In this document: positions 1 through 64,000 of the stretch, in pieces
How positions within the stretch are numbered: position 1 is the stretch's first letter
How the letters are laid out: each line of letters starts with the position of its first letter
From: Schmidtea polychroa
Taxonomy: Eukaryota
NCBI GenBank assembly: GCA_044892525.1
Contig: CM097885.1
Span: forward strand, 162,626,001-162,690,000
Length of the DNA stretch: 64,000 bases
Direction of reading: 5' to 3'
Translations under genes and position numbers: made by a program
The notes under the pieces: model-generated
The model's database searches: none
Seen by the model: the letters and a program-made list of their open reading frames with translations, nothing else
Told to the model about the DNA's origin: nothing

Positions 1-343
1 GATTGAATGTATATTTAAAAATTTAATGTTAATTCTAGGGTAAATTTAATTAATTTCTTGATAATTGGATGTATTTTTATTGACTTGTTTTTTAATTTTA
101 AATAAAAATTATTTTTAATGACAGTTAGCTTAATAATCAAGTGATAGAATAAGGTTTTGATAATAACTTTGTAATGTATTTGATTTTGACTAAATAATCT
201 TTTCAATAATTTTCTAAGAATATTTTCATTTACACATTGATGAACTTTTAAAAAACAAGCTAAGAAACCAAGGATGATTGAAAATGATTGGCTGAATCGC
301 TGAAGAATTATGATCAATCAATATATATCATCTCTAGTTAGGT

Positions 344-3300
344 CAGTGGTTTCCAACCTGGGGGGGGGCGTGCAGATGTTTTTAAAATCTTGTTAATGAA
401 TACAGATCAAATAGGTTAAAAAATAAATCAGTAGTATATTTAATTTACAATTCTTGTCGGAAATTTTTCAAATATGAATGCGAAATTATTTCATTAAAAA
501 TATTCTCAAAACAAAATATCTCATTTTCTTTTTTCAATCCGAGCACTAATAGAGCATGAAAACAAAAGATAAGTACTTGCATCATTCGAGTATTCTCGTA
601 CTTATGCACGCCAAACTTCAGAAATAAGAAGCATCTGATTGTTTATATTCTATAAACAAAAGTAGTTGTTCATAGTGCTCACGATAACAACTTCAATACA
701 TAGATAAAACACTTTGATTTGGTATTTTAAAATATAAACATACAGATAGATATCATAACTATTATAATAGTACCTTGTTAATTAAAAAATGCTGATATAA
801 TTCAAGGTAGTTTTTCGAAACTAGCGCAAAATTTCGAATCTGTAAACATAAAATAACATTTATTTTGACCTTCATCTACTTTTTTTTCATTTATATCGAT
901 TTTTTACTTTATTTTATATTCACCAATAACATTTTAATGGAGTAATATGAATATTGTTTTTGTAGTAATTCACGGTTAAGTAAAAATGACACAAGATATT
1001 TTTTTATTGTTCATATTCATTAATAAAATTTGTTAAAAAATTAGTTTTTAATTCTACATTTATAAATTATCCAAATTAAGACTGATATTTTATTTAAAAG
1101 GTAATATTGATTTAATTGTATTGTATTTTAAATTAATATAAAAGGCTTGATTTAAAATAATACCCCTTTTAGATGGATAAATACGTAACTAGCTTTAAAA
1201 GAAAATCAAATGAAGCTGAAGCTGAAGCAGAAGCAAAGAGCGAAAGTAAAGAAGAAAATTTCGTAAGCATATCTTCACAAATTAGTAAACTTAAATATAG
1301 AAAATATGACCCAGTATACTTATCATTTGGATTTACATATAAGATTATTAATGGAAAAGAGCATCCATTGTGTTTACTGTGTATGAATACTTTGGCCTCA
1401 GACAGCATGAGTCCAAATAAGTTAAAACAACATCTTGAAAAATGTACATGGTGATCTCGTTGGTAAGACGAAAGAATTTTTCAAAAAAAGTTAGAAAGTT
1501 TAAGTAAACAACAAGAAATGTTTCTAAAGACCATGTCTATATCACAAAAAGCATTGCTTGCGTCATATAAAGTTTTTTATAGAATTGCCAAATGCAAAAA
1601 ACCACATTCGATAGGTGAAACTCTGGTGTTACCTGCAGCCATTGATATGATAGAAACTATGCTTGGAGAATCATATGCTGACCAACTTAAAATAATTCCC
1701 CTTGCAGATAACACGGTTGGAAGATTGATCCGAAGATCTTTGCGACCAATTAATAGAAAAAGTAAAACTGTCTTCTTTCGCATTGCAAGTAGATGAAGCT
1801 ACTGATGTTATTAAGGATCCACAAGTGATAATATATGTAAGATATGTTGTTGAAACCGATATTAAAGAAGACATGTTGTTCTGCAAACCTATTGAATTTA
1901 ATACTACAGCAAAGGAAGTTTTTAAAATCATTGATATTTTTTTTAAAGAAAATGGCATTCTATGGGAGAACTGTGTTGGGCTATGCACAGATGGAGCTCC
2001 ATCCATGGCTGGAAAAAACGCTGTTCTACAGGCACTAGTTCGAAAGGTGGCTCCTCGTGCAGTTTGGACACATTGCATGATTCATAGACAATCACTTGTA
2101 TCAAAAAATATGAATGAAGATCTCCTCACAGTATTTGAAATTGTTACAAAAGTTGTAAATTTTATTAAAAATAGCCCATTAAGAGCAAGGATTTTTGCAA
2201 AATTGTGTGATGACATGGGTTCAGAATATAGATCACTTCTATACTATTGTGAGGTACGATGGCTTTCACGTGCTAAAGTACTTCAAAGGGTGTTTGAGCT
2301 AAAAGATGAAATCGCTATATTTCTTAGTGATAATAATATAGATGAAGCACATTTGTTTTTTGATACGAAATTCCTTGTTAAACTTGCGTATTTAGTTGAT
2401 ATTTTTCAAAAACTTAGTATTTTAAATAAATCAATGCAAGGGGTTCAATTTCATACTTTTACGAAGAAAGACAAGATCACTGCATTTATCAAAAAAAAAG
2501 AACTGTGGATAATATGTTTAAAAAATAATAACTTTGACATGTTTCCAACTTTTAAACTTACATGTCTCGCTGAAGTAATAGAAGAAAGTAAAATTTTTAT
2601 TAACAATCATTTGACAAGTCTACAGAAGCAATTTTCATTATACTTTAAGGATCTAGACATGTCCAAATATGAATGGATTAGAAATCCATTTATGATTGAG
2701 GAATATAATGATTTTAACCTTACGACAGCAGAACAGGAAATGATTATTGATTTATCTAGTGATAGCACATTAAAGCAGATGTTTTATGATGTAAATAATA
2801 TTGTTACATTTTGGCTAAGAGTAAAGGACGAATTTTCCACTTTGACAAATAAAGCTTTAGAAATTTTATTGCCATTTGTAACATCTTATTTGTGTGAAAC
2901 TGGCTTTTCTACAGTAGCTGTTCTAAAAACGAAGCATCGATCTCAATTAATGATAGAAAAGGAATTGAGAACCGCGATTTCTTCAATGATACCACAATTT
3001 GAGAAGATTTGTGCAGGAAAATAAGCTCAAATATCGCATTAAAAGTGAAAACAGTATTATGCGCCTTATTCATACTCTTAAAAATAAAAAACAAATAAAA
3101 AATTAACGAATTGAAAAAAATCAATATAAATAAAAATAGTTTAACAAATTTTAAAGTTATATGTAATTTTCGGATAAACTTTTTATGGTGGATTACAAAA
3201 TATTATGAATTTAAGATGTGTAAGTAATCAGTTTTTGTTTTTTAATTTTAAAATTTTGTTGTCGTCTTAGTTTTAACTTTTACATATTCATAAATAAATA

Positions 3301-3400
3301 AAGTTTAAAAAATGTCGACATTGTTTGTTTTGGTAATCAACTAGTTATTCTAAGTACGACCCAAACCAACTCATTTTTTTATAAATATGGCCTACACCTG
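344..3400 (+). mobile_element. hAT DNA transposon, Buster/ZBED5-SCAND3 type (right end not resolved)
   Basis: Left TIR CAGTGGTTTCCAACCT at 344, preceded by AGTTAGGT (nnnTAnnn, Buster-type target). It encloses a decayed transposase. No matching right TIR or TSD found, so the end coordinate is approximate. Confidence 0.85.
1173..3042 (+). pseudogene. Buster-type hAT transposase (BED finger + DDE), frameshifted
   Basis: ORF pieces 1173-1454, 1518-1796 and 1783-3024. Motifs YxxxYLSFGF, PLCLLC..KLKQH (BED), QVDEATD, CTDGAPSM, THCMIHRQ, EVRWLSR, YLCETGFS. After an in-frame TAA the canonical Buster C-terminus AQISH* ends at 3042. Confidence 0.93.
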
Positions 3401-6400
3401 CTCTAAATTGTTCTTAAATTTCATAAATAGAAATACAAAATTCTAATATATAATTAGTATAATTTAATTTTTAAAAACATCAGCAATCGAATCTATATAA
3501 AAGTGGATAAATAAAAATAGTTTAAATATTTAAATTTTCATTTGGTTTGAAAATAATGTATAAAATTACAAAATATTAATTTTATTTCGTATTTTAATAC
3601 TTTTTATCCCTAAAAATTTTTATTTTAAAAATAGGTTTTATTAAAAATTATAATAAAAATGTGGAAATAAATATAAATAAAACAAGATATTTATAAAAAA
3701 AAATTTTATTAGTGCTTAATAATAATATCCGAATTTGGTTATAATGAAACTGAGTCTTCCTAAAAACTTTTCACAGTTCAAAATTATTAACTCGTTTTAG
3801 TCTTGCAGCTGGTTTGTCTGTCAAATGTAAATTAGTCATCAAACTTTATTCCACGATACTTAATAATAATGTAGCATTTCTTTTTTACTTGTTTCTCAAA
3901 AATAAATTTCTAAAATTAACAGGAAATTCTTATTTTTACAACTAATACTGTTAACATTACAAATACACTTAGTTTTCAAATTATGGCTGTTTTGTGGAAT
4001 CTTCTGGAATTTAAGAATTTTAAACGTAATATAATTGACGAATTACTAACGTAATATATTTTATATTATTTGGAAAATGAAAGTAGAAATATTTAATATT
4101 TTTAATTTAAAAATAATAATAACAAATTACCATATTCGAATAAATGTTTAATTCCATTATAAATTATTGTGAATATCATCTACCAAAGGAAACAACCAAT
4201 TGGTTTGTAGTTATACATCAAAAGGCTGAAAGTAGCCTAATATAGATAATTTATTTTCTTGACAATTTTAATAATAATTCGCCTGTGTTCCTTTATTACT
4301 ATTACAAATCAATAGACTTCAGTAAATCTTACTTTAATTTAGTTCTTTTCTCAAAAATAGATTGAACAATGCTCGATTAAATAATTATTCATTTTCTAAA
4401 ATTCAATAAAATGCTAAATTTTGATATTAAATTACTCATTCATTTTCAATTTCTTTATGATTTGAAACGTTGTAATCATTACAAATTTATGTATCAAAAT
4501 ATAAACTAAAATTTTCTCTCATTATAATTTCAATTATTTAAACAAATAGATTTCTTAAATTCTTTGTTTAAAAAAACAATTGTAATTAAAGAGAATTCAC
4601 CAAAAAATGAATATTTTTTCATCAAATTCGATTTTTTTTAATTCAAGAGCAAATTAATGTATAAAAATCTTTTTTTAGCATTATTAAATTAATTGTAAAA
4701 TAGAAAACACTTTAACTGACCTGATAACGATGGAAAGTTAAAGTCATATAATTCGAGAGTCATGGGAATTTGAGACAATGATTGAGCTTTTGATATAAAT
4801 GTTTAGTAAATTCTCCAAATATTTTTAAAAGGTTCCAACTAACATCTAAATTTTGGCAATTAAGATAAAAAATAATTCTTTAATTAATTTAATTAAAATA
4901 TCAATTAGATCAGAAATGAAGAGCAGATGGCGCTTGAATCGGATCATTGAAATCAATCTCAAAATCATCAAATTTGCATAAAAAGTTGATTGTCTGGTCA
5001 TCTAAAACTGCAGCACAATAGAAGAATAGAATTATCAACATCCAAAATCACCACAATATTTGTTTAGCTATATTAAAACATGAAGATATACACCAAAGCA
5101 GAACTGTTTAATAATCTTGCTTTTTAATTGAATTAAATTTTGATAAGGAATATCTGCTTACAACATTAAGAAATCTGAAGCTCAAAATCCAGGAATGGCG
5201 ACCAATGTCTTATCATATGATTCATATAGCATATTTTAGAAGATGATGATGTTATTATAAAACACCAATATGTCGACAAAATAAGATATTACCCCAATAT
5301 ATTGGTTACTGTTAGAGACTAGAGAACTGCCACCAATTTGGGAAGATATAACACAAGCAGATTATCAAAAAAGTGATTCTGATTTGGCCTGAAACCAGAT
5401 TTGAGACATTATTGGACTATATTATGATATATTTGAAGTTGGATGTATATCTTTTAGCAGACTAATTTCAACAACACAAAATTGAAACAAAAGCGCATAA
5501 TGAATTTGAACCAATTAATTTTTTTGGAATTCGAGGATGTCGTAGAAATCTATACTGAGGTCCTAAGATAGACCCATTAAATTGAAATAGGAGTACAAGA
5601 TGTATAATTATTATGAAGCTGTAATTCGAGGTGTGACTTTCGTTAACAAACATCGAGAGATGAAAATATAGATTTATTATATATGTTAGAGGTAGGCCTG
5701 GAACCTGAAATTTAAAATAATAAAAAATTTACTATATTTAGAATAAGTGTATTAAAAATAATAAACAATTACTTAAAACAAAATATAGGTAAAATTAAAA
5801 TACTATAAATAGTAACTATAATATTACTAATAATATAATAAACAAATATTATTTAATATAAATAGCGGTTTAAAATCAGAACCAAGGGACGAACAATTTA
5901 GGATGCAAATTACGGGCGAGAAATTCTCAAACAATTAAAATTAAAAATAAGTGCATCTCTGTGAAGAAACGTGATTAAAGAATCAGTGTAAATTGATTAT
6001 ATTTGGAGAAGAAAACAATTTGATTTTAATTAACGAAGGAGATTTGATCGGAGATATTGATCAGTAAAATTGAAATAAATAGTCGAACAAAAAATTCCAA
6101 GAGAGAGAAAATTTTGAGACTACGATTGAGTGGAAAATATTTGAATCTACGATTGATCAAAGTATATATTTGTTGTTTGTTTGAAGGATAAGATACTATC
6201 CTTGTGTCGTTTTCGTTATTGTGAAATTTAAAAGAGCGAATACAAAGTATTGACAACTTACTTTTGTATTCCTTGGGTGCCCCAAAATAATCCAATTTGC
6301 TTAACCATTTATTTCATCAACTTTGCGATCGTTGTGCTACACAGGAGCTATCGAACTCTTGCAGGCTGAGATAAACAGCATGGATTAACAAATCCGTAAC

Positions 6401-6574
6401 TTGTATTCTCTGGTACAATTTGTAAATTGTAAATTATTAATAAAAGTTTGAAAAGAGAGAAGTTGTCTTTTTATTTGAATTAAATACGCGCAACCACATT
6501 AAATATCTTATATTTATTTATTGGAGTCATAGTGTTAAGATTAGTAGCCCACATCTTTTCGATCTTAACATATA

Positions 6575-7412
6575 CACTAATCCCTCAAATTACGCGGTCA
6601 TAAAAAATAATATTTTTTTAATGAAATCAAACATATTTGGTGGCAAGTATCTCTCAAATGCATATATTACATAAGATTACTCACGTTTTTAAATGTAACA
6701 AAAGCGTTAGGACAAGGGTTTGAAAATTTGATTTATTTGGTGTCAAGAAACGAACAAGAGAATGTTGAAAGTAGCGATGATAGTGATATTACTAATAAAC
6801 CAAATAAAGTTACGTGTAAAGACATTTCTGAAATTTTACAATTGGCCAGTAACTTAGAAAATAAGGTTCTGGCCACTGATCCTGATATTGACCGTGCTGT
6901 TAAATTTCAGCGAGACATTAAAAGCCTTTGCGTGCAATACAATGGGATTTACAAACATTTTTAAAAAAAAAACACACAAAAATTGGTTACAGACTATTTA
7001 ATAAGACTAGAAGAAGAGCAAGCTGCTGGATTTGAATCCAGTGATAGTAGCGATTTCGAGCCAACCAAAAAGAAAAATTTGGTGAATTCGAATATAGTAA
7101 TGAGGAGGCGGAATAATTAAATTACAATTATTCCTTTTATTATACCTTTTAACTATGAACATGTTATAAATTTTACAATTTAAAATTTAATTGTCGATTT
7201 TTTTAATCTATCTCTAAATAAAATTGCATTTTTATGCCTCGTTTTACGCGAGTTTCTGAAACCTATCCCCTTACTTTATATGAACTCGAAGTCTCGATTT
7301 ACGCAGATTTTTATTTTTTGGAACCTATCTATCATTTTTGTATGAATTTAAAGTCTCGATTTGCGCGTTAATTTCTTGGAACGTATTTACCGCGTAAATC
7401 GAGGGAGTGGTG
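6575..7412 (+). mobile_element. Internally deleted Tigger/pogo element
   Basis: Imperfect TIRs CACTAATCCCTCAAATTACGCG / rc CACCACTCCCTCGATTTACGCG, flanked by TA on both sides. It carries a Tigger C-terminal fragment (6728-7010, ending ..KLVTDYF). Confidence 0.8.
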
Positions 7413-7488
7413 TATTGATAAATAACCTGTGTCAGATGGTGCTTAGTCAGAGTTTGCTATATGGAAACTTTCGATGTGTCCATGAAGT

Positions 7489-8390
7489 TGTTGGGTTAAG
7501 AATAAAATAGAAAATTCTTCTCGGTTGATAAGGTTTTTCTTGTTTTAATCCATTTAAAATAGGTAAGTGGTAGACTGAAACGATCCATATAGCAAAGAAA
7601 TCGCAAAAAGAATACTTAAAATCATTTAAAAACATTTAATAAAACAAAATAGAAACATAACAAGTGAAAATAAGAAAAACAAAATTAATAAAATCGAAAG
7701 TCACAACCAGTTACACTTGAAACATACGATAAGGAGCATTAAAACAAAAAATAAATCACCGAAAAAAGACATACAACTACAGAAATTACCATCGTATCCA
7801 TGGGATATGGATGGTATGTAAAGGCGATCATTTAATTAAACAGGATTGAAAAGAAAAGAAACAGTTTTAAAATTAATTAATAAACAAATTTAAATAAACA
7901 AATAAATAGACCAATCAAAATGATTGGAATTTGAAAGTTAAAAATGATCATTAAATCAAGTTATAAAAATCTATATAAGAGACCGTCTCCGGAGACACTT
8001 TACCTTTCTTTTTAAAAAATTTCAGATTTAAGATCAGCTCTACAATAAAAAGAACCGTTATAATTTATAAACAAACCATCTGGGCAATTTATATTCTTTT
8101 CGATATCTGAAATTCGATCACTGAAGTAATTTTTGTTGATTTCATATTTATGATCCTTTTAATGCAAATATTATGTATAATTTTCTATGATATTAAACGT
8201 TTACTATTTGTTTTCTTTCTTTTATGGTAATGAGTAAATAACTTTCTATTTCACGAAATAAGGCAGGTTCTAAATTTGTTTAATATTTTCGACGTAAGAC
8301 CTTCTATCGGCAGTCTCGAGCCCGATGAGAATGGCTGCAGATGATTAGTCTTAAGTCAAGGGCTCACCTGCTTTGTGTTGGACCAGGAAG
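7489..8390 (+). mobile_element. Truncated member of the TGTTGGG long-LTR family
   Basis: Starts TGTTGGGTTAAG, followed by a strand-biased A-rich tract. 8345-8372 matches the family 3' motif (TAGTCTTAAG..GGCTCACCTGCT). No 3' terminus or TSD found. Confidence 0.45.
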
Positions 8391-9030
8391 AGAAAAATTT
8401 CTTTTTAATCAAACATTCAATTATATTTTTGTTTGATCTTAGAATCTTGTTTTTTTCTTAGTTAGGAGGTTCAACATTGAAAATTATGAGAGAAATAGAA
8501 TATTTAGATAAAAAAATAGGAATTAAAATGAGATCAGATAAAATAAAAGTTTTAGTAAACTAGAAAAATAAATAAAATCAGAAAAAAATACGAACAGATA
8601 GGGTGCTAATCAGGATTAAACGAAATAAAATAAATTGAGAAAACCTATAAATGAATAATTAAATTAAAAAAGTAAAAAAGGAACAAATTAAAAAATAAAA
8701 TTAAGATTAAGAAATAAAATTAAGATTAAGAAATAAAATAGAAAAATCAGTAAATCACACAACTACTAAATCCTGATTGGATAAGACAGTGGAAAAATCA
8801 ATATATATATATACAAGTAGCTTAGTTAGATTTTCCAATGTTATTTTTATTAAATCTACTATAGGCAAACATTCGACACCTGTTCCTACAAGCTGACTAA
8901 TTCAGGCTAAAACCAGGAACTCTAATCTATTCAATTCCGTTTTATTTAGCAGAACCATATTCGGGAAAATGTAATTTTTTATTTTTGTTATTAAGGTACC
9001 ATTGAATCTTTATGTATAAAAGTAGACTAT

Positions 9031-11850
9031 TGTTGGGCTGGAAAGAGACGATAATTTAAAAAAAAATCATAGGAGAAAAACACTAGGAAATAAAATAAAA
9101 ATCATAAATAAATCAAAAATGAATTAAAAACCTAGACAAATAAGCATCAGGAATAAATAATAACAAATTAGTTAGAGAAAATTAAAACGAAAAATAAAAA
9201 AATGAAAAATTAAGATAAGAAAACCGGAAAAAATAGTAGAATAATATAAAATTAAATAATAAAAAAGAAAATAAATAAAAAATAAGGAAACAATAAGGAA
9301 ACACTAAGAAAAACCACGAAAACCAAAGACACCGAATTAAAATAAAGAATTACACAGCGCCCAATTCTGATGGGTCCGCACAAACGCAAAATTAAGTATA
9401 TAAGGGAAACACTGAAATAAAATTTTCAGTGTTAACCCAAATATTATTTAAGACCTTTAAGGACGAACTTACAAAGCACTTCAAGAATCCAACTATAACT
9501 CAAGGACTAATTTCGGAAATCTTCAAGCCACAAATCACTCGAGGATCCATTTTCATTTTCAACGGGAAAGATTAAAAGAGTAAAATTAAATATTTTAAAT
9601 AAATAATAGTTTTTCCTTGCTTGCCAATTGATTAAACTAAATTATTATGAATTACAGTCTTACCCCGGTTAACGTTGTTAAATGGTTCCAGAAAAACGCG
9701 ATGTTAACCGAAACAACGTTATACGAAGCAATTATAATTAAGAAAAAAATTCGCAATTAAATAGATTTAAAAGATTAAGAGAATTTTGATATTATGAAAA
9801 TTAGATTTAATTCTTTATTAGAATATGTAATATATAATAAAATAATTAATTACATAATATTATGTACAAAAAAAGATTTTAAAATAACACCGCTTGCTTA
9901 GTTTTTGAAAAAACGGTTTTATTAAAAAAAACGTTACAGCGAAGCCACGCAACGTTACAGTGGGGTATGACTATAATGGTGGACCGACGTTACAGCGAAA
10001 CAACTTTATTCGGGGCAACGTTATCCGGGGTATGACTGTAGTTAAAAATTTTTATGATATATAAATATGATTATGCTCCATGAAGCGGGCGAATGAGTTA
10101 CATCTTTGATTATAACATTTTGGATTTTCGATGTGTAAATATGATTAAAGTTTTTAAATTGTCAATGCATTTCCGCGAAGCTGAGGTTCAGCTGGCCACA
10201 GCTCGAGGGACACTATTTGTTCCTCTTACCAGAAGGTCGGATGTTACTTCAGCGGCGCAGTGGTTGAAAACGGGTCATTGTGGGGGTTTCCTCACTGATC
10301 TGTCGCCACAAGAGCGAACCAGAAACTCGCGTCGATTGAATGACAATAGTTTGGATAAAATGAGCAGGAATTTTTGCAAGCGTCACTCGTGAATCGTTTT
10401 TTCGCAATGATTAAGGTGGTCGAGTCGTCGTCTGTCGTGCGTTACTCCAGGAAAGTATACTTTATCGATCGTCATTTTCTGATCACCGAAGCTCGCGTTC
10501 ATCGTCGGATTATTATCCCAGAAATTCCAGTGCCAAATTTTTGATCTTTATCAGTTCAGGTCACCCACCATCACCAAATAGTAGAAATGGTAAATGGGAC
10601 TACCATATTGCTTTGACCAAGAATCTTTTTTCGGATAAGCCACGCCATGACGAACTTGAGAATTTCGGATAGATTTGCCTCGATAGACTCGCCTTAATGA
10701 ACGAACCGAGCCGAGAAGGCGGCAGAATTTTTCACGTCTCAGTAAGACTAAGCTCACCTCGTCAGGATAAACGAGTTTCTAACAAGTCGATGTCATGATG
10801 TTAACTAATTTCTACTCGTGGTCGATCAATGTGGGATGATGTAAATGTGAAAAAGCCGATACTATCGTGATTCCTGATAAATTTTCTGATATCATTGACC
10901 ACCCGCTAACAACCCTATCCGAAAGGTGGTGGGGATTTACACTCGAAATTCAGCTCGTCGGATTATCTTCGCAGGCACGGTTAAGTACAGAAAGCTCGGT
11001 TACTGAGAACTAACAGTTGAATTTAGTATGACCCACCAGCAGAACTAGACAATCAGTAAATATATATCAGTCGGTCATTCACACAAAACCGAAACCCGAT
11101 TGTAGACAAAATATTGACAGCCATCCGATAACACTACGTGATCAGTTCTAGCGCTTCTAACAGAATAGCATTACCCACCACATGCAACTTAACGTATGCG
11201 CATAAATTGCAAATGCCTACGATAGGAAAGCGCAGATTTTGTCCTAAGGCGATCGTCCTAAATGTATTTGCTGATCGTGTTTTTATCAATACATCTTATT
11301 GTTGTGACTAGTAAAAATATTTTCGTGTTATGAATCGACCAATTAAGTAATTGTGAATGTTTGAATTGGTGTTGAATTTGGTAGTTAGGAAATTCGGTAG
11401 TGGATAATGGTGGTAATGATGGGAAAGTATACGGTACGATCGACCTTGCAGGGTGCAGATATGATTTGAATGTGGTAAATCTTGCGGTTGCGTGTTGGAT
11501 AGAGATAGGTTGGCGAATAGTGTCATGATGGAGATGGTTCAACGATGTGAATGATGTGCGACATTCCTGAATGATGAAAATGACGTAAGTCCTTCTAACG
11601 GCAGTCGAATGTTGGTTAAGTCGAGTTGCGATGAAGGAGTAGTCCTAAGGCAGGAGCTCACCTGCTTCATCGCAGCTCGCCGACATGGCACAGCACCAAC
11701 ATGATGTAGATCATGGGTGTCATGCTCGGAACCAGATCGTGTGGGAACTGGGTTAAGGGTCCCTTACGAATGAGGCATGTTGTTTGTATATTAAGGGCTA
11801 TCATCCCCTAGTAGACGGAAATGATGGGTGACCCGACCCAAGACCCAGCA
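9031..11850 (+). mobile_element. Long solo-LTR-like element (TG...CA), copy 1
   Basis: Termini TGTTGGGC / ACCCAGCA with 4-bp TSD CTAT (9027-9030, 11851-11854). Colinear with 46155-48663 over most of its length. Confidence 0.85.
9655..10038. mobile_element. Tc1/mariner-type MITE nested in the solo LTR
   Basis: TIR CAGTCTTACCCCGGTTAACGTTG vs rc CAGTCATACCCCGGATAACGTTG, TA TSD. The homologous site in copy 2 (~46890, TATGAATTAG) is empty. Confidence 0.9.
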
Positions 11851-13764
11851 CTATGTAATTTTATTTATAACAATTAAAAATTAAACGATAACGTTTTTCT
11901 TTTTCCTTTAAAACATTATAACGATTTTCTTTAAAATAAAAGTGCAGTAACCGATTTGATTTTTATGATTTTTATGATTTTTATGAATTTTATTCTTTTT
12001 ATTCTTTTTATGAATGTGACCGCATTGAACTATGTTCGTAAGGTGTTGGCACTCGTGTTGATGCTAAAGCGGATGTTTGCCAGTTCAGAGCATTGGTTGA
12101 GAAATTGAGATAAACGATAGGGTTATCTTTAGAAGTGTAGATATATTTTGACAGATTTTTGAGTGTAATGCAGTGAAACCAAGGTTGAATGGAGAGCGTT
12201 TTTGGCATTGAGGTAGAATTCAGTAGGAGATTTCTGAAATTCCACGTCAGCAATAATAGATCCAATTGTTAGTACCAATTGCATAGGTACACGATAGGAC
12301 ATAGATGTCAATGTAAATCGTATTTCAATTTCCAGCGTAGAACTGGATTTACAAGTTAGTTAGCGAGGACGTTAAATCATATAACTCGGAAAGAGAATTG
12401 TCGTCATTCTGGAAGAATGACCAGTAGAAAGTTAAATCGTAGACTACAGCATATTCTAGGTAGACACAGTCACAAATCCACTCCCACCGTTAGCATTAAA
12501 TCCAAACATTAGATATATACGGTCAGTAGAGCCGAGAACCTGCAACATTCGAAACCGTGAAGATTATATAGTCGTCATGATAACTTCCACCGTAAAACAT
12601 ACTGCTCAATAAGCAAATCTTTGAGAGAGAGATGATAACGATAGTAGATCACCACCAACCTAGGCATGTACCGCAGTAGTATTCAGTAATGAAGTTAATA
12701 AAACTAAAACATCGGCAAGATTTGTTAACATGATATTTATTTCTAATGACAAGCGAATGTTTTCACATATTAGACCAATCTGATAGGAAGAATAGAATCC
12801 AGAAAGTTAAAGTATAATTAAACGTAAATATTGATTCTCAATTAAGACAAATAACATGTGGACTATGAACTTCCGAGAGAAATTAGTCGAATTGAAAGAC
12901 GAGGCGAGTGAAACAAAGTCGATAAGTGATATAACGATGTCGAGCAATTATTAAAATCGGAATTGATTATTTACATTTAACTATGATTTTGTAAATTTTA
13001 TGAAATATCGTAATTGACCTAAACTTCCGTAGTTAGCTGTACTTACAAGAAGCAAACGCATAAATATCAAATCATATTTTTCATTATTAAACATAAATGT
13101 TAGGGATTGCGATACGATGAATAAGTTTACTTTAATTATAAAAAATAATGATACTTGTAATAAATTCGTTCTGAAACTCGTGGTAATCCTAGTGAGAGAA
13201 TCCACCACATCTCTTAATTTCTCTGTCGATTTTACGCGTTTATTCCTATAACATTTGCTCATAAAATTTATATTCGAGTACAAGGAGCTAATGGTAGACT
13301 GACTGACAAGCTGATAATACTGTTGGATGATGAAGGTAGGCACATCACCACATTCAATCTCAACAAGTATTATAGGACTGGGCCCAGAAAATATAGAGTC
13401 AATGTATGCGCTGAAGAGCGTAGGTAAATCAAACAGCTCAGCAGTCCAATTCCACAACAATCCAATGCCTCAAACAATAGTAACAACCAACAATTCAATT
13501 CCTCAATTAAATTCATCAAATGATAACAATAACTTTTGTGTGATGAATCGTATCAAACTTTATTAACATTGACCTAGCCATTTTTTATTTGTGTATAAAT
13601 TTTTAGTGTATTTTACTTTATTGACATTATCAACACTCTATGTGCTTTTAACCTTATTTATTTTTATTCATATTTGTATGTAAAATTTTGATTATATTTG
13701 ATTGTAAATTTTATTGCTAAACACAAAAAATAAATATGTATATAAAGGGTAATTGATATTTATA

Positions 13765-13834
<70 letters not shown>

Positions 13835-13853
13835 GTAATAATGGTAATAATAA
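13765..13853. repeat. (AAT)n microsatellite
   Basis: Direct reading. Confidence 0.95.
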
Positions 13854-14331
13854 TTTAAGAAAGTATTAATTAATTAATATAAGTGAATAAAAATATTTGA
13901 AATTTAATTAATGTTTGAAATATAAGTGAATAAAAATATTTGAAATTTAATATCAGTCTGACGAGACTGAATTAAATAACATATAAAATTTAAAATAATT
14001 AATTTATGCAAAAATAATCTACTATATAAACGACTCACAAAGTCAGTGTAGTCGCCCAAAAATTTTAGCGAAAAACTCTTATTCAAAGGTTAATCCTTAG
14101 AATAGCTCAATACCCGAATCAGAACAAAAAGATTCACATCTTGACTAAACCTACTAAGGTACAGCACGCACTACACAACATATAACAATACACATATATT
14201 TTTACAAGCATTTCAGAAGAAGAATTTGAGAAATAATTGTCAAAGCACTGCAAACGTTTATAGAATTGAAATTGCTTATATTTGGTAAATATTGATTATA
14301 ATAAATCTTTATACACATATTTGTTTTGTTT

Positions 14332-14333
<2 letters not shown>

Positions 14334-14402
<69 letters not shown>
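14334..14402. repeat. (TA)n microsatellite
   Basis: Direct reading. Confidence 0.95.
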
Positions 14403-14404
<2 letters not shown>

Positions 14405-14447
14405 AACCAGTAAGTTGAGTGTTCCCGAATATCGAGACCTCAGCATT

Positions 14448-14466
14448 TGGTGCCGCGAACCGGGAC
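14448..14466 (+). promoter_or_regulatory. Primer-binding site, probably tRNA-Phe-like
   Basis: TGGTGCCGCGAACCGGGAC lies 2 nt after the CA end. Its complement GTCCCGGTTCGCGGCACCA has a CCA tail and resembles animal tRNA-Phe 3' ends. The tRNA identity is inferred. Confidence 0.7.
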
Positions 14467-14670
14467 TTTAAAATCAATTATTGTTATTCACAATCTGGGG
14501 GATAGGAATTGAGATCAGAGGGTTATAGTGTTTTATATTGGGAAAATATATTTATAATAATAAAATTATCATTGACCAATTTTAAATAAATAAATTCAGT
14601 TTTTTTTTATTTATCAAGTAACTCAAAAAAATAAAATAGATAACCAACCCGAAATAATTTAGTCTATAGG

Positions 14671-15845
14671 ATGAACAATAATAATAACTTTATTAAAATT
14701 TTACCAGTAGAACCATATAGAGGAGAGCCTGAAAAGTTCGACGATTTTTTCACTGAGATCGCTCAGTATGCAGAAGCTTGTGGTTGGACACCTGATGAGT
14801 TAAAAATGAGAATCCCATTATATTTAAAAGGTTATGCGTTACAGGCATATAATAATTTAGAATGTAAAGAAAATAATTTTGATCAACTCGTAAGATATCT
14901 GAGAGCAGAAATAGTAATCGATAGTGATTTACAAAAGATAAATGTTCAAAAATTTAGAAACAGATATCAAGGTACTAGAGAATCAGTTGGTGAATATGAA
15001 TATACAATTACGGAGTTAGCGAAAAAGGCATTTGGTGCAGGCGAGCACACAGCAAAATTAATTGAGGATCAGTTTTGGAATGGTATACAAAAATATTTAT
15101 ATAAAATTTAATTATGGTTGAATATGGTAATTTAAATGAATTAGTTCATAAAGCTAAGCGTATAGAAGCAATACAACGAGATAGGTTTAGTTCACATGTA
15201 GATGCAATGAAAATCCAAAAACCCATAGAGGTAAAATCTAAGTTGGGTAAGTCAGATGACAACATCCCCTGGGAGGAGATGAAGCAACTATATTTGAACT
15301 TTGTAAAATATAGACGAAGGGTAAGCCCGAGTCCGGATAGAAGTCAATCACCTGAAAACAGGAGGAGATTTGATAATGTGAGAAACAGAAATTTTGAGAG
15401 TAGAAACAATAGAAACACTTTGGATAGAGATAATCGATATGAATATAATAGAAATAATTATACGAGAGATAATCAAGTCGATTTTAGTAGAAATAATTTG
15501 AGAAATGATAAATATGATAGAAGTAATAGATATGATAACAGAGATAATACAAATGATTTGAGACGTAGACAGACAAGTCCATATAGACAGAATTCATATA
15601 GAGAAAGGCGAGGAAGCCCTTATAATAATGATGGTAGAGATAAAGTAAATTTTAATGGACAGATTAAATGTTATAATTGCCAAAAATATGGCCACTTAGC
15701 TAAAGTATGTAATAATGCGCGAAGCGAATCGCCTAATAGAGTGAGATTTAAAAATGAGCCTGAGATAAAACAGATTAATAGTGCTGAGTTGATATCAGCT
15801 AATGACGAAATAAACAGTTTGAGAGAGGAATTAAAAGAATTTTAA
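14671..15845 (+). pseudogene. Gag (capsid + CCHC nucleocapsid), one frameshift
   Basis: Gypsy capsid motifs (PYRGEPEKFDDF, W..IPLYLKGYAL, QGTRESVGEY, DQFWNGI), an R/D/N-rich linker, and zinc knuckle CYNCQKYGHLAKVC at 15669-15710. Confidence 0.92.
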
Positions 15846-15881
15846 ACTCAATATGGGAGACTTATTGAGAGAAAACTAGAA

Positions 15882-17179
15882 ATGTCATTGAATGAGTTTC
15901 AGTGTTTTACCAATGATGTAGATATAGATAATGATGAGTTTCGCGAAGCAATAGAAGCGGATGAGAAATTTCTTGCAGAAGCAAATAGATGTAAAGAATT
16001 AAAAGAGGAATTGAAAGAGATTTTAGAAAAATGGCCTTATGATGATAATGAGACATTACGTATAATAAATAGAGTTCAAGTCGAAGGAATTGACTTAGAA
16101 TATTTGAGAAATTTGATACCAATAATGGTAAAGAGACAAAATATGACTAGAGTATTTGAATTAGAAATAGAATTGAAAGAAATGATAAAATGTTATGGTG
16201 AGTTTGTGAGAAAAAATCAGAAATTACATGAATCATTGTATATAACTATTGAGGCAAAGGACCTTTTGAGAACACTTATGCGTAGTACAGGGGTACATGT
16301 GTGCACAAAAGTGAAGAAAGTGAAACAGATGGCCAGAGCTAATTGGCCCGAGAAATTGGGAGATAATGATAAAGTAAAACTGTATTTCAACGGGGTAGAA
16401 ATCATGAATAACGAATATATAATCGACTATGGGGTAAACGTTTTTGATTACAATATTATTTCTGCCGTAATAGAAAGGCAAGAAAGTAAGGAAATTGATA
16501 CACCAACTCCATCAGTGGAATTGAGTATAAACGACGAAAATGACTATGACAAATTATTTAGATTGTGGGATGCTTCTTCAGGAGGGGCAATGAAGTCACC
16601 AACAGCTAGCGATGAAATCTTTAAACTTATTGATAATAAGTGTGATAATTTACATGAGACAATAGAAAAAATTGCGAAACAAGCAAATATGCAGGATGCA
16701 GAGACGATGAGATGAGGTAGAGGAAGGCCTCGAAAATCTGAAATAGCCGAAAGTCAGATGACAGAAAGGCAGCAGAGCGTTTAAGAGATATTGCAAATAA
16801 TATGAGACAAGAAGTTCCAAAAAATCAGGATAATGACAAAGATATAAATATGATAACGGAGTTAGTTAAAGCAATGAATATGAGACGATTCCCAGAAGCA
16901 AAACCATCAGCGTTAATAGAAAATATAGTTAAAAAGATTAAATTAATGGAAAAAGAGATTAGAGAATTGAGTGCAGAGGAAGCGAATGAAGAGACAGTGT
17001 TAAAGATATTATTTACAACCGGAGTCAATCGGGATAAAGTGATTACGGCGATGGCATATTTAATAGCAAGATACAAAAAACTTTTGCGAATGAATCCAAA
17101 GAATCAAATAGAAAATATTGCTAAAATGATATATAATAAACTAAAGATAAATGCTATGCCATGGATAAGGAAAGCGTAG
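15882..17179 (+). pseudogene. Uncharacterised Gag-env spacer region with ubiquitin-like domain and AT-hook
   Basis: In frame with Gag after a single TAA. TKVKKVK..KVKLYFNGVEIMNNEYIIDYGVN resembles a Ubl fold. MR*GRGRPRK (~16707-16738) is an AT-hook with TGA in place of CGA. Confidence 0.55.
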
Positions 17180-17280
17180 GAGACAATATTAATGTAGAAA
17201 TAGATGATAACGAGGAGACGGTAAAAAATCTAGTAAATAAAACAACCATGAGACCAAGTCAAAAAGAAAGAAAGTCGACA

Positions 17281-19150
17281 ATGTCAATAGTAATTATAGT
17301 AATAACATTATTGTTAGATCTGATAAAAGGAAATAATGCGATCATAGCGTATGACTGTCAGAACCCCAAGTGGGGACAGAAATATTCATTATTAGATGTA
17401 GAAAATTGCCCAGAGGCTAATCCAACAAAAATAATTGTGGGAGATCCAATGATTTTTCACATATATCAAGTCTGACTTCATTCACACTGAAGCAGGAGAA
17501 TGTATCGTTAAATATTCAGAGGAAAGTTTTGTGTGTAATAAAATAGCAAGAACAATATTAACTCCAACATGGGCACCAGAAGCGATAATAATAGCACCAA
17601 TCGAATGTGAAAATGCATTTAAAACAAAAAAGATAAAAACGCCGGATGGATTTGAGTTAAATGCTCAGGTAGGAGCACGAGTAAGGCAATTAGTAAATGT
17701 CGTGGGATGGTCATCAACAGGAGGATATTGTGAAGGAGGAACGTATAAAATATGGGGGCATGTGGCAGACAATATTGTAGTGAGACGACAATATTATATT
17801 GAATTAAGGAAATTCAAGGCGTCATTTGATAGTTCATCAAAGAAAATGATGACACATAAGTTCTTTACATTAGATGAGACAAGCTGTGATACAGGCGAGT
17901 CAATGATCATATACAAAGTAAAAAATACGAATGCCATTTAACTAAACTAAAGACATTGAAATTCAGAACAATACGAGGTAAACAGTTCACGGATGTAGAA
18001 TCCAAGAACATTAAAGACCAAAAACGACGAGCAACGATAATTCAAGAGAGAGATACACCAACGATATACATGTCAGATTCTGAAACCGAAGCGATGAGAT
18101 TTGTGGGAAAAGGTGAAAGTATCAAATGAGGAAAAGCAGTTATACAAACAAATTATGAAGGAATTTATATCAGCGGAAGTGAAATTAAAGAGGCAAAATC
18201 GAAAATAGATAAATTCGACGTTAAGCTAGCGTCATATTTTAATAATAAAATTGACTATTTTTATCATCATCACTTAGTACAATTGGACAAAGTATACCAA
18301 GCAACTATTGCAAACGATTGTAAACTTAATAGAGAAATATTAAGAACAAAGATGGCGGTTGCAGTCACAAACCCAGATTTAATGGCACAAATTTTATTTG
18401 CAGAGAAAGGGACATTTGCAAGAGTTGCCGGTGAAGTGATACAAACATTTCAGTGTAAACCGGTTAGCGTATCGTTAGCAACGAATAATAAGTGCACAAA
18501 CGAATTACCAGTAGTATATAAAGGGGAAACTGTGTATCTCCAACCAATAACAAGGATATTAACAGATAAAGACTATGTTCCGAGAAAAATTGATAAATAT
18601 ACAAATCTACTAGATCCGTTATACAAAATAAATGATGATATGTGGATTACAATGTCAGATAGAAAGGAAGCGACTAAACCACAAAAACTAGAATTAACTG
18701 AACTTGAGAAAAAGTTAGAATTTCAGGAAGTCAACGAAATGGATAACAATGGAATGTATACGAGAGAGGCGATAGAGAGCGCTAGAAAACATATGCTATT
18801 TCCTCATGAAAAAGAAAAAGTTCTTTCAATTATGGTAAACAAAATCATCGAGAATAGTTATGGAGGGAATTACAACTTTGATGTATTATTATCAAAAGAG
18901 CACTTCAAGAAAGTTGTATATAGAGTATTATACAGCATATGGGGACATTTTGCGATTCTCAGAAATACGTTTTCCACTATATTGGGTATATATTATACAC
19001 TAGCACTACTGAAAATGATTTGTTCATCATTAGTTTCGTTAAGACAACTGAGACAAGTTTTTGGTAATTCATATAAAATGATGGCATGTTTATGTCCATT
19101 CATAGCGAAATATTTGATCACTGCGAAGCACGACAAAGAAATCAAACGGA
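17281..19150 (+). pseudogene. Chuvirus-like envelope glycoprotein (env)
   Basis: Signal-like MSIVIIVITLLLDLIKGNNA, then IIAYDC..YSLLDVENC, GYCEGGTY, C-x-LNREIL..NPD..GTFARVAGEVIQTFQCKPV..CTNELPV..YLQPITRIL, and C-terminal hydrophobic W-x-x-F..ILGIYYTLALLK. This Cys/motif series matches chuvirus-type glycoproteins captured by invertebrate retroelements. Two frameshifts and one TGA. Confidence 0.82.
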
Positions 19151-19399
19151 TGAAAAGTCGAAGGGAAGAGGGTGAAATAATGATCACCAATGAGAAAGAT
19201 GACGAGGCAAACAAATCAGAAAATATTGAGCATCCACATATTGGGTTATATGATAATCAAAGTGAACAATTGACAGAATTGAGAAATAATATTGAAATTA
19301 GAATCCCAGGTGAAAATGGTAATTGTCATTGTGTTCCAAGGAAAACTTATGGATGTTACGGGTTAGAACTTGACGATATATTAGAAGGGTTAAATGAAG

Positions 19400-21295
19400 C
19401 AAGGTCTAAATTACAAATAGTGATAAATAATACGATAATAAAGGCATTATGTGACACAGTAGCAGCAGCTTCTATGATTCGTGAAGATCAGTTAACCGAA
19501 AATCAAAAGAAAAATATCGTGAGCACAAGAGATAGAGTAATTTCATTATCACCACATTACATACCATTAAAAGGCGATATCGAATTAACAGTCCACTTTT
19601 CAGATCAAGTGGTTGAACATGTTTTCAAGGTAGTAGCAGAATGTAAATGCGTGTGTGTCCTTGGGATGGACATACTCAAATAGTTAAAAAAACTGTGTAA
19701 TTGATTTAACGGATAGTACAGTCAAACGGAAAGCAATATATCAAGACGCAAGATTTACTGAGGTAATTGCATTAGAAGCATTCAAACTAGAATATCAAAG
19801 TGATCATATAATTCCAGTGAAGGTTAATGTTAAAAGTGAGGACACTTTCATTTTCGAGCCTGAAACGGCAATATCACGAAATCATAATGTAATGTTAACA
19901 GACGAGTGTGTAGTTCCAAATAATGGGATAATTCCAATAAGAATCGCGAATTACGAAAGGAATAAAGTAAAAATTCATAAAGGTACAAAATTGAGAAAGT
20001 TGTTCAAAGGTGAATTAGAGCAAACATTTGAAGTATGTGAGATGTCGATGACGAGTGATGTCAGTGAAGGAATGGTCGAACAGAGTAGAGCGAATAATAT
20101 TAAATTTTATGATAAAATTAAAATAAATAATAATTATCTAAACGAAACACAACAACTACAACTACAAATATTACTTGACGAATATAGTGATGTTTTTGCA
20201 AAACACGAATTTGATTTAGGAGATACTGATATTATCAAACATGTAATCGATACGGGGAATGCTAGACCAATAAAACAGAGACCCTATAGTGTACAATATA
20301 AATTGAGGGAGGAAATAAAACGACAAATTAAATAATTAAAGGAGGCAGGCGTAATAAAACAAAGTTTTTCACAATGGGCATCACCTATTGTACCAGTTAG
20401 AAAGAAAGACTATCGTAAAGACTTATCGTAAATTAAATGATGTAACAGTAAAAGATTCTTACCCATTCCCGAGAGCACAAGAACAATATGATAAACTTAG
20501 GGATACTAAGTATTTCACAGTAATAGACGCAAATAAAGGCTACATGCAAATTCAAATGGAAGATGGGGATGCGGAAAAAACTGCTTTTGTGATTGAGGAC
20601 GGTTTATATGAATATACAAGATTACCTTTTGGGTTAACCAATGCGCCAGCAACATTTCAACGTTTAATGAATACAGTACTAGTAGATGTACAACATTGCA
20701 CAGTATATATGGATGACATATTAATATCGTCAAAAACATTTGAGGAACACTTAAAAGACATAGCAAATGTATTACAGAGATTGAGAAAAGCGAGAATTAA
20801 AATAAAACCCACTAAATGTAAATGGGCAGAACCTTCAGGATTATTCTTAGGACATATAGTCACAGTAGATGGTATAATACCTAATCCCGATAAAATTGAA
20901 GTAGTTAAAAAATTTCCAGTTCCAAAAACATTACAACAAGTACAGGGATTTTTAGGTCTCACAGGATATTATCGTAAGTTCATACAAGATTATGCAAAAA
21001 TAGCAGCACCACTAATTGAATTAACAAAAGGAGTTAACGATAAAATTAACAAGCCACAAAAGAAATGGAAAGATGAACATCAAAAAGCTTTTGATCAACT
21101 AAAAGAAAAATTAATAACAGCACCGATACCCAGACTTTAAAAAACAGTTTATTGTCATGACAGACGCCAGCGGGAAGGCCGTAGGGGCAGTCTTAGGACA
21201 AGAAGAGGAAAAGGGTAAAGATTATGTAATAGCTTATGCAAGCAAAACATTAAAAGGAGCACAGATTAGGTACTTAACAATTGAAAAAGAATGTT
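19400..21295 (+). pseudogene. Pol: aspartic protease, RT, N-terminal RNase H (truncated)
   Basis: ALCDTVAA (DTGA with G>V) and VLGMDIL; FAKHEFDLG; WASPIVPV; FGLTNAPATFQR; YMDD at 20706-20717; FLGLTGYYRKFI; MTDASGKAVGAVL. Breaks off after TIEKEC. Confidence 0.95.
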
Positions 21296-21671
21296 GAACA
21301 ACCAGAAAAACAACTACTGTAGGTTCAATATCCACACATCCTATATTACAAACAATAACGAATATATATATAGGAAAACGACATTTAAAGCGGTTAGACA
21401 AATATATAAAAAATTGATAATGAAAAATCCAAGACAGTCTGATAGGAAACTGATAAAATTACCTACAGGAAAACCGATAGTTATAAATAACTGGAATGAA
21501 TTACAAGTCTTTCAAAAGAAAGCAAGTAAACCACAATGGACTTTTTATGTAATAGCTACAAGTGTATTGTCATTCGCGATTTTAGCAATTATCACTAGTG
21601 TACAAGTTTATAAAAAGTACAAGTGGAAAAGGCAGCGGTATCGGCACCGACTGGTCAAAGAAGCACCATGA
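21291..21671 (+). CDS. C-terminal remnant of a type-I membrane protein downstream of pol
   Basis: Hydrophobic WTFYVIATSVLSFAILAIITSVQVY followed by basic tail KKYKWKRQRYRHR. Joined to the truncated RNase H, apparently by an internal deletion. Confidence 0.55.
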   Translation: MLNNQKNNYCRFNIHTSYITNNNEYIYRKTTFKAVRQIYKKLIMKNPRQSDRKLIKLPTGKPIVINNWNELQVFQKKASKPQWTFYVIATSVLSFAILAIITSVQVYKKYKWKRQRYRHRLVKEAP

Positions 21672-22102
21672 CATTTTCACTTGGACAAATATATCCCTGG
21701 ACAATATACTCTGTCCACACTTGTGGATCGAAAGATTTTATGTGTTTATAATGTGTTGTGTGTGCGGTATTTAATTTTTCTACCACTTTAGATTTCTATA
21801 GTGTAAGATGTATCTCATTGCACTATAAATGAGAAAATCAGCGTGAAATCAAATTAAGTATGTATGTTTCTATAATATAAGATTACTGATTTTTGTCTTA
21901 TATTATAGGAACGTATCTCTGTTGTGTTTGATTTAACTTTAGAAACACATGCTACAGTCTCCGAGTTTACAAGGCACACAAAAACGATAGACACGTATAC
22001 AAAAAATAAAGAATGAATGCCATACAAACTCATTCTCTTGTGCACAACAAAGACGAAGCTCAATACAAACGCACACTAACACCAACTGAATCAATAATTG
22101 TA

Positions 22103-24092
22103 CGATCGACTCCGCTTATAAGAATACGCCGGGAGCGCCAAATAGGTATTCTTATATGCGGAGTTAAGCTAATATTGCTTAAAAAGTCGCAGAATTTCTT
22201 CATTGTCAATTTAACAACGCAAAACAAACAAAGGCATAATTATGGTCTTATTATTTAAAAAGTCTAATTTTCCACTGGATGCGATTTTAGGATGCGTTTT
22301 TCTCGATCTTTTCTGCAACTGCATAGTACTTGCTGTATTCTGTAAGATTTTGCTCCAAGTAATGACAAACAGTTGCCAGCGCATGTAATGCTTCTTTGTG
22401 CGCTACTCTGTGAGCCTCCGACAACTGCATCTCCTCAAGTTATCCTGTGTCGCTGTCATCATCTCCATTTAAGTGCTTACGCTGCACTTGCTCACAATTT
22501 CAGCATCGGTTGACGTGCCATGGCTTGCGACTTCGTTATCGCAGTCTATAAAAGTTTCAAAATCTTCTTGTGTAACTGCGTCTCCTAGCTCAACAGTCAC
22601 TGCTAGAATCGGCAGAATATCACTTTCATTGTTGTCTCTACCAACAGTTGGAAACCCAGAATTTCTGAAACAGCTTCGGATCGTAGCTGGCGACACCAGC
22701 AGCACCGCCTGCTTCAATGGCCTGAATATTTGCCGCATCACTTGCGTTCCATAGTGGACTTTCATGGTGCGGATGATTCCTTGATCTAGCGGCTGTATAA
22801 GAGATGTTGTGTTCGGTTTTATAAACTCCATTTTGATGTTCTTGAGCTGTCCTTCTACTTTATGACAAGCCGCCTTATCGACAAACAATATCGATTTTCA
22901 ATTGCCAAGCTCCTAATCAAATTAAAGAATATCAGCCCAAATTCGACAGGTCATTCAAGCGTTGCTGCTGCCGAAATACGGCAAAGGCGGTCGAGTAGTT
23001 CGAAAGCACCGTGGATTTGCAAATTTCCCCACTACGTATGCCTTCCTTTTTGTACCATTAGTGTTGCAGAGTAGAACCACAGTCATTCGTTCTTTCGGCG
23101 TCTTTCCACCAGTTGGTTTAGTACCAGTGACAGCTAATGTGCCAGAGGATAGAATAGGCCTGTTTCGTCGGCATTAAAGATATGGGACGCATCATATCAT
23201 TCAATCAAGGTGTCCAAGACGTTGGGAATCCAATTTTCAGCATCGGTATGCTCTGCAGCAGCTCTTTCACCGCCAATCTTCCTAAGCGTAATGTTATGCC
23301 GAATTTGAAGACGCTCTAGCTAGCCATTTGTTGGAACAAATGACTGACAGCCAAACGTTCCAGCTAGCTGCTGTGCCTTCTCCATCATTAATGGGCCATT
23401 GATCACAGCATTTTGCTGTCGCATTTGATAAAACCATTCCATCAGCGCATTTCAACTTCTTCGTTTGGACTTTCACGTATTCTTTTTCGGCTCAAATTCC
23501 CGTTGGTTTGCGCTTCATGGCGAATCTCTTTTTCTGCTTTCTTTATTTTGGAGATAGTCGGCTGATTCACGTTGAATTCCTCAACAACAGCAGGTTGCTT
23601 TTTCGATTTTGACGCCCCAAACCTAATAGCTTTTTCTCAATTATATGCGTATTTCTTTTCGAAGTACTAGCCATGATACTGCTTGTAAAATTAATTTGAT
23701 TATTTATTCGATATAACAAAAATCAAACGTACGCAAACTTCAACAATAATTAAAAGATATTTTTATGCACAGTAACGCACCTTTAATATGGTAGCATAAA
23801 AAATTGTTTAATTCAAAACTTGTACAAACATCCAATCAATAAACAAGCGTCGAAATGCCCATATAAAATGATGCTTATTGTCTTAATACGCTGTAAATAT
23901 GCACTTAAGCGGATTACAAATCGAAAATCAATCTCAACTCCTATTCTTATATGCGGAATATTCTTATATTCTATATTCATTTAAGCATAGTTCCCACTGC
24001 GTAAAATTTGCAAAAGAATCTTGGACACATAATTGCTATTCTTATAAGCGGAGTATTCATATATCCGATATTCTTATACGAAGAGTCGACTG
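22103..24092 (-). mobile_element. Tigger/pogo DNA transposon with decayed transposase (~23674 to 22300)
   Basis: Imperfect TIRs CGATCGACTCCGCTTATAAGAATA / rc CAGTCGACTCTTCGTATAAGAATA, TA flanks. CENP-B-like HTH start MASTSKR, IFNADETGLF, DKAACH, PNTTSLIQPLDQGII. Confidence 0.92.
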
Positions 24093-24407
24093 TATTTCAA
24101 AATTGTTAAAACTGATAATCTTTGTTTGCAACGTTAACCGTGCAAGATTTATTTAATTAAGATAAAATTTGTTAATATGACTGTGGCCAATGAATCTACA
24201 GATTATTATCATAAACAAATGGACATCCTATAAAATAAAAAAATTCTTAAAATCATTAGTTACATCACATTGCTAGAACTACAATAAAGATATTATACAA
24301 AATTTACATCGCCCAATCGTTAGTCGTTGTACGAAAGTTAAAAATGATTTGTTAGTATCTTTCCATTTGCTATATAACAAAACTCATTTCAATGTGTTTT
24401 CACACTT

Positions 24408-24950
24408 GTGCTAATAATGCCACCCACTCCAGGTGCTAGTGAACTGCCAGAATTTTTAAGAGGTCGAATTATTACAAAATATGAGACAAGAAGATCACAA
24501 AGAAACGCTGCGTCTGCATTGCACGTGCTTCTGTGGACAAAGAGCAATATTGTGTGCCAATTTCGTAATTCAGGAAAATCCAGTGTCAACCTTCGTAGTG
24601 GACGACCAAAACCATCTGAACGTATTCATCGGACAGTGAGACGAAGTGTACAGATCATAAAAGAAGCTGCTATATCTGTGTCTACTCCACCACATTATTT
24701 GAAGAGGTTGGGGTACAATAGCAAAGCTACAATATGGAACCCACTACTGAAACCCAATAATATCGCCAATCGATTTTTCTAATCAAAGGATATGAGAAAA
24801 AACCTCATTACTTTTGGGAACGTTTTATCTTTACTGATGAAAGCTCCTTTCATGATTGAGTGTGGCATTGGCCAGATCAAGAATACTATAATACTTGGCT
24901 CAAATTTCTCCATAATGTCGTGCCTATCATCCTAGGATGTACTATTACAT
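24408..24950 (+). pseudogene. Tc1-family transposase remnant
   Basis: ELPEFLRGRII..RSGRP HTH, PLLK, and FIFTDES (first catalytic D). Heavily decayed; TIRs not identified. Confidence 0.75.
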
Positions 24951-25043
24951 TAATTGAGGATTTTAGGACCTGAATGAAATGAATTGTGACTGTATTTCTT
25001 TTTGAAATTTCTTAAATGGTTTTGGAATCTTTATGTTGTCGTT

Positions 25044-25338
25044 TGTAACTTGGGATTTGTTGACTAGAGAAAGATCGATGATAATTCACTTACCGAATCT
25101 TAAATAGTTGTCGACTATATCGGTGTGTGGCATCGTGTGTCTATCTTTATCCATCGGTTCGCTTATCGATTTTCGGTCTATCACTGTCGGTCGATGAACA
25201 TACTTCGCACCCATTCATCCTTTAACAGGCATACCCACACGCATACATATACACCGTAATGGTACGATGGTAATTCAACGTTAGACTTGGCTACGATACG
25301 CATATATTTATAATAGGTGAGCTGATATCGATATTACA
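25044..25338. mobile_element. Possible short solo LTR
   Basis: TGTAAC...ATTACA termini. Flanks CGTT/CCTT match only 3 of 4. Confidence 0.3.
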
Positions 25339-25353
25339 CCTTAGGTACACGTT

Positions 25354-26647
25354 CAGAGGCGTAACTGGATTTTTGACGCCCTTGGCTAATTTATTTTTAG
25401 CACCTTCACAAATTGACAAATTTCAGCTTTACAACTTTTTTAATTGTTAGAAAAAAATAATTGAATTTCTCTTATTTTATTTATGACAATAATTATGTAG
25501 TGATAGTAGTAATAGTGACAGTCATAAAAAAGTCCCCGAAAAGCCAAGTTGTTTTCAGCAAAAAACAATAAACATTTTAATATTATTGTCAATGTAAGGC
25601 ACCATTTCAAAATTTCGTTTTTCAGTGCTGCTTGTGCAACGTCGTCAATTAGGCCACTTTCCTAAAAACCCCTTTTCAAATAATTTTCATTCGTAAAATT
25701 GTTTATGTGTTGCTACGAATTCTCATGATTTTGAATTTGTGGGTTTAGATATTCCCAGTCCACAAATCCATCGGACTGACAAAATGGAATATTATAAGCA
25801 CCGGATACAAATAAGAGGCGATGCAAGGAAAACAATACACTGCATCTTTATTTTTGAATTAAAAAACCATTTCCTCTCTTTCTTTTCAATATCCTCATTA
25901 CTAAATTCCCATGAATTATTAAAGAAGTAGCCATTTGTAACAGGATACTTCTTTAACTCTACATGTTTTGGGTCATATTGAATAAGAAAAGATCTGGTAT
26001 TTTTATAATTAAAATTCCATGTTGCTGGATCATTTACATTCACATTTTCATATTCAGACTTATTATCATTGCTCAAATCCACTTCATTTTTTTCAAACAA
26101 GTTTTGTTCTGTATTTTCCACAATTTTAGATTTTTTAAAGTACAATCTTCAGCTTTTACTTTCGTAGCAGGCGAATTCACTTCCACTTCCGTGTTATAGA
26201 CATTATCTTCACCATACAATCCATCCTTTGAACTTGGAATACACACATTGTCAATGTCACTTTCAGATTTTGAGTTGCTCGTTAAAAGCCAGTTTTGTAA
26301 CAACATTCAATTAATTTTTCAATCGCTTGCGAAACACTACAACTTTACAACAAGTGCAGACTGTGCAATTTTGTTGTTTTTCCCCTCCCGATTCCAGTAG
26401 ACTGCAGTGTTGCTAATAAAATCATACTGACATTTGTATGATAAGAAGCCACACAAAGGCAACAAACATAATAAAAAATATTATAATGGTTTAAATGAAA
26501 TATATTTAAATATAATTAATACATTTAATCTGATTTTTTGTTATCGAGGATAAAAGTGAAATATCTATTTAAATAAAAATTTAAAAATTAGAGATTTAGC
26601 GGCGCCTTTGGCAACTGCCCCAATGCCAAGCCGTTGTTACGCCACTG
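25354..26647 (-). mobile_element. Internally deleted hAT (ZMYM1/Tip100-like)
   Basis: TIRs CAGAGGCGTAAC / rc CAGTGGCGTAAC; degenerate 8-bp TSD TACACGTT/TACAGATT. Minus-strand N-terminal transposase fragment (DPATW..RKWF..YCFPC). Confidence 0.82.
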
Positions 26648-27269
26648 TACAGATTTAAGATTCATTGTCCTTATTTAAATTCGGGTTTACACTACCTCAT
26701 TTAAGTAAAACAAGTGAGGTTTAATTTTATCATACATATTTAGAATATGATTTATCTTATCTTAACTTACTCATTTGCGTTTCATTTTATATTTAAACTA
26801 TAGTTCGTATATACTTAAAAAGTGGTTTATGTAACCTTATCATATAAGTCATTAAAATTTATTTTTATTTATTACAATATGGATCCAATTACTTTGCGAT
26901 TCCTTTCTATATATATTATTAAATTGAATTTTTAATTTGCCAAATATATTTTGTTTAATTACGATAAATCATTTAGTTTTATGCATTGCTTATTATTTAT
27001 TGTTTATTGTATGCACATCGATAAGCTATTTTAGAAAAATCATCATCACTAACCAATTCGGTTTTATCGGGGATTGACGTGTTATTGGATCCCATTGAGG
27101 TCCTTAATTCACCCTCGCTTAGATATCGTCGTTCTGTTTAGTATATTATTAATAGCGGTTCACATTATCGATATTAGCGTCATCACATAACTATTTACAT
27201 AATTAAGGAATCACGTCATTATAATTATGATAGTTACTGTTCTTACCACACTTACCATAGTTGCTACTG

Positions 27270-27306
27270 TTATCATGTCATAATTATTATTATTATAATT
27301 ATTATA

Positions 27307-27373
<67 letters not shown>

Positions 27374-27395
27374 TTGTTAACATTATTATTATTGT
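27270..27395. repeat. (ATT)n microsatellite
   Basis: Direct reading. Confidence 0.95.
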
Positions 27396-27495
27396 AGGGT
27401 AATCCTCGATTGTTTCTGTGCACTTCCTCTAATTCATAAAAAATTAGAAATTTTACGAATATGTAAACTCAAGTCAATTTGTAAATAGTTTCATC

Positions 27496-28395
27496 ATGGA
27501 GAGCAGAGCCCAGAAGGTCTTAGTACATGAGCAGTCACAGGCCCTGAACCAGGTCTATACAACGAAAGAAATTGAATCGAGAATCTCGTGATATAAAGAG
27601 ATCGTCAATAACACTATCGTCGCAGCACACTATCTAATGCCGGACATTCTCTTCTCACCTTCGTGGGCAGGATGCTCTTTGTTAGTATTTACGGCTGGCA
27701 CCAAACACCCGTAGTCGTGAATGTGTCACCAGTAGTCGCACCATGAACCTAAGCGTGCCTACCCCGTTGCCAACAAACTCAAAGCCAAAAAGAAGAAATT
27801 TATCAAAGGCGGAACGTAACGCCAAGAAAAAAGCAAGAATAGCAGCAGCACTCGCTCAACTCAATGAAATCATCAGTCCACCGAACTTAACGATCGAAAT
27901 GCCCGAAAATGAGTTTGAACTAGACGTTCTCCTGGCGGACTGGAGCGCAACGGATGGTTTATTGATGACAAATGTTCTGGAGCAATCATGTCAAAGATTC
28001 GAATTTGATTTATCCATTATCTTTCTTTGTGGTTAATTTAATAATGAACTACCTTAATTGTGTTTAGTGCTTTTGTTTTGTTGCGATGAAAATTCAAGGA
28101 GAGGAGGAAAGTGTTCGCGCAATGGATGAAGTTGAAATCTGAGTCGAGTAACGTCGCCATAGAAAACAAGTAAGCCACAAACGTAATTCCCTCTAACGGC
28201 AGTAAAGAACCCGTTGGAAATGTAAAGAGTTGTAAGAGGGTAGCTCAACTACTATTTATTTTCCCATTGACAGTGGGAGTACCAACATGATAGTTGTCAT
28301 GGGCACACTGATCGAAATCGTTCTAAATCATGAGCGTTTGAGCACTAAGTACAAAATCAACTATTAGCGGAGTTTTTTTAACCCGAACGCCAACA
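27496..28395 (+). mobile_element. 3' part of a long-LTR-family element with embedded fossil ORF (27496-28036)
   Basis: 28186-28306 matches the family motif (CTCTAACGGCAGT, AGCTCA, ACCAACATGA..TCATGGG) and ends ACCCGAACGCCAACA. The ORF remnant ESRAQ..QSQALNQVYT is homologous to the one at 63010. Confidence 0.7.
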
Positions 28396-28734
28396 CTATT
28401 TAATCTTGCAAATATATTTGACAATAACAAATAAATCTCGGTAGTGATTTATTTAACTCGTAATTATTCAACTATCAATTGTCTTTATTTTTGTGTTTTA
28501 GAAGTAGTAATTTATAATCAATTATTTGCTTCTATCGTTGAAGGAGTAATATAACGAATAATTAATTGCATTTTTATTTTTTATGTAATATAATTTAATT
28601 TTAAGTATAATCGTTACAAAATTTTAAATACAGGATAAATTAATATAATTAATATATATTTCAAAATTCAAAATGAAAAAGGCAATTTTGAAAAGGAAAT
28701 ATTTATTAATTAATTCAGAAACGAGCAATATATA

Positions 28735-28915
28735 CACCAGAGTCTCTTTTTACACGGTTTTTTTACACGATTTATTTTAATTCACACGGTTTTTATAAAA
28801 ATTAATTTTAACCAACACTGTAAATTTCAATCATTTAATAAAGATTTGTATGTATTTATTGAAAATATTTAATCGTAATATGTAAGTTGTTAATACATTT
28901 ATGCATTTTTTATTT
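28735..28915 (+). mobile_element. 5' end of a Tigger element split by the Gypsy insertion
   Basis: TA + CACCAGAGTCTCTTTTTACACGG terminus. The element resumes at 41190. Confidence 0.7.
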
Positions 28916-29701
28916 TGTTGGGTTTTTAATGTAAGTCGGTATCACGGTCTGACTCCTTTGTGTTCTTTATCAAAATCAAGATAACCCAACACAATAATTT
29001 TATTCAAGACTAATACAAGTACACTTGTTGATTACACTCTTTATTGAACAATTTCAATCTTTAATAACTCTGATCTGCACTTTTCAATGATACAATAAAT
29101 CTCAAATTATCACAACTGCTAAATCCTTTTACTCACTCGTTTAATCCTACTAACTTTTCTTCGACCAACTGGCATTTTGTTTTCTTGCCAGTTGCTTTTA
29201 TACTCACTTGGTAATTGACTTTTTTTTTGCCAATTATTTTTGGTCTTATTTCCCCCGGGCTTCCTCTTGGAGGTCTAATTCAATTGAAGGGAATTTGCTC
29301 ATTTTCTTTGACGGCGCTTATTACTTTTTATCCGGCTAAATTAATTGCCTTCCCAAAATTGGATTTCTCAATTCGCTCGGGTTTTCCATTGTATCGGGTT
29401 TCCCATTAGCTCGGGTTCTCCATTAGCTCGGGTTTCCCATTAGCTCGGGTTTTCCATTAGTTAATTAATTTTTGTTTTTTGTAATTTATTCCTTTTAGGG
29501 ACCCCCCATTGATTTTATTTTATTATAGCTGAACTCGTCTCATTATTTAGCATCCGCCCATACCAGTTTCCCCCAGAAAATATTCATTTTTTAAAATTTT
29601 TGATTTTTAATTAATATTTTGTACTTTAAATTTTGATTTTGAATTTGGTGTTTTTGTCAATTTTCACCTCATTTTGTGCCTCTCTTTGTTGAACCCCAAC
29701 A
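28916..29701 (-). repeat. 3' LTR of element 2 (786 bp)
   Basis: Near-identical to 40513-41189 apart from indels; preceded on the minus strand by the PPT. Confidence 0.95.
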
Positions 29702-29717
29702 TATCTCCCCCCTTTAA
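29702..29717 (-). promoter_or_regulatory. Polypurine tract
   Basis: Minus strand TTAAAGGGGGGAGATA immediately before the 3' LTR TG. Confidence 0.9.
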
Positions 29718-30238
29718 TTTAGATTCGACCTCGAATCTGCATGTATATAATAAGTCTAATTTACCATACAATAATAACAATAATAATAATAATCATAATA
29801 ATAATAATAATAAGAATGGATTGCTATCTACCTATTTTAGCTATTGCCTTTGCCAATGATTCTAAATCTGAGATATTTTATTTTGAAATTTCCTTATTCG
29901 ACTCCCCCCATCATCCTCACACTACTTAATATAAATAATAATGTTAATACTAATAACAATAATAATGACGATAACAAGACTACCGATAATAATAACAATA
30001 ATTCCTACCGATNNNNNNNNNNNNNNNNNNNNNNNNNNNNNNNNNNNNNNNNNNNNNNNNNNNNNNNNNNNNNNNNNNNNNNNNNNNNNNNNNNNNNNNN
30101 NNNNNNNNNNNNNNNNNNNNNNNNNNNNNNNNNNNNNNNNNNNNNNNNNNNNNNNNTGATTTTTTTTTGTTTTGAATAATAATGATAATAATAATACTGA
30201 TAATAATTCCTAATGATCACAATAATAAGGATAATAAC

Positions 30239-30312
<74 letters not shown>

Positions 30313-30345
30313 TAATTCACTTATTCAATTTTTTTTAATTAGAGA

Positions 30346-30538
30346 AATTTCAATAATTGAATTGACATAATTGAATTTTGTTTAGAAGGAATTCTCAGAA
30401 ATTCCATGAAAACGAGCGCTCAATCATATTCCAATCCACATAAATGAAGATTTTCAAAGAAATTTCAATAATTGAACTGACATAATTGAATTTTGCTTAG
30501 AAGGAATTCTCAGAAATTCCATGAAAACGAGCGCTCAG
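30346..30538. repeat. ~80-bp direct repeat, two copies, in the 3' non-coding part of element 2
   Basis: AATTTCAATAATTGAA..GAAAACGAGCGCTCA at ~30346-30422 and ~30461-30538. Confidence 0.85.
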
Positions 30539-32928
30539 CCATTCAAGTAGAACTTTCCCATTATTTTATAATTCAATATTTTCTTTTAGAACGAAAGAAA
30601 ATTGACGGCGAAACATCAGTGAGTTTCCCCAAATTGCCTCTCAGATTCTAGCCAATGCATTAAATGGCTTCTGATTGGCTGTTTTTCCTCTAATAGGTAA
30701 GAGATTTTATTATATTATTTATGTGAATATTATTAAATATTAGTCATTTTTTCGTAGAGCAGAAAAATCTAAAAATGTATGATTCTCTGTAGCTTCTTTT
30801 AATTGAACTTTGGCAATGGATATTGATTTTTCTGATATTTTCAATAATTTAGAATGTGAAATTTCCAAAATCCGGTCAATAATTTGTTACCAATTTATTT
30901 TATTATTTATTTATTCTTGCATGTAAATACTGCCATGATTGAAAGAAAAATATGCGAGTAAGCGGGGTTTCGGTTTATTAAATTAAAGGATTTATTCTGT
31001 GTACCTGGATTTGATTAGAATTTTTAAAATTTTAGAATTATTTTTAATAATTAATATTTTTGGATTTAATTCATGAACCGTGCAAAATATTTAACCTTTT
31101 CAAAACAATTTTTTTTATATGTTTAGCATACTAATAACTTTTTGGAAGAGAATTATGTGCTTTGGTTTTAAGTAATAAACGATGCCAAGATTATGCTAAT
31201 GGACCATCCTGCTAAATTTCTGGAAATTTTTTTAAAAGTTTACTATTCTGTATTCAGCAATTTTTTTGTAACTAATGCGATTTATTTGCTAGCCCAGTAC
31301 CAACAATTTATGGAGAAAAGTTTACAAGTTGTTTTAATGAATTATATACATGTTAATGATTCAGGTTTAATTGAAAGTTACTTTTATTTTTTTTTTAAAA
31401 AGTCCTTAGATTGAACATTTTAATATCCACGAGGAAAAGCAAAATTTGTCGCATTTTCAAAAATTTATTTAGAAATACTTTCGATATTTAAAGAAATTGA
31501 AAATTTATTTTAAATTAATCAAACGTTTTATTTGATTATTCAAAATTGGATCAATTAAAACAAACTCAATATTTTAGGTAGGTTTTAAAATTTATACAAT
31601 ATTTGTCCAAATTGAAATAACTTTTTATTCTTTCCAGTTTATCACAGGTCGTATTTTTATCAATTATAAATAATTATTTATCAACAATTAAATAGTATTT
31701 ATCCATACATCTTTCGCNNNNNNNNNNNNNNNNNNNNNNNNNNNNNNNNNNNNNNNNNNNNNNNNNNNNNNNNNNNNNNNNNNNNNNNNNNNNNNNNNNN
31801 NNNNNNNNNNNNNNNNNNNNNNNNNNNNNNNNNNNNNNNNNNNNNNNNNNNNNNNNNNNNNNNNNNNNNNNNNNNNNNNNNNNNNNNNNNNNNNTATATT
31901 GTTGATGTAAAAATGAAATAATTATTATTTGTCTTTTTTAATCTATTTTTTTTGCATGTTATTTTTATAATAAAATAGAAAAATTGTTAAATTATTTGCA
32001 TTCAATTTATGGTTCAAATACGATATGTAATTCCTAATATTTTGGCAGTGATATTAAATTTATAACAATGGATCGTGTGTATTTATTATTCTTTAATTAA
32101 TATTTTATATTGTCTTTTTACTACTCAATTTATATTATTAAAATTTCAATTTTAATTTTCATCATTGCTTGAAAATAAAACGGTTTGTTATTATTCGACA
32201 ACTAATATGCCGAAAAATTATGGTTACTGACATAGAGTCATTTAAAGAAATTGTTCTTATGATAAAGTATTGATGTATTTGAGTGTTCATAATATCACGA
32301 AAATATTGTTGTTTAATTTCGAATATTATTAAATAAACAATATATTAATAAAAACACATCTAAATTTGCGATTGCTGAGGGATTAAAGTGATGTACTTAT
32401 AATAAATTTTGTTAAATAAGTGATACGTGGCAAGGTTTAGTGCAAAATTTATATTATACTATATTTACTATATCTAAAAAGTAAAGGTAATGAAAAGTTG
32501 ACTGCCAATTTGTGGATGTACATTCACTGATACACCTACATGACTAATTATTAGACTGAAACCATTTTATCTATTTTATACAGCTTTTACCTGTTGTAAT
32601 TATTAATAATAAATTGTCGCAGCCCATTATGGCTATTGACAACCACACCTTTCCAATTGTTGTCCAGGGTAGCCAAACCCCGACAATTGGGAATGTGTAT
32701 GTTGTTATTTATAAATTAAAAGTTTTATTTATTATTTATACATTTTTCCCTTTAATTATTTGGGGTTTGACTGATGAGCTACCAATTAATAAATGANNNN
32801 NNNNNNNNNNNNNNNNNNNNNNNNNNNNNNNNNNNNNNNNNNNNNNNNNNNNNNNNNNNNNNNNNNNNNNNNNNNNNNNNNNNNNNNNNNNNNNNNNNNN
32901 NNNNNNNNNNNNNNNNNNNNNNNNNNNN

Positions 32929-34176
32929 CAATTGTTTGGTTCCATGCCGATACCGTATTATTGTTTCTTCCCGTTCGTAGATTACCCCATCGATGGTTAC
33001 AGTCTCCCCAACATCAATATTTGAAGTGTTTTTCCTTTTTCTCGCTTGTCGACATTCGGGCATTGGACCATACTCAAGTGTTGGGTGTATTCTTACCATC
33101 GAAACACTTATCATTACTGAAACACATTCTTGTGAAATTTCCAAAAACGATTCGGTGGCCCACTTTAATGGAATTAATGGATTTTCGGTCTCCATCTCCA
33201 CATTCTCCTCGCTTGTCAAGTCAATTTGTTCTGCTTCCATCACATCGTCAACCAGAATTTGTGCCACTTTCACTACCGTTTGTAATTTGAACCATTCTCC
33301 TTTCCTGGTTATTCCCCTGTTCTGGAGTACTGGTGCCGCTGCCAAATCACGAATGCCATATAATTGCTCAATCCATATTCCCAAATATTGCAATTCTGCA
33401 TGTAAATCATGGCCCACTAGTATCTTGCCAACTGTCAATTGTTGGATGTCTTTTGTTGCCACATATTGATCGCATTGATTCCTGCTAGCTACTTCTGTGA
33501 TTCCGTGGATCCTTGAATTAAAATGGCGAATTTTTCCCCTTGGAGTCAAGTATATATTCTTTATTATTTTTCCATAATAATTCATAATCGCAAGTGCTAG
33601 AGGGACCATTTTTCCTTGTTCAGACGTGCCATATTCTGCATCAATAAACAATATTCAGTTGCGGATTTCTTCCAAATCCATTTCCTTTCTGAGAAACGAC
33701 ATTTTCCTTTTCAACATTTCTTTCGAAATTTTCATTAACATTGGATCTTCTCTTGCACTTGGCTGCATCTACGGAACTTCGTTCGCTTCATTTTCGATTC
33801 TGATTTCCACTACCATGGTTGTTTCTTCATTCGCTGCTCGTAACATTCTCCACATGAAGTCTCTCTGCAGCTTCCACGACGTAAATTTTTTAAGTTCCCA
33901 ACACACTTTGTTGTCATTCGTCAGTACCTCAACGGTATCCTTGATCACATGTAGATGATATTCTTCTTTCCTTGACATCTCTACTTCTTCTGCTAATCGC
34001 AATTTTGACATCCTCATGATCGTAAACATTTGGATCTTCATTTTTCGGTCATCAATTCTTAAATAATTTGGGATTTGGAGATTGTCATTGATCCGGTATA
34101 CTTTTTGTCCGGCATGATTGTTCTTCATTTTGATGTAGCTGTCGTAGGTCGACCTTGCCAACTGTATTTGTTCCAT
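32929..34176 (-). pseudogene. Accessory ORF with REX4/ISG20-like DEDD 3'-5' exonuclease domain
   Basis: ORFs 33769-34176 and 32779-33651 are in the same frame, separated only by TAG and TGA. ExoI FIDAE, NYYG..YLTP..IHGI, ExoII ILVGHDLHAEL, IRD. ExoIII not visible. The 3' end runs into a gap. Confidence 0.85.
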
Positions 34177-34598
34177 TTTTTTCTACAATAGTTATATATT
34201 TAAAATTTGAAGTTAATTTAATTTTAACACTAGGATTGAGATGGGGTACCCAAAGGATACCGTCCCACCGACTAGTTATATAAATAAATAATAATAATTA
34301 CCGTTTAGTTAATTGTTGATTTTTTTTTCAAAATTAATGGAGTTTAATGGATTTAACCCTCTTTTTATACCCTTATGAAAATTCTCTTAACCCCGTTTTT
34401 CTCTCCCCCTTAACACAGCGCTAACCAATCAAATTGATTCTTTCCGTTGATATTGAAAAGTGCAGATTCACAAGTAAAATAAAATGAAATATTGATCATA
34501 TCCATAATGAAATAAAATATTAATAATATCCATAAAATATTTGTACTATATTACTACTACTACTTTATCAATTTTGCATGCAAAGTATTTATGTCTTA

Positions 34599-35798
34599 CT
34601 ACACAAATGTTTCTTCATAAACGACCCAAGGTCTCGCAATCTCGGATCGATTCGTAGAAGGTTTGGGTATTGTTCGAAATTCAATTAGCACAATGATAAT
34701 GAGAATAATGAGAGAGATTGTTATAATGAAAGTAGTTATTAATAATGTTACACACACAATTTCACTGTCAGTTTTTAATGACGATATGGTTTCGTTATTA
34801 GTCATTGACTCATTGATGCTAAAAAAATGATTACGTTGGCAGAGCTAGGGGTTCGGTTGGACTGATTTGATTTGTTTCGATTTCCATACTGCGAGTTAAT
34901 AGATGGAATTTACACAATTTTATTTTCCACTAAAGTTAATTGCCATAGATTTGAAAATAGAGAACGTCTATAGTATTTTATTTTAATGAACACAAATTTT
35001 GACGTCGATATTGGTGAACGTTGACGAAAAGTTAATATTTGAGATTTATTTTTTTCATTTAATATCGATTGAATTTTTCCATAATAATATAAAATAGCTT
35101 TTTGATTGGGCTCCGCTTGTCGGGTAACATTCACTAATTTATTGAGAATATGAAAAGTAACCCGATTTGTTTCATTAACTAATCATATCATATGTTGACT
35201 AGAGTGTATTCTGATCCATTGACTATCAATTTCAGTTCCGTTTTCGTATAAAGATTTTTCATAATAATGAATCAGAATATTATAGTTATGATGTAATTTT
35301 AAATCTGCATACTTTATAAAGGGTTTCTGCTATTCAATGTATCTATCGCATAATTTTGAAAACTGCTTTTACTTGTTGGGATTGCTGGGGTTCCCAATAT
35401 ATGTCAATTCCATTTAGCAGTGGTTCAATTGATACTCGATTATGTAATCTCTTTGTCCAGATATTAATACGTATAAGATTTTGTATTTTCGTATTATTAT
35501 TTTCTGAATTTAATTGTGTAATTAACCACGGGTATTCATAATTCATTGTTAATTGTCTAGCCACATAAATACTTTTGTTGCTGTTTAACTTTATTGGGGG
35601 TTCAAAGTAATTTATTAGATTACTTATCTCAATTTCTTCTGATCCCTCAACATAATAGACCCATACTATTTGAGTACATGTTGAGTATATATGAATTTTA
35701 TCTAGTAGGGTAACTGTATTAGTTGCATACAATGGGAATACTCTCCCAGCGTTCACTGATATTATATTGATAATCATTACTGTTGTAATTAATAAAAC
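34599..35798 (-). pseudogene. Second type-I membrane (glyco)protein fused downstream of integrase
   Basis: In frame after the GPY module: signal-like VLLITTVMIINIISVNA, a ~330-aa decayed ectodomain with several N-x-S/T sequons, TM IVCVTLLITTFIITISLIILIIIVLI (34683-34760), and a short tail. Confidence 0.6.
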
Positions 35799-35899
35799 TT
35801 TATTGATGTAACTCAATAGAGCAGGGTTTTTTGTAAACTTTTGTTTAATTACTGGGTTCCCTGCATTTTTATTTGTATTTGATCTCAATGGATAGCCTG

Positions 35900-38800
35900 A
35901 TTCATCTTCTCCTATTATCTTCTTGCATCTATTTACATGAACGATGATTGTCCCAGCCTTTTTATTGTTTTGTGGACGCAATTTTAAATTAGTCTCTGTC
36001 GTATCACACACTAGATATGGTCCTTTAAACGGTCGTTGCAATTTCGTTGACAAGCCTTTTGTTGGTTCTGGTTTGTTTATATACACGAGATCTCCAATTT
36101 TAATGTCATGCGCCCGTGCGCGTTTATCATAGCATTCTTTATACGCTTCTTGATGATGCCTTATGTTAAGTCCAGCTTGGATCCATACTGAGTGTAGTCT
36201 TTCATGCATAGCTATTTTATAATCCGACACATCCATATATTGGGAAATAGGGGACTGAAATTCCAGATCGACTGGCATATTGTTTCGTCGTAGATACATG
36301 AGAAAAGGGTGTTTCTCCAGTGCTTTCATTTACTGCATTCCGGTATGCAAATAAGCATGGTTTAATGAATAAATCCCAATCCTTTTGTTTCCTATTTACA
36401 TAGGATGATATCATATTAATTAGTGTCCCATTAAATCTTTCAACTAGACCATCTGTTTGTGGATGATATGGTGAGGTACTAAGTTTCAATATACCAAATA
36501 AATCTGTAATTGATTTAAATAATTCACTCTGAAAATTTGTTCCTTGATCTGTAAGTAATTTCTTTGGTGCTCCGTATCGAAAAATAATATTCTCCACAAA
36601 TATTTTCGCAACTGTTTCTGCTTTCTGATTTGGCATTGCATAAGCCTCTGGCCATTTAGTAAGATAATCGCAAAAAACAATAATGTATTTGTTGACATTT
36701 GTTGTTTCCGGCAATGGACCAACGATGTCCATTGCTGTCATTTCCATTGGCGCCTTTGGCACTGGCATAGGCTTAAGCGGAACATTTATTTTCCGTCCCG
36801 TATTTCGTCTTGTTAGGCATATCTCACACGTATGACACCATTGTCTGACATCTTGTTCCATCATTTTCCAATAATATTTCTTTTTCAATCTTGATAATGT
36901 TTTTCGCGCTGATAAATGCCCTCCTAATGCTCCATCGTGATACAACAACAGTAATGCTTTTCGATGTTTTGTCGGAACAATAATTAACAAATTTTCATTT
37001 TGTACACATTTTAACAAACCATCATGAATAATGTATTTATGGTTCTCTTCGGCAATATGTTTCCAGTCACTCTCCTTTTTGATTGAGACAGCATGTTGAC
37101 GTAACTGATTTAATTCCTCGTCATTTTCCTGATCATCTTGTAATTTTTCTATATTATTTGCCGTTTTAATTGCCATGAATATTGTATTTTCGCAATTTTT
37201 TTCATCTTGATCAACATTATTTTCTACGGGTATTCTCGACATAGCATCCGCATTTGCATTTGCCTTTCCTGTACGATACTTTATCTCGAAATCATATTCT
37301 TGTAACGCAATTGACCACCTAATTAATTTACTGGCCGAATCTCTATGCTTCATTAGCCATTGTAACGGATTGTGATCCGTAAAGACAACAAACTTTTTGC
37401 CTACTAGGTATTGTCGAAAAGTGGTTATCCCATATACCAATGCTAACGTTTCTTTTTCGATTGTCGAATAATTTTTTTCATGAGGTTTCAACGATCTGCT
37501 GGCATAAGCAATTACATGATCTTTTTCCCCTTCTACTTGCTGTCCAAATACCGCGGCTAATGCGAAATTACTGGCATCTGTCATTAATATAAACGGTTTT
37601 TTAAAGTTCGGACATCTTAATATCGGCTGTTTTATTAAGCTTTCTTTGAGTTTATCAAACGCTTCTTGCTGAGCTGTTGTCCATTTAAATTTTGCTTGCT
37701 TTTTCAATAACATGTTCAAAGGTTGTGCGACATGTGAGAAACTTTTAATAAACTTTCTGTAATAACTAGCTAATCCCAGAAATTGTCGAACCTGATCTAC
37801 ATCCTTGGGAATAGGATATTTCTCAATTTTCTCTACATTTTCTGGATTTGGTTGCAAACCTAGACGCGAAATGATATGACCCACATAAACGACTTCAGAT
37901 TTCCCCCATTCACATTTGGAGGGTTTTATTTTTAAGTTTGCTTCTAACAATCGCTTGAATACTGTTTCCACATCCTGCAAATGTTCCTGAAAACTATTCG
38001 AAAATATTATAATATCGTCAATATACACTAATGCATGTGGTATATCGCGCAAAACAAAATTCATACCTCTCTGAAATGTAGCAGGTGCTCCTGTTAATCC
38101 GAATGGTAACACGTTAAACTCATATAGACCCTTCCCATCTGAAAATGCAGTTTTCCTTCTATCTTCCTCTTTTACTTTAAATTGATTGTATCCTTTATTA
38201 AGATCTATTACCGTAAAATATTGCACCTCCCCCCATCTGATCGAACATTTCCTGTGGAACAGGAATAGGATATGTATCTTTTCTCGTTACTTGGTTCAAT
38301 TTTCGATAGTCGACACAAAATCTTAAATCACCGTCCTTCTTTTTAACTACTATTGATGATGAGAATGGTGAGGAACTATCTCTTATTATATTGAATTCTT
38401 TCATTGCTTTGATTTGCCGATCACTTTCTTCCTGATGTATGTATGGTATTCTATACGGCCATAATTTTATTGGGGTTTCGCTGAGTAGTGGTATTTCATG
38501 CTCAATCACCTGAGTGAGTCCCAGATCATACTCATGTTTTGCAAATCCGTCAAATCTTTGCTTGTGATCTGAGGTTCTTTATAAATTTTTATATTTCTCG
38601 GTAACTTCTGAGCTTCCTCAGATTTGATTTTTGTTAATTTTCCCAATTTGGTTTTGGGCTTTATTTCAACGGATCTTGCACTATAATTCGCTATTCTAAC
38701 TGGTACTGACTTATTTTGGACTTTCACTACTTCATCACACATAGGCACATCGTATTTTTCAACCAGCTTTTGATTTGGCTCAAATATGTACTCCTCATCT

Positions 38801-39291
38801 GAGACCCTCATAACATCTGCATAGTATATTACTTCGCTTTTTGGTGGTACTTCCAATGTTTGGTTTAGAAATACCTCTCCTACTTCAGGCACTACTTCAC
38901 CCATTTGTCCTTTTATTAGTTTTCCAGTTCTCAGATCAAGAGAAATTCCATGTAGTTGCTCCATGACATCCATGCCAATAAGACATTTTACAGGACTTTT
39001 TCTCATCACTGATACCCAATGAATTATTTCTTGATCTCCAATTATCAGTTTAACTTCTAATTTTCCAACAATATTTAGTGCATTATGTGACATTGATTTA
39101 ATAATGTGATTCGTTGGTTTTATTTTGGCTTTCTCCTGATACGTCAAGAAGCTTTCCGCTAATATAGTATGACTTGAGCCTGAGTCTAATAAAGCTTCCA
39201 CTTTTCTCTTGTTAAACTGTATGTTTATTCGAGGTTGTTTTCCTCCTACTACTGTTGTCATTAGTGCATAGCTGCATGGTAGACCAAGCAT
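35900..39291 (-). pseudogene. Pol: PR-RT-RNase H-integrase (GPY), three frameshifts
   Basis: ALLDSGSS; FGLTGAPATFQR, YIDD; TDASN, TDHNPL; HHCC (H..GGH..CHTC), MDIVGPLP, TDQGTNF, VERFNGTL; FKGPY. Confidence 0.96.
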
Positions 39292-39321
39292 ATTCTTTCT
39301 TTCAATTTCCGTACTCGTTGG

Positions 39322-39925
39322 TTATATCTTCTCTAATTCTATTGTGATATTATCGACCGATTTCATCTCTTTTAGTTTTTCACTTGGATATACTGGTGCT
39401 GTTGGTCTAAATGTCGGGGTGTACCATCTACTAAGAGTATCAATCCCGCTTAATTTTGGCATTGGTTCAAGCAAGAACCTGGACTCTGGCTCTACTTTAC
39501 TCTTTATTACACTTTTTCGAAAGCATTTATGCTCCGATTCCCCGTTGTTGTTATCATCATTATGATCGTCGTTTTTATCTTCCGACTGACACGTAGATTC
39601 TTCACTTTTCCGGCCATTTCTTAATTGTGCCCTTACTCTTGCCATTTCTTTAAATTGATGATCTGTAATAAAGAATCTAGCCAACAATGGAATACAACCA
39701 ATAATTAATTTCCATGACCATCCCGATATTGCATATATTCGATGTACTGACAACATTTGCGACACTACCACCTTTGCCGTTATTACAATCACGTAAATTC
39801 CAATTAAACCTGCACATGCTTGTCCCAAAAACATGAACTTGCCCCAAATCTTTTCCATCGTTTTATACGTAGCTCGTTTGAAATGATCAGGTGTTAGCAA
39901 ATTTTCGTAATTTACTGTTCCTTCT
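39322..39925 (-). pseudogene. C-terminal (TM + tail) remnant of the chuvirus-like env
   Basis: YENLLTPDHFKRATYKTMEKIWGKFMFLGQACAGLIGIYVIVITAK aligns with NFDVLLSKEHFKKVVYRVLYSIWGHFAIL..ILGIYYTLALLK of element 1. In frame with PR across one TAA. Confidence 0.8.
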
Positions 39926-40490
39926 TACGACTCTGATTTCGACTGTGTGCTTTTTAAATTTAGCTCAATTTTCATTGCCTTTTTAATCTCCACCGTACTG
40001 ATCTACAGGTAGTTTTTGACAACTCGCATAATCATTGCCTTCCTTGCCGTTGGCCACCGTGGACACAGGTGTTTCGTCATTGTTATTTGTATTATTGGTT
40101 AGTCTTTGGGTACTCATTAAATTCTCTATTAGTGTTTGGCTTCTCAATTTATAAAATGATCGGGTCAACACAGGCTTTACTCGTCTAAAATTCAAAGTGT
40201 TACAATTACAAAATTTACCTTTCGTTTTAATTTTGACTTTTCAACAATCAATCGTTACAAATTTTCCCACTTTGCTTCAATAATAAATTCACCACTTTAA
40301 TAATTCTCGAATAATGTTCACCACTTTCAAATAAACGTTTCACTTCAATATTTGTTTATTTAATTATTATTATCTTTTTCCAATTTTTTTTTTGATACTT
40401 TACCAATCTCAACAAATTTTCACCGATCTTTTCATTCTTCGGTATCACTCAAATATTATCACAATTTCAACAAATCTTCACCGACTTTTG

Positions 40491-40508
40491 ATCACGTCGG
40501 GCTCACCA
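40491..40508 (-). promoter_or_regulatory. Primer-binding site, tRNA-Trp-like
   Basis: TGGTGAGCCCGACGTGAT lies 4 nt after the 5' LTR. It differs by one base from the classic tRNA-Trp PBS TGGTGACCCCGACGTGAT. Confidence 0.88.
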
Positions 40509-40512
40509 AATA

Positions 40513-41189
40513 TGTTGGGTTTTTAATGTAAGTCGGTATCACAGTCTGACTCCTTTGTGTTCTTTATCAAAATCAAGATAACCCAACACAATAATTTTAT
40601 TCAAGACTAATACAAGTACACTTGTTGATTACACTCTTTATTGAACAATTTCAATCTTTAATAACTCTGATCTGCACTTTTCAATGATACAATAAATCTC
40701 AAATTATCACAACTGCTAAATCCTTTTACTCACTCGTTTAATCCTACTAACTTTTCTTCGACCAACTGGCATTTTGTTTTCTTGCCAGTTGCTTTTATAC
40801 TCCCTTGGTAATTGACTTTATTTTTGCCAATTATTTTTGGTCTTATTTCCCCCGGGCTTCCTCTTGGAGGTCTAATTCAATTGAAGGGAATTTGCTCATT
40901 TTCTTTGACGGCGCTTATTACTTTTTATCCGGCTAAATTAATTGCCTTCCCAAAATTGGATTTCTCAATTCGCTCGGGTTTTCCATTGTATCGGGTTTCC
41001 CATTAGCTCGGGTTTTCCATTAGTTAATTAATTTTTAATTAATTTTTGTTTTTTGTAATTTATTCCTTTTAGGGACCCCCCATTGATTTTATTTTATTAT
41101 TATAATAATAATAATAATTTTTATTTTGAATTTGGTGTTTTTGTCAATTTTCACCTCATTTTTGTGCCTCTCTTTGTTGAACCCCAACA
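40513..41189 (-). repeat. 5' LTR of element 2 (677 bp)
   Basis: TG...CA termini, adjacent PBS, paired with 28916-29701. Confidence 0.95.
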
Positions 41190-41353
41190 ATTTTGATAGA
41201 TGTTTTAAATATTTTCTTATTATTAATTTGAAGTTCATTCGGTTCAAGTAATTCTAGCTGATATCATAAATATATAAATTTAAGAATTTCAACTGAATTT
41301 TGATATATTTGAATAAAAAAAAACTAGTTTCGTTAGGATTTACCTGCCCTACG

Positions 41354-42180
41354 ATGATGCCTGTTAAGAAAAAAAGAAAATGTATTTCATTAGAAACCAA
41401 AATTAAAATTTTAAACTGTATTGAAAATGGAGAGGGTTCTACGAGCCTTGGTAAAAGTTTTGATGTGAATGAAGCTACGATACGCACTATAAAGAGAAAT
41501 GAAAGTATTATCCGAAGATCTGTGATGATCGGAACTAAACTATCTTCCAAGTACTCCTCATAAACAAGATGTAGCGTTATGGAAAAAAACAGAAAAGGCA
41601 TTGGCTGTATGGATAGAAGACAACAACCAAAAACGAGTTCCATTGGATGGAAATACAATCAAGCAGAAAGCATTACATATATATGAGAAGATTGAACAAT
41701 TGCAACCATCTGATTCAACGCAGGCCAAGAAAACTGTTTTTTCTGCAAGTACAGGATGGCTAAGAGCATTTCTAAACAGAAACTCGTGCAAATTAAGGGG
41801 GAAATTGGCTCAGCCAACGAGAAATCTGCTAAAGAATTCCCCGAAAAGTTAGCCAGAATAATTGAATAAGGTGGATACACTCCAGACCAAGTTTTTAATG
41901 CAGATGAAACTGGTCTTTTTTGGAAGAAAATGCCAAAAAGAACATATGTGGCTAGATCTGAAAAAGTCGACAGTGGATTTAAAGCAGCTAAAGAACGTAT
42001 TACTTTATTATTTTGCAGCAATGCTTCAGGGGATCGGCAGTTAAAACCTCTATTTATTAATAAAACTTTGAGACCACGTGCAATGAAAAATAAAAACGTA
42101 AAAACCTTGCCTGTTCATTGAATGGCCAATAACAAAGCATGGGTAACATCATTAGTTTTTACAGAATGGTTCTACGAAAA
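41354..42180 (+). pseudogene. Tigger transposase, 5' half (continuation of the element starting at 28735)
   Basis: KRKCISLETKIKIL HTH, WIED..KQKALHIY, ASTGWL, VFNADETGLFWKKMP, RITLLFCSNASG, NNKAWVT. Truncated at ~42180, with subterminal TTTACACG repeats to ~42290. Confidence 0.92.
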
Positions 42181-44519
42181 TACTTTTTTTTCTTTGTTAG
42201 TAATTTTTTTACATTATTTTTAACACGGTTTGTTTTACACGATTTATTTAAATTTACACGATTTTTTTTACACGGTACCTATCCACCTATCCATACCTAT
42301 CCATGTGGTGCAATTGACATTTCTAAAAATAATTAATTTGCCAATGAATGGCCAATTGAACATAATTTTTTTTAAACCTAATTTATTTTATCGATATCTG
42401 ATTTTATTTTAGTTTGTCTAATTAAAATCGGACTAATTTAATTAATGATACTCTGGATAGATATTGTTAGTTTAGATGAAATTGTAGAAACAAAAAGTAT
42501 CGTGGAAAAAATACGTTGTATGACCGTTTTTATCAAGTGGTGGGTTTCAAATAATCAACATTTTACCTCGTTGTGCTGTTTCCAGCGTAACCAGGAATAC
42601 ATACATTCGACCGCTTGGTGCCCGTTGAGCAATCAACGTTGGTACTGTACAAAGGGTTTGAATACCAGCAAAAAGTGGGTATGCTTGGCCTACTATAATT
42701 GTCCAGTACTCACTTTGGTCCACGGACTGCCGATAGAAGGCCAATGTCCGATTTTCTCGGTCCCTTAAATTTCAGATTGTGTGGCCGAATGATCAAATTT
42801 TATCACAATTCATGCAAATATACGATTTAACATAACCATAAACATAAATTTAATTTTTAATAATACATACGATAACAAATGTTTATTGTACATCATTAGA
42901 CTCTATTGGGGCCGTTACTGGAAGTCCTGGAGTAATTGGCACGTGGGCTAATTTCGCCTGTCGTTGCCTGACTGGTGCTGATTTAGCTAGACGTATCTTT
43001 TTCCGAGGTGCAACAGGAGGTTTAGAATCGCTGGGTTTGTCGATCAGCTCTGACAGAGGCTATTGATTGTTATTTAAACGACAAAATTTATACAGTCCCA
43101 CAATTCAGAATAATGTCTAAAAATCATCAACCGTACAGCATAAAAAACCATAAAACTGCAATCAATTGCAACAACGACAAACGTAATTGGGTAGCAAAAA
43201 ATAAAAGTTTTGCATATGGGCACTATCTGGAGGATGATACTTTTATAGATACAGGCGGTCCAGATGTCTCCAGATGCTGATGATTTTGAAGATTCTGAAG
43301 ATCAAGAATCGCTAACATTGAATCGATATTTACAACGGAGAGGGCAGGAATTGCGCGATCAACCGTCAGAAACAAACTGATAAATTTTGAGTAAAATTAT
43401 TATTATTATAATTATTATTATTATTATTTTTATTAATAATTATTATTCTTATAGAATCCTGTAAAGAGAAATCGAAAAGAAAATACAAAGATTATTGATT
43501 GAAAAATTGATTGACAATTATAATAAAAAATTGATTTTTTTAAAAATAAATTCTTTTATTTTTTATTCAATTTTATTTTTAAATTTTATTAAAAATTTTT
43601 ATTTTTAAAGTATNNNNNNNNNNNNNNNNNNNNNNNNNNNNNNNNNNNNNNNNNNNNNNNNNNNNNNNNNNNNNNNNNNNNNNNNNNNNNNNNNNNNNNN
43701 NNNNNNNNNNNNNNNNNNNNNNNNNNNNNNNNNNNNNNNNNNNNNNNNNNNNNNNNNNNNNNNNNNNNNNNNNNNNNNNNNNNNNNNNNNNNNCACATGA
43801 ATTGAAAGGTCTTTGTTAATATTGTTAAGATTGTTAAAACTGCATTGTTTTTGTTAATATTACTTTCAATTTGTTAACACATATATCGACAATAATATTA
43901 AGTTGTAGTAATTTAGACTATGGTTAGACGGGGGTTATATTCATATTCACTCTAATTTCTAATGGTTTAAATTAGCAAAGATATATAGTAGTTCGATACA
44001 TACCTAAACCAACACATTTAGCAAATCCGGGATACATTATATCCAAAAACGAATTTTAACTCACAAAAGTTATACATTCACAATGGTCAGTTATAATTAT
44101 TACAGATTTAATTATTTAAAATTTCAAAAATCTAGTTGTTTAAACTAGTCAATAAAATCACTCAATTAAATAAACATTTGATTATTCTTTTATTAAAGAA
44201 AACTAAGACCCAACAAAATAAATTCTGCTATTAGAATCCAATGTGAGGAGGTGAGTTGCCACGTGTCGGTATTGTATTGCAATCCCTAACCGCAGTGGTT
44301 GTAAGTGGCAAAGTTCAACCAAAACTACCAGGTAATTTATTTTTTAGATTTTTAAATTGTTTAATTTTAGAAATTAATCCCTCAAAAATTTGATTTAAAA
44401 AATTAGAATTTGTTCGCATAGTATCTTTAAAGTATTGACGTTTATACAGTGACAGCATTTAGCATGCTAATTTATTTATTTTAAATTTGTCTAATTCGAA
44501 TTTGATATTATCTACAAGA

Positions 44520-44830
44520 AAATTTCGTGGCCACAATATTTGATTCTTATGTTCGTGGATGTAGAAGATGAGAAGAGACAACTGTATGGTGCGATTAATG
44601 GATATTTAAATTCATTGGACAAAAAATTATATTTGCAACAATGTTTTTGGAAAAGCGAAACGCCTCAATCTTTATAAGATACCTCAGAATACTTCAAATA
44701 TACATATTGGCTTTAACAACAGCGGTATTAAATGGTCAACCAAATGAAACGGCAATGATTAAAACTATCATTCCTGATGCAAAGAGAGGCAGAGGTAGAC
44801 CAAAACGCAAAAAACATGAAATGGATAAGC
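44520..44830 (+). pseudogene. Possible decayed MULE/SWIM-type transposase C-terminus
   Basis: F..IFDSY..W followed by IPDAKRGRGRPKRK, a typical tail. The SWIM cysteines are not recognisable. Confidence 0.3.
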
Positions 44831-46154
44831 TGAAAAATAAAATACTTTTTTTGTTGTTTTTTTTGAAAAATTTTTTTTTGAAGTTTTTTTAGTTTAAAAA
44901 AATTAAATTAGACAATTAAAAAATATATTTGGTTTATTAAAATTAAATTGGTAAATAAATTAATTTTGAAATAAAAAGATTTAATGGTAAAAAAATTAAA
45001 TTAGATAGTTAAAAAAATAATCCTGTTTAATATTAAATTAACTTAAATATCTAAAACAAATTATAAATTAATTAAATGATTTTAAATATCGTTCATATTT
45101 ATAATAATTACAAAATGTAATTTGTCAAAACGGCTTTTCTTATTATTCATTTTATATTAAATTTAGTTTCTATCTCTTATGAATGATTCCGAAGCAGCAC
45201 ACTATAAGCATTTGAATATTTATACTAATTTATAATTAAATTTAGTTCAACAATATCGAAACAAATTTATAGCAAGTGTTTCAGTAATTTTTAATCAAGC
45301 TGCAAAATTTTTGTCTGAATACAAACTGCAATTATCTTCTCAATTGAAATTATCGAAATTCTAATTAACAAATTCCTCTTCAATGAATTCCCATTTACTT
45401 GAAAGCATTTCACTAACTTCATTCCATTATCATATTAGGAATTATGAGAAGCAGTTATCACAATTCCAACTGATTTATAAATTGATCTCATTACAGGAAG
45501 AAAGCTCAATCGAACAGTAAATTCATTTAAATATTTTGATTTCATTTAATAACTTGCTGCTAACATCAGTTGCTGGAAAATATTCAGAACATGTATAGGA
45601 TAATAACAATTTACCAAACTTATAAAAACATCACAATTCAGCTTATTCCTTATTTGAAAAATACTTTTGACATGAGTCTCATACGACAAAATTAAATAAA
45701 CAGATTTTAATCTCATCTCGGATTTTTTTCAAAGTTGGTAGACTATCATTTTTAACGAGTTCTACATTACTATTTTATCTGAATCATTGGAATTTGTTAC
45801 CAGATAAAATAAAAAATAAGGTTTTTTAAATATTCATTTGGATAAATAAACTGAAACCGAGAATTAGAAGTAAAAGCCACATAGTGAATTCGGAATGGTT
45901 TGAACCTATGACAAGGTTCCCAATTATCAAATCTTAGAACAGTTAGGTCACAAGATTGATAGTAGTGGAGATAAATTGTTCGTTGAAACATTATGGTAGA
46001 GTAGAATATTTGCTAGACAAAGTATATAGAAAATATTAAATTGTGGATGGCCGAAAATTGTGAAAAAAGAATGAGTGATATGTCAAAATAGAAGAGCGAA
46101 ACAAATTACATAGATAATGGTACTATGCTGTGATGCTCATTATTTTTATCATAT

Positions 46155-48663
46155 TGTTGGGCTGAAAAGAAATCAACATAAGCAAAAATTAAAAGGGAAA
46201 AACACTAAGAAATAATACAAAAATCATAAATAAATTAAAAACCAAGACAAACAAACATTAGAAATAAATAATAACAAATTGGCTAGAGAGAATTAAAACA
46301 AAAAAAATAAAAAATCAGGATAAAAAGACCGAGAAAAATAGTAAAACAATGTAAAAATTAAATGATTAATAAGAAAAATAATAAAAAATAAAGAAACACT
46401 AAGAAAACCAACAAAAAACAAAGAAATCGAATTAAAAATAAATAATGAAACAGCGCCCAATTTTGATTGGTCCGCACAAACACAAAATTAAGTATATAAG
46501 GGAGACACTGAAATAAAATTTTCAATGTTAATCCAATCAAGGAAACAAATCACTCGGAGATCTATTTTTCATCGTGTACATTCATGTATCATTCACAGAG
46601 TGTTAATCCAACCATTTTTAAGACACAGTTATACAGCATTTTCAAGGAACTCAAGGAATAATTCAAGGAACTTTCAAGGAAACAAATCACTCGGAGATCT
46701 ATTTTTCATCACGCAGGGAAACAATTGTTGAGAAACTAAGTAAAATTTTGTTTGTATTTATATGAATGATCTATGAAATAAATACTTAGGTTAAATATTT
46801 TGATATGATTAGTATGGAAGTTTTCTTAAATTAAATGATTTTAAAAAATGTTTTCCTTACTTGCCATTTGATTAATTTAAAGTTTTTATGAATTAGATAA
46901 ATTTTATGTTATAGATAATGCTTATGATTTTTCGATATTTAAATAAGACCATGTTTTATGAAATTTTAACGCATTCCGCGAAGCTGAGGTTCAGCTGGCC
47001 ACAGCTCGAGGGACACTGGTTGTTCCTCTTGCCAGAAGGTCGGATGTTACATCAGCAGCGCAGTGGTTGGGATCGGGTCATAGTGGGGGTTTCCTCACTG
47101 ATCTGTCCCCACAGGAACGAAAATAAGACTCAGAACAATAAAGTAAAAGATGTTTGGACTAAAATCAGCATGAATTTGTAAAACGTAGTTCGAGAGTCTT
47201 CGCAATGACTAAAGTGGCTGACATATCGCTCGTTTTGTGTTACCCCAGAAATTTATAATTCTCGACTTTCACCTGTCGTCGTTATAATCGTCTAAAATCG
47301 CGTTTACCGTCAGTTCGTGCTCGCAGAAATTCCGGTACAAGATTTTTCGAACTTTATCGGTAAGAACCCTCGTCATCACAGAACGATAAAAATTCTAAAT
47401 ACGACAAACAGTGTTACTTTGGTAAAAATTGCTTTTCTAATAAATCCCGTCACAACGAACTTGAGAATTTCCAACTAAAATAGTTTTGCCTCGTTAGACT
47501 CATCTCGAGGAACAATCCGAGCCGGAAAAACGGTAGAATTTTCATATCTCAGTACGACTAAACTCACCTCGCCAGGAAAAACGAGTTTCTAATAGTTAAA
47601 GTTGTACTTTTATCCAATTATTACCGTGATTGAGTCTAATTTTTAGGCGATGTGAACGCCATGAGAGTCGATCTTATCGTTAACGTTGATAACTCCTTTT
47701 TACCATTGCCCATCCGGTCACAACACTACTCTCACCTGTGGCTGGGAACTTACACCCGCAAATCTTCGCTTCAAATAATAACCACGCACCAAGATACATG
47801 TAAATAACACTGCACAGATCAACAGTCGAATTCGCACGAGCTAATTGGAACCAGATAATCAGTTATATGTATTCTATTCGATCTAATCGCGCCTGACTTC
47901 ACATAAAATCAAAATAGACACTCGGTGGTATTTCATAGATAAGTATACCTTCTAGGGCCGAGCGAACGAAGAGAAGGAGAGCTCCCAGGCTGAGAGAGAT
48001 GCGACTTTGATCGCCTCTGCTAAACACCAAGCTCCTGTACCTTCAGCGGAAGTTTTACCTCACTCTCCTCCTGCGTTCAGAGTAATACCATCCACAAGCA
48101 CCACCTGGGAGGAAGATGCCCCAGACTTCTTTGATCTCGATGAGATCTTTTCTGAGACATCGCCCAACACCTTGTGATTATGTCGTTTGTCGTAGTACAC
48201 AAATATAATTGTCGTGTGTTATTGATTAATATTAAATAATTGCGAATGATCGGTTGATGTTGATCTATTAATGAAAAATGCGGTGGTAAATGAAGGGGTG
48301 ATGAGAACGTCGTGAATCTTTGTTTTGTGTGTTAGACAGAGGTCGTTTTAGTGAGTAGGGTATCATAGTGGAGATTGTTCGATGATGGGAATGATGCGCG
48401 CAATCCTTGAACGATGAAAATGACGTAAGTCCTTCTAACGGCAGTCGAGTGTTAGTTAAGTCAAGTTGGGATGAAGGAGTAGTCCTAAGACAGGGGCTCA
48501 CCTGCTTCATCGTAGCTCGCCGACATGGCACATCACCAACATGATGCGAATCATGGGTGTCATGGTTAAGGGTCCCTTGGAACGATGGCATGCCGTATGC
48601 GCGTCAAGGGCTATCATCTCCTAGTAGTTGAAAATGTCTTATGACCCGACCCAAGGCCCAGCA
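46155..48663 (+). mobile_element. Long solo-LTR-like element, copy 2
   Basis: TGTTGGGC / GCCCAGCA termini with 4-bp TSD ATAT (46151-46154, 48664-48667). Homologous to 9031-11850. Internal CAAGGAA(ACAAATCACTCGGAGATCT) repeats at 46538-46710. Confidence 0.87.
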
Positions 48664-48827
48664 ATATGGTACTTAAGGTTAAATGCGTGTTTTGTTGATT
48701 TTTTAGTATTATTGTTATTATTATCGTTTTTACATAAAAATTAAAACTTTACTAACGTCATTAATCCAACTTTTTTGTCCGTTTCATTTTGAATTTTGTG
48801 TTTCACTTTAAATTTGAAGAAGAAAAA

Positions 48828-48866
<39 letters not shown>

Positions 48867-49060
48867 TGAAAATTATTTAATCAATTTTAAAATTTATCAA
48901 GTGACTATTTGTGACGAATTGCGTCTAATCATTAATATTATTTGTAAATTAATTATTTTTGTGGGGTTTATTTTAATTTAATATATAAGGAAAGTGTGAA
49001 GAAACTACAAGCAAGCTTGTTGAAAGTTCTCGTTTATTAGAATTAGTCTCAGATGCCAGC

Positions 49061-51040
49061 GTGTTAGAGGAGAAATGTATCTGTGTAGATGGCTACCGAA
49101 TCGACCTGCCAAATTGTTGGAAAACCGAGCAACTTGAATATTTTAGTCAATTTTATCCTTGGTTAAAAATATCAAATGGTTTGTTAGGATGTAATGTTTG
49201 TTCTAAATTTAGTTCGATTTGTACTAACAAAGAGATTGGTTGTCATCTTGCATCACAGTGAGTACAAACTCAAGTCAAGGCTGCTGGCGAAGAAAAATAT
49301 GTTCAACAAGCTTCTCTACGGAAAAAACTGCACCAGCATGACAAATCAATCGCTCATAATAAATCGGTTGAAAATTTGAAAGCAGCAGAATTGAGACTAT
49401 TGTTGACAAACTTAATTCAAAACCAGTGGACGCAACTGCTCGTGTGTTTAATTGTGTATACAGTTTAGCTAAACGAAATCCTCCCATGTCTGATTAAGTT
49501 GACGAAATTGATCTGCAAGTGAAAATGTTATTGACTGTGTTGACTCCATTCTCGATACAGTGCTCTAAAAATAGTTCATCATATTTCTGAACAAATGCGT
49601 TAAACTATTTTTAGTAAAATTATCGAAAATCAGTCAAAAATTTGCATCATATTGGAAGAGGCTACAACAGTTTCAAAACCATCAACTTTAATCGTTTATT
49701 TGCGGTGTGAAATATTGAGAGCTGAGGAACCGGTAAATATATTCGTTGATTTAGTTGAATTAGAATCCACAAAGGCTGAAAGCATTGTCAATGCGTTGCT
49801 TGTTTGTCTGAAGAAATGGAGTTTTGATGACACCTATCTTAAGGAAAATTTGATGGGTCCAAAACAATTCTGGAAGTAAAGCTGTAGTTGTTTCTCGGCT
49901 TTCAGATATATATCCAAACATAACCATTTGGCACTGCTAATGCCACAGAGTGCAGTTAGCATTGGATGATGCAATCAAAAACATTTCAAGAGTTAATCAT
50001 TTTAAAATTTTTCTTGAAAGATTGTATATAAATCTAGTGGAGCTTAACGAAATTGCAAAAGATCTTGGTTTAGAAATTCAAAGGATCGGTTGTGTTCTCG
50101 GACCTCGTTGGGTTGCGTGCAGCCTACATGCAGAAAAAGCAGTGTGGGATGCATATCCGGTTTTATACAAACAATTTTCAAGTGTTGCGGACATGAAAAG
50201 TTTGTAGGAAAAAATGAAAAAAAATCATCGACATTTTGCAGGAAATAACATATTTAAGCGAGGATTTACAAAGTCGCAGTATTTCCATAGGAGCTGCGAA
50301 TCGTTTGATAACCAGAACAATAGAAACGCTTTGTATGATGAAAAAAATGCGGAAATTTTAAAAACAATGTGCAAGAAACTATTGAGTCGGAACTGTTTAT
50401 AAATATTCCATTCGAAATTATAATAGTACTAGAAAACAATCTTTACCACGTGCGCAGCTTTATAAGAGCGTGATAAGCAACATGCAAACCAGGCTAATGT
50501 CTACAGAACATACAAACCAGATGGCAGCAGCAGTTATAGATGCAAATGCTGCACAATATACGCATCTAATATCTTTTTTTGATTTGCTCGAATCTAAAAA
50601 ATGGCCAAACAATATTACGGCGCCTTGGCTAGATGGTGAAAGACAACTTAACGATTTAAGCAAACAACTAAAATATTATATTCCAACTAAAGATTTTCGA
50701 GTTTTTATTGACAACATGAATAGTGAACCTCCAGAATCAATTAAGAGGGCAAAAAAATAATCAAGACTATTGCTGTTATTAGTGCCGAGGCTGAACGTGG
50801 CTTTAGTATAATGAACGATATTTCGAAGAATGAGAGAAACAAATTGTTGGTGACAAATTTATTGTGCCTGATGAGCATAATAAATTTGGGCATCCCTGTA
50901 ACTGCTTTTGATTTGGTACCTTATGTAAAAACCTGGTTGAGAGGGCATAAGGACGCAAATAATAAAAAATAAAAAATAAAAAAAGGGTATTTAGAAAATA
51001 TTTATTAAACGAAAAGGAATTGTGGAAATTAGCGTAGTCG
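49061..51040 (+). pseudogene. Decayed hAT transposase (KIAA1586/ZNF862-like)
   Basis: YPWLKISNGLLGCNVC, ILEEATTVS, HRVQLALDDA, GPRWVACS, and the hATC-type SAEAERGFS. Many stops and frameshifts. Confidence 0.85.
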
Positions 51041-52479
51041 ATTTATTTACACTCAAATTAATTCTGTTATAACTACTGCTGCGTCAATAATAAAAATTGA
51101 ATTTAATTTTGCTTATTTGTTTATGTACTAAAAAGACTATTCTAAAGACTTTAAATATAAAATTAATACTGTGAAGTTAACAATAACTTCGTGTAAGGTG
51201 GAAATTCAAACTCATCTAATGCGTGTGGTGGATCAAAAGAACCTACAGTATATTTATTGATTGATTTAGATGCCCGAAGAAAATATAATTTTATATAAAT
51301 CACTTCTTGTTTGCATTATTTTGAGACCGAGTTTATTTTTCATTAACTATGTGGTGAAATACGTTACGCCCAATTTGTTGGAAAATCTGGAAAATTGTAA
51401 ACACGCTAAGTGATCGTTTATCTTTGAATTGCTGATCATAATTCAGAATTAGCCATTTAGAGGTTTTACTCAAGGTTATTACAGATTTGTGCAGCGTTCA
51501 ATGTCAACATTCTGCTACTGTTTATTCTATCAGAAATTTGGTGAATTCATTAATGGTGGTTACCGGATGTTCCTTGTTACAAACAGTGTTCGCGCGACAA
51601 ATTATCAACTAGTGGGATGTTTATGGAGATTTACTTCACTCGGCATCACTATTTACGATGATTAATATACAACTGCAGTCGGGTCGAACGATTATACGAT
51701 GACAGGATGTTATGCATGCGATTCGATGATCGTAAAATTTATGATTAAATCTTATCGAATTTAGATGAACATGACAAACGCGTCAACCCATCTCATAAAC
51801 ATCAAAATATTTAAATATATATCAATGTAAATCTTTACGAATTATCAAAGTTAAATGAAATCTTACCCCGCGGCCATATCCCTTGTTGTCTACACGTGAT
51901 CATCTCAGTTTCAATTGTAATCAACACACATACATATCATTTAATGCCATTCTCCTTCATTTGGCACATCCAATTTCCGAGCATTCATTGTGATTTTCAC
52001 GATACTATCTCATCTGGATCCCTTCCTCAGTCATTATGCATATTCAATCTCATTTTAATGGAATTCCGAGGATCACGCGCAGACATCCAAGCGATACCGA
52101 CACTGGATTCGTGAAGAGAAAAACAATTCGAGTGCTTTATCTCAATATGATATTTAAATTATAACAATTGGTATACAATAATAATCATTGTAAAGGTAAT
52201 AAATATAAAATTTTACTTTTCTTCTTTATCCTTTGTCAGTAAAATTTCAATGGCTCACTCGGAGTTACGAGAATTTATTCTTGGTAATATATTTTAGATC
52301 AGTTGAAAATTAGTTTCTGCTAAAGTATTATCGAATTGTTGATAGCTTTCTGTAATATGAGTTCCGGTAATGTTCCTAAGTCGTCCCTGTACGAATTTTT
52401 TAGAAGTTTACAATATAATTTTAAAATTTTTTCCTGCACGAATTTTTAGAAGTTAAAAGAATCATCCAAGTGTCTACCT

Positions 52480-53056
52480 TATATATAATTTTCCGTCGAA
52501 TCAGGACTTAGTTTGTGTTTTAGTTTTAATATTTTTTTTAGTGTTTTTAACTGTTTTTTCTTGAATTATTTATTTGTTTTATTTTAATAATTTACTCAAT
52601 CGTCTGATTTATATATTCTCTTATTTTTGCTAATTTCTGTTGGATGTTCTGCTTGTAATTCGCTGTTTCTCACTTTTTCCACATTTTATTTATAATTTTA
52701 TGATAGATTTTATTTCTTTGTTTTATTTTTTAATATCCTGTTATTTTATTTTTATTTTACCTAATTATTTTCTTCTGCCTATTTTATGGTGGTGTATTTA
52801 TTTGTTGGCACTCGTATTTTCACTATGTTCTGGTTTTAATAACTTTCTTATTTTTTGGTTATTTTCTCTTTTTATTAATTATTTTTCTACACTTGGATGA
52901 TTCGCTTCCTTTTTATTGTACAGGATTTTTTTTCTTTACTCGTTTATTAAAAGATTTTACTGATTAGCTTATCCACCGAGATTTTTTAAGTAATTTATCG
53001 AAGGAGTTTTACTAATTTATTATTTTATTCCAATTTTCGTAACTCTGAGCCCAACA
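52480..53056 (-). mobile_element. 5' part of another TGTTGGG long-LTR-family copy
   Basis: Minus strand begins TGTTGGGCTC at 53056, followed by the same A-rich tract. The other end was not found. Confidence 0.45.
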
Positions 53057-54745
53057 CTTTATTAATGTGGTTATTTTCTTTTTACATTCTCTTTAATGTT
53101 TTCATATTTTTTTGGTTGTTTCTTATTGTTTCTCTTTTCTCTTTACTATCTATGCTATTATTTAAGTTATTTTCTCCCTATCTCTCATTTATAGCCAATC
53201 ATTGGCTATGATCTTTGCTTACTTCTTATTTAATTAGGTGTGGTCCAGAACATACTACGCTACTAAAGTTATTTAGTTTGGAATTCGAATATTTTTCAAG
53301 GAGATGCCACGAGAGATATATTATTCAAGGTATCAAAGACTATACGCCAATTAATTTTCTCGTATACTAGTGAAAATAATGCTAACAGGTTGTATCGATG
53401 ACATCGCAACACTTTTGTATATAGATTTTGTTAATTGATTTAACGTTTGTGATAAAATGTCATTTTCCTCCTATTAATTGGATAAAAGAAAAATATTTAT
53501 TATCATTCTTACCAAATTAATAATAAAACAAAACATACGCAAAAATGTTTTAAGTAGTAGCAAATTTTATTTCACTCTCAATTCTAGTAGACTATGACTA
53601 CCTACCATTAACTCGATACAGAATATTATTAGACATCTCAGGGCGGATACTGATGACCTCATCGTGAGGGAATGTTGTCGTTCCGGGTGGGGTGTCAAGA
53701 GGAGATGGACCACAATGTGTGCTGCGTCCGTGCTTTGCTTCGGTGTTTTCCCTGACGCGCTGTGTGATTTTTTGAAAATTTTGGCTGTCATCCTTATCGA
53801 TTGATTTTGAGAAATTCATGGATTATTAAGTTTAATCTGATAGTTCGAAAAAATATTTGGTTTGTAGCTAATTAAAATTTCCATCGTACAAATCAAGGTA
53901 ATTTGATTAATCGTTAATATAGATTTTCATTGTCCCATTCTAGATGTTTTGTTCAATAACTAAATTATTTATTTTAACATCCGAGGTTTAATTCAATGCA
54001 TGGCAGTTACGAGTAACATTCAATCTACCGATGAACTTAGTCCAACTTTGTGGAAATTAATTGCAAACATTTACTTGGCATAGTTATGGATATCATGCTA
54101 TTCTTATCAACTATCATCTCATCCTATTCCATTTTATGTCGGATACCAGATCTTTTCGTTGAAAATAATAAAAAACGTTTTGTTAAAATTTTTGGAACTA
54201 TTGCAGAGCTGTCTTCTCCTTCCGGCCTCGTGATAATATTCTATTCAAATCGTCTTCAATTCCGTCGATCATATCCATAACTTTCCACAAATACAACGAT
54301 CAGTTACTTTGGTCTCAGGAACACCCTCAGAGCTATCCACTGAAGCCGTAGTGATACAGCACGAGCAGAATATCCAGGCTATAGGGTAAGAGAATCGTAC
54401 CCCTCCTTTGCCCTGGACCATCAAATCAGGTGAGTCGCTGTCAAATATCTTTATCTTAAACATCAATAAAAAAACGAGTTCTTGTGTTTTAGATCATGAA
54501 ATTTTCAGATTATGAATGATTAAATATGTAAAATATTAATTGTAAAAAGTACGAAAGAATAAATGATTTTTTTAAAAACTTTTATTTTTACATTCTATAT
54601 TAAATTTTATAAATATACCTATTATGACGTAATAATATATAACACAAATTCATAAAATATTTACTATGATATTTCCACAGAATGTTTCGAAATTAATTAG
54701 CTACAAAGTTTCGAATGATTTATCTGGCTGCAAAGTACTTCTATT

Positions 54746-55430
54746 TGTCGCTTAGGGGTGTGTCGCGATAGTGGTTGTTAGGGGAAGTTGTATCTGCTCA
54801 GAAGGACTCCTTCCTAAACGCCCACAACGTAGTCTTTATACGACACATGTGTACCCATGACACTGGTCATGTTGGTGATGTACACACTGGTGGGAATTCA
54901 TGAGCAGGTGAGCCCCTGCGTTAGCACTATTCCTCATTTACATCTACATTATTTTCCCATACTGGTATACTGCCAAACCCCTGGTCCAGTTGAGGGAAGG
55001 CTAATAATGTGGTTTCGACGACGACTAGTTCGTCCCGTACTTTCTCCGCATGAGTGAGATGCTTACGTTTTCGTGAAGTTAACCGTTTCGAAATTGTTGA
55101 TGGTGCTGTTGGGCGCTTAGGGGAGTTTCGAAATAGATGGTTGTCAGGGGCAACTGATTGATTTGCTCTACGAAAGACTCTTTCCTAAACACCCAATTAT
55201 GATTAGCAGTTTATCTACCACGTGTGTACCCATGAAATTATTCATGTTGGTGATGTAAGGAAATCATGAGTAGGTGAACAACTACCTTAGGACTACTACT
55301 CAAGATACTCTCGGTTCGGGTTTCAGAATGACGATAGAAAGTCTTACATCTTTCTCGTGGAAATCACGTTCAATTTCCGATACACCTCTGGTCCAAATGA
55401 GGTCCTCTCAAATCACTTCGTGGCAGTCAA
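54746..55430 (-). mobile_element. Two adjacent 3'-end fragments of the long-LTR family
   Basis: Two diverged copies of the hairpin motif (54852-54933, 55227-55298). Minus-strand ends ..GCGACA (54746) and ..GCGCCCAACA (55107). Confidence 0.65.
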
Positions 55431-56979
55431 CTTAACACATCCTAATGACTATGAATACGCCAAAAAGACACAAAATTCTATTAAAACAAAAATAATATCC
55501 AACAAGATAATTTTTACATTCGCTTTTGACGAGTGACGCAATCTAAATGTAATCTGATACCTTCGCCAGACAACGCAGATAATATAACAAATTACAAACA
55601 TCCTTCAGGTCATCGTGGATACAGTTTATTGATCAGAACGTTAGACTTTTGTGCGTGATTGGAGAGTAGATCAATCAAAACAGATGGAGATTTGTATGAT
55701 ATTGTTTACAAAAGCGAACGTGAGCGACGTTTCCGGTATATTTGTCGAGATTATGATGGAAAGTTTCAGATGCATTGTTGATCGACGATTCTACACAATC
55801 TCCGAAGTCTATTCGAATTTCATGAACTGCCTTGATAGTGTAATTCATGCATGGAGATGTACATTCTGGAATTCACCGCCTTTCTATTACTTCTCTGCTA
55901 GATATATTAAGTCTGAGACAATACATTTATTATCTGTCTATATGGTGTCACTCGAGAAATTCAGTTATACGTAATCATTGGAATTTTTACCATTGGTATT
56001 CGAGAAAGCTTCATCATAGATGTGTTATAGCGAAAGTTCTAACTCAACGAGTGTTTGGTTTTATAGGCATTGTTGGGCTTAAAGCCGAAAATCCGAGTAG
56101 AACTGTGATAATAATTAAGCTCGAAACCATAGAACCCGAAATAAGAGCACGAGAACCCAAACGGTCAGGAGTCACTAAAATAACGTAGTCAACAAATTTA
56201 AAAACTAAGACACAATAATAAGAAAAATAAGCGATATAGATAAAAAGAAAAAGGAAATTAATTAATTAAAAAAGCAAAAACGTAAAAATCAACACCAAGA
56301 AACTAATAATGAGGACCTACAAACCCCGACCAACTAACCACAACAAAACCAATATAAAGAAAATAATTAAAGAAGATAAGAATAATAACAGAAAGTTAAA
56401 ATAAATAAAGGAAAAAGCAATATAAAACGCGAAACAAAAGCAAAAGAAATTAAAAACAACCAGTTATAATCATCAATGGAAATCCGCCAAAAATTGGGAA
56501 AAAAAAGAAAAAACAAAAAAATCAATTAAATAATAAATTAAAACCGATAAGTAAGTCAGAAAAACAAATAAAAACCCAAAAAATAAGAAAATAATAAGAA
56601 ATGCACGCCAACCACGCCCTGATTAAACGAAAAATAATATATAAGGAGGTCGCCTAGATCAGTTGACTAACTCCAAAAATTCTACAACAGGTACAACCAG
56701 AAAACTTCAAAATTCATTCTACAGGCTACCTAGCAACTTATAGATTCATCATGCAGGACTTAATTGAGAGCTACTGACAATTTTAAACAGGAACTTCGGC
56801 AAATATTTTACAACCAAATAACCTAAACCAGTTTATATTACCTTCAAGGGATAAGTTTCAAGGAAATTCAGAGTTTCGTAAACGATTATCACAGTTCTAT
56901 CTGGATTCGAGAATTCGGAAAAGTAATTTGCGATTTCATTTTTATATTTAGTAGTAATTATGATGAACCATATTAAGTA

Positions 56980-57630
56980 CCCTAAGTTCTTGTCTATAAG
57001 CCGCGGCTTATCTAAAAAAAAATCAACCCGACATTCATAAAAACAGTATCGGCTTATACATAAGTACGGCTTATACACAAAATATATTAAATGAAAAGGT
57101 TATGCATTTTTAAAAAAATATTTGCCCACTAGTAATTTTCCTTTTAATTTAAATTCTCGATTAATCAAAGCCATCAAATTCTTCTCCTGATTCAGTATTG
57201 AAAAACTCAAGAATATCATTATAAGATGCTGGAATTTCTGATTCAATTTCGCTCTCGGATTCTTCTTCAAATTCTTCTTCGCTACAAGTGACCCTTATTG
57301 CCTCTTCATTTGAATATTCACAGATATTCGCAGCCTTAAATCCATTTTTAATGCAATCCACCGTTATTTCATCCCAGCATTCGTCGAACCAGTCTGCTAC
57401 CATATGAGGGACATTTCCTATTATGCGGTTTTGTAGACTATCTTGCTGTAAAAGATCAACGGGATGCCATTACGCACGTTGAGGTCCAATAAATATGCGC
57501 GAAATTACTTAAAAACTTTACGGCTTATCCATGAGTCCGGCTTATCTAAGATAAAAAAAATTTTTTTAATATATGTGATTTAGAGAAACCGGTTTATGCA
57601 CGAGTCCGGCTTATAGACAAGAACTTAGGG
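56980..57630 (-). mobile_element. Internally deleted pogo-like element
   Basis: Perfect TIR CCCTAAGTTCTTGTCTATAAGCCG, TA TSD. pogo C-terminal fragment WDEITVDCIKNGFK (57161-57403). Confidence 0.9.
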
Positions 57631-57831
57631 TAGTTTAATTTTGTATATAATACTTTATTAAATCAAAATATTATTGTTCAAATGAATTCGATATTGCTTG
57701 GAAGATCGTGTATGACCCTCTACCGCCAGATAGACGAAAGAAGTTTTCATGAGTTTCGTATGTCGCAGATGTATCACAGGAGCAAGTAAAAATACCCACG
57801 GCAGTTCCAGAAGACCTCTTATGCCATAAGA

Positions 57832-57903
57832 ATATATATGCGGCCCCCGATAACAATCAAGTTTTCTATGTGGCCCTTTATAGAAAAAGTTTGCCCACCC
57901 CTG
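57832..57903 (+). mobile_element. Isolated 3' terminus of the SPIN-like hAT
   Basis: Exact reverse complement of 58647-~58718, ending AGTTTGCCCACCCCTG. Confidence 0.9.
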
Positions 57904-58646
57904 TCTTATGGAGATCATTGAGATTGAGTACGATGAATAGAATGGTAAATCATTTGGTAGACAGTTTTGGGAATAGTCATGCACGGGGCAAGGGATATGG
58001 TCATCGGTGAGAATTTTATTATTATTTTGATTACATGAATTGATAACTTTTGACTTGTTAAAGATTTATCTAAACGGTCAAATCGTCTTGTATGGTCGTT
58101 CAAAAGTAGTTAGTGCTTGCACCGGTGGCTTTTGAGTGAACCGTGCAGGGTAGGAAGACCAATAATATCATTCCAACACCACACATGAACAACAGAAGCA
58201 TTGAAATGTCATCTTCGAGGTGCGAGTAGGAGGATAGTTAGGAAAACTCAATTTTCTGAGAGTAAATTACAGCGTTTCGAATTTTCGTACATATTTGAAC
58301 TCGGCGTACAATTTAGATCACTTGAATTCTCGCAGAACTTTCGTTAACTATCTGGTCAAGAATCTGACATGACAAGCTTCTAAATAACCGAACTCTCTTC
58401 GTACGTTTTACAGAGATATAACCATCGTAATTGTTTCATAAGGAATTTCCACAGCCAGTATCAGGAGTTGATTCAAACTATAGTGTAACCGACAAATACG
58501 GCGCGAATATAACACAGACGACGAGTTTTAAAATGATTTCCGTAGTATTGATCCATAAGAAGCCGAACTAGCAAGACGCGGTAGAAAATCAATTGACATT
58601 CATCACGTAAACATAAGTCCGCAATTGGCCGATGGATAGTCTACAC

Positions 58647-59451
58647 CAGGGGTGGGCAAACTTTTTCTATAAAGGGCCACATAGAAAACTTGATTGTTAT
58701 CGGGGGCCGCATATATATTTTGTGAATTTAATGAACTTAATGAACTCGCCGTCAGAAAAGGGCTTGTTACGTTTTACAATCTTATGGGACAGCATCAAAC
58801 TGGTCTCGGTTGCAGTATCTTGTATTACAGAATGTTTGGTGAGAACAGTTTGCTGCTTCTTTAAATTATTAACCAACTCCTGGCATTTCTTTTTTCTCTC
58901 TTCGTTTGTTAAATTGCGCCCGAAATCCAAATATCTTGTTTTGTAGTGTCTTTTCAAGTTGTACTCTTTAAAGACGCTCACACACTCACGGCACAGCAAG
59001 CAGACTGCTTTGCTCCCAACGCTCGTGAAGCAGTATTTAGCAGTCCATTCGACATTAAAAACACGACATTCGTCTTCAATCTTTCTTTTTTTAGCAACAC
59101 TCATGGGTAATTCAAAGTCTTCGCTTTAAAATTACAATTTTTACAAAGCCTTTCAAAATGTAAATTGTAAATAAAAGCCTCTTCTGGTTGAACGGAAAAG
59201 CAGTTTCAATGTTAACTAGTAATGACCAGTAATTAATAATATTCTGGAGCCATAAAATCAATTAAATATCCATAAATTCGAATCAAAGCAATAAGAAATA
59301 CACTTCAAAAATATAGGCAAAACTGCAAGTCTAAGCTCCAAACAAAGAAAATTAATTTCGCATAGGATTGCCACATGTACATGCATACGGGCCGCATAAT
59401 ATACTCTGACGGGCTGCATGCGGCCCGCGGGCCGTAGTTTGCCCACCCCTG
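58647..59451 (-). mobile_element. Internally deleted hAT (SPIN/GTF2IRD2-like)
   Basis: TIR CAGGGGTGGGCAAACT at both ends, perfect 8-bp TSD GTCTACAC. N-terminal transposase fragment MSVAKKRKIEDECRVFNVEW..CLLC..NLKRHY (59104 to ~58730). Confidence 0.95.
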
Positions 59452-60520
59452 GTCTACACTGTTTATAACAAAGAAACTTCGTTCGGTCTGATCGTACCAT
59501 TCTATTACATTTCCGATTGTAACAATAACATTTACATCAAATTGCTAAAATTGATAAACTTTGATGATGGTAGAACGGATCAAGTCAATGTCAAAATCCA
59601 CATGAAATTTAAATTCAACTTCCTGTTTACCAATCTTATTAATAATTGTTTACCACGCTGTGAAAATTCGATGAATTTTTGATCAATATAAATTCGACCA
59701 GGTAAAATCCAACTTTACAAACAGAATTAAATAATGATATTTGGTGAAATGAAATGCAATTAAACCGACCTTAAATCTCTAGGTATTGAACTGTAGGAGA
59801 TACTAAAACAGGTACAAACTGACCCGACGAGGCGGCAGATTTTTAGATCATAACAGTAAGTTAATAAACTCGACAGCGGGGAGGGTAAATTCCAGATAAT
59901 CTGTATTTTATGTGGTAAACTGCGGAATATTTAGAAGAGTCAAACAAACGAGTAAAACATAGCACTTATTAAACCTAATCGTTAGTCTATTCAACAATAT
60001 CTACCTATCCAACTATCGAAGTAGATGCCTGAATTTTAATGAACATAGAGCAAAACACGAATTTTTCAAATTGCTAAAATAGAATTAAAATTAAAAATTC
60101 GACCTATGATAGTGTGATTGCTTCATTCATTGATCGACAAAATCCCAACTATTAACGAACTCACATGAAAACTAAATCTGTCTATCGGGGATACACATCA
60201 AATTACCCGGGGAATTGCGGACTATATCCTAAAGAAGCGGCGTATTGGTGGGAATTTGAGTGCATATATGAGAAGGGAATGGATCCATCGACGAGTAATA
60301 AATAAAATCGTTTTCTTCAGATATATGCGAACCTAACTTACCGCCAAAGGGGCCGAGACCATGCTTCTCGTGCTCGGACAAGAATGCCGACATCAATAAG
60401 CTTAAGGCACACATCGGGTTTCTTAAACAGCGCACCGAGACGCTTGAACACACGTGGTTCTCCCTGCCACAAATGAAGGAAGAGAAAATGAAAGTTCTCA
60501 GATTGGATCACTGTCGTGAC

Positions 60521-63001
60521 CTATTCCGGATTTACCTATAGGCAGACTAGGCACTGCCTAGGGGCCCGCAGTTTTGGGGGCCCCAAAATCGAAATCATCT
60601 AAGGGGCCACAAAAAAAATATTTTATTTAATGGATTTTTTATATACTAAAATATAAAAAAATTAAAATACAGTATAAAATACATGTATTATATAAAGAAT
60701 TAAAAAAACATTGTACGTATTTTTTTATTTAAGGAAATTTTCTAAAATATCAACAATTTGGGGCCCCAGTAATTTTAAAAGTTGTTATAGTTGAAAAAAT
60801 ATTTTTTCTTTATTTCCGCAACCTCCAAGGGGGTTATAATTAGTGGAGTTTGTCGGTTGAAATTTGCGAAGGCGGGGATCGAATTGTTATTGTGTAGAAA
60901 CATATTTTTTTGGAGTGTTGGTAAAAATTTTATACACAAAAGAAAAAAATTATTTCAAAGGAAATCGGCTTAAAAATAAAAAATTTAAAATAAAGCAATT
61001 TTAGGACGAAGTGAGGCTTTTTTTTAATTGATTAATTGTTAAGATCTAGGTATAGTATAAAAATATTAAAATTATTTAATCAATTTAATTAAAAAATACT
61101 TTAATTAAATTTAAGATAGAATGAAACGAAACTACGCAAGCGGAGCGTTTAAAAGGAAGAAAAAAGCAGAAGGAGAAGAAGAAATTAAGAAAATTCCTAA
61201 GCTAGATTGTTTTTTCACTAAAGATTCTGCAACTGAAAGTGAATTTGTAGCACAACAAGATCGGCACCAAAGCGACCAAATAGAGGTCTCTTCCAGTACT
61301 TCAAATCAACCTATTTTCACTGGAAGTTCAAATCAAGTTTTTAATTATTTCGAAAATAATTTGGAGCTGGTAGATAACATTAATAATGAAAATTTAGTGG
61401 AATCCCTGATTGAATCATCTCCAAATGCAAATCGTGAGAATGACGTAGGATTATGGAGAGAATTGTCTTCTGAAGACACTTTGTACTGGATTGGAAGCAC
61501 TAAATGCCATCATTGAAGATGCAAATTTTGATGGAAACACTAGAAATGAAGCAAATAATTTATTGAATAAAATGGAGGAGTTTGAATTCGCACTTCTCGT
61601 TATATTTTGGGATCAGGTTCTAGAGAGAATTAATGCAGTTTCAAAAAATTTGCAAAGTCCTAAAGTCACATTAGACGTTTGTTCTTCGTTATATGCATCT
61701 CTAGCTTCATATATTACAAATTTGAAAAATAGCTTTGATGAAATTAAAATTGAAGCTAAAAAATTGTTACCAAACACTGACTACACTGTCAAGAGAAAGG
61801 GATTTAAAAAGAAATTTCCAGATGAAGATCAAACTACCACAGAACCAGAAATTAGTGCTAATGAGAACTTTCTAAACAACTAAATGCCATCATTGAAGAT
61901 GCAAATTTTGATGGAAACACTAGAAATGAAGCAAATAATTTATTGAATAAAATGGAGGAGTTTGAATTCGCACTTCTCGTTATATTTTGGGATCAGGTTC
62001 TAGAGAGAATTAATGCAGTTTCAAAAAATTTGCAAAGTCCTAAAGTCACATTAGACGTTTGTTCTTCGTTATATGCATCTCTAGCTTCATATATTACAAA
62101 TTTGAAAAATAGCTTTGATGAAATTAAAATTGAAGCTAAAAAATTGTTACCAAACACTGACTACACTGTCAAGAGAAAGGGATTTAAAAAGAAATTTCCA
62201 GATGAAGATCAAACTACCACAGAACCAGAAATTAGTGCTAATGAGAACTTTCTAAACAACGTCTTCATGAAAATTTTAGAAAACATCGAAAATAATTTGA
62301 TTCAGCGCTCTGATTGTTACTTGGAAATTTCTAAAGTGTTTGGTTTTTTGACAAATATTGAATTGTCGCAAGAAGATTTGAAACAACATGTGAATAACGT
62401 TGTTGAACAATATCCAGATGATATAGACGATTCACTTTTTTTCGAGTTACTACAATTTCACGAATATATCAGGAACGATTGGCCAAATGATCATCCAAAT
62501 CATTTGAGTTTCTACGAGATAATTAAGGAAAAAAATTTGGAAATTGCTTTTCCAAATTTGGAAACAATTTTAAGAATTTTTTTGTGTCTAATGATTGCTA
62601 ATTGCACTGGCGAAAGAAGTTTCTCAAAATTGAAGCTGATTAAAAATTTTTTGAGGTCAACGATGAGTCAAAAAATTTGAATAATTTGGCCTTATTATCT
62701 TGTAACATTGATAAATTGAAAGCTATTGATTTTGATTCATTGATTGATCAATATGCTCTAGAAAAATTTAGAAAGAAAGTTTTGTAAAATTATATTTTTG
62801 ACATGACATATGTATCTTATTTTTAAACGGAATTATTTAATAAATATATTTCAAAATATAAATAGGTAGTAAATAATTATTTCTTAAATACTTTTAGCAA
62901 ATAAAATAACCTACATAATTTCCTTGAAATATACTAATTAATTTTGAGGGCCCCAAAAAGCTCCTTTGCATAGGGCCAACAAATGCTTAAATCCGGCCCT
63001 G
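60521..63001 (+). mobile_element. hAT element (ZMYM1-like), internally deleted; transposase remnant 61121-62787
   Basis: Perfect 8-bp TSD GTCGTGAC. Right TIR rc CAGGGCCGGATTTA vs left CTATTCCGGATTTA. hATC domain FPNLETILRIFL..NCTGERSFSKLKLIKNFLRSTMSQ. Confidence 0.93.
61501..62260 (+). repeat. Perfect 380-bp tandem duplication inside the hAT transposase
   Basis: 61501-61880 reads identical to 61881-62260. Confidence 0.95.
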
Positions 63002-64000
63002 GTCGTGACAGGCTCCTTGAAGAAAGCCGGCGCCAAAGATTAACCATCAAGGCACAGTCAGAAGCCCTTCACCAGATATATACCGACTCGAAATTGCAGC
63101 GAATCCGAGAATTTCCGATTAAATACGGGGTTAACGTATTCCCTTTACATCACAGAGCAGATGAAATGGATACTCCGGTATTATGGTCATGTACCAGTCA
63201 TGGACTTGGATTAGGAAAAATTTATAATCCCATCCTCAGTGGGCACCGATTCCCATCAATCCATCTTCTAACTCCGCACCAGCAAATGTCGGTCTGGTAT
63301 CGCAAGGTATCGCAAAGAAACGAAAAAGGCTATCCAGGGCAGAACGCACGGCGAAACGAAGAGAGAAAATATGGATGCGCTCATCGACGCCCTGCTAGCC
63401 GAAGAGGATCTGAATCTAAACAAATCATCCCAGGAAAACATCTAAGTTCATTCAACTGTACCATTTTGTAAAAATCCGAGAGGTGACATGCTGCGAGTGA
63501 TCTTGATCTATATAAAGACCTTTTATCGCACCCAGGAACCCGCATTGCGAACCTGGTGGGTAGTAGTCTTAATGCAGAGGCTCATCTGTCCATCAGTTTC
63601 TGACCTGCGTACACGATACCAACGTGGACCATCATCATGGGTGTACGTATGGGATATTCATAGTAAATCATGACGGATGCTCGGGGGGAAAGCTGAGCGC
63701 ACAACGAACCTCCGCGGGTACCCAACAGCATGGTCAATTCGAAATCTGCTCGGACGATTCTACTCACTACTATCTCGGATCAATATTTCTTCCTCGCTCA
63801 TTTAGTACGACTGACTACAAACTGTCAATCTGTAGGCCATCAGCACGAGTGCCAACGGTACACAAAGATCCTTACAATCTGGTCCCATCGCATATAATTA
63901 TGATAAAATTAAATCAAAATTTCATACAATAAATGTCGCAGCAAAAATCTTCGTCATTGACTTTAAATGTGTTCACTATGCACTTCAAATATCTCCTGAC

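Follow-up and report, generated by a model that had tools for sequence, protein, structure and literature searches.

The structured 5' leaders of vertebrate retroviruses and of the yeast Ty elements have been mapped well, and systems of the Rev/RRE type include, besides that of HIV-1, Rex/RxRE and Rec/RcRE. The RNA described here, which lies at the end of the LTRs of giant planarian retroelements, works in the manner of a retroviral structured 5' leader; it shares no tested defining feature with the CTE, TAR, the kissing-loop DIS or the Rfam families.

The retroviral U5-leader stem and primer activation signal (PAS), in the portion of PMC11181671 devoted to them, resemble our locus in having a structured U5 beside an 18-nt primer binding site (PBS) and the integrase attachment site, and a box complementary to the tRNA T-arm upstream of the PBS, which occurs here in many copies. 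Here, in contrast, three further conserved domains lie upstream, and the box is 7 nt long and missing in 8 of 30 leaders. The 5' packaging regions of Ty1/Ty3 and MMTV (PMC4974528, PMC4264320) are likewise structured cis-acting RNAs near the PBS; a conserved exposed palindrome is absent here. With the RRE of HIV-1, as outlined in sections of PMC4488727, the RNA has in common its multiple stems and conserved internal loops and, in clade A of our elements, a predicted intronic position; the retroviral element is found in env or U3 and ours in U5, where protein binding is a prediction.

The folded RNA is absent from Rfam, while its host elements are already known. Burro/GYPSM1 are giant Ty3/gypsy elements of planarians, and their description in the Burro/GYPSM1 section of PMC6431247 fits the hosts here: it includes a polyprotein with gag, CCHC knuckles, MATH, a fusion protein, PR-RT-RH-IN and ankyrin, as well as BIR and RING accessory ORFs. 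That section, unlike the present analysis, mentions neither an RNA structure nor an LTR-internal gene. Burro-type elements are transcribed once PIWI silencing is lost in a planarian, according to the pertinent passages of PMC8532177. Our literature search yielded no account of the RNA or of the LTR gene, either of which may be mentioned in the original Burro description (Grohme et al. 2018), its supplements or Repbase, nor did it yield such an RNA defined by covariation in any Ty3/gypsy lineage of invertebrates. For the largest LTR elements known there is now a definite fold, whose invariant loop bases can be mutated in short RNA fragments, and the question of how a 30-kb unspliced RNA is exported and packaged becomes testable.

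Host LTRs and elements

The window, that is the whole 64,000-nt stretch of DNA analysed, carries eight copies of the motif. The initial annotation had named seven places, all of which do hold it; the eighth copy, at 42605-42754 (- strand), is more diverged and was absent from that list. Covariance-model scores of the eight range from 65 to 132 bits, six of them being members of the training set, which excludes 54838-54972 and 8286-8396. The LTRs and the copies beyond the focal one are as follows.

9031..11850, + strand: solo LTR of the Burro/GYPSM1 type (focal LTR), 2,820 bp, TG...CA ends, CTAT duplicated on both sides (4 bp)
9396..9436, + strand: TATA box, AATAAA and initiator-like site, read from sequence
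46155..48663, + strand: second solo LTR of the same family, 2,509 bp, ATAT duplicated on both sides, 73-79% identical blocks versus the first
48417..48573, + strand: motif copy with domains 1-3, 131 bits, training member
47974..48174, + strand: relic of the LTR-encoded gene, covering its basic and C-terminal portions; tblastn identity 52%, E 5e-16
28175..28319, + strand: diverged motif copy, candidate LTR end 28395, 79 bits, training member
27484-27633: LTR-gene remnant beside the copy at 28175..28319
63505..63657, + strand: diverged motif copy, candidate LTR end 63727, 98.5 bits, training member
63004-63243: LTR-gene remnant beside the copy at 63505..63657
55213..55355, - strand: motif copy with domain 3 partly deleted, candidate LTR end 55107, 108 bits, training member
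54838..54972, - strand: motif copy without most of domain 1, 87 bits, outside the training set
42605..42754, - strand: clade-B (30-kb Burro type) motif copy, candidate LTR end 42538, 84 bits, training member
8286..8396, + strand: truncated motif copy (domain 1 and top of domain 2), 65.5 bits, outside the training set

As had been proposed, the motif lies near the 3' end of long LTRs, of which it forms the last ~270 nt on the sense strand. The block with TATA box, AATAAA and initiator-like site recurs at about 46490-46530 in the second solo LTR. Since the TATA box and poly(A) hexamer precede the motif by 0.8 kb (locus L032) to 2.2 kb (the window), the motif appears to sit in U5 and not in R, with start sites deduced from sequence motifs; of the R/U5 placement given in the initial annotation only the U5 half is retained. 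A weak hint to the same effect comes from one contig, of a run only guessed to be RNA, with a poly(A) tail 14 nt past AATAAA, ending on CA and ~650 nt upstream of domain 1. The U5 so delimited would be 0.9-2.4 kb long. The peak of sequencing depth over the motif recurs in a second run, of unknown kind and sequenced far more deeply; contig depth is uninformative on expression.

Another copy of the focal LTR's family (locus L113) continues past the LTR end into a spacer and then a tRNA-Pro PBS, and for this family the exact pattern gave one LTR-end/PBS junction. In sequence the primer site is complementary to the end of a tRNA-Pro(TGG) gene in the genome examined (G000), namely its 3' end extended by the CCA that maturation adds. 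A pattern combining LTR end and primer site gave 711 junctions (control 1). Among the 98 PBS-adjacent LTR ends with enough upstream sequence, 90 carry domains 1-3, 6 carry none and 2 carry part of them, which puts the motif on the sense strand, immediately 5' of the PBS. The exact pattern for the hairpin-2 core matched 529 times in the same genome and its reversed form not at all, and that for clade B 1,020 times (control 0). Clade B has a different LTR end and spacer; the same primer site is present in 5 of 30 of its loci and the remaining loci are without it. In collections that contain few animals, two exact-pattern scans of metagenome contigs gave 0 and 0 matches. Viral contigs, from collections equally poor in animals, gave none with a second pattern and four loci with the exact one, of which three were scored with the model, none passing, and the fourth repeats the match on the opposite strand of a similar contig.

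Downstream of the LTR there are a RING ORF and a single long frame that encodes gag, CCHC knuckles, a fusion protein of mononegavirus type, protease and RT. At locus L104 the fusion domain (PF24664) lies between Retrotrans_gag/zf-CCHC and RVP in one open frame, and the order is the same in clade B. A clade-B element has 4.3-kb LTRs that are 99.95% identical and about 30 kb apart, with MATH, BIR, Ank_2 and zf-C3HC4.

An element with gag alone between its LTRs keeps the motif intact, and its family is the commonest in the first 30 junction loci (15/30). In this family the intact domain 1 has 1,142 exact matches versus 3 for the junction left by deletion of domains 1-3. The three consist of two independent loci, ~95% identical, and one segmental copy; a search of 20 kb beside the deletion-variant loci found no 3' LTR. 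As two loci are independent, a template without domains 1-3 must have been copied at least once, by some route. The simplest reading is that strong selection in cis keeps the motif, which does not imply a strict need for it.

The fold of the LTR end

The structural evidence is drawn from one genome and from two alignments, both made from sequence only, without structure awareness. The first has 32 rows, 7 of 39 candidates having been dropped as false or truncated; for the second, a 90% identity cut-off took 146 copies down to 42, and removal of one false match left 41. The two hairpins drawn in the initial annotation give way to a larger structure with four domains, given here for the focal copy.

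11582..11606, + strand: domain 1, short hairpin with a conserved UUCUA loop; outer stem 80.5% paired, double changes at 3/3 pairs
11623..11678, + strand: domain 2, long covarying stem with a conserved G/G mismatch and a U/CAC internal loop; 93.2% paired, double changes at 7/7 pairs
11641-11658, + strand: domain 2 cap, hairpin of 6 bp whose 6-nt loop varies; pairing 93.9%, changes on both sides at 3/6 pairs
11684..11724, + strand: domain 3, hairpin bearing an 8x1 internal loop and an apical loop of free sequence; pairing 88.3% and 95.5%, changes on both sides at 7/8 and 4/6 pairs
11735..11850, + strand: domain 4, terminal long hairpin, its base predicted to pair with the spacer in 5' LTRs (27/30 leaders)

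Across 41 copies less than 90% identical to one another, the revised 32-pair model has 91.0% of 1,277 cells paired and double-sided changes at 24 of 32 pairs, figures that lean towards the motif because the copies were found by motif-derived patterns and the model was built from the same alignment. None of 500 shuffles reached it on percent paired, on double-change cells or on covariation score, and 9 of 500 did so on the number of pairs with double changes, these shuffles taking no account of kinship. Sliding the model along the alignment left 33-39% paired. With our own tree-aware G-test, on the 42 rows including the one false match, one pair had E<0.05 and four had E<1, all four belonging to the model. 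G-U cells outnumber A-C cells by 133 to 38 in the 41-copy alignment, from which it follows that the sense strand is the folding strand; the focal copy has a folding z of -4.3 on the + and -2.5 on the - strand. Single-sequence folds of two diverged copies were no better than shuffles (z -0.9 and -1.2). When five LTRs of distant families were compared by BLAST only the motif region aligned, and the clade-B LTR gave no match at all; clade B nevertheless retains the fold.

The first of the two original hairpins, GCAGG/CCTGC, is paired in 69.0% (32 rows) and 70.8% (41 rows) of cells, as against 93.9% for the competing domain-2 cap, which is also the choice of RNAalifold. In its favour, hairpin 1 is the minimum-energy fold of the focal copy, where the cap has one mismatch and loses by energy, and it beats shuffles on percent paired (1/500); it may represent an alternative conformer in some copies. 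In the second hairpin the stem persists while the loop changes, as described; the AA bulge finds no support. The U of GGU covaries with a base that lies another 5 nt upstream (A-U 31, G-C 6, G-U 2; n=40) and, while pairable with the A of ACC in 32 of 41 copies, shows no joint change with it, so that the AA belongs to the 8x1 internal loop at 11692-11699, which ends in an invariant CCAA.

Conservation is concentrated in the internal loops, and the apical loops vary freely, the 41 copies having 22 different loops in domain 2 and 26 in domain 3. The palindrome-like GRGCUC letters lie in a stem and are variable, and a conserved self-complementary apical loop is absent from these copies, which leaves the suggested kissing-loop dimerisation signal without support. 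A TAR-like site, suggested as well, is at odds with the distance from the putative start site. In some copies, letters of domain 2 can pair with a downstream TGAGC or TTAGGA.

Domain 4 was considered in 30 leaders (28 clade-A representatives with domain 1, and 2 of clade B). In 27 of them the pairing of its box with the spacer has a predicted mean probability >0.5, and between clades both sides change together (RTCAT/ATGAT, TTAT/ATAA, TTGTAT/ATACAA). U5 is thus predicted to pair beyond the LTR end next to the PBS, as in the retroviral U5-leader stem. Since the spacer is present only after the 5' LTR, selection on this predicted stem most likely acts on the leader RNA.

Searches of Rfam gave no match in the window at gathering score and none at E<=10 at locus L174, 2250-2700. 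At 11500-11900 of the window there were six weak snoRNA/miRNA matches only (E 4.6-7.5), far below gathering. The proposal of an undescribed cis-acting RNA element in the LTR is supported by the sense strand, the covarying stems, the lack of a match to a known Rfam family and retention in non-autonomous copies. An HDV-like fold and a group I core were dropped on viewing by eye against their consensus.

An LTR-encoded gene

Upstream of the motif some LTRs carry a gene, its product ~250 aa long in clade A and with homologous exons in clade B. In intact copies its stop codon precedes domain 1 by ~110-340 nt, and the remnant at 47974..48174 is ~240 nt from it. A reading frame upstream of domain 1 is present in 12 of 30 junction loci and lacking in 18; when 1.5 kb upstream was examined, 16 of 30 5' LTR loci with the motif were without a match to the gene. 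Because the motif is kept where the gene is absent it cannot be merely the 3'UTR of this gene. Three pairs with usable dS gave dN/dS values of 0.10-0.15.

Structure prediction for the protein (pLDDT 64) gives two long helices, a disordered linker and a basic helix. The basic motif is found in 16 of 16 aligned copies, with the helix predicted at 182-213; long coiled coils are present, and clade A has an acidic-hydrophobic tail, which could equally be a transcriptional activation domain. Neither Pfam nor the PDB gave an informative match, Rev/Rex/Rec-type families included. A profile search with the protein returned 16 proteins, most of which are gene models joined to sequence of other origin; an arginine run resembling the Rev ARM is present in several, a low-complexity likeness that serves as a lead only. 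A word-based homologue search produced 612 candidates, none of which scored, and in the protein atlas nothing reached 0.9, the nearest named cluster, delta antigen at 0.79, being again only a lead. Compared with HIV-1 Rev, as treated in parts of PMC4488727, the LTR protein is similarly small and element-encoded, with a predicted basic helix and with homologues that have a Rev-ARM-like arginine run; it differs in its long coiled coils and in the lack of any sequence or family match.

In the focal copy the 5' internal loop of domain 1 (11585-11590) reads GTAAGT, a putative splice-donor site. Its GT is present in all 91 clade-A 5' leaders that have the domain, and the donor-like site is absent in clade B.

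Probable function of the RNA and the competing explanations

On balance, the multi-stem RNA is probably a protein-binding tag by which unspliced genomic RNA is selected for nuclear export and packaging. Its variable stems and apical loops, together with fixed internal loops, give it the appearance of a protein-read RNA, and the RRE IIB stem, in the portion of PMC4488727 that covers it, is a protein site with comparable fixed internal loops. Domain 4, through its predicted pairing with the spacer past the LTR end, would be complete only in the 5' leader, where it would frame the primer site. A protein provided in trans would read the internal loops of domains 2 and 3; it could be Gag, with its CCHC knuckles, or the arginine-rich product of the LTR gene. 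In clade A, splicing that used the donor-like site at the structure's 5' edge would remove structure and PBS from subgenomic mRNAs; since the structure begins at that site, it would be left on genomic RNA only. Retention in gag-only elements argues that the reader comes in trans or is Gag. As the reader within this scheme Gag is possible though far from assured, the LTR protein is slightly harder to credit, and a host factor seems unlikely. Retention in gag-only elements would fit a packaging signal (psi), which is confined to genomic RNA and bound by Gag/NC. Most retroviral packaging signals, on the other hand, are downstream of the PBS, which counts against an export and packaging tag in U5.

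A more specific version, which we put forward tentatively and regard as rather doubtful, is a pair of the Rev/RRE kind within the LTR, in which the arginine-rich coiled-coil protein would bind the internal loops of the U5 RNA and export or select the unspliced 10-30-kb genome; gag-only parasites would then keep the RNA and borrow the protein. Proteins of the Rev type export unspliced RNA by way of a leucine-rich NES. If the LTR gene is indeed the partner, Rev-like regulation would have arisen outside the Retroviridae.

The whole structure could instead mainly control annealing of tRNA-Pro and the start of reverse transcription, as the retroviral PBS segment does with its PAS, an explanation that we judge unlikely though deserving of attention. 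The structure lies immediately next to the PBS, the predicted domain 4 extends to the spacer in 27 of 30 leaders, and in 17 of 30 the linker after domain 1 has a 7-8 nt Watson-Crick run against the T-arm of tRNA-Pro, a pairing of PAS and T-arm that is known in retroviruses from the part of PMC11181671 on the subject. Set against this, the run is at most 4 nt in 8 of 30 leaders, among them the focal copy's family and families with long open polyprotein frames (it is 5-6 nt in the other 5), linker-PBS pairing is predicted in only 11 of 30, and no part of the tRNA is an evident counterpart to the conserved internal loops of domains 2 and 3. All clades share one primer, so covariation is uninformative for the T-arm box, and so is co-folding of leader and tRNA, which gave upstream linker-T-arm pairing in 0 of 30 because such pairing is a pseudoknot for the program. 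Control of priming is probably a matter for domain 4 and the linker, not for domains 2 and 3. Upstream boxes can pair with the tRNA D-arm in some copies.

Other roles are less probable still. That the RNA regulates splicing of the LTR gene's subgenomic mRNA, or acts in its 3'UTR, is suggested by gene stops ~110-340 nt ahead of domain 1 and by the donor-like GT in 91 of 91 clade-A leaders, but is improbable, the motif being intact in LTRs without the gene and clade B keeping the fold without the donor. An IRES-like element for the downstream genes would suit a leader of several kb that has 81-107 ATGs in the neighbourhood of the LTR end; acceptor-like sequences (read by eye), however, precede the RING ORF and gag, Rfam gave no IRES match, and the first Met of gag is 2.9-3.5 kb past the LTR end at four loci and ~9 kb in the gag-only family, so we consider this very improbable. 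By standard LTR biology, cutting R away from the PBS should block strand transfer, and cleavage in U5 would part the two. To the new self-cleaving ribozyme, also raised in the initial annotation, we accordingly give very little credence: the fold is compact and multi-stemmed with invariant unpaired bases, and hammerheads occur in plant retrozyme LTRs (PMC4918200, in the part dealing with them), but the ribozyme families of Rfam gave no match, either at gathering in the window or, for two copies, at E<=10, and no conserved pseudoknot was seen.

We attach as little weight to a CTE-like element that binds host NXF1. Some copies do show CCTAAGACAGG, as in the SRV-1 CTE primer listed in PMC4330393, and a donor-like site is nearby, in keeping with a position near a 5' splice site in the relevant passage of PMC4338338. 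Compared with the MPMV/SRV-1 CTE of those sections (PMC4330393, PMC4338338), however, two-fold symmetry is absent here and AAGACA is unconserved, occurring in 2 of 41 copies and then in an apical loop instead of the internal loop of the CTE; of the five pairs of a CTE-like fold, two are disrupted in 12-13 of 41 copies, and that fold clashes with the covarying stems. An element acting as DNA, through factor sites or a cDNA hairpin, is the hardest of all to credit: the motif does lie within the LTR and ends at the integrase attachment site, but the double-sided changes, the excess of G-U over A-C on one strand and the predicted pairing outside the LTR all point to RNA.

A gene within the LTR

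The LTR at locus L176 contains a conserved protein-coding gene, which is under purifying selection and has an acceptor-like sequence on its 5' side. Its product, with predicted coiled coils, a basic helix and an acidic tail, matched no known family. Remnants of the gene are found in the window.

L176:1340-2098, +, conserved protein-coding gene inside the LTR
window 27484-27633, +, LTR-gene remnant
window 47974-48174, +, LTR-gene remnant
window 60323-60520, +, LTR-gene remnant
window 63004-63243, +, LTR-gene remnant

A second structured block in the solo LTRs

In the two solo LTRs of the window a mid-LTR block is conserved far above its flanks, with folding z-scores of -3.6 (first LTR) and -3.2 (second). 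No BLAST match to it was obtained in other families among the LTRs of distant families compared.

window 10165-10305, +, block in the first solo LTR
window 46970-47110, +, block in the second solo LTR

Complementarity to tRNA-Pro and LTR-PBS junctions

Clade B elements (L182, L192, L196, L200, L206) have a second T-arm-complementary box approximately 20 nt 3' of the PBS, and in L192 this is paired with the tRNA in the predicted co-fold. Part of clade A (L051, L055, L060, L063, L067, L069) has an extra hairpin some 35 nt 5' of domain 1, in which the stem varies while the loop is fixed as TTGGACCA; judged by eye, this hairpin is complementary to the D-arm of tRNA-Pro. The tRNA-Pro(TGG) 3'-end pattern gave 2,205 matches across the genome (G000).

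G000:C1:130901009 onward (L081), tRNA-Pro(TGG) genes in tandem array, period 475 bp
G000:C1:77268880-77323122, five LTR-PBS junctions, period 13.5 kb

The latter is the gag-only family in tandem array. At three of the 98 junctions (L107 and two like loci) the same spacer and PBS are preceded by unrelated, coding-like sequence that lacks the motif.

Other features of the window

window 14644-21291, +, broken Burro-type internal region
window 35343-39924, -, broken Burro-type internal region
window 32779-33654, -, open frame
window 61499-62680, +, exact tandem duplication, 382 bp

Both Burro-type regions have the fusion-protein gene followed by protease and RT. The open frame has no Pfam match; its start, judged by eye, resembles a DEDD-type exonuclease. 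The duplication overlaps a fragment of hAT transposase.

Follow-up and report, generated by a model that had tools for sequence, protein, structure and literature searches.

The question raised by this locus, which lies in a 64,000-nucleotide stretch of the Schmidtea polychroa genome (the window), is whether an envelope glycoprotein placed between gag and pol and fused in frame to the protease is a genuine feature of a retroelement lineage. The open frame at 18283-19683 (467 codons) holds no stop but its terminal one, as the preliminary description stated, and really begins at 18130, giving 517 aa. Residues 3-369 of this frame match PF24664 (Monjiviricetes_fusion, E 6.5e-68), and residues 423-517 weakly match aspartic proteases (E 0.03-0.09, below the cut-off); in the window copy the active-site motif of the protease has degenerated, whereas an unbroken copy gives an RVP match at E 1.5e-6. 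Two upstream pieces, 17140-17472 and 17453-17938, match PF24664 too (E 2e-4 and 3e-6), and farther upstream lie a weak retrotrans_gag match and a zf-CCHC match. That the upstream pieces are parted by single stops or 1-nt shifts largely held, except at a junction near 17168, where about 54 nt are missing. The position of Env between gag and pol, in frame with the protease, was borne out by both the window frame and the genomic copies.

The copy in the window belongs to a young Ty3/gypsy family; it has decayed and suffered an internal deletion, and its features lie on the forward strand. A degraded, microsatellite-interrupted 5' LTR remnant (13317..14445) was placed by blastn against the LTR of a genomic copy, with identities of 79% (13317-13432), 72% (14003-14344) and 98% (14393-14445), and is followed just past the LTR end by a putative primer-binding site (PBS) that starts with TGG (14448..14465); the motif also lies 3' of the 5' LTR in all five copies with the LTR end placed. 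Gag (14671..15845, by Pfam) comprises a capsid-like region, an R/N/D-rich spacer and one CCHC knuckle, and has a single frameshift near 15105 (Retrotrans_gag E 0.009, below the cut-off; zf-CCHC E 1.7e-4). The Burro-type linker (15846..17280) was recognized by sub-cut-off Pfam matches and by an order as in Burro: a SUMO-like part (about 16353-16439; Rad60-SLD E 0.024, below the Pfam cut-off), an RGRPR motif found by regular expression (about 16715-16735), which we take to be AT-hook-like, and a Bcl-2-like part (about 16919-17173; Bcl-2 E 1.7e-4, below the Pfam cut-off).

Env is preceded by an internal signal-peptide-like segment (17281..17340; Kyte-Doolittle 1.96 over 19 aa), which relatives carry at the same place. 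Its ectodomain (17341..18978), assigned to the Monjiviricetes/gB-type class III fusion family by PF24664 and BDV_G (E 3e-4), has lost its open frame to two frameshifts, near 17460 and near 17920, and to a stop at 18127. The Env transmembrane (TM) segment (18979..19035; Kyte-Doolittle 1.79, relatives 2.0-3.0) leads through a predicted cytosolic tail and spacer in frame with both neighbours (19036..19395) to the protease (PR; 19396..19683), which is truncated by a stop. The PR-RT spacer, RT and the N-terminal part of RNase H (RH) follow with several breaks (19688..21294; RVT_1 E 2e-32, RT_RNaseH E 2e-17); the spacer sits at the position of a dUTPase-like domain in Burro. About 1.9 kb, comprising the RH C-terminus, integrase (IN) and more, is deleted at 21295/21297, past which the end of the polyprotein (21297..21721) is 95% identical to the ORF1 end of a genomic copy and comprises part of a post-integrase membrane protein: its stalk, its tail and, between them, the second TM at about 21546-21602. 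The match stops at 21721, and the window copy is without ORF2 or 3' LTR. The post-integrase protein was invisible to the preliminary description because it is mostly deleted from this copy.

An Env-PR query against the genome gave at least 83 scored places (of 2,819 candidates), all 83 matching at 93-100% and covering at least 473 of the 517 residues; 66 are stop-free within the match, and 11 sit in stop-free frames of more than 3,000 aa. Six copies were fetched from the 13 rows with frames of that length, and in all six Gag, Env and Pol form one ORF of about 3,030 aa (3,029-3,034), as had been surmised. ORF1 encodes, in order, Gag, SUMO-like, AT-hook-like and Bcl-2-like parts, signal 1, gB-type Env, TM1, PR, RT, RH and IN and, past IN, signal 2, an FN3-like ectodomain, a stalk, TM2 and a tail (in an unbroken copy, PF24664 E 1.9e-87; Bcl-2 E 6e-6, below the cut-off; Rad60-SLD E 0.026). 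The full element measures 13.4-13.6 kb, with a separate ORF2 of about 700 aa and LTRs of 1.07-1.14 kb (TG...CA); all five non-tandem copies have a PBS, a purine-rich tract, a 4-bp target-site duplication (TSD) and LTR pairs 97.9-100% identical. A fusion peculiar to a rearranged or misassembled copy, which the heavily broken and deleted state of the window copy might suggest, can practically be dismissed, being refuted by a junction common to all 83 places, the intact copies, two other families, public relatives and members of the RT clade, and by a contig of another run (X1) that gaplessly spans the Env TM and spacer and ends just before PR. A programmed frameshift between gag and env was also rejected, since the shifts are absent from all six unbroken copies.

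The element belongs to Ty3/gypsy (Metaviridae) by its pol order, LTRs, PBS, polypurine tract and TSD, in agreement with the lineage first proposed. Pol of an unbroken copy has the Pfam order PR-RT-RH-IN, with a gypsy-type RT, an H2C2/rve integrase and a GPY/F-SH3 end bearing the GPY motif, and among solved structures its RT-RH is closest to Ty3 RT (E 3e-80, versus 5e-42 for caulimovirus-type and 6e-30 for foamy). A BEL/Pao element with a chuvirus glycoprotein (Anakin type) was rejected on the lack of any Pao-specific Pfam family among the matches and on the location of env upstream of PR. ORF2 appears RNase T-like (Atlas 0.91; Pfam RNase_T E 0.018 in a sister family), although in the window-copy family the first of its acidic motifs seems to have degenerated.

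Env is under strong purifying selection, as measured by a pN/pS of 0.03-0.04 in all five copy pairs, which is not above Gag or RT. The TM1-PR spacer gives 0.12-0.35 in the four of five pairs with synonymous changes, and the post-integrase membrane protein, at 0.35-0.51, evolves much faster than Env. The profile check that had been suggested for the glycoprotein identified it as chuvirus/gB-type, a PF24664 member, and 12 of its cysteines are invariant among six relatives at about 40% identity; when the PDB was searched by sequence with the Env profile, no class III fusogen was retrieved.

The design extends beyond this family. A second element in the window (28916..41193, reverse strand) is a sister-family copy of the same design with both LTRs, which has lost about 4.2 kb of gag-env; what is left runs from the Env tail through PR-RT-RH-IN to the post-integrase membrane protein, and an exonuclease-like ORF2 is also present. 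Two further families in the genome share the design, with Env 40% identical, and Env is joined to PR in all seven public matches. A quick IQ-TREE analysis of RT-RH used 65 of 70 rows, leaving out five for insufficient length, and recovered a 20-member clade with an SH-aLRT of 99; Env precedes PR in one protein in 16 members, and the other four are Pol-side ORFs. The ankyrin-bearing relatives P0015-P0017 fall inside this clade, and P0015 has a ubiquitin match (E 4e-5). Family D is an RT-less derivative that keeps Env, PR and the post-integrase membrane protein. The best family match of Env is to a Monjiviricetes fusion protein, as would be expected had it been captured recently from a chuvirus-like RNA virus by the window-copy family alone; however, Env is 35-42% identical across the RT clade where RTs are 47-57% identical, its position is constant, and PMC13524379 favours an ancient association, all of which makes a recent capture very improbable.

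Past integrase, ORF1 goes on to encode another signal-like segment, which is followed by an FN3-like ectodomain, and it ends with a TM and a short tail. A signal-like segment and C-terminal TM after IN are found in 19 of the 20 members of the RT clade, and a class I PDZ-binding C-terminus in 12 of the 20, versus 2 of 50 other polyproteins. A profile of nine post-integrase ectodomains, six of them selected for an FN3-like motif, matched 40 PDB chains, presumably all FN3-bearing, with Tie2 (E 3e-6) and neogenin (E 3e-4) the best. Pfam fn3 matched one of the nine members (E 0.014, below the cut-off), and PDB searches with profiles built from three sequences did not retrieve any FN3. AlphaFold models of two ectodomains were poor (pLDDT 35 and 47); Foldseek with these returned nothing at E 0.001 or better, and fibronectin repeats on top for the sister-family model (E 0.003) and VIA-align scores of Z 5-6 to FN3 and other beta-sandwiches are, given low-confidence models, leads only. 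The window family's module showed no significant similarity to those of the sister families in profile-profile comparison. None of 2,543 candidates from a word search with the sister-family alignment matched, and a search of 1.84 billion representatives with the module gave two matches, both cadherin-like and in the TM region only. The FN3 assignment is accordingly made with moderate confidence. Searches of article text found no description of a second glycoprotein, of FN3 or of a PDZ motif for such elements. The module is apparently unannotated, though Repbase, GyDB or the figures of both key papers may already show it.

Kyte-Doolittle analysis, the sole basis of the proposed topology, places four hydrophobic segments in ORF1, at aa 884, 1453, 2752 and 2970, a pattern compatible with the processing first suggested, by signal peptidase and the element's own protease. 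The polyprotein would be threaded four times through the ER membrane, with Gag and the enzymes cytosolic and Env and the second ectodomain luminal. Signal peptidase would free both ectodomain N-termini and leave the two signal sequences as C-terminal membrane anchors on the Gag-linker and on Pol, the former acting as a tail anchor for the Bcl-2-like domain; Gag and Pol would therefore gather on the membrane of the glycoproteins. The protease would then free the mature proteins, enveloped particles would bud, and Env-driven fusion would carry them into other cells, the second glycoprotein most likely aiding attachment or sorting the particle to cell contacts via its PDZ-binding tail. Processing, particles and infectivity are what we infer from this layout. 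An extra hydrophobic patch about 33 aa past TM1 scores 2.1-2.3 in seven of the 20 clade members and 1.5 in the window-copy family; as the sole extra pass, this patch would put PR in the lumen, so the topology requires an odd number of crossings by the Env anchor. A single ORF implies Gag:Env:Pol at 1:1:1, an unfavourable ratio for building a capsid, and nothing that would regulate it was seen. No recorded RNA run was listed as containing the element; contigs of uncertain kind from four runs had no usable splice joint, which counts neither for nor against. Taken whole, from copy identity and polyprotein layout to topology, processing and particles, the family is probably a recently active, compact, Burro-like Ty3/gypsy errantivirus of which the window holds a decayed copy.

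The same polyprotein could instead serve intracellular replication, Env and the second membrane protein being anchors for assembly or local cell-cell fusion and no infectious particles being released. The 1:1:1 stoichiometry and membrane tethering suit assembly on ER membranes, and PMC13524379 calls the entry mechanism of gB-type elements unknown. An anchor alone, however, needs no conservation of the whole ectodomain, and the low pN/pS of Env and its invariant cysteines at such divergence therefore disfavour a mere anchor role, leaving this explanation unlikely.

An alternative with a little less than an even chance is that the post-integrase protein is a host-modulating accessory, such as a receptor decoy, superinfection block or junction remodeller, comparable to the Bcl-2-like and ubiquitin-like domains and with no part in entry. 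It evolves much faster than Env, phmmer at E 0.01 matches the window family's ectodomain to none of the 18 others, and an FN3-TM-PDZ layout is that of host receptors and adhesion proteins. Nevertheless, 19 of 20 clade members keep the protein in frame, where env usually lies, and it is retained in RT-less family D alongside Env and PR and would be produced one-to-one with Env. It is a candidate partner for the fusogen. We tentatively raise the possibility that the clade is a two-glycoprotein, retrovirus-like lineage, in which a four-pass polyprotein would carry a class III fusogen and also, joined to the end of integrase, an FN3-type protein captured for attachment or adhesion, with a conserved PDZ-binding tail directing budding or transfer to junctions and a partner role like that of gD/gH/gL for herpesvirus gB.

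The window-copy family is a compact example of the Burro design, young and present in many copies, with evidence of selection on its Env. Its post-integrase protein bears on a question raised by PMC13524379, namely how gB-type retroelements might achieve cell entry when they lack the partner glycoproteins on which herpesviruses depend. Should this protein act in entry or in targeting to junctions, flatworm-type elements would have a two-glycoprotein, polyprotein-processing strategy, of which literature searches found no report among LTR elements, and in a regeneration model such elements could pass between stem cells and tissues.

The suggestion that the gene order might be new fails. In-frame env between gag and pol is reported for planarian Burro elements in the text of PMC6431247, and PMC13524379 catalogues GAG-ENV-POL errantiviruses in Platyhelminthes, Nematoda and Bryozoa, six of them from S. 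mediterranea, so that the arrangement was in substance already catalogued; the order itself is published for planarian elements. The main text of PMC13524379 does not contain 'polyprotein', 'fibronectin', 'exonuclease', 'fused' or 'in-frame'. By env placement and a predicted gB/chuvirus-type ectodomain between a signal-like segment and a TM, the window-copy family falls among the GAG-ENV-POL HSV/gB-type errantiviruses. It shares this order and Env type with Platyhelminthes_Rhabditophora_Smed_errantivirus_3 (Chary & Hayashi 2026, PMC13524379), which shares just 31-38% identity with the remaining five Smed elements. Over the 246 aa of Env published there, the two differ at about 43 positions, none a cysteine (about 82% identity, by eye), and the cysteines agree with the C1a type of Smed_errantivirus_3. 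That element is listed with three copies and no LTR or PBS call, whereas at least 83 places and clear LTRs were found here. Compared over this Env stretch alone, the window-copy family may represent either a separate subfamily or the equivalent of that element in a related host. The non-canonical nematode ERVs (Sacco et al. 2022, doi 10.1099/jgv.0.001739) are described in PMC13524379 as metaviruses with Env before pol.

Burro/GYPSM1, giant gypsy-like elements (Grohme 2018 and Jurka 2007, as cited in PMC6431247), encode one polyprotein with Gag, SUMO-like, BCL2-like, mononegavirus-like env and PR-RT-RH-IN (Arkhipova & Yushenova 2019, PMC6431247), and the window-copy family too has a single polyprotein with env in frame between the BCL2-like domain (E 6e-6, below the cut-off) and PR, with a putative SUMO-like part (Rad60-SLD at no better than E 0.026) upstream. 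According to the same text, Burro is more than twice as large (>30 kb versus 13.5 kb; 4,873 versus 3,030 aa), has 2-3 CCHC knuckles rather than one, and bears MATH, BIR and ankyrin domains, for which the window-copy family has no Pfam matches; because of its 13.4-13.6 kb, its 3,029-3,034 aa and the lack of these domains, the family is Burro-like and not Burro. The text of PMC6431247, Fig. 2A aside, does not mention a post-integrase membrane protein. The rotifer LTR elements Vesta and Juno (Rodriguez et al. 2017, PMC5408684) also have an additional ORF at the 3' end that belongs to the DEDD superfamily of exonucleases; theirs is DEDDy/RNase D-like and replaces env, whereas ORF2 here looks RNase T-like and comes on top of env.

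The window copy, a decayed Ty3/gypsy element, had been described as running without a stop from a glycoprotein through a transmembrane (TM) segment into a protease, and this holds: the frame at 18283-19683 is open for 467 codons, and its true stop-free start lies at 18130. A profile check of the glycoprotein places the Env of the 18130-19683 frame in the Monjiviricetes-type fusion glycoprotein family (Pfam PF24664, E 6.5e-68), and it is followed in the same frame by a hydrophobic segment, a spacer of ~120 aa and an aspartic protease. Upstream fragments encode the N-terminal part of the PF24664 glycoprotein, a CCHC knuckle, a Gag capsid-like region, and Bcl-2-like and SUMO-like stretches that both fall below cut-off; RT and then part of RNase H lie downstream of the protease. 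The upstream Gag and Env pieces are present and split by frameshifts and stops as the preliminary description had it, but not by 1-nt shifts and single stops only, given a 54-nt gap near 17168. The window copy is a dead element: its reading frame is broken by several frameshifts and stops, its integrase is hit by a 1.9-kb deletion, its protease site is degenerate, its 5' LTR is ruined and it is without a 3' LTR. The window also holds DNA transposon remnants at 1729-3024, 22469-22897, 58697-59125 and 61115-62680 (weak matches to DUF4371, DDE_1, a Spin-doc zinc finger and a hAT dimerisation domain), the last containing a 380-nt direct duplication, and another repeat in two diverged copies (73-88%) ~37 kb apart, at ~9000-11900 and 46200-48700.

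In the genome assembly searched (G000), the Env-protease frame was matched at 93-100% by all 83 scored places (2,819 candidates); 66 of these are free of internal stops, and 11 fall within stop-free frames of >3,000 aa. Six places were fetched from 13 rows with frames >3,000 aa, a sample thus selected for intactness, and each carries Gag-Env-Pol as one ORF of 3,029-3,034 aa, counted from the first Met, as the preliminary description had anticipated for intact copies. Programmed frameshifts between gag and env are therefore rejected, and those of the window copy are decay. The five non-tandem copies are 13.4-13.6 kb long, with a PBS, 4-bp target duplications and LTRs of 1.07-1.14 kb that are 97.9-100% alike and have TG...CA ends; a tandem pair with a shared LTR lies at G000:C2:60015000-60034000. 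The Pfam order in one intact copy is zf-CCHC, SUMO-like (E 0.026), Bcl-2 (6e-6), PF24664 (2e-87), RVP, RVT_1, RNase H, H2C2, rve and SH3, and the RT is Ty3-like. Between copies, pN/pS is 0.03-0.04 for Env in all five pairs, 0.02-0.13 for RT-RH, and 0.04-0.07 for Gag in four pairs, with 0.46 in one nearly identical pair. The single-ORF Gag-Env-Pol structure is real and well supported. In copies c6 and c4 (L016, L010), env pS is 0.126 versus <=0.015 in gag, linker and pol, a mosaic divergence which suggests that subfamilies have exchanged env by recombination.

Two further G000 families, one of them that of element 2 in the window, share the single-ORF design, with Env ~40% identical. Element 2 occupies 28916-41193 on the minus strand. 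Its family is very abundant, all 150 scored places (2,024 candidates) matching at 95-100%, and both fetched copies (among L031-L034) have a single 3,396-aa ORF that encodes four CCHC knuckles; their LTRs are 99.7-99.8% alike, and their PBS differs from that of the family under study. A second reading frame, ORF2 (L017 33-2189), is DEDD/RNase T-like (Atlas 0.91), with an RNase T-type Pfam match at E 0.018 in the sister family, whose ORF2 lies at window 32779-34182 (minus strand) in element 2; its first acidic motif appears intact in the element 2 family and degenerate in the family under study. Family D (L025/L026, one copy seen) is apparently a non-autonomous derivative that lacks RT, RH and IN and retains gag pieces, Bcl-2-like, Env, a degenerate protease, ORF2 and the membrane protein that elsewhere follows integrase.

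Public relatives were drawn from protein searches with 67 and 7 matches, and in an RT-RH tree made by a quick search from 65 of 70 rows (the other 5 being too short; SH-aLRT support only) the three families from G000 form a clade with 17 public proteins (support 99). In NCBI one member, P0026, is recorded as a hypothetical protein from a Flavobacteriaceae MAG; it is probably animal DNA that was binned in a metagenome. In the family under study the ORF runs ~290 aa beyond the integrase SH3 domain. This stretch comprises a signal-like segment (aa 2752), an ectodomain of 200 aa that carries five N-glycosylation sequons, a TM (aa 2970) and a tail of 41 aa. Such a signal-ectodomain-TM module follows integrase in 19 of the 20 clade members, P0006 being without it, and evolves faster than the rest of the polyprotein (pN/pS 0.35-0.51). 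In 12 of the 20 the C-terminus is [ST]-x-[VIL], a class I PDZ-binding motif, which the other eight lack; among 50 other polyproteins taken from the same search, 2 end this way (Fisher's p 8e-7, inflated by relatedness; rate inside tails 0.04). PPxY, a late-domain-like motif, occurs in 3 of 19 tails (family A, P0024, P0025). Many relatives have two or three aspartic-protease-like domains (P0001, P0006, P0012-P0014, P0016-P0018, P0020, P0023, P0025), in some placed after integrase immediately before the second signal peptide, as if every membrane module came with its own protease.

The post-integrase ectodomains are very diverse. A nine-row profile, six of whose stretches were picked for an FN3-like motif, matched 40 PDB chains, best Tie2 (E 3e-6) and neogenin (E 3e-4), both FN3 proteins, and the named Atlas neighbours, a lead only, are FN3-TM proteins (0.85-0.88), whereas Pfam fn3 falls below cut-off on these ectodomains and predicted folds are poor. 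The ectodomain is therefore likely, though not proven, to be FN3-like. A role in attachment or junction targeting and one as a host-modulating accessory are about equally open for this second protein; that one polyprotein yields both a class III fusogen and an FN3-type attachment or adhesion protein is a tentative reading, somewhat on the doubtful side.

In the most likely model, whose topology is based on hydropathy only, four hydrophobic segments would pass the chain back and forth across the ER membrane, with Gag-linker, PR-RT-RH-IN and the final tail cytosolic and Env and the second ectodomain lumenal; this requires that a further hydrophobic patch, 33 aa past the Env TM (TM1), does not by itself add one more pass. 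Signal peptidase would release both ectodomains, leaving signal sequences as anchors on Gag-linker and Pol, much as flavivirus capsid precursors are membrane-anchored by a signal sequence. Capsid, enzymes and glycoproteins would thereby gather on one membrane, where the protease could dimerise and free the mature proteins, and the retained signal sequence may serve the Bcl-2-like domain as a tail anchor, which is typical of the Bcl-2 family. The 1:1:1 ratio of products needs some correction, such as the selective degradation that occurs in the single-ORF element Tf1.

No description of the post-integrase module was found in the literature searched, which did not extend to Repbase, GyDB, Grohme 2018, Sacco 2022 or figures, and it is this membrane protein, FN3-like and PDZ-tailed, that deserves follow-up. 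The gene order, thought undescribed in the preliminary description, and the in-frame fusion have been in print since 2019: PMC6431247 presents planarian Burro as one polyprotein (Gag, SUMO-like, BCL2-like, env, PR-RT-RH-IN), with an env resembling mononegavirus fusion proteins, and terms it the first instance of an env lying in frame between gag and pol. PMC13524379, following Sacco 2022 on this order, reports GAG-ENV-POL gB-type errantiviruses from nematodes, bryozoans and flatworms, and its catalogue of flatworm elements has nine entries, six of them from S. mediterranea. Additional DEDD ORFs have been described in rotifer LTR elements (PMC5408684). BURRO1 RNA rises in differentiated tissues on SMEDWI-2 loss according to PMC8532177, which is no evidence for the family under study. 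Because the ectodomain of Smed_errantivirus_3, as given in PMC13524379, differs from that of the family under study at ~43 residues out of 246, as counted by eye, the host is probably a dugesiid planarian, and the element is, judged from sequence, a relative of an already catalogued errantivirus, compact and Burro-like. It lacks the size and the extra domains of Burro, so it is no Burro element, though it works like one.

Follow-up and report, generated by a model that had tools for sequence, protein, structure and literature searches.

A gene under purifying selection inside the long terminal repeats of Burro-type Ty3/gypsy elements of Schmidtea polychroa, and a possible role in RNA processing and export

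We found that the long terminal repeats (LTRs) of Burro-type Ty3/gypsy elements in the Schmidtea polychroa genome encode a protein of about 253 aa, and that this LTR-encoded gene is under strong purifying selection. The window (the whole 64-kb stretch of DNA analysed here) holds two decayed copies of it. Judging from sequence features, the protein may be a Rev/CERV-like regulator that helps intron-retaining RNA of the element get made and exported; this is our preferred reading, at a probability somewhat short of even. The analysis defines a protein, two RNA structures, and a candidate for its partner in the host.

The gene in young elements and in the window

A protein search of the genome (781 Mb, AT-rich) yielded 7,027 first-look candidates; 149 of these were scored. 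Six same-strand pairs, 20–34 kb apart, were examined as possible LTR pairs, and all six proved to be so, with 4220–4241 bp LTRs that run from TG to CA and are 99.7–100% identical. The 12 LTRs of these six young elements all carry an ATG-initiated open frame of 253 codons. A set of 49 full-length open frames was reduced to 44 with a start methionine and then to 27 distinct copies.

Coding constraint across copies, which the first-pass annotation of this DNA had set beforehand as one test of its proposal, was clear. Among eight young-family copies, 23 of the 28 pairs were measurable and had dN/dS of 0.05–0.23 (at or below 0.13 in 21), and the other five pairs were saturated. For the whole ORF, pN/pS was 0.20, whereas the shifted frames gave 1.30 and 2.16; across all 27 copies the ORF gave 0.37. 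The strongest constraint fell on residues 13–101 (0.05), with higher ratios at 102–135 (0.30) and in the linker (0.40). The two features that had been highlighted earlier, an NLS-like basic helix and an acidic-hydrophobic tail, are both constrained (0.16 and 0.14).

The elements share with Burro a single polyprotein joining gag, env, and pol with a mononegavirus-type fusion protein, multi-kb LTRs, a total length of 24–38 kb, and host-like cargo (RING, MATH, ankyrin). The open stretch of 3333 aa in locus L121 matches PF03732, PF00098, PF24664, PF00077, PF00078, PF17917, and PF00665, in that order. The Burro polyprotein is described as gag, mononegavirus-type fusion protein, protease, RT, RNase H, integrase, and ankyrin repeats (PMC6431247). 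In single polyprotein, long LTRs, and RING and MATH cargo, our elements are the same as the Burro/GYPSM1 giant Ty3/gypsy elements of dugesiid planarians as presented there; the section on these elements mentions no gene inside the LTR (PMC6431247). In young elements, a RING-finger ORF lies between the 5′ LTR and gag (L111:8466-8960). A sequence like a primer-binding site follows the LTR end in young elements, and we take it to resemble tRNA-Pro.

The protein carries a CxxC motif and a coiled coil, as well as a basic helix and a tail of acidic-hydrophobic character. An AlphaFold2 model (pTM 0.33) places helices at residues 18–41, 48–101, 182–213, and 242–247 and leaves the rest disordered. We considered an antiparallel hairpin for the N-terminal part and rejected it: a second model (pTM 0.39) aligned along its whole length with straight coiled coils, which leaves support only for a pair of long helices with a kink at a proline. 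The conserved basic segment corresponds to helix 182–213 and is rich in arginine and lysine, as in Rev, Rex, and Rec; in most copies it includes a proline. A bZIP assignment was also discarded, since PF00170 and PF07716 gave no match and the proline breaks the basic segment in most copies.

Other LTR families carry a 169-aa paralogue that has the coiled coil with the WFSP kink in common (29% over 90 aa, E 3e-10) and a basic helix, without the CxxC and without the acidic tail. Examples are L199:5640-6146 and L202:4299-4670, among 6,605 first-look candidates; in L202 the paralogue stands upstream of the 253-aa gene within the same LTR.

The earlier suggestion of an unrecognised LTR-encoded family agrees with all our sequence, domain, and structure searches, which found no database relative. 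A set of 5.8 billion sequences gave no homologue among 639 and 4,187 candidates (near lengths only), and 1.84 billion representatives gave 0 matches. Pfam gave no match and PDB sequences no homologue, and the same searches with the sequence databases showed no sequence homology to Rev, Rex, or Rec members. The BFVD structure search had a best E of 0.018 and no homologue, and VIA-align returned only generic coiled coils for the N-terminal part (Z ≤6.4). In the literature searched we met no description of a gene inside Burro LTRs; Grohme 2018 and Lee 2026, which lie beyond that scope, may describe it.

Neither window copy is intact (Table 1). The first-pass annotation had read 27496-28036 as one ORF starting at an ATG at 27496. 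This does not stand: stops occur at 27589 (in frame within the first remnant), 27712, and 27718, the frame changes before the basic segment, and the ATG aligns with an internal codon of relatives, about 65 N-terminal codons being missing. After the LTR end of copy 1 there is no primer-binding site, and the 5′ part of its LTR was not found. The second copy had been placed at 63022. Its segment there is indeed homologous to that at 27499 (BLOSUM62 score 65; 0 of 2000 shuffles as high), but the gene begins at 60323, where the ATG is absent, and is split by a hAT transposon.

A basic segment is present in both copies as proposed, but RYRKETKK is off-frame (score 19; 1040 of 2000 shuffles as high), and the true copy 2 partner, KKRKRLSRAERTAKRREK, is read in a different frame (score 54; 0 of 2000 shuffles). 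The two acidic tails, compared alone, match at chance level (271 of 2000), and their homology rests on the family alignment. In copy 2, MDALIDALLAEED fuses two motifs that open copies keep about 45 residues apart. The window contains PKRRNLSKAERNAKKKAR and ENEFELDVLLADW, which are conserved among relatives, and both copies lie within LTRs, each ending in the structured block followed by the CCAACA LTR end, as had been noticed. The poly(A) hexamer of open copies is absent from both. Considering the stops, frame changes, and hAT split, both copies are decayed, and therefore a working protein is unlikely from either.

Table 1. Features of the two copies of the LTR gene in the window. Window pieces have pN/pS of 0.20–0.40 against relatives, a ratio biased down because partners were filtered at 45% identity.
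Copy	Feature	Position	Strand	Evidence
1	Second half of coiled coil and following motif (profile positions 66-132)	27484..27690	+	pN/pS 0.38 vs 12 relatives
1	Linker and basic helix (KPKRRNLSKAERNAKKKAR), frame differs from N-side remnant	27722..27880	+	pN/pS 0.38, 15 partners
1	Acidic-hydrophobic tail	27866..27950	+	pN/pS 0.20, 8 partners; family alignment
1	Structured block (hairpin of the first-pass annotation), predicted U5	28178..28338	+	
1	LTR 3′ end (CGCCAACA)	28388..28395	+	
2	Solo LTR TGTTGG...CCCAACA, 4-bp duplication (GCAT) on either side, insertion-enlarged	56071..63727	+	
2	Covarying hairpin, predicted intron of R region	58072..58167	+	
2	Pyrimidine tract and AG (predicted splice acceptor) immediately 5′ of gene	60310..60320	+	
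2	Gene codons 1-66 (CxxC, first helix, WFSxP kink)	60323..60520	+	pN/pS 0.26, 93 partners
2	hAT DNA transposon (PF05699) interrupting the gene, 8-bp duplication GTCGTGAC	60521..63001	+	
2	Remainder of gene, three frames and internal deletions	63010..63420	+	
2	True basic segment	63255-63374	+	
2	Structured block, predicted U5	63514..63690	+	

Elsewhere in the window, further decayed LTRs with the U5 block lie at 9031-11855, 46155-48668, 54844-55354, and 8290-8374, and 47965-48165 retains the C-terminal part of the same LTR gene. The hAT element contains a perfect 380-bp tandem duplication (61499-62260). On the minus strand, downstream of pol in a minus-strand element, a frame at 32929-33654 resembles, we presume, a DEDDh exonuclease; it had no Pfam match. 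Decayed gag, fusion-protein, and pol frames are present in the window too, arranged as reported for Burro elements of planarians (PMC6431247).

A predicted transcription unit and two RNA structures

Each LTR is predicted to be a complete transcription unit with a start site near LTR position 540. The predicted order is a CCAAT/TATA promoter, a short exon, introns, an acceptor, the ORF, a poly(A) signal, and the structured block. The CCAAT and TATA boxes lie near LTR positions 505–520, with an initiator-like TCAGT near 540, and 17 of 28 upstream regions contain the CCAAT-TATA pair. A first donor follows the CCAAT box by 60–83 nt in 9/15. A pyrimidine tract and AG stand 0–3 nt before the ATG in 24 of the 27 copies, whereas only 20 of 709 control ATGs have them; the acceptor-ATG spacing varies, which implies a non-coding leader. 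A poly(A)-type hexamer precedes the structured block by 143–162 nt in 20 of the 22 copies whose block start could be placed (2.5 expected); the hexamer pattern was picked after viewing the alignment, and the narrow spacing was not imposed. On this map, U3 is predicted to span about 540 nt, with the gene in an R of about 3.3 kb and the structured block in U5.

Several side observations concern this map. In several families, the sequence that closes the predicted first intron is a repeat of the last part of the short first exon (L111:4320-4405). Two conserved complementary stretches, which flank the predicted third exon and terminate at the donor of that exon, could form a long-range stem (L111:4680-4905). 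Weaker poly(A) hexamers (AATATA, AATACA) follow the stop codon in several young families (L111, L127, L140, L148, L170, L176), with AATAAA in others, and these weaker hexamers could favour read-through. We rejected GTAAG in the U5 block as the major donor, its GT being present in only 37/45 copies.

The U5 block is a real RNA structure. Of 82 non-redundant copies, 45 were aligned; compensatory changes support 26 of the 27 pairs in this alignment, and pairing holds in 91.4% of cells, compared with 33–48% when the alignment is slid. The hairpin bulge is nearly invariant (CCAAC, 43–45 of 45 per column). The block lies about 60–80 nt before the LTR end and the primer-binding-site-like sequence, where packaging and priming signals are expected.

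The first-pass annotation had proposed a Tat/TAR-like pair in which the basic helix binds this bulged hairpin and boosts elongation. The hairpin does exist next to the gene and its bulge hardly varies, but we consider the pair very improbable. TAR works only adjacent to the cap, and the U5 hairpin is not TAR-like because it lies about 3.4 kb past the predicted start and beyond the poly(A) hexamer. At the predicted start site itself, a +1 hairpin is present in only 6 of 17 promoters, and these six belong to a single clade.

The second structure is a hairpin in a predicted intron. Of its 33 non-redundant hits, 30 entered the alignment, after removal of two partial ones and a near-duplicate. Compensatory change is seen in 23 of the 31 pairs, and 92.6% are paired, compared with 36–50% when slid. 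Its asymmetric loop is strongly conserved (G32 28/30, G70 30/30, U71 30/30, G72 27/30). It could not be aligned in 3 of 15 promoter-anchored copies, and the invariant GU(R) could be merely a splice donor. Rfam searches on the LTR gave nothing meaningful (best E 0.62). Stem IIB of the HIV-1 RRE has non-canonical G pairs (G47-A73, G48-G71) and a bulged U72, and the G/U conservation in the loop of our hairpin, whose intronic location is predicted, is comparable to that site (PMC4488727).

Possible functions of the LTR protein

With promoter, introns, and poly(A) signal all predicted to lie in the LTR beside the ORF, a spliced, LTR-only mRNA would yield the protein early. The predicted introns and poly(A) signal in R imply that the element must also make an intron-retaining, read-through RNA, and since the introns of R survive copying, we infer that such RNA must be packaged. 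The layout of the LTR thus points to control of RNA processing or export more than of elongation. An early LTR product would be well placed to control the intron-retaining, read-through RNA, as CERV does for Cer1 (PMC10309623). In this model, oligomerisation would fall to the coiled coil and recognition of structured RNA to the basic helix, for which the intron hairpin is the leading candidate target and the U5 block the next. The tail would serve to dock a host factor, perhaps UAP56/TREX in place of CRM1. Counting against this Rev/CERV-like role, the tail is missing in the paralogue that keeps the coiled coil and the basic helix. Moreover, in simple retroviruses an RNA element suffices by itself for the export of unspliced RNA (PMC10309623), so intron retention needs no such protein.

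The choice of partner depends on the tail. Its core pattern (acid-hydrophobic-acid-x-hydrophobic-hydrophobic) occurs in the last 25 residues of 20/27 copies, against 0.2 expected by shuffling, although the pattern was defined on these same tails. The tail is predicted to be helical (242–247), and the last 20 residues have a net charge of −4 to −7 in 21 of 27 copies. No CRM1-type export signal of any class is conserved in the tail across the 27 copies; a class 1d pattern follows the basic helix in 7/27, and the class 3 pattern found in 24/27 falls on the heptad of the coiled coil.

The host's own ALYREF-like and CHTOP-like genes, in the same genome, begin or end with helices resembling the tail. 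The four host UBM-type motifs rank in the top 0.1% of 15,800 background 10-mers when compared with the tail, a background unmatched for acidic helices, and each is the best window of its protein. UBMs are the motifs by which the adaptors ALYREF and CHTOP bind UAP56 (PMC5095910, PMC7744094, PMC12823420). Neither PF13865 nor PF07078 matched the tail or the protein, and PF07078 matched nothing, controls included. The tail motif is generic: paxillin LD peptides match it as well, and acidic activation domains look like UBM-type helices. The tail is best called a docking helix, whose partner is possibly UAP56/TREX rather than CRM1.

Over 86 aa, an exon of the host UAP56 gene matches Dugesia japonica WM6 at 100% identity. 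Seven look-alike loci (L224-L227, L229-L231) carry a UAP56 exon fragment inside a shared repeat, possibly captured by a mobile element.

A more specific version of the export model, quite improbable in our estimate, is that the LTR product mimics ALYREF: it would oligomerise, bind the RRE-like intron hairpin, and pass intron-retaining RNA to UAP56/TREX. If so, the element would switch from a short LTR-only mRNA to read-through genomic RNA, by a CRM1-independent Rev circuit held wholly within the LTR, solo copies included, and acting in trans from thousands of sites.

The tail may instead be an activation domain, as the first-pass annotation proposed. The protein would then be a promoter transactivator like foamy-virus Tas or HTLV Tax, with the basic helix or a host partner binding U3, the acidic tail recruiting coactivators, and positive feedback on every LTR. 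The constraint, predicted helix, and acidity of the tail agree with this, as do its aromatic-rich composition in divergent copies and the conservation of U3 positions 301–500 among three families (0.74–0.78, equal to the best part of the ORF); the tail-less paralogue could act as a dampener. However, acidity in the main clade is confined to about 15 residues (net −2 to −6 over the last 39), and no known DNA-binding fold was matched; in the Atlas search every score was below 0.9, with bZIP at only 0.79–0.83. Transactivation would also leave the conserved RNA structures and the splice signals unexplained, and we regard it as unlikely.

Somewhat less probable again is a host-directed role, in which an oligomeric nuclear factor with a tail mimicking a host docking helix would, for example, blunt piRNA silencing or apoptosis. 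The best short PDB matches of the tail are paxillin LD peptides, a resemblance that is not significant (E 0.7–0.9). Burro carries host-like cargo (RING, MATH, ankyrin; PMC6431247), PIWI is reported to silence it (PMC8532177), and an anti-apoptotic role of other Burro cargo is mentioned at second hand (PMC13465017). Yet residues 13–101 are near-invariant with saturated synonymous sites, unlike an arms race, and the protein has no similarity to any host family.

Comparison with known regulators

Returning to the Rev/CERV-like role, the closest precedent is CERV of the Caenorhabditis elegans element Cer1, a nuclear protein made from a spliced mRNA and required for export of unspliced RNA (PMC10309623). 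Both proteins belong to Ty3/gypsy elements and have a zipper, a basic NLS, and a Cys motif (PMC10309623), and that export role is the one proposed here for the LTR protein. CERV is described as having 517 aa, internal exons shared with gag, and two globular domains (PMC10309623); unlike it, the 253-aa LTR protein has its entire coding sequence within the LTR and is made up mainly of coiled coil and disordered stretches. The H, M, and G domains and gag-shared exons of CERV have no counterpart, the model containing four helices only, and CERV gave no sequence match to the LTR protein in database searches. Export of unspliced RNA has been settled for few invertebrate LTR elements with introns, and CERV is the sole precedent in the literature searched.

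Like HIV-1 Rev, the protein combines a basic helix, oligomer-prone helices, and a short C-terminal effector motif, and like the RRE, the candidate intronic hairpin has a purine-rich asymmetric loop with an invariant U (PMC4488727). Unlike in HIV-1, there is no conserved leucine-rich export signal and no homology, and gene and candidate element are both in the LTR. The ALYREF/CHTOP adaptors likewise have a terminal short acidic helix beside basic RNA-binding stretches (PMC5095910, PMC7744094, PMC12823420), but the LTR protein is without an RRM or RG repeats.

Burro1 is linked, at second hand, to planarian stem-cell survival, and family activity matters in view of this reported link (PMC13465017). 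With 7,027 first-look genomic candidates, the protein could set the activity of the whole family.

MMTV Sag, HIV Nef, and foamy-virus Tas are regulators encoded in or next to the LTR. With these and the additional ORFs of plant elements (PMC7264820), the gene has in common an accessory position at or in the LTR, spliced expression (here predicted), and a proposed regulatory role. Unlike them (encoded in U3 or between pol and the 3′ LTR), it is predicted to lie in an R of about 3.3 kb, so the element would have to choose between the poly(A) site of the 5′ LTR and read-through. With promoter and poly(A) signal in the gene's own LTR, solo LTRs would be complete genes. On the best reading, the LTR protein would work like Rev and CERV, yet it belongs to neither family.
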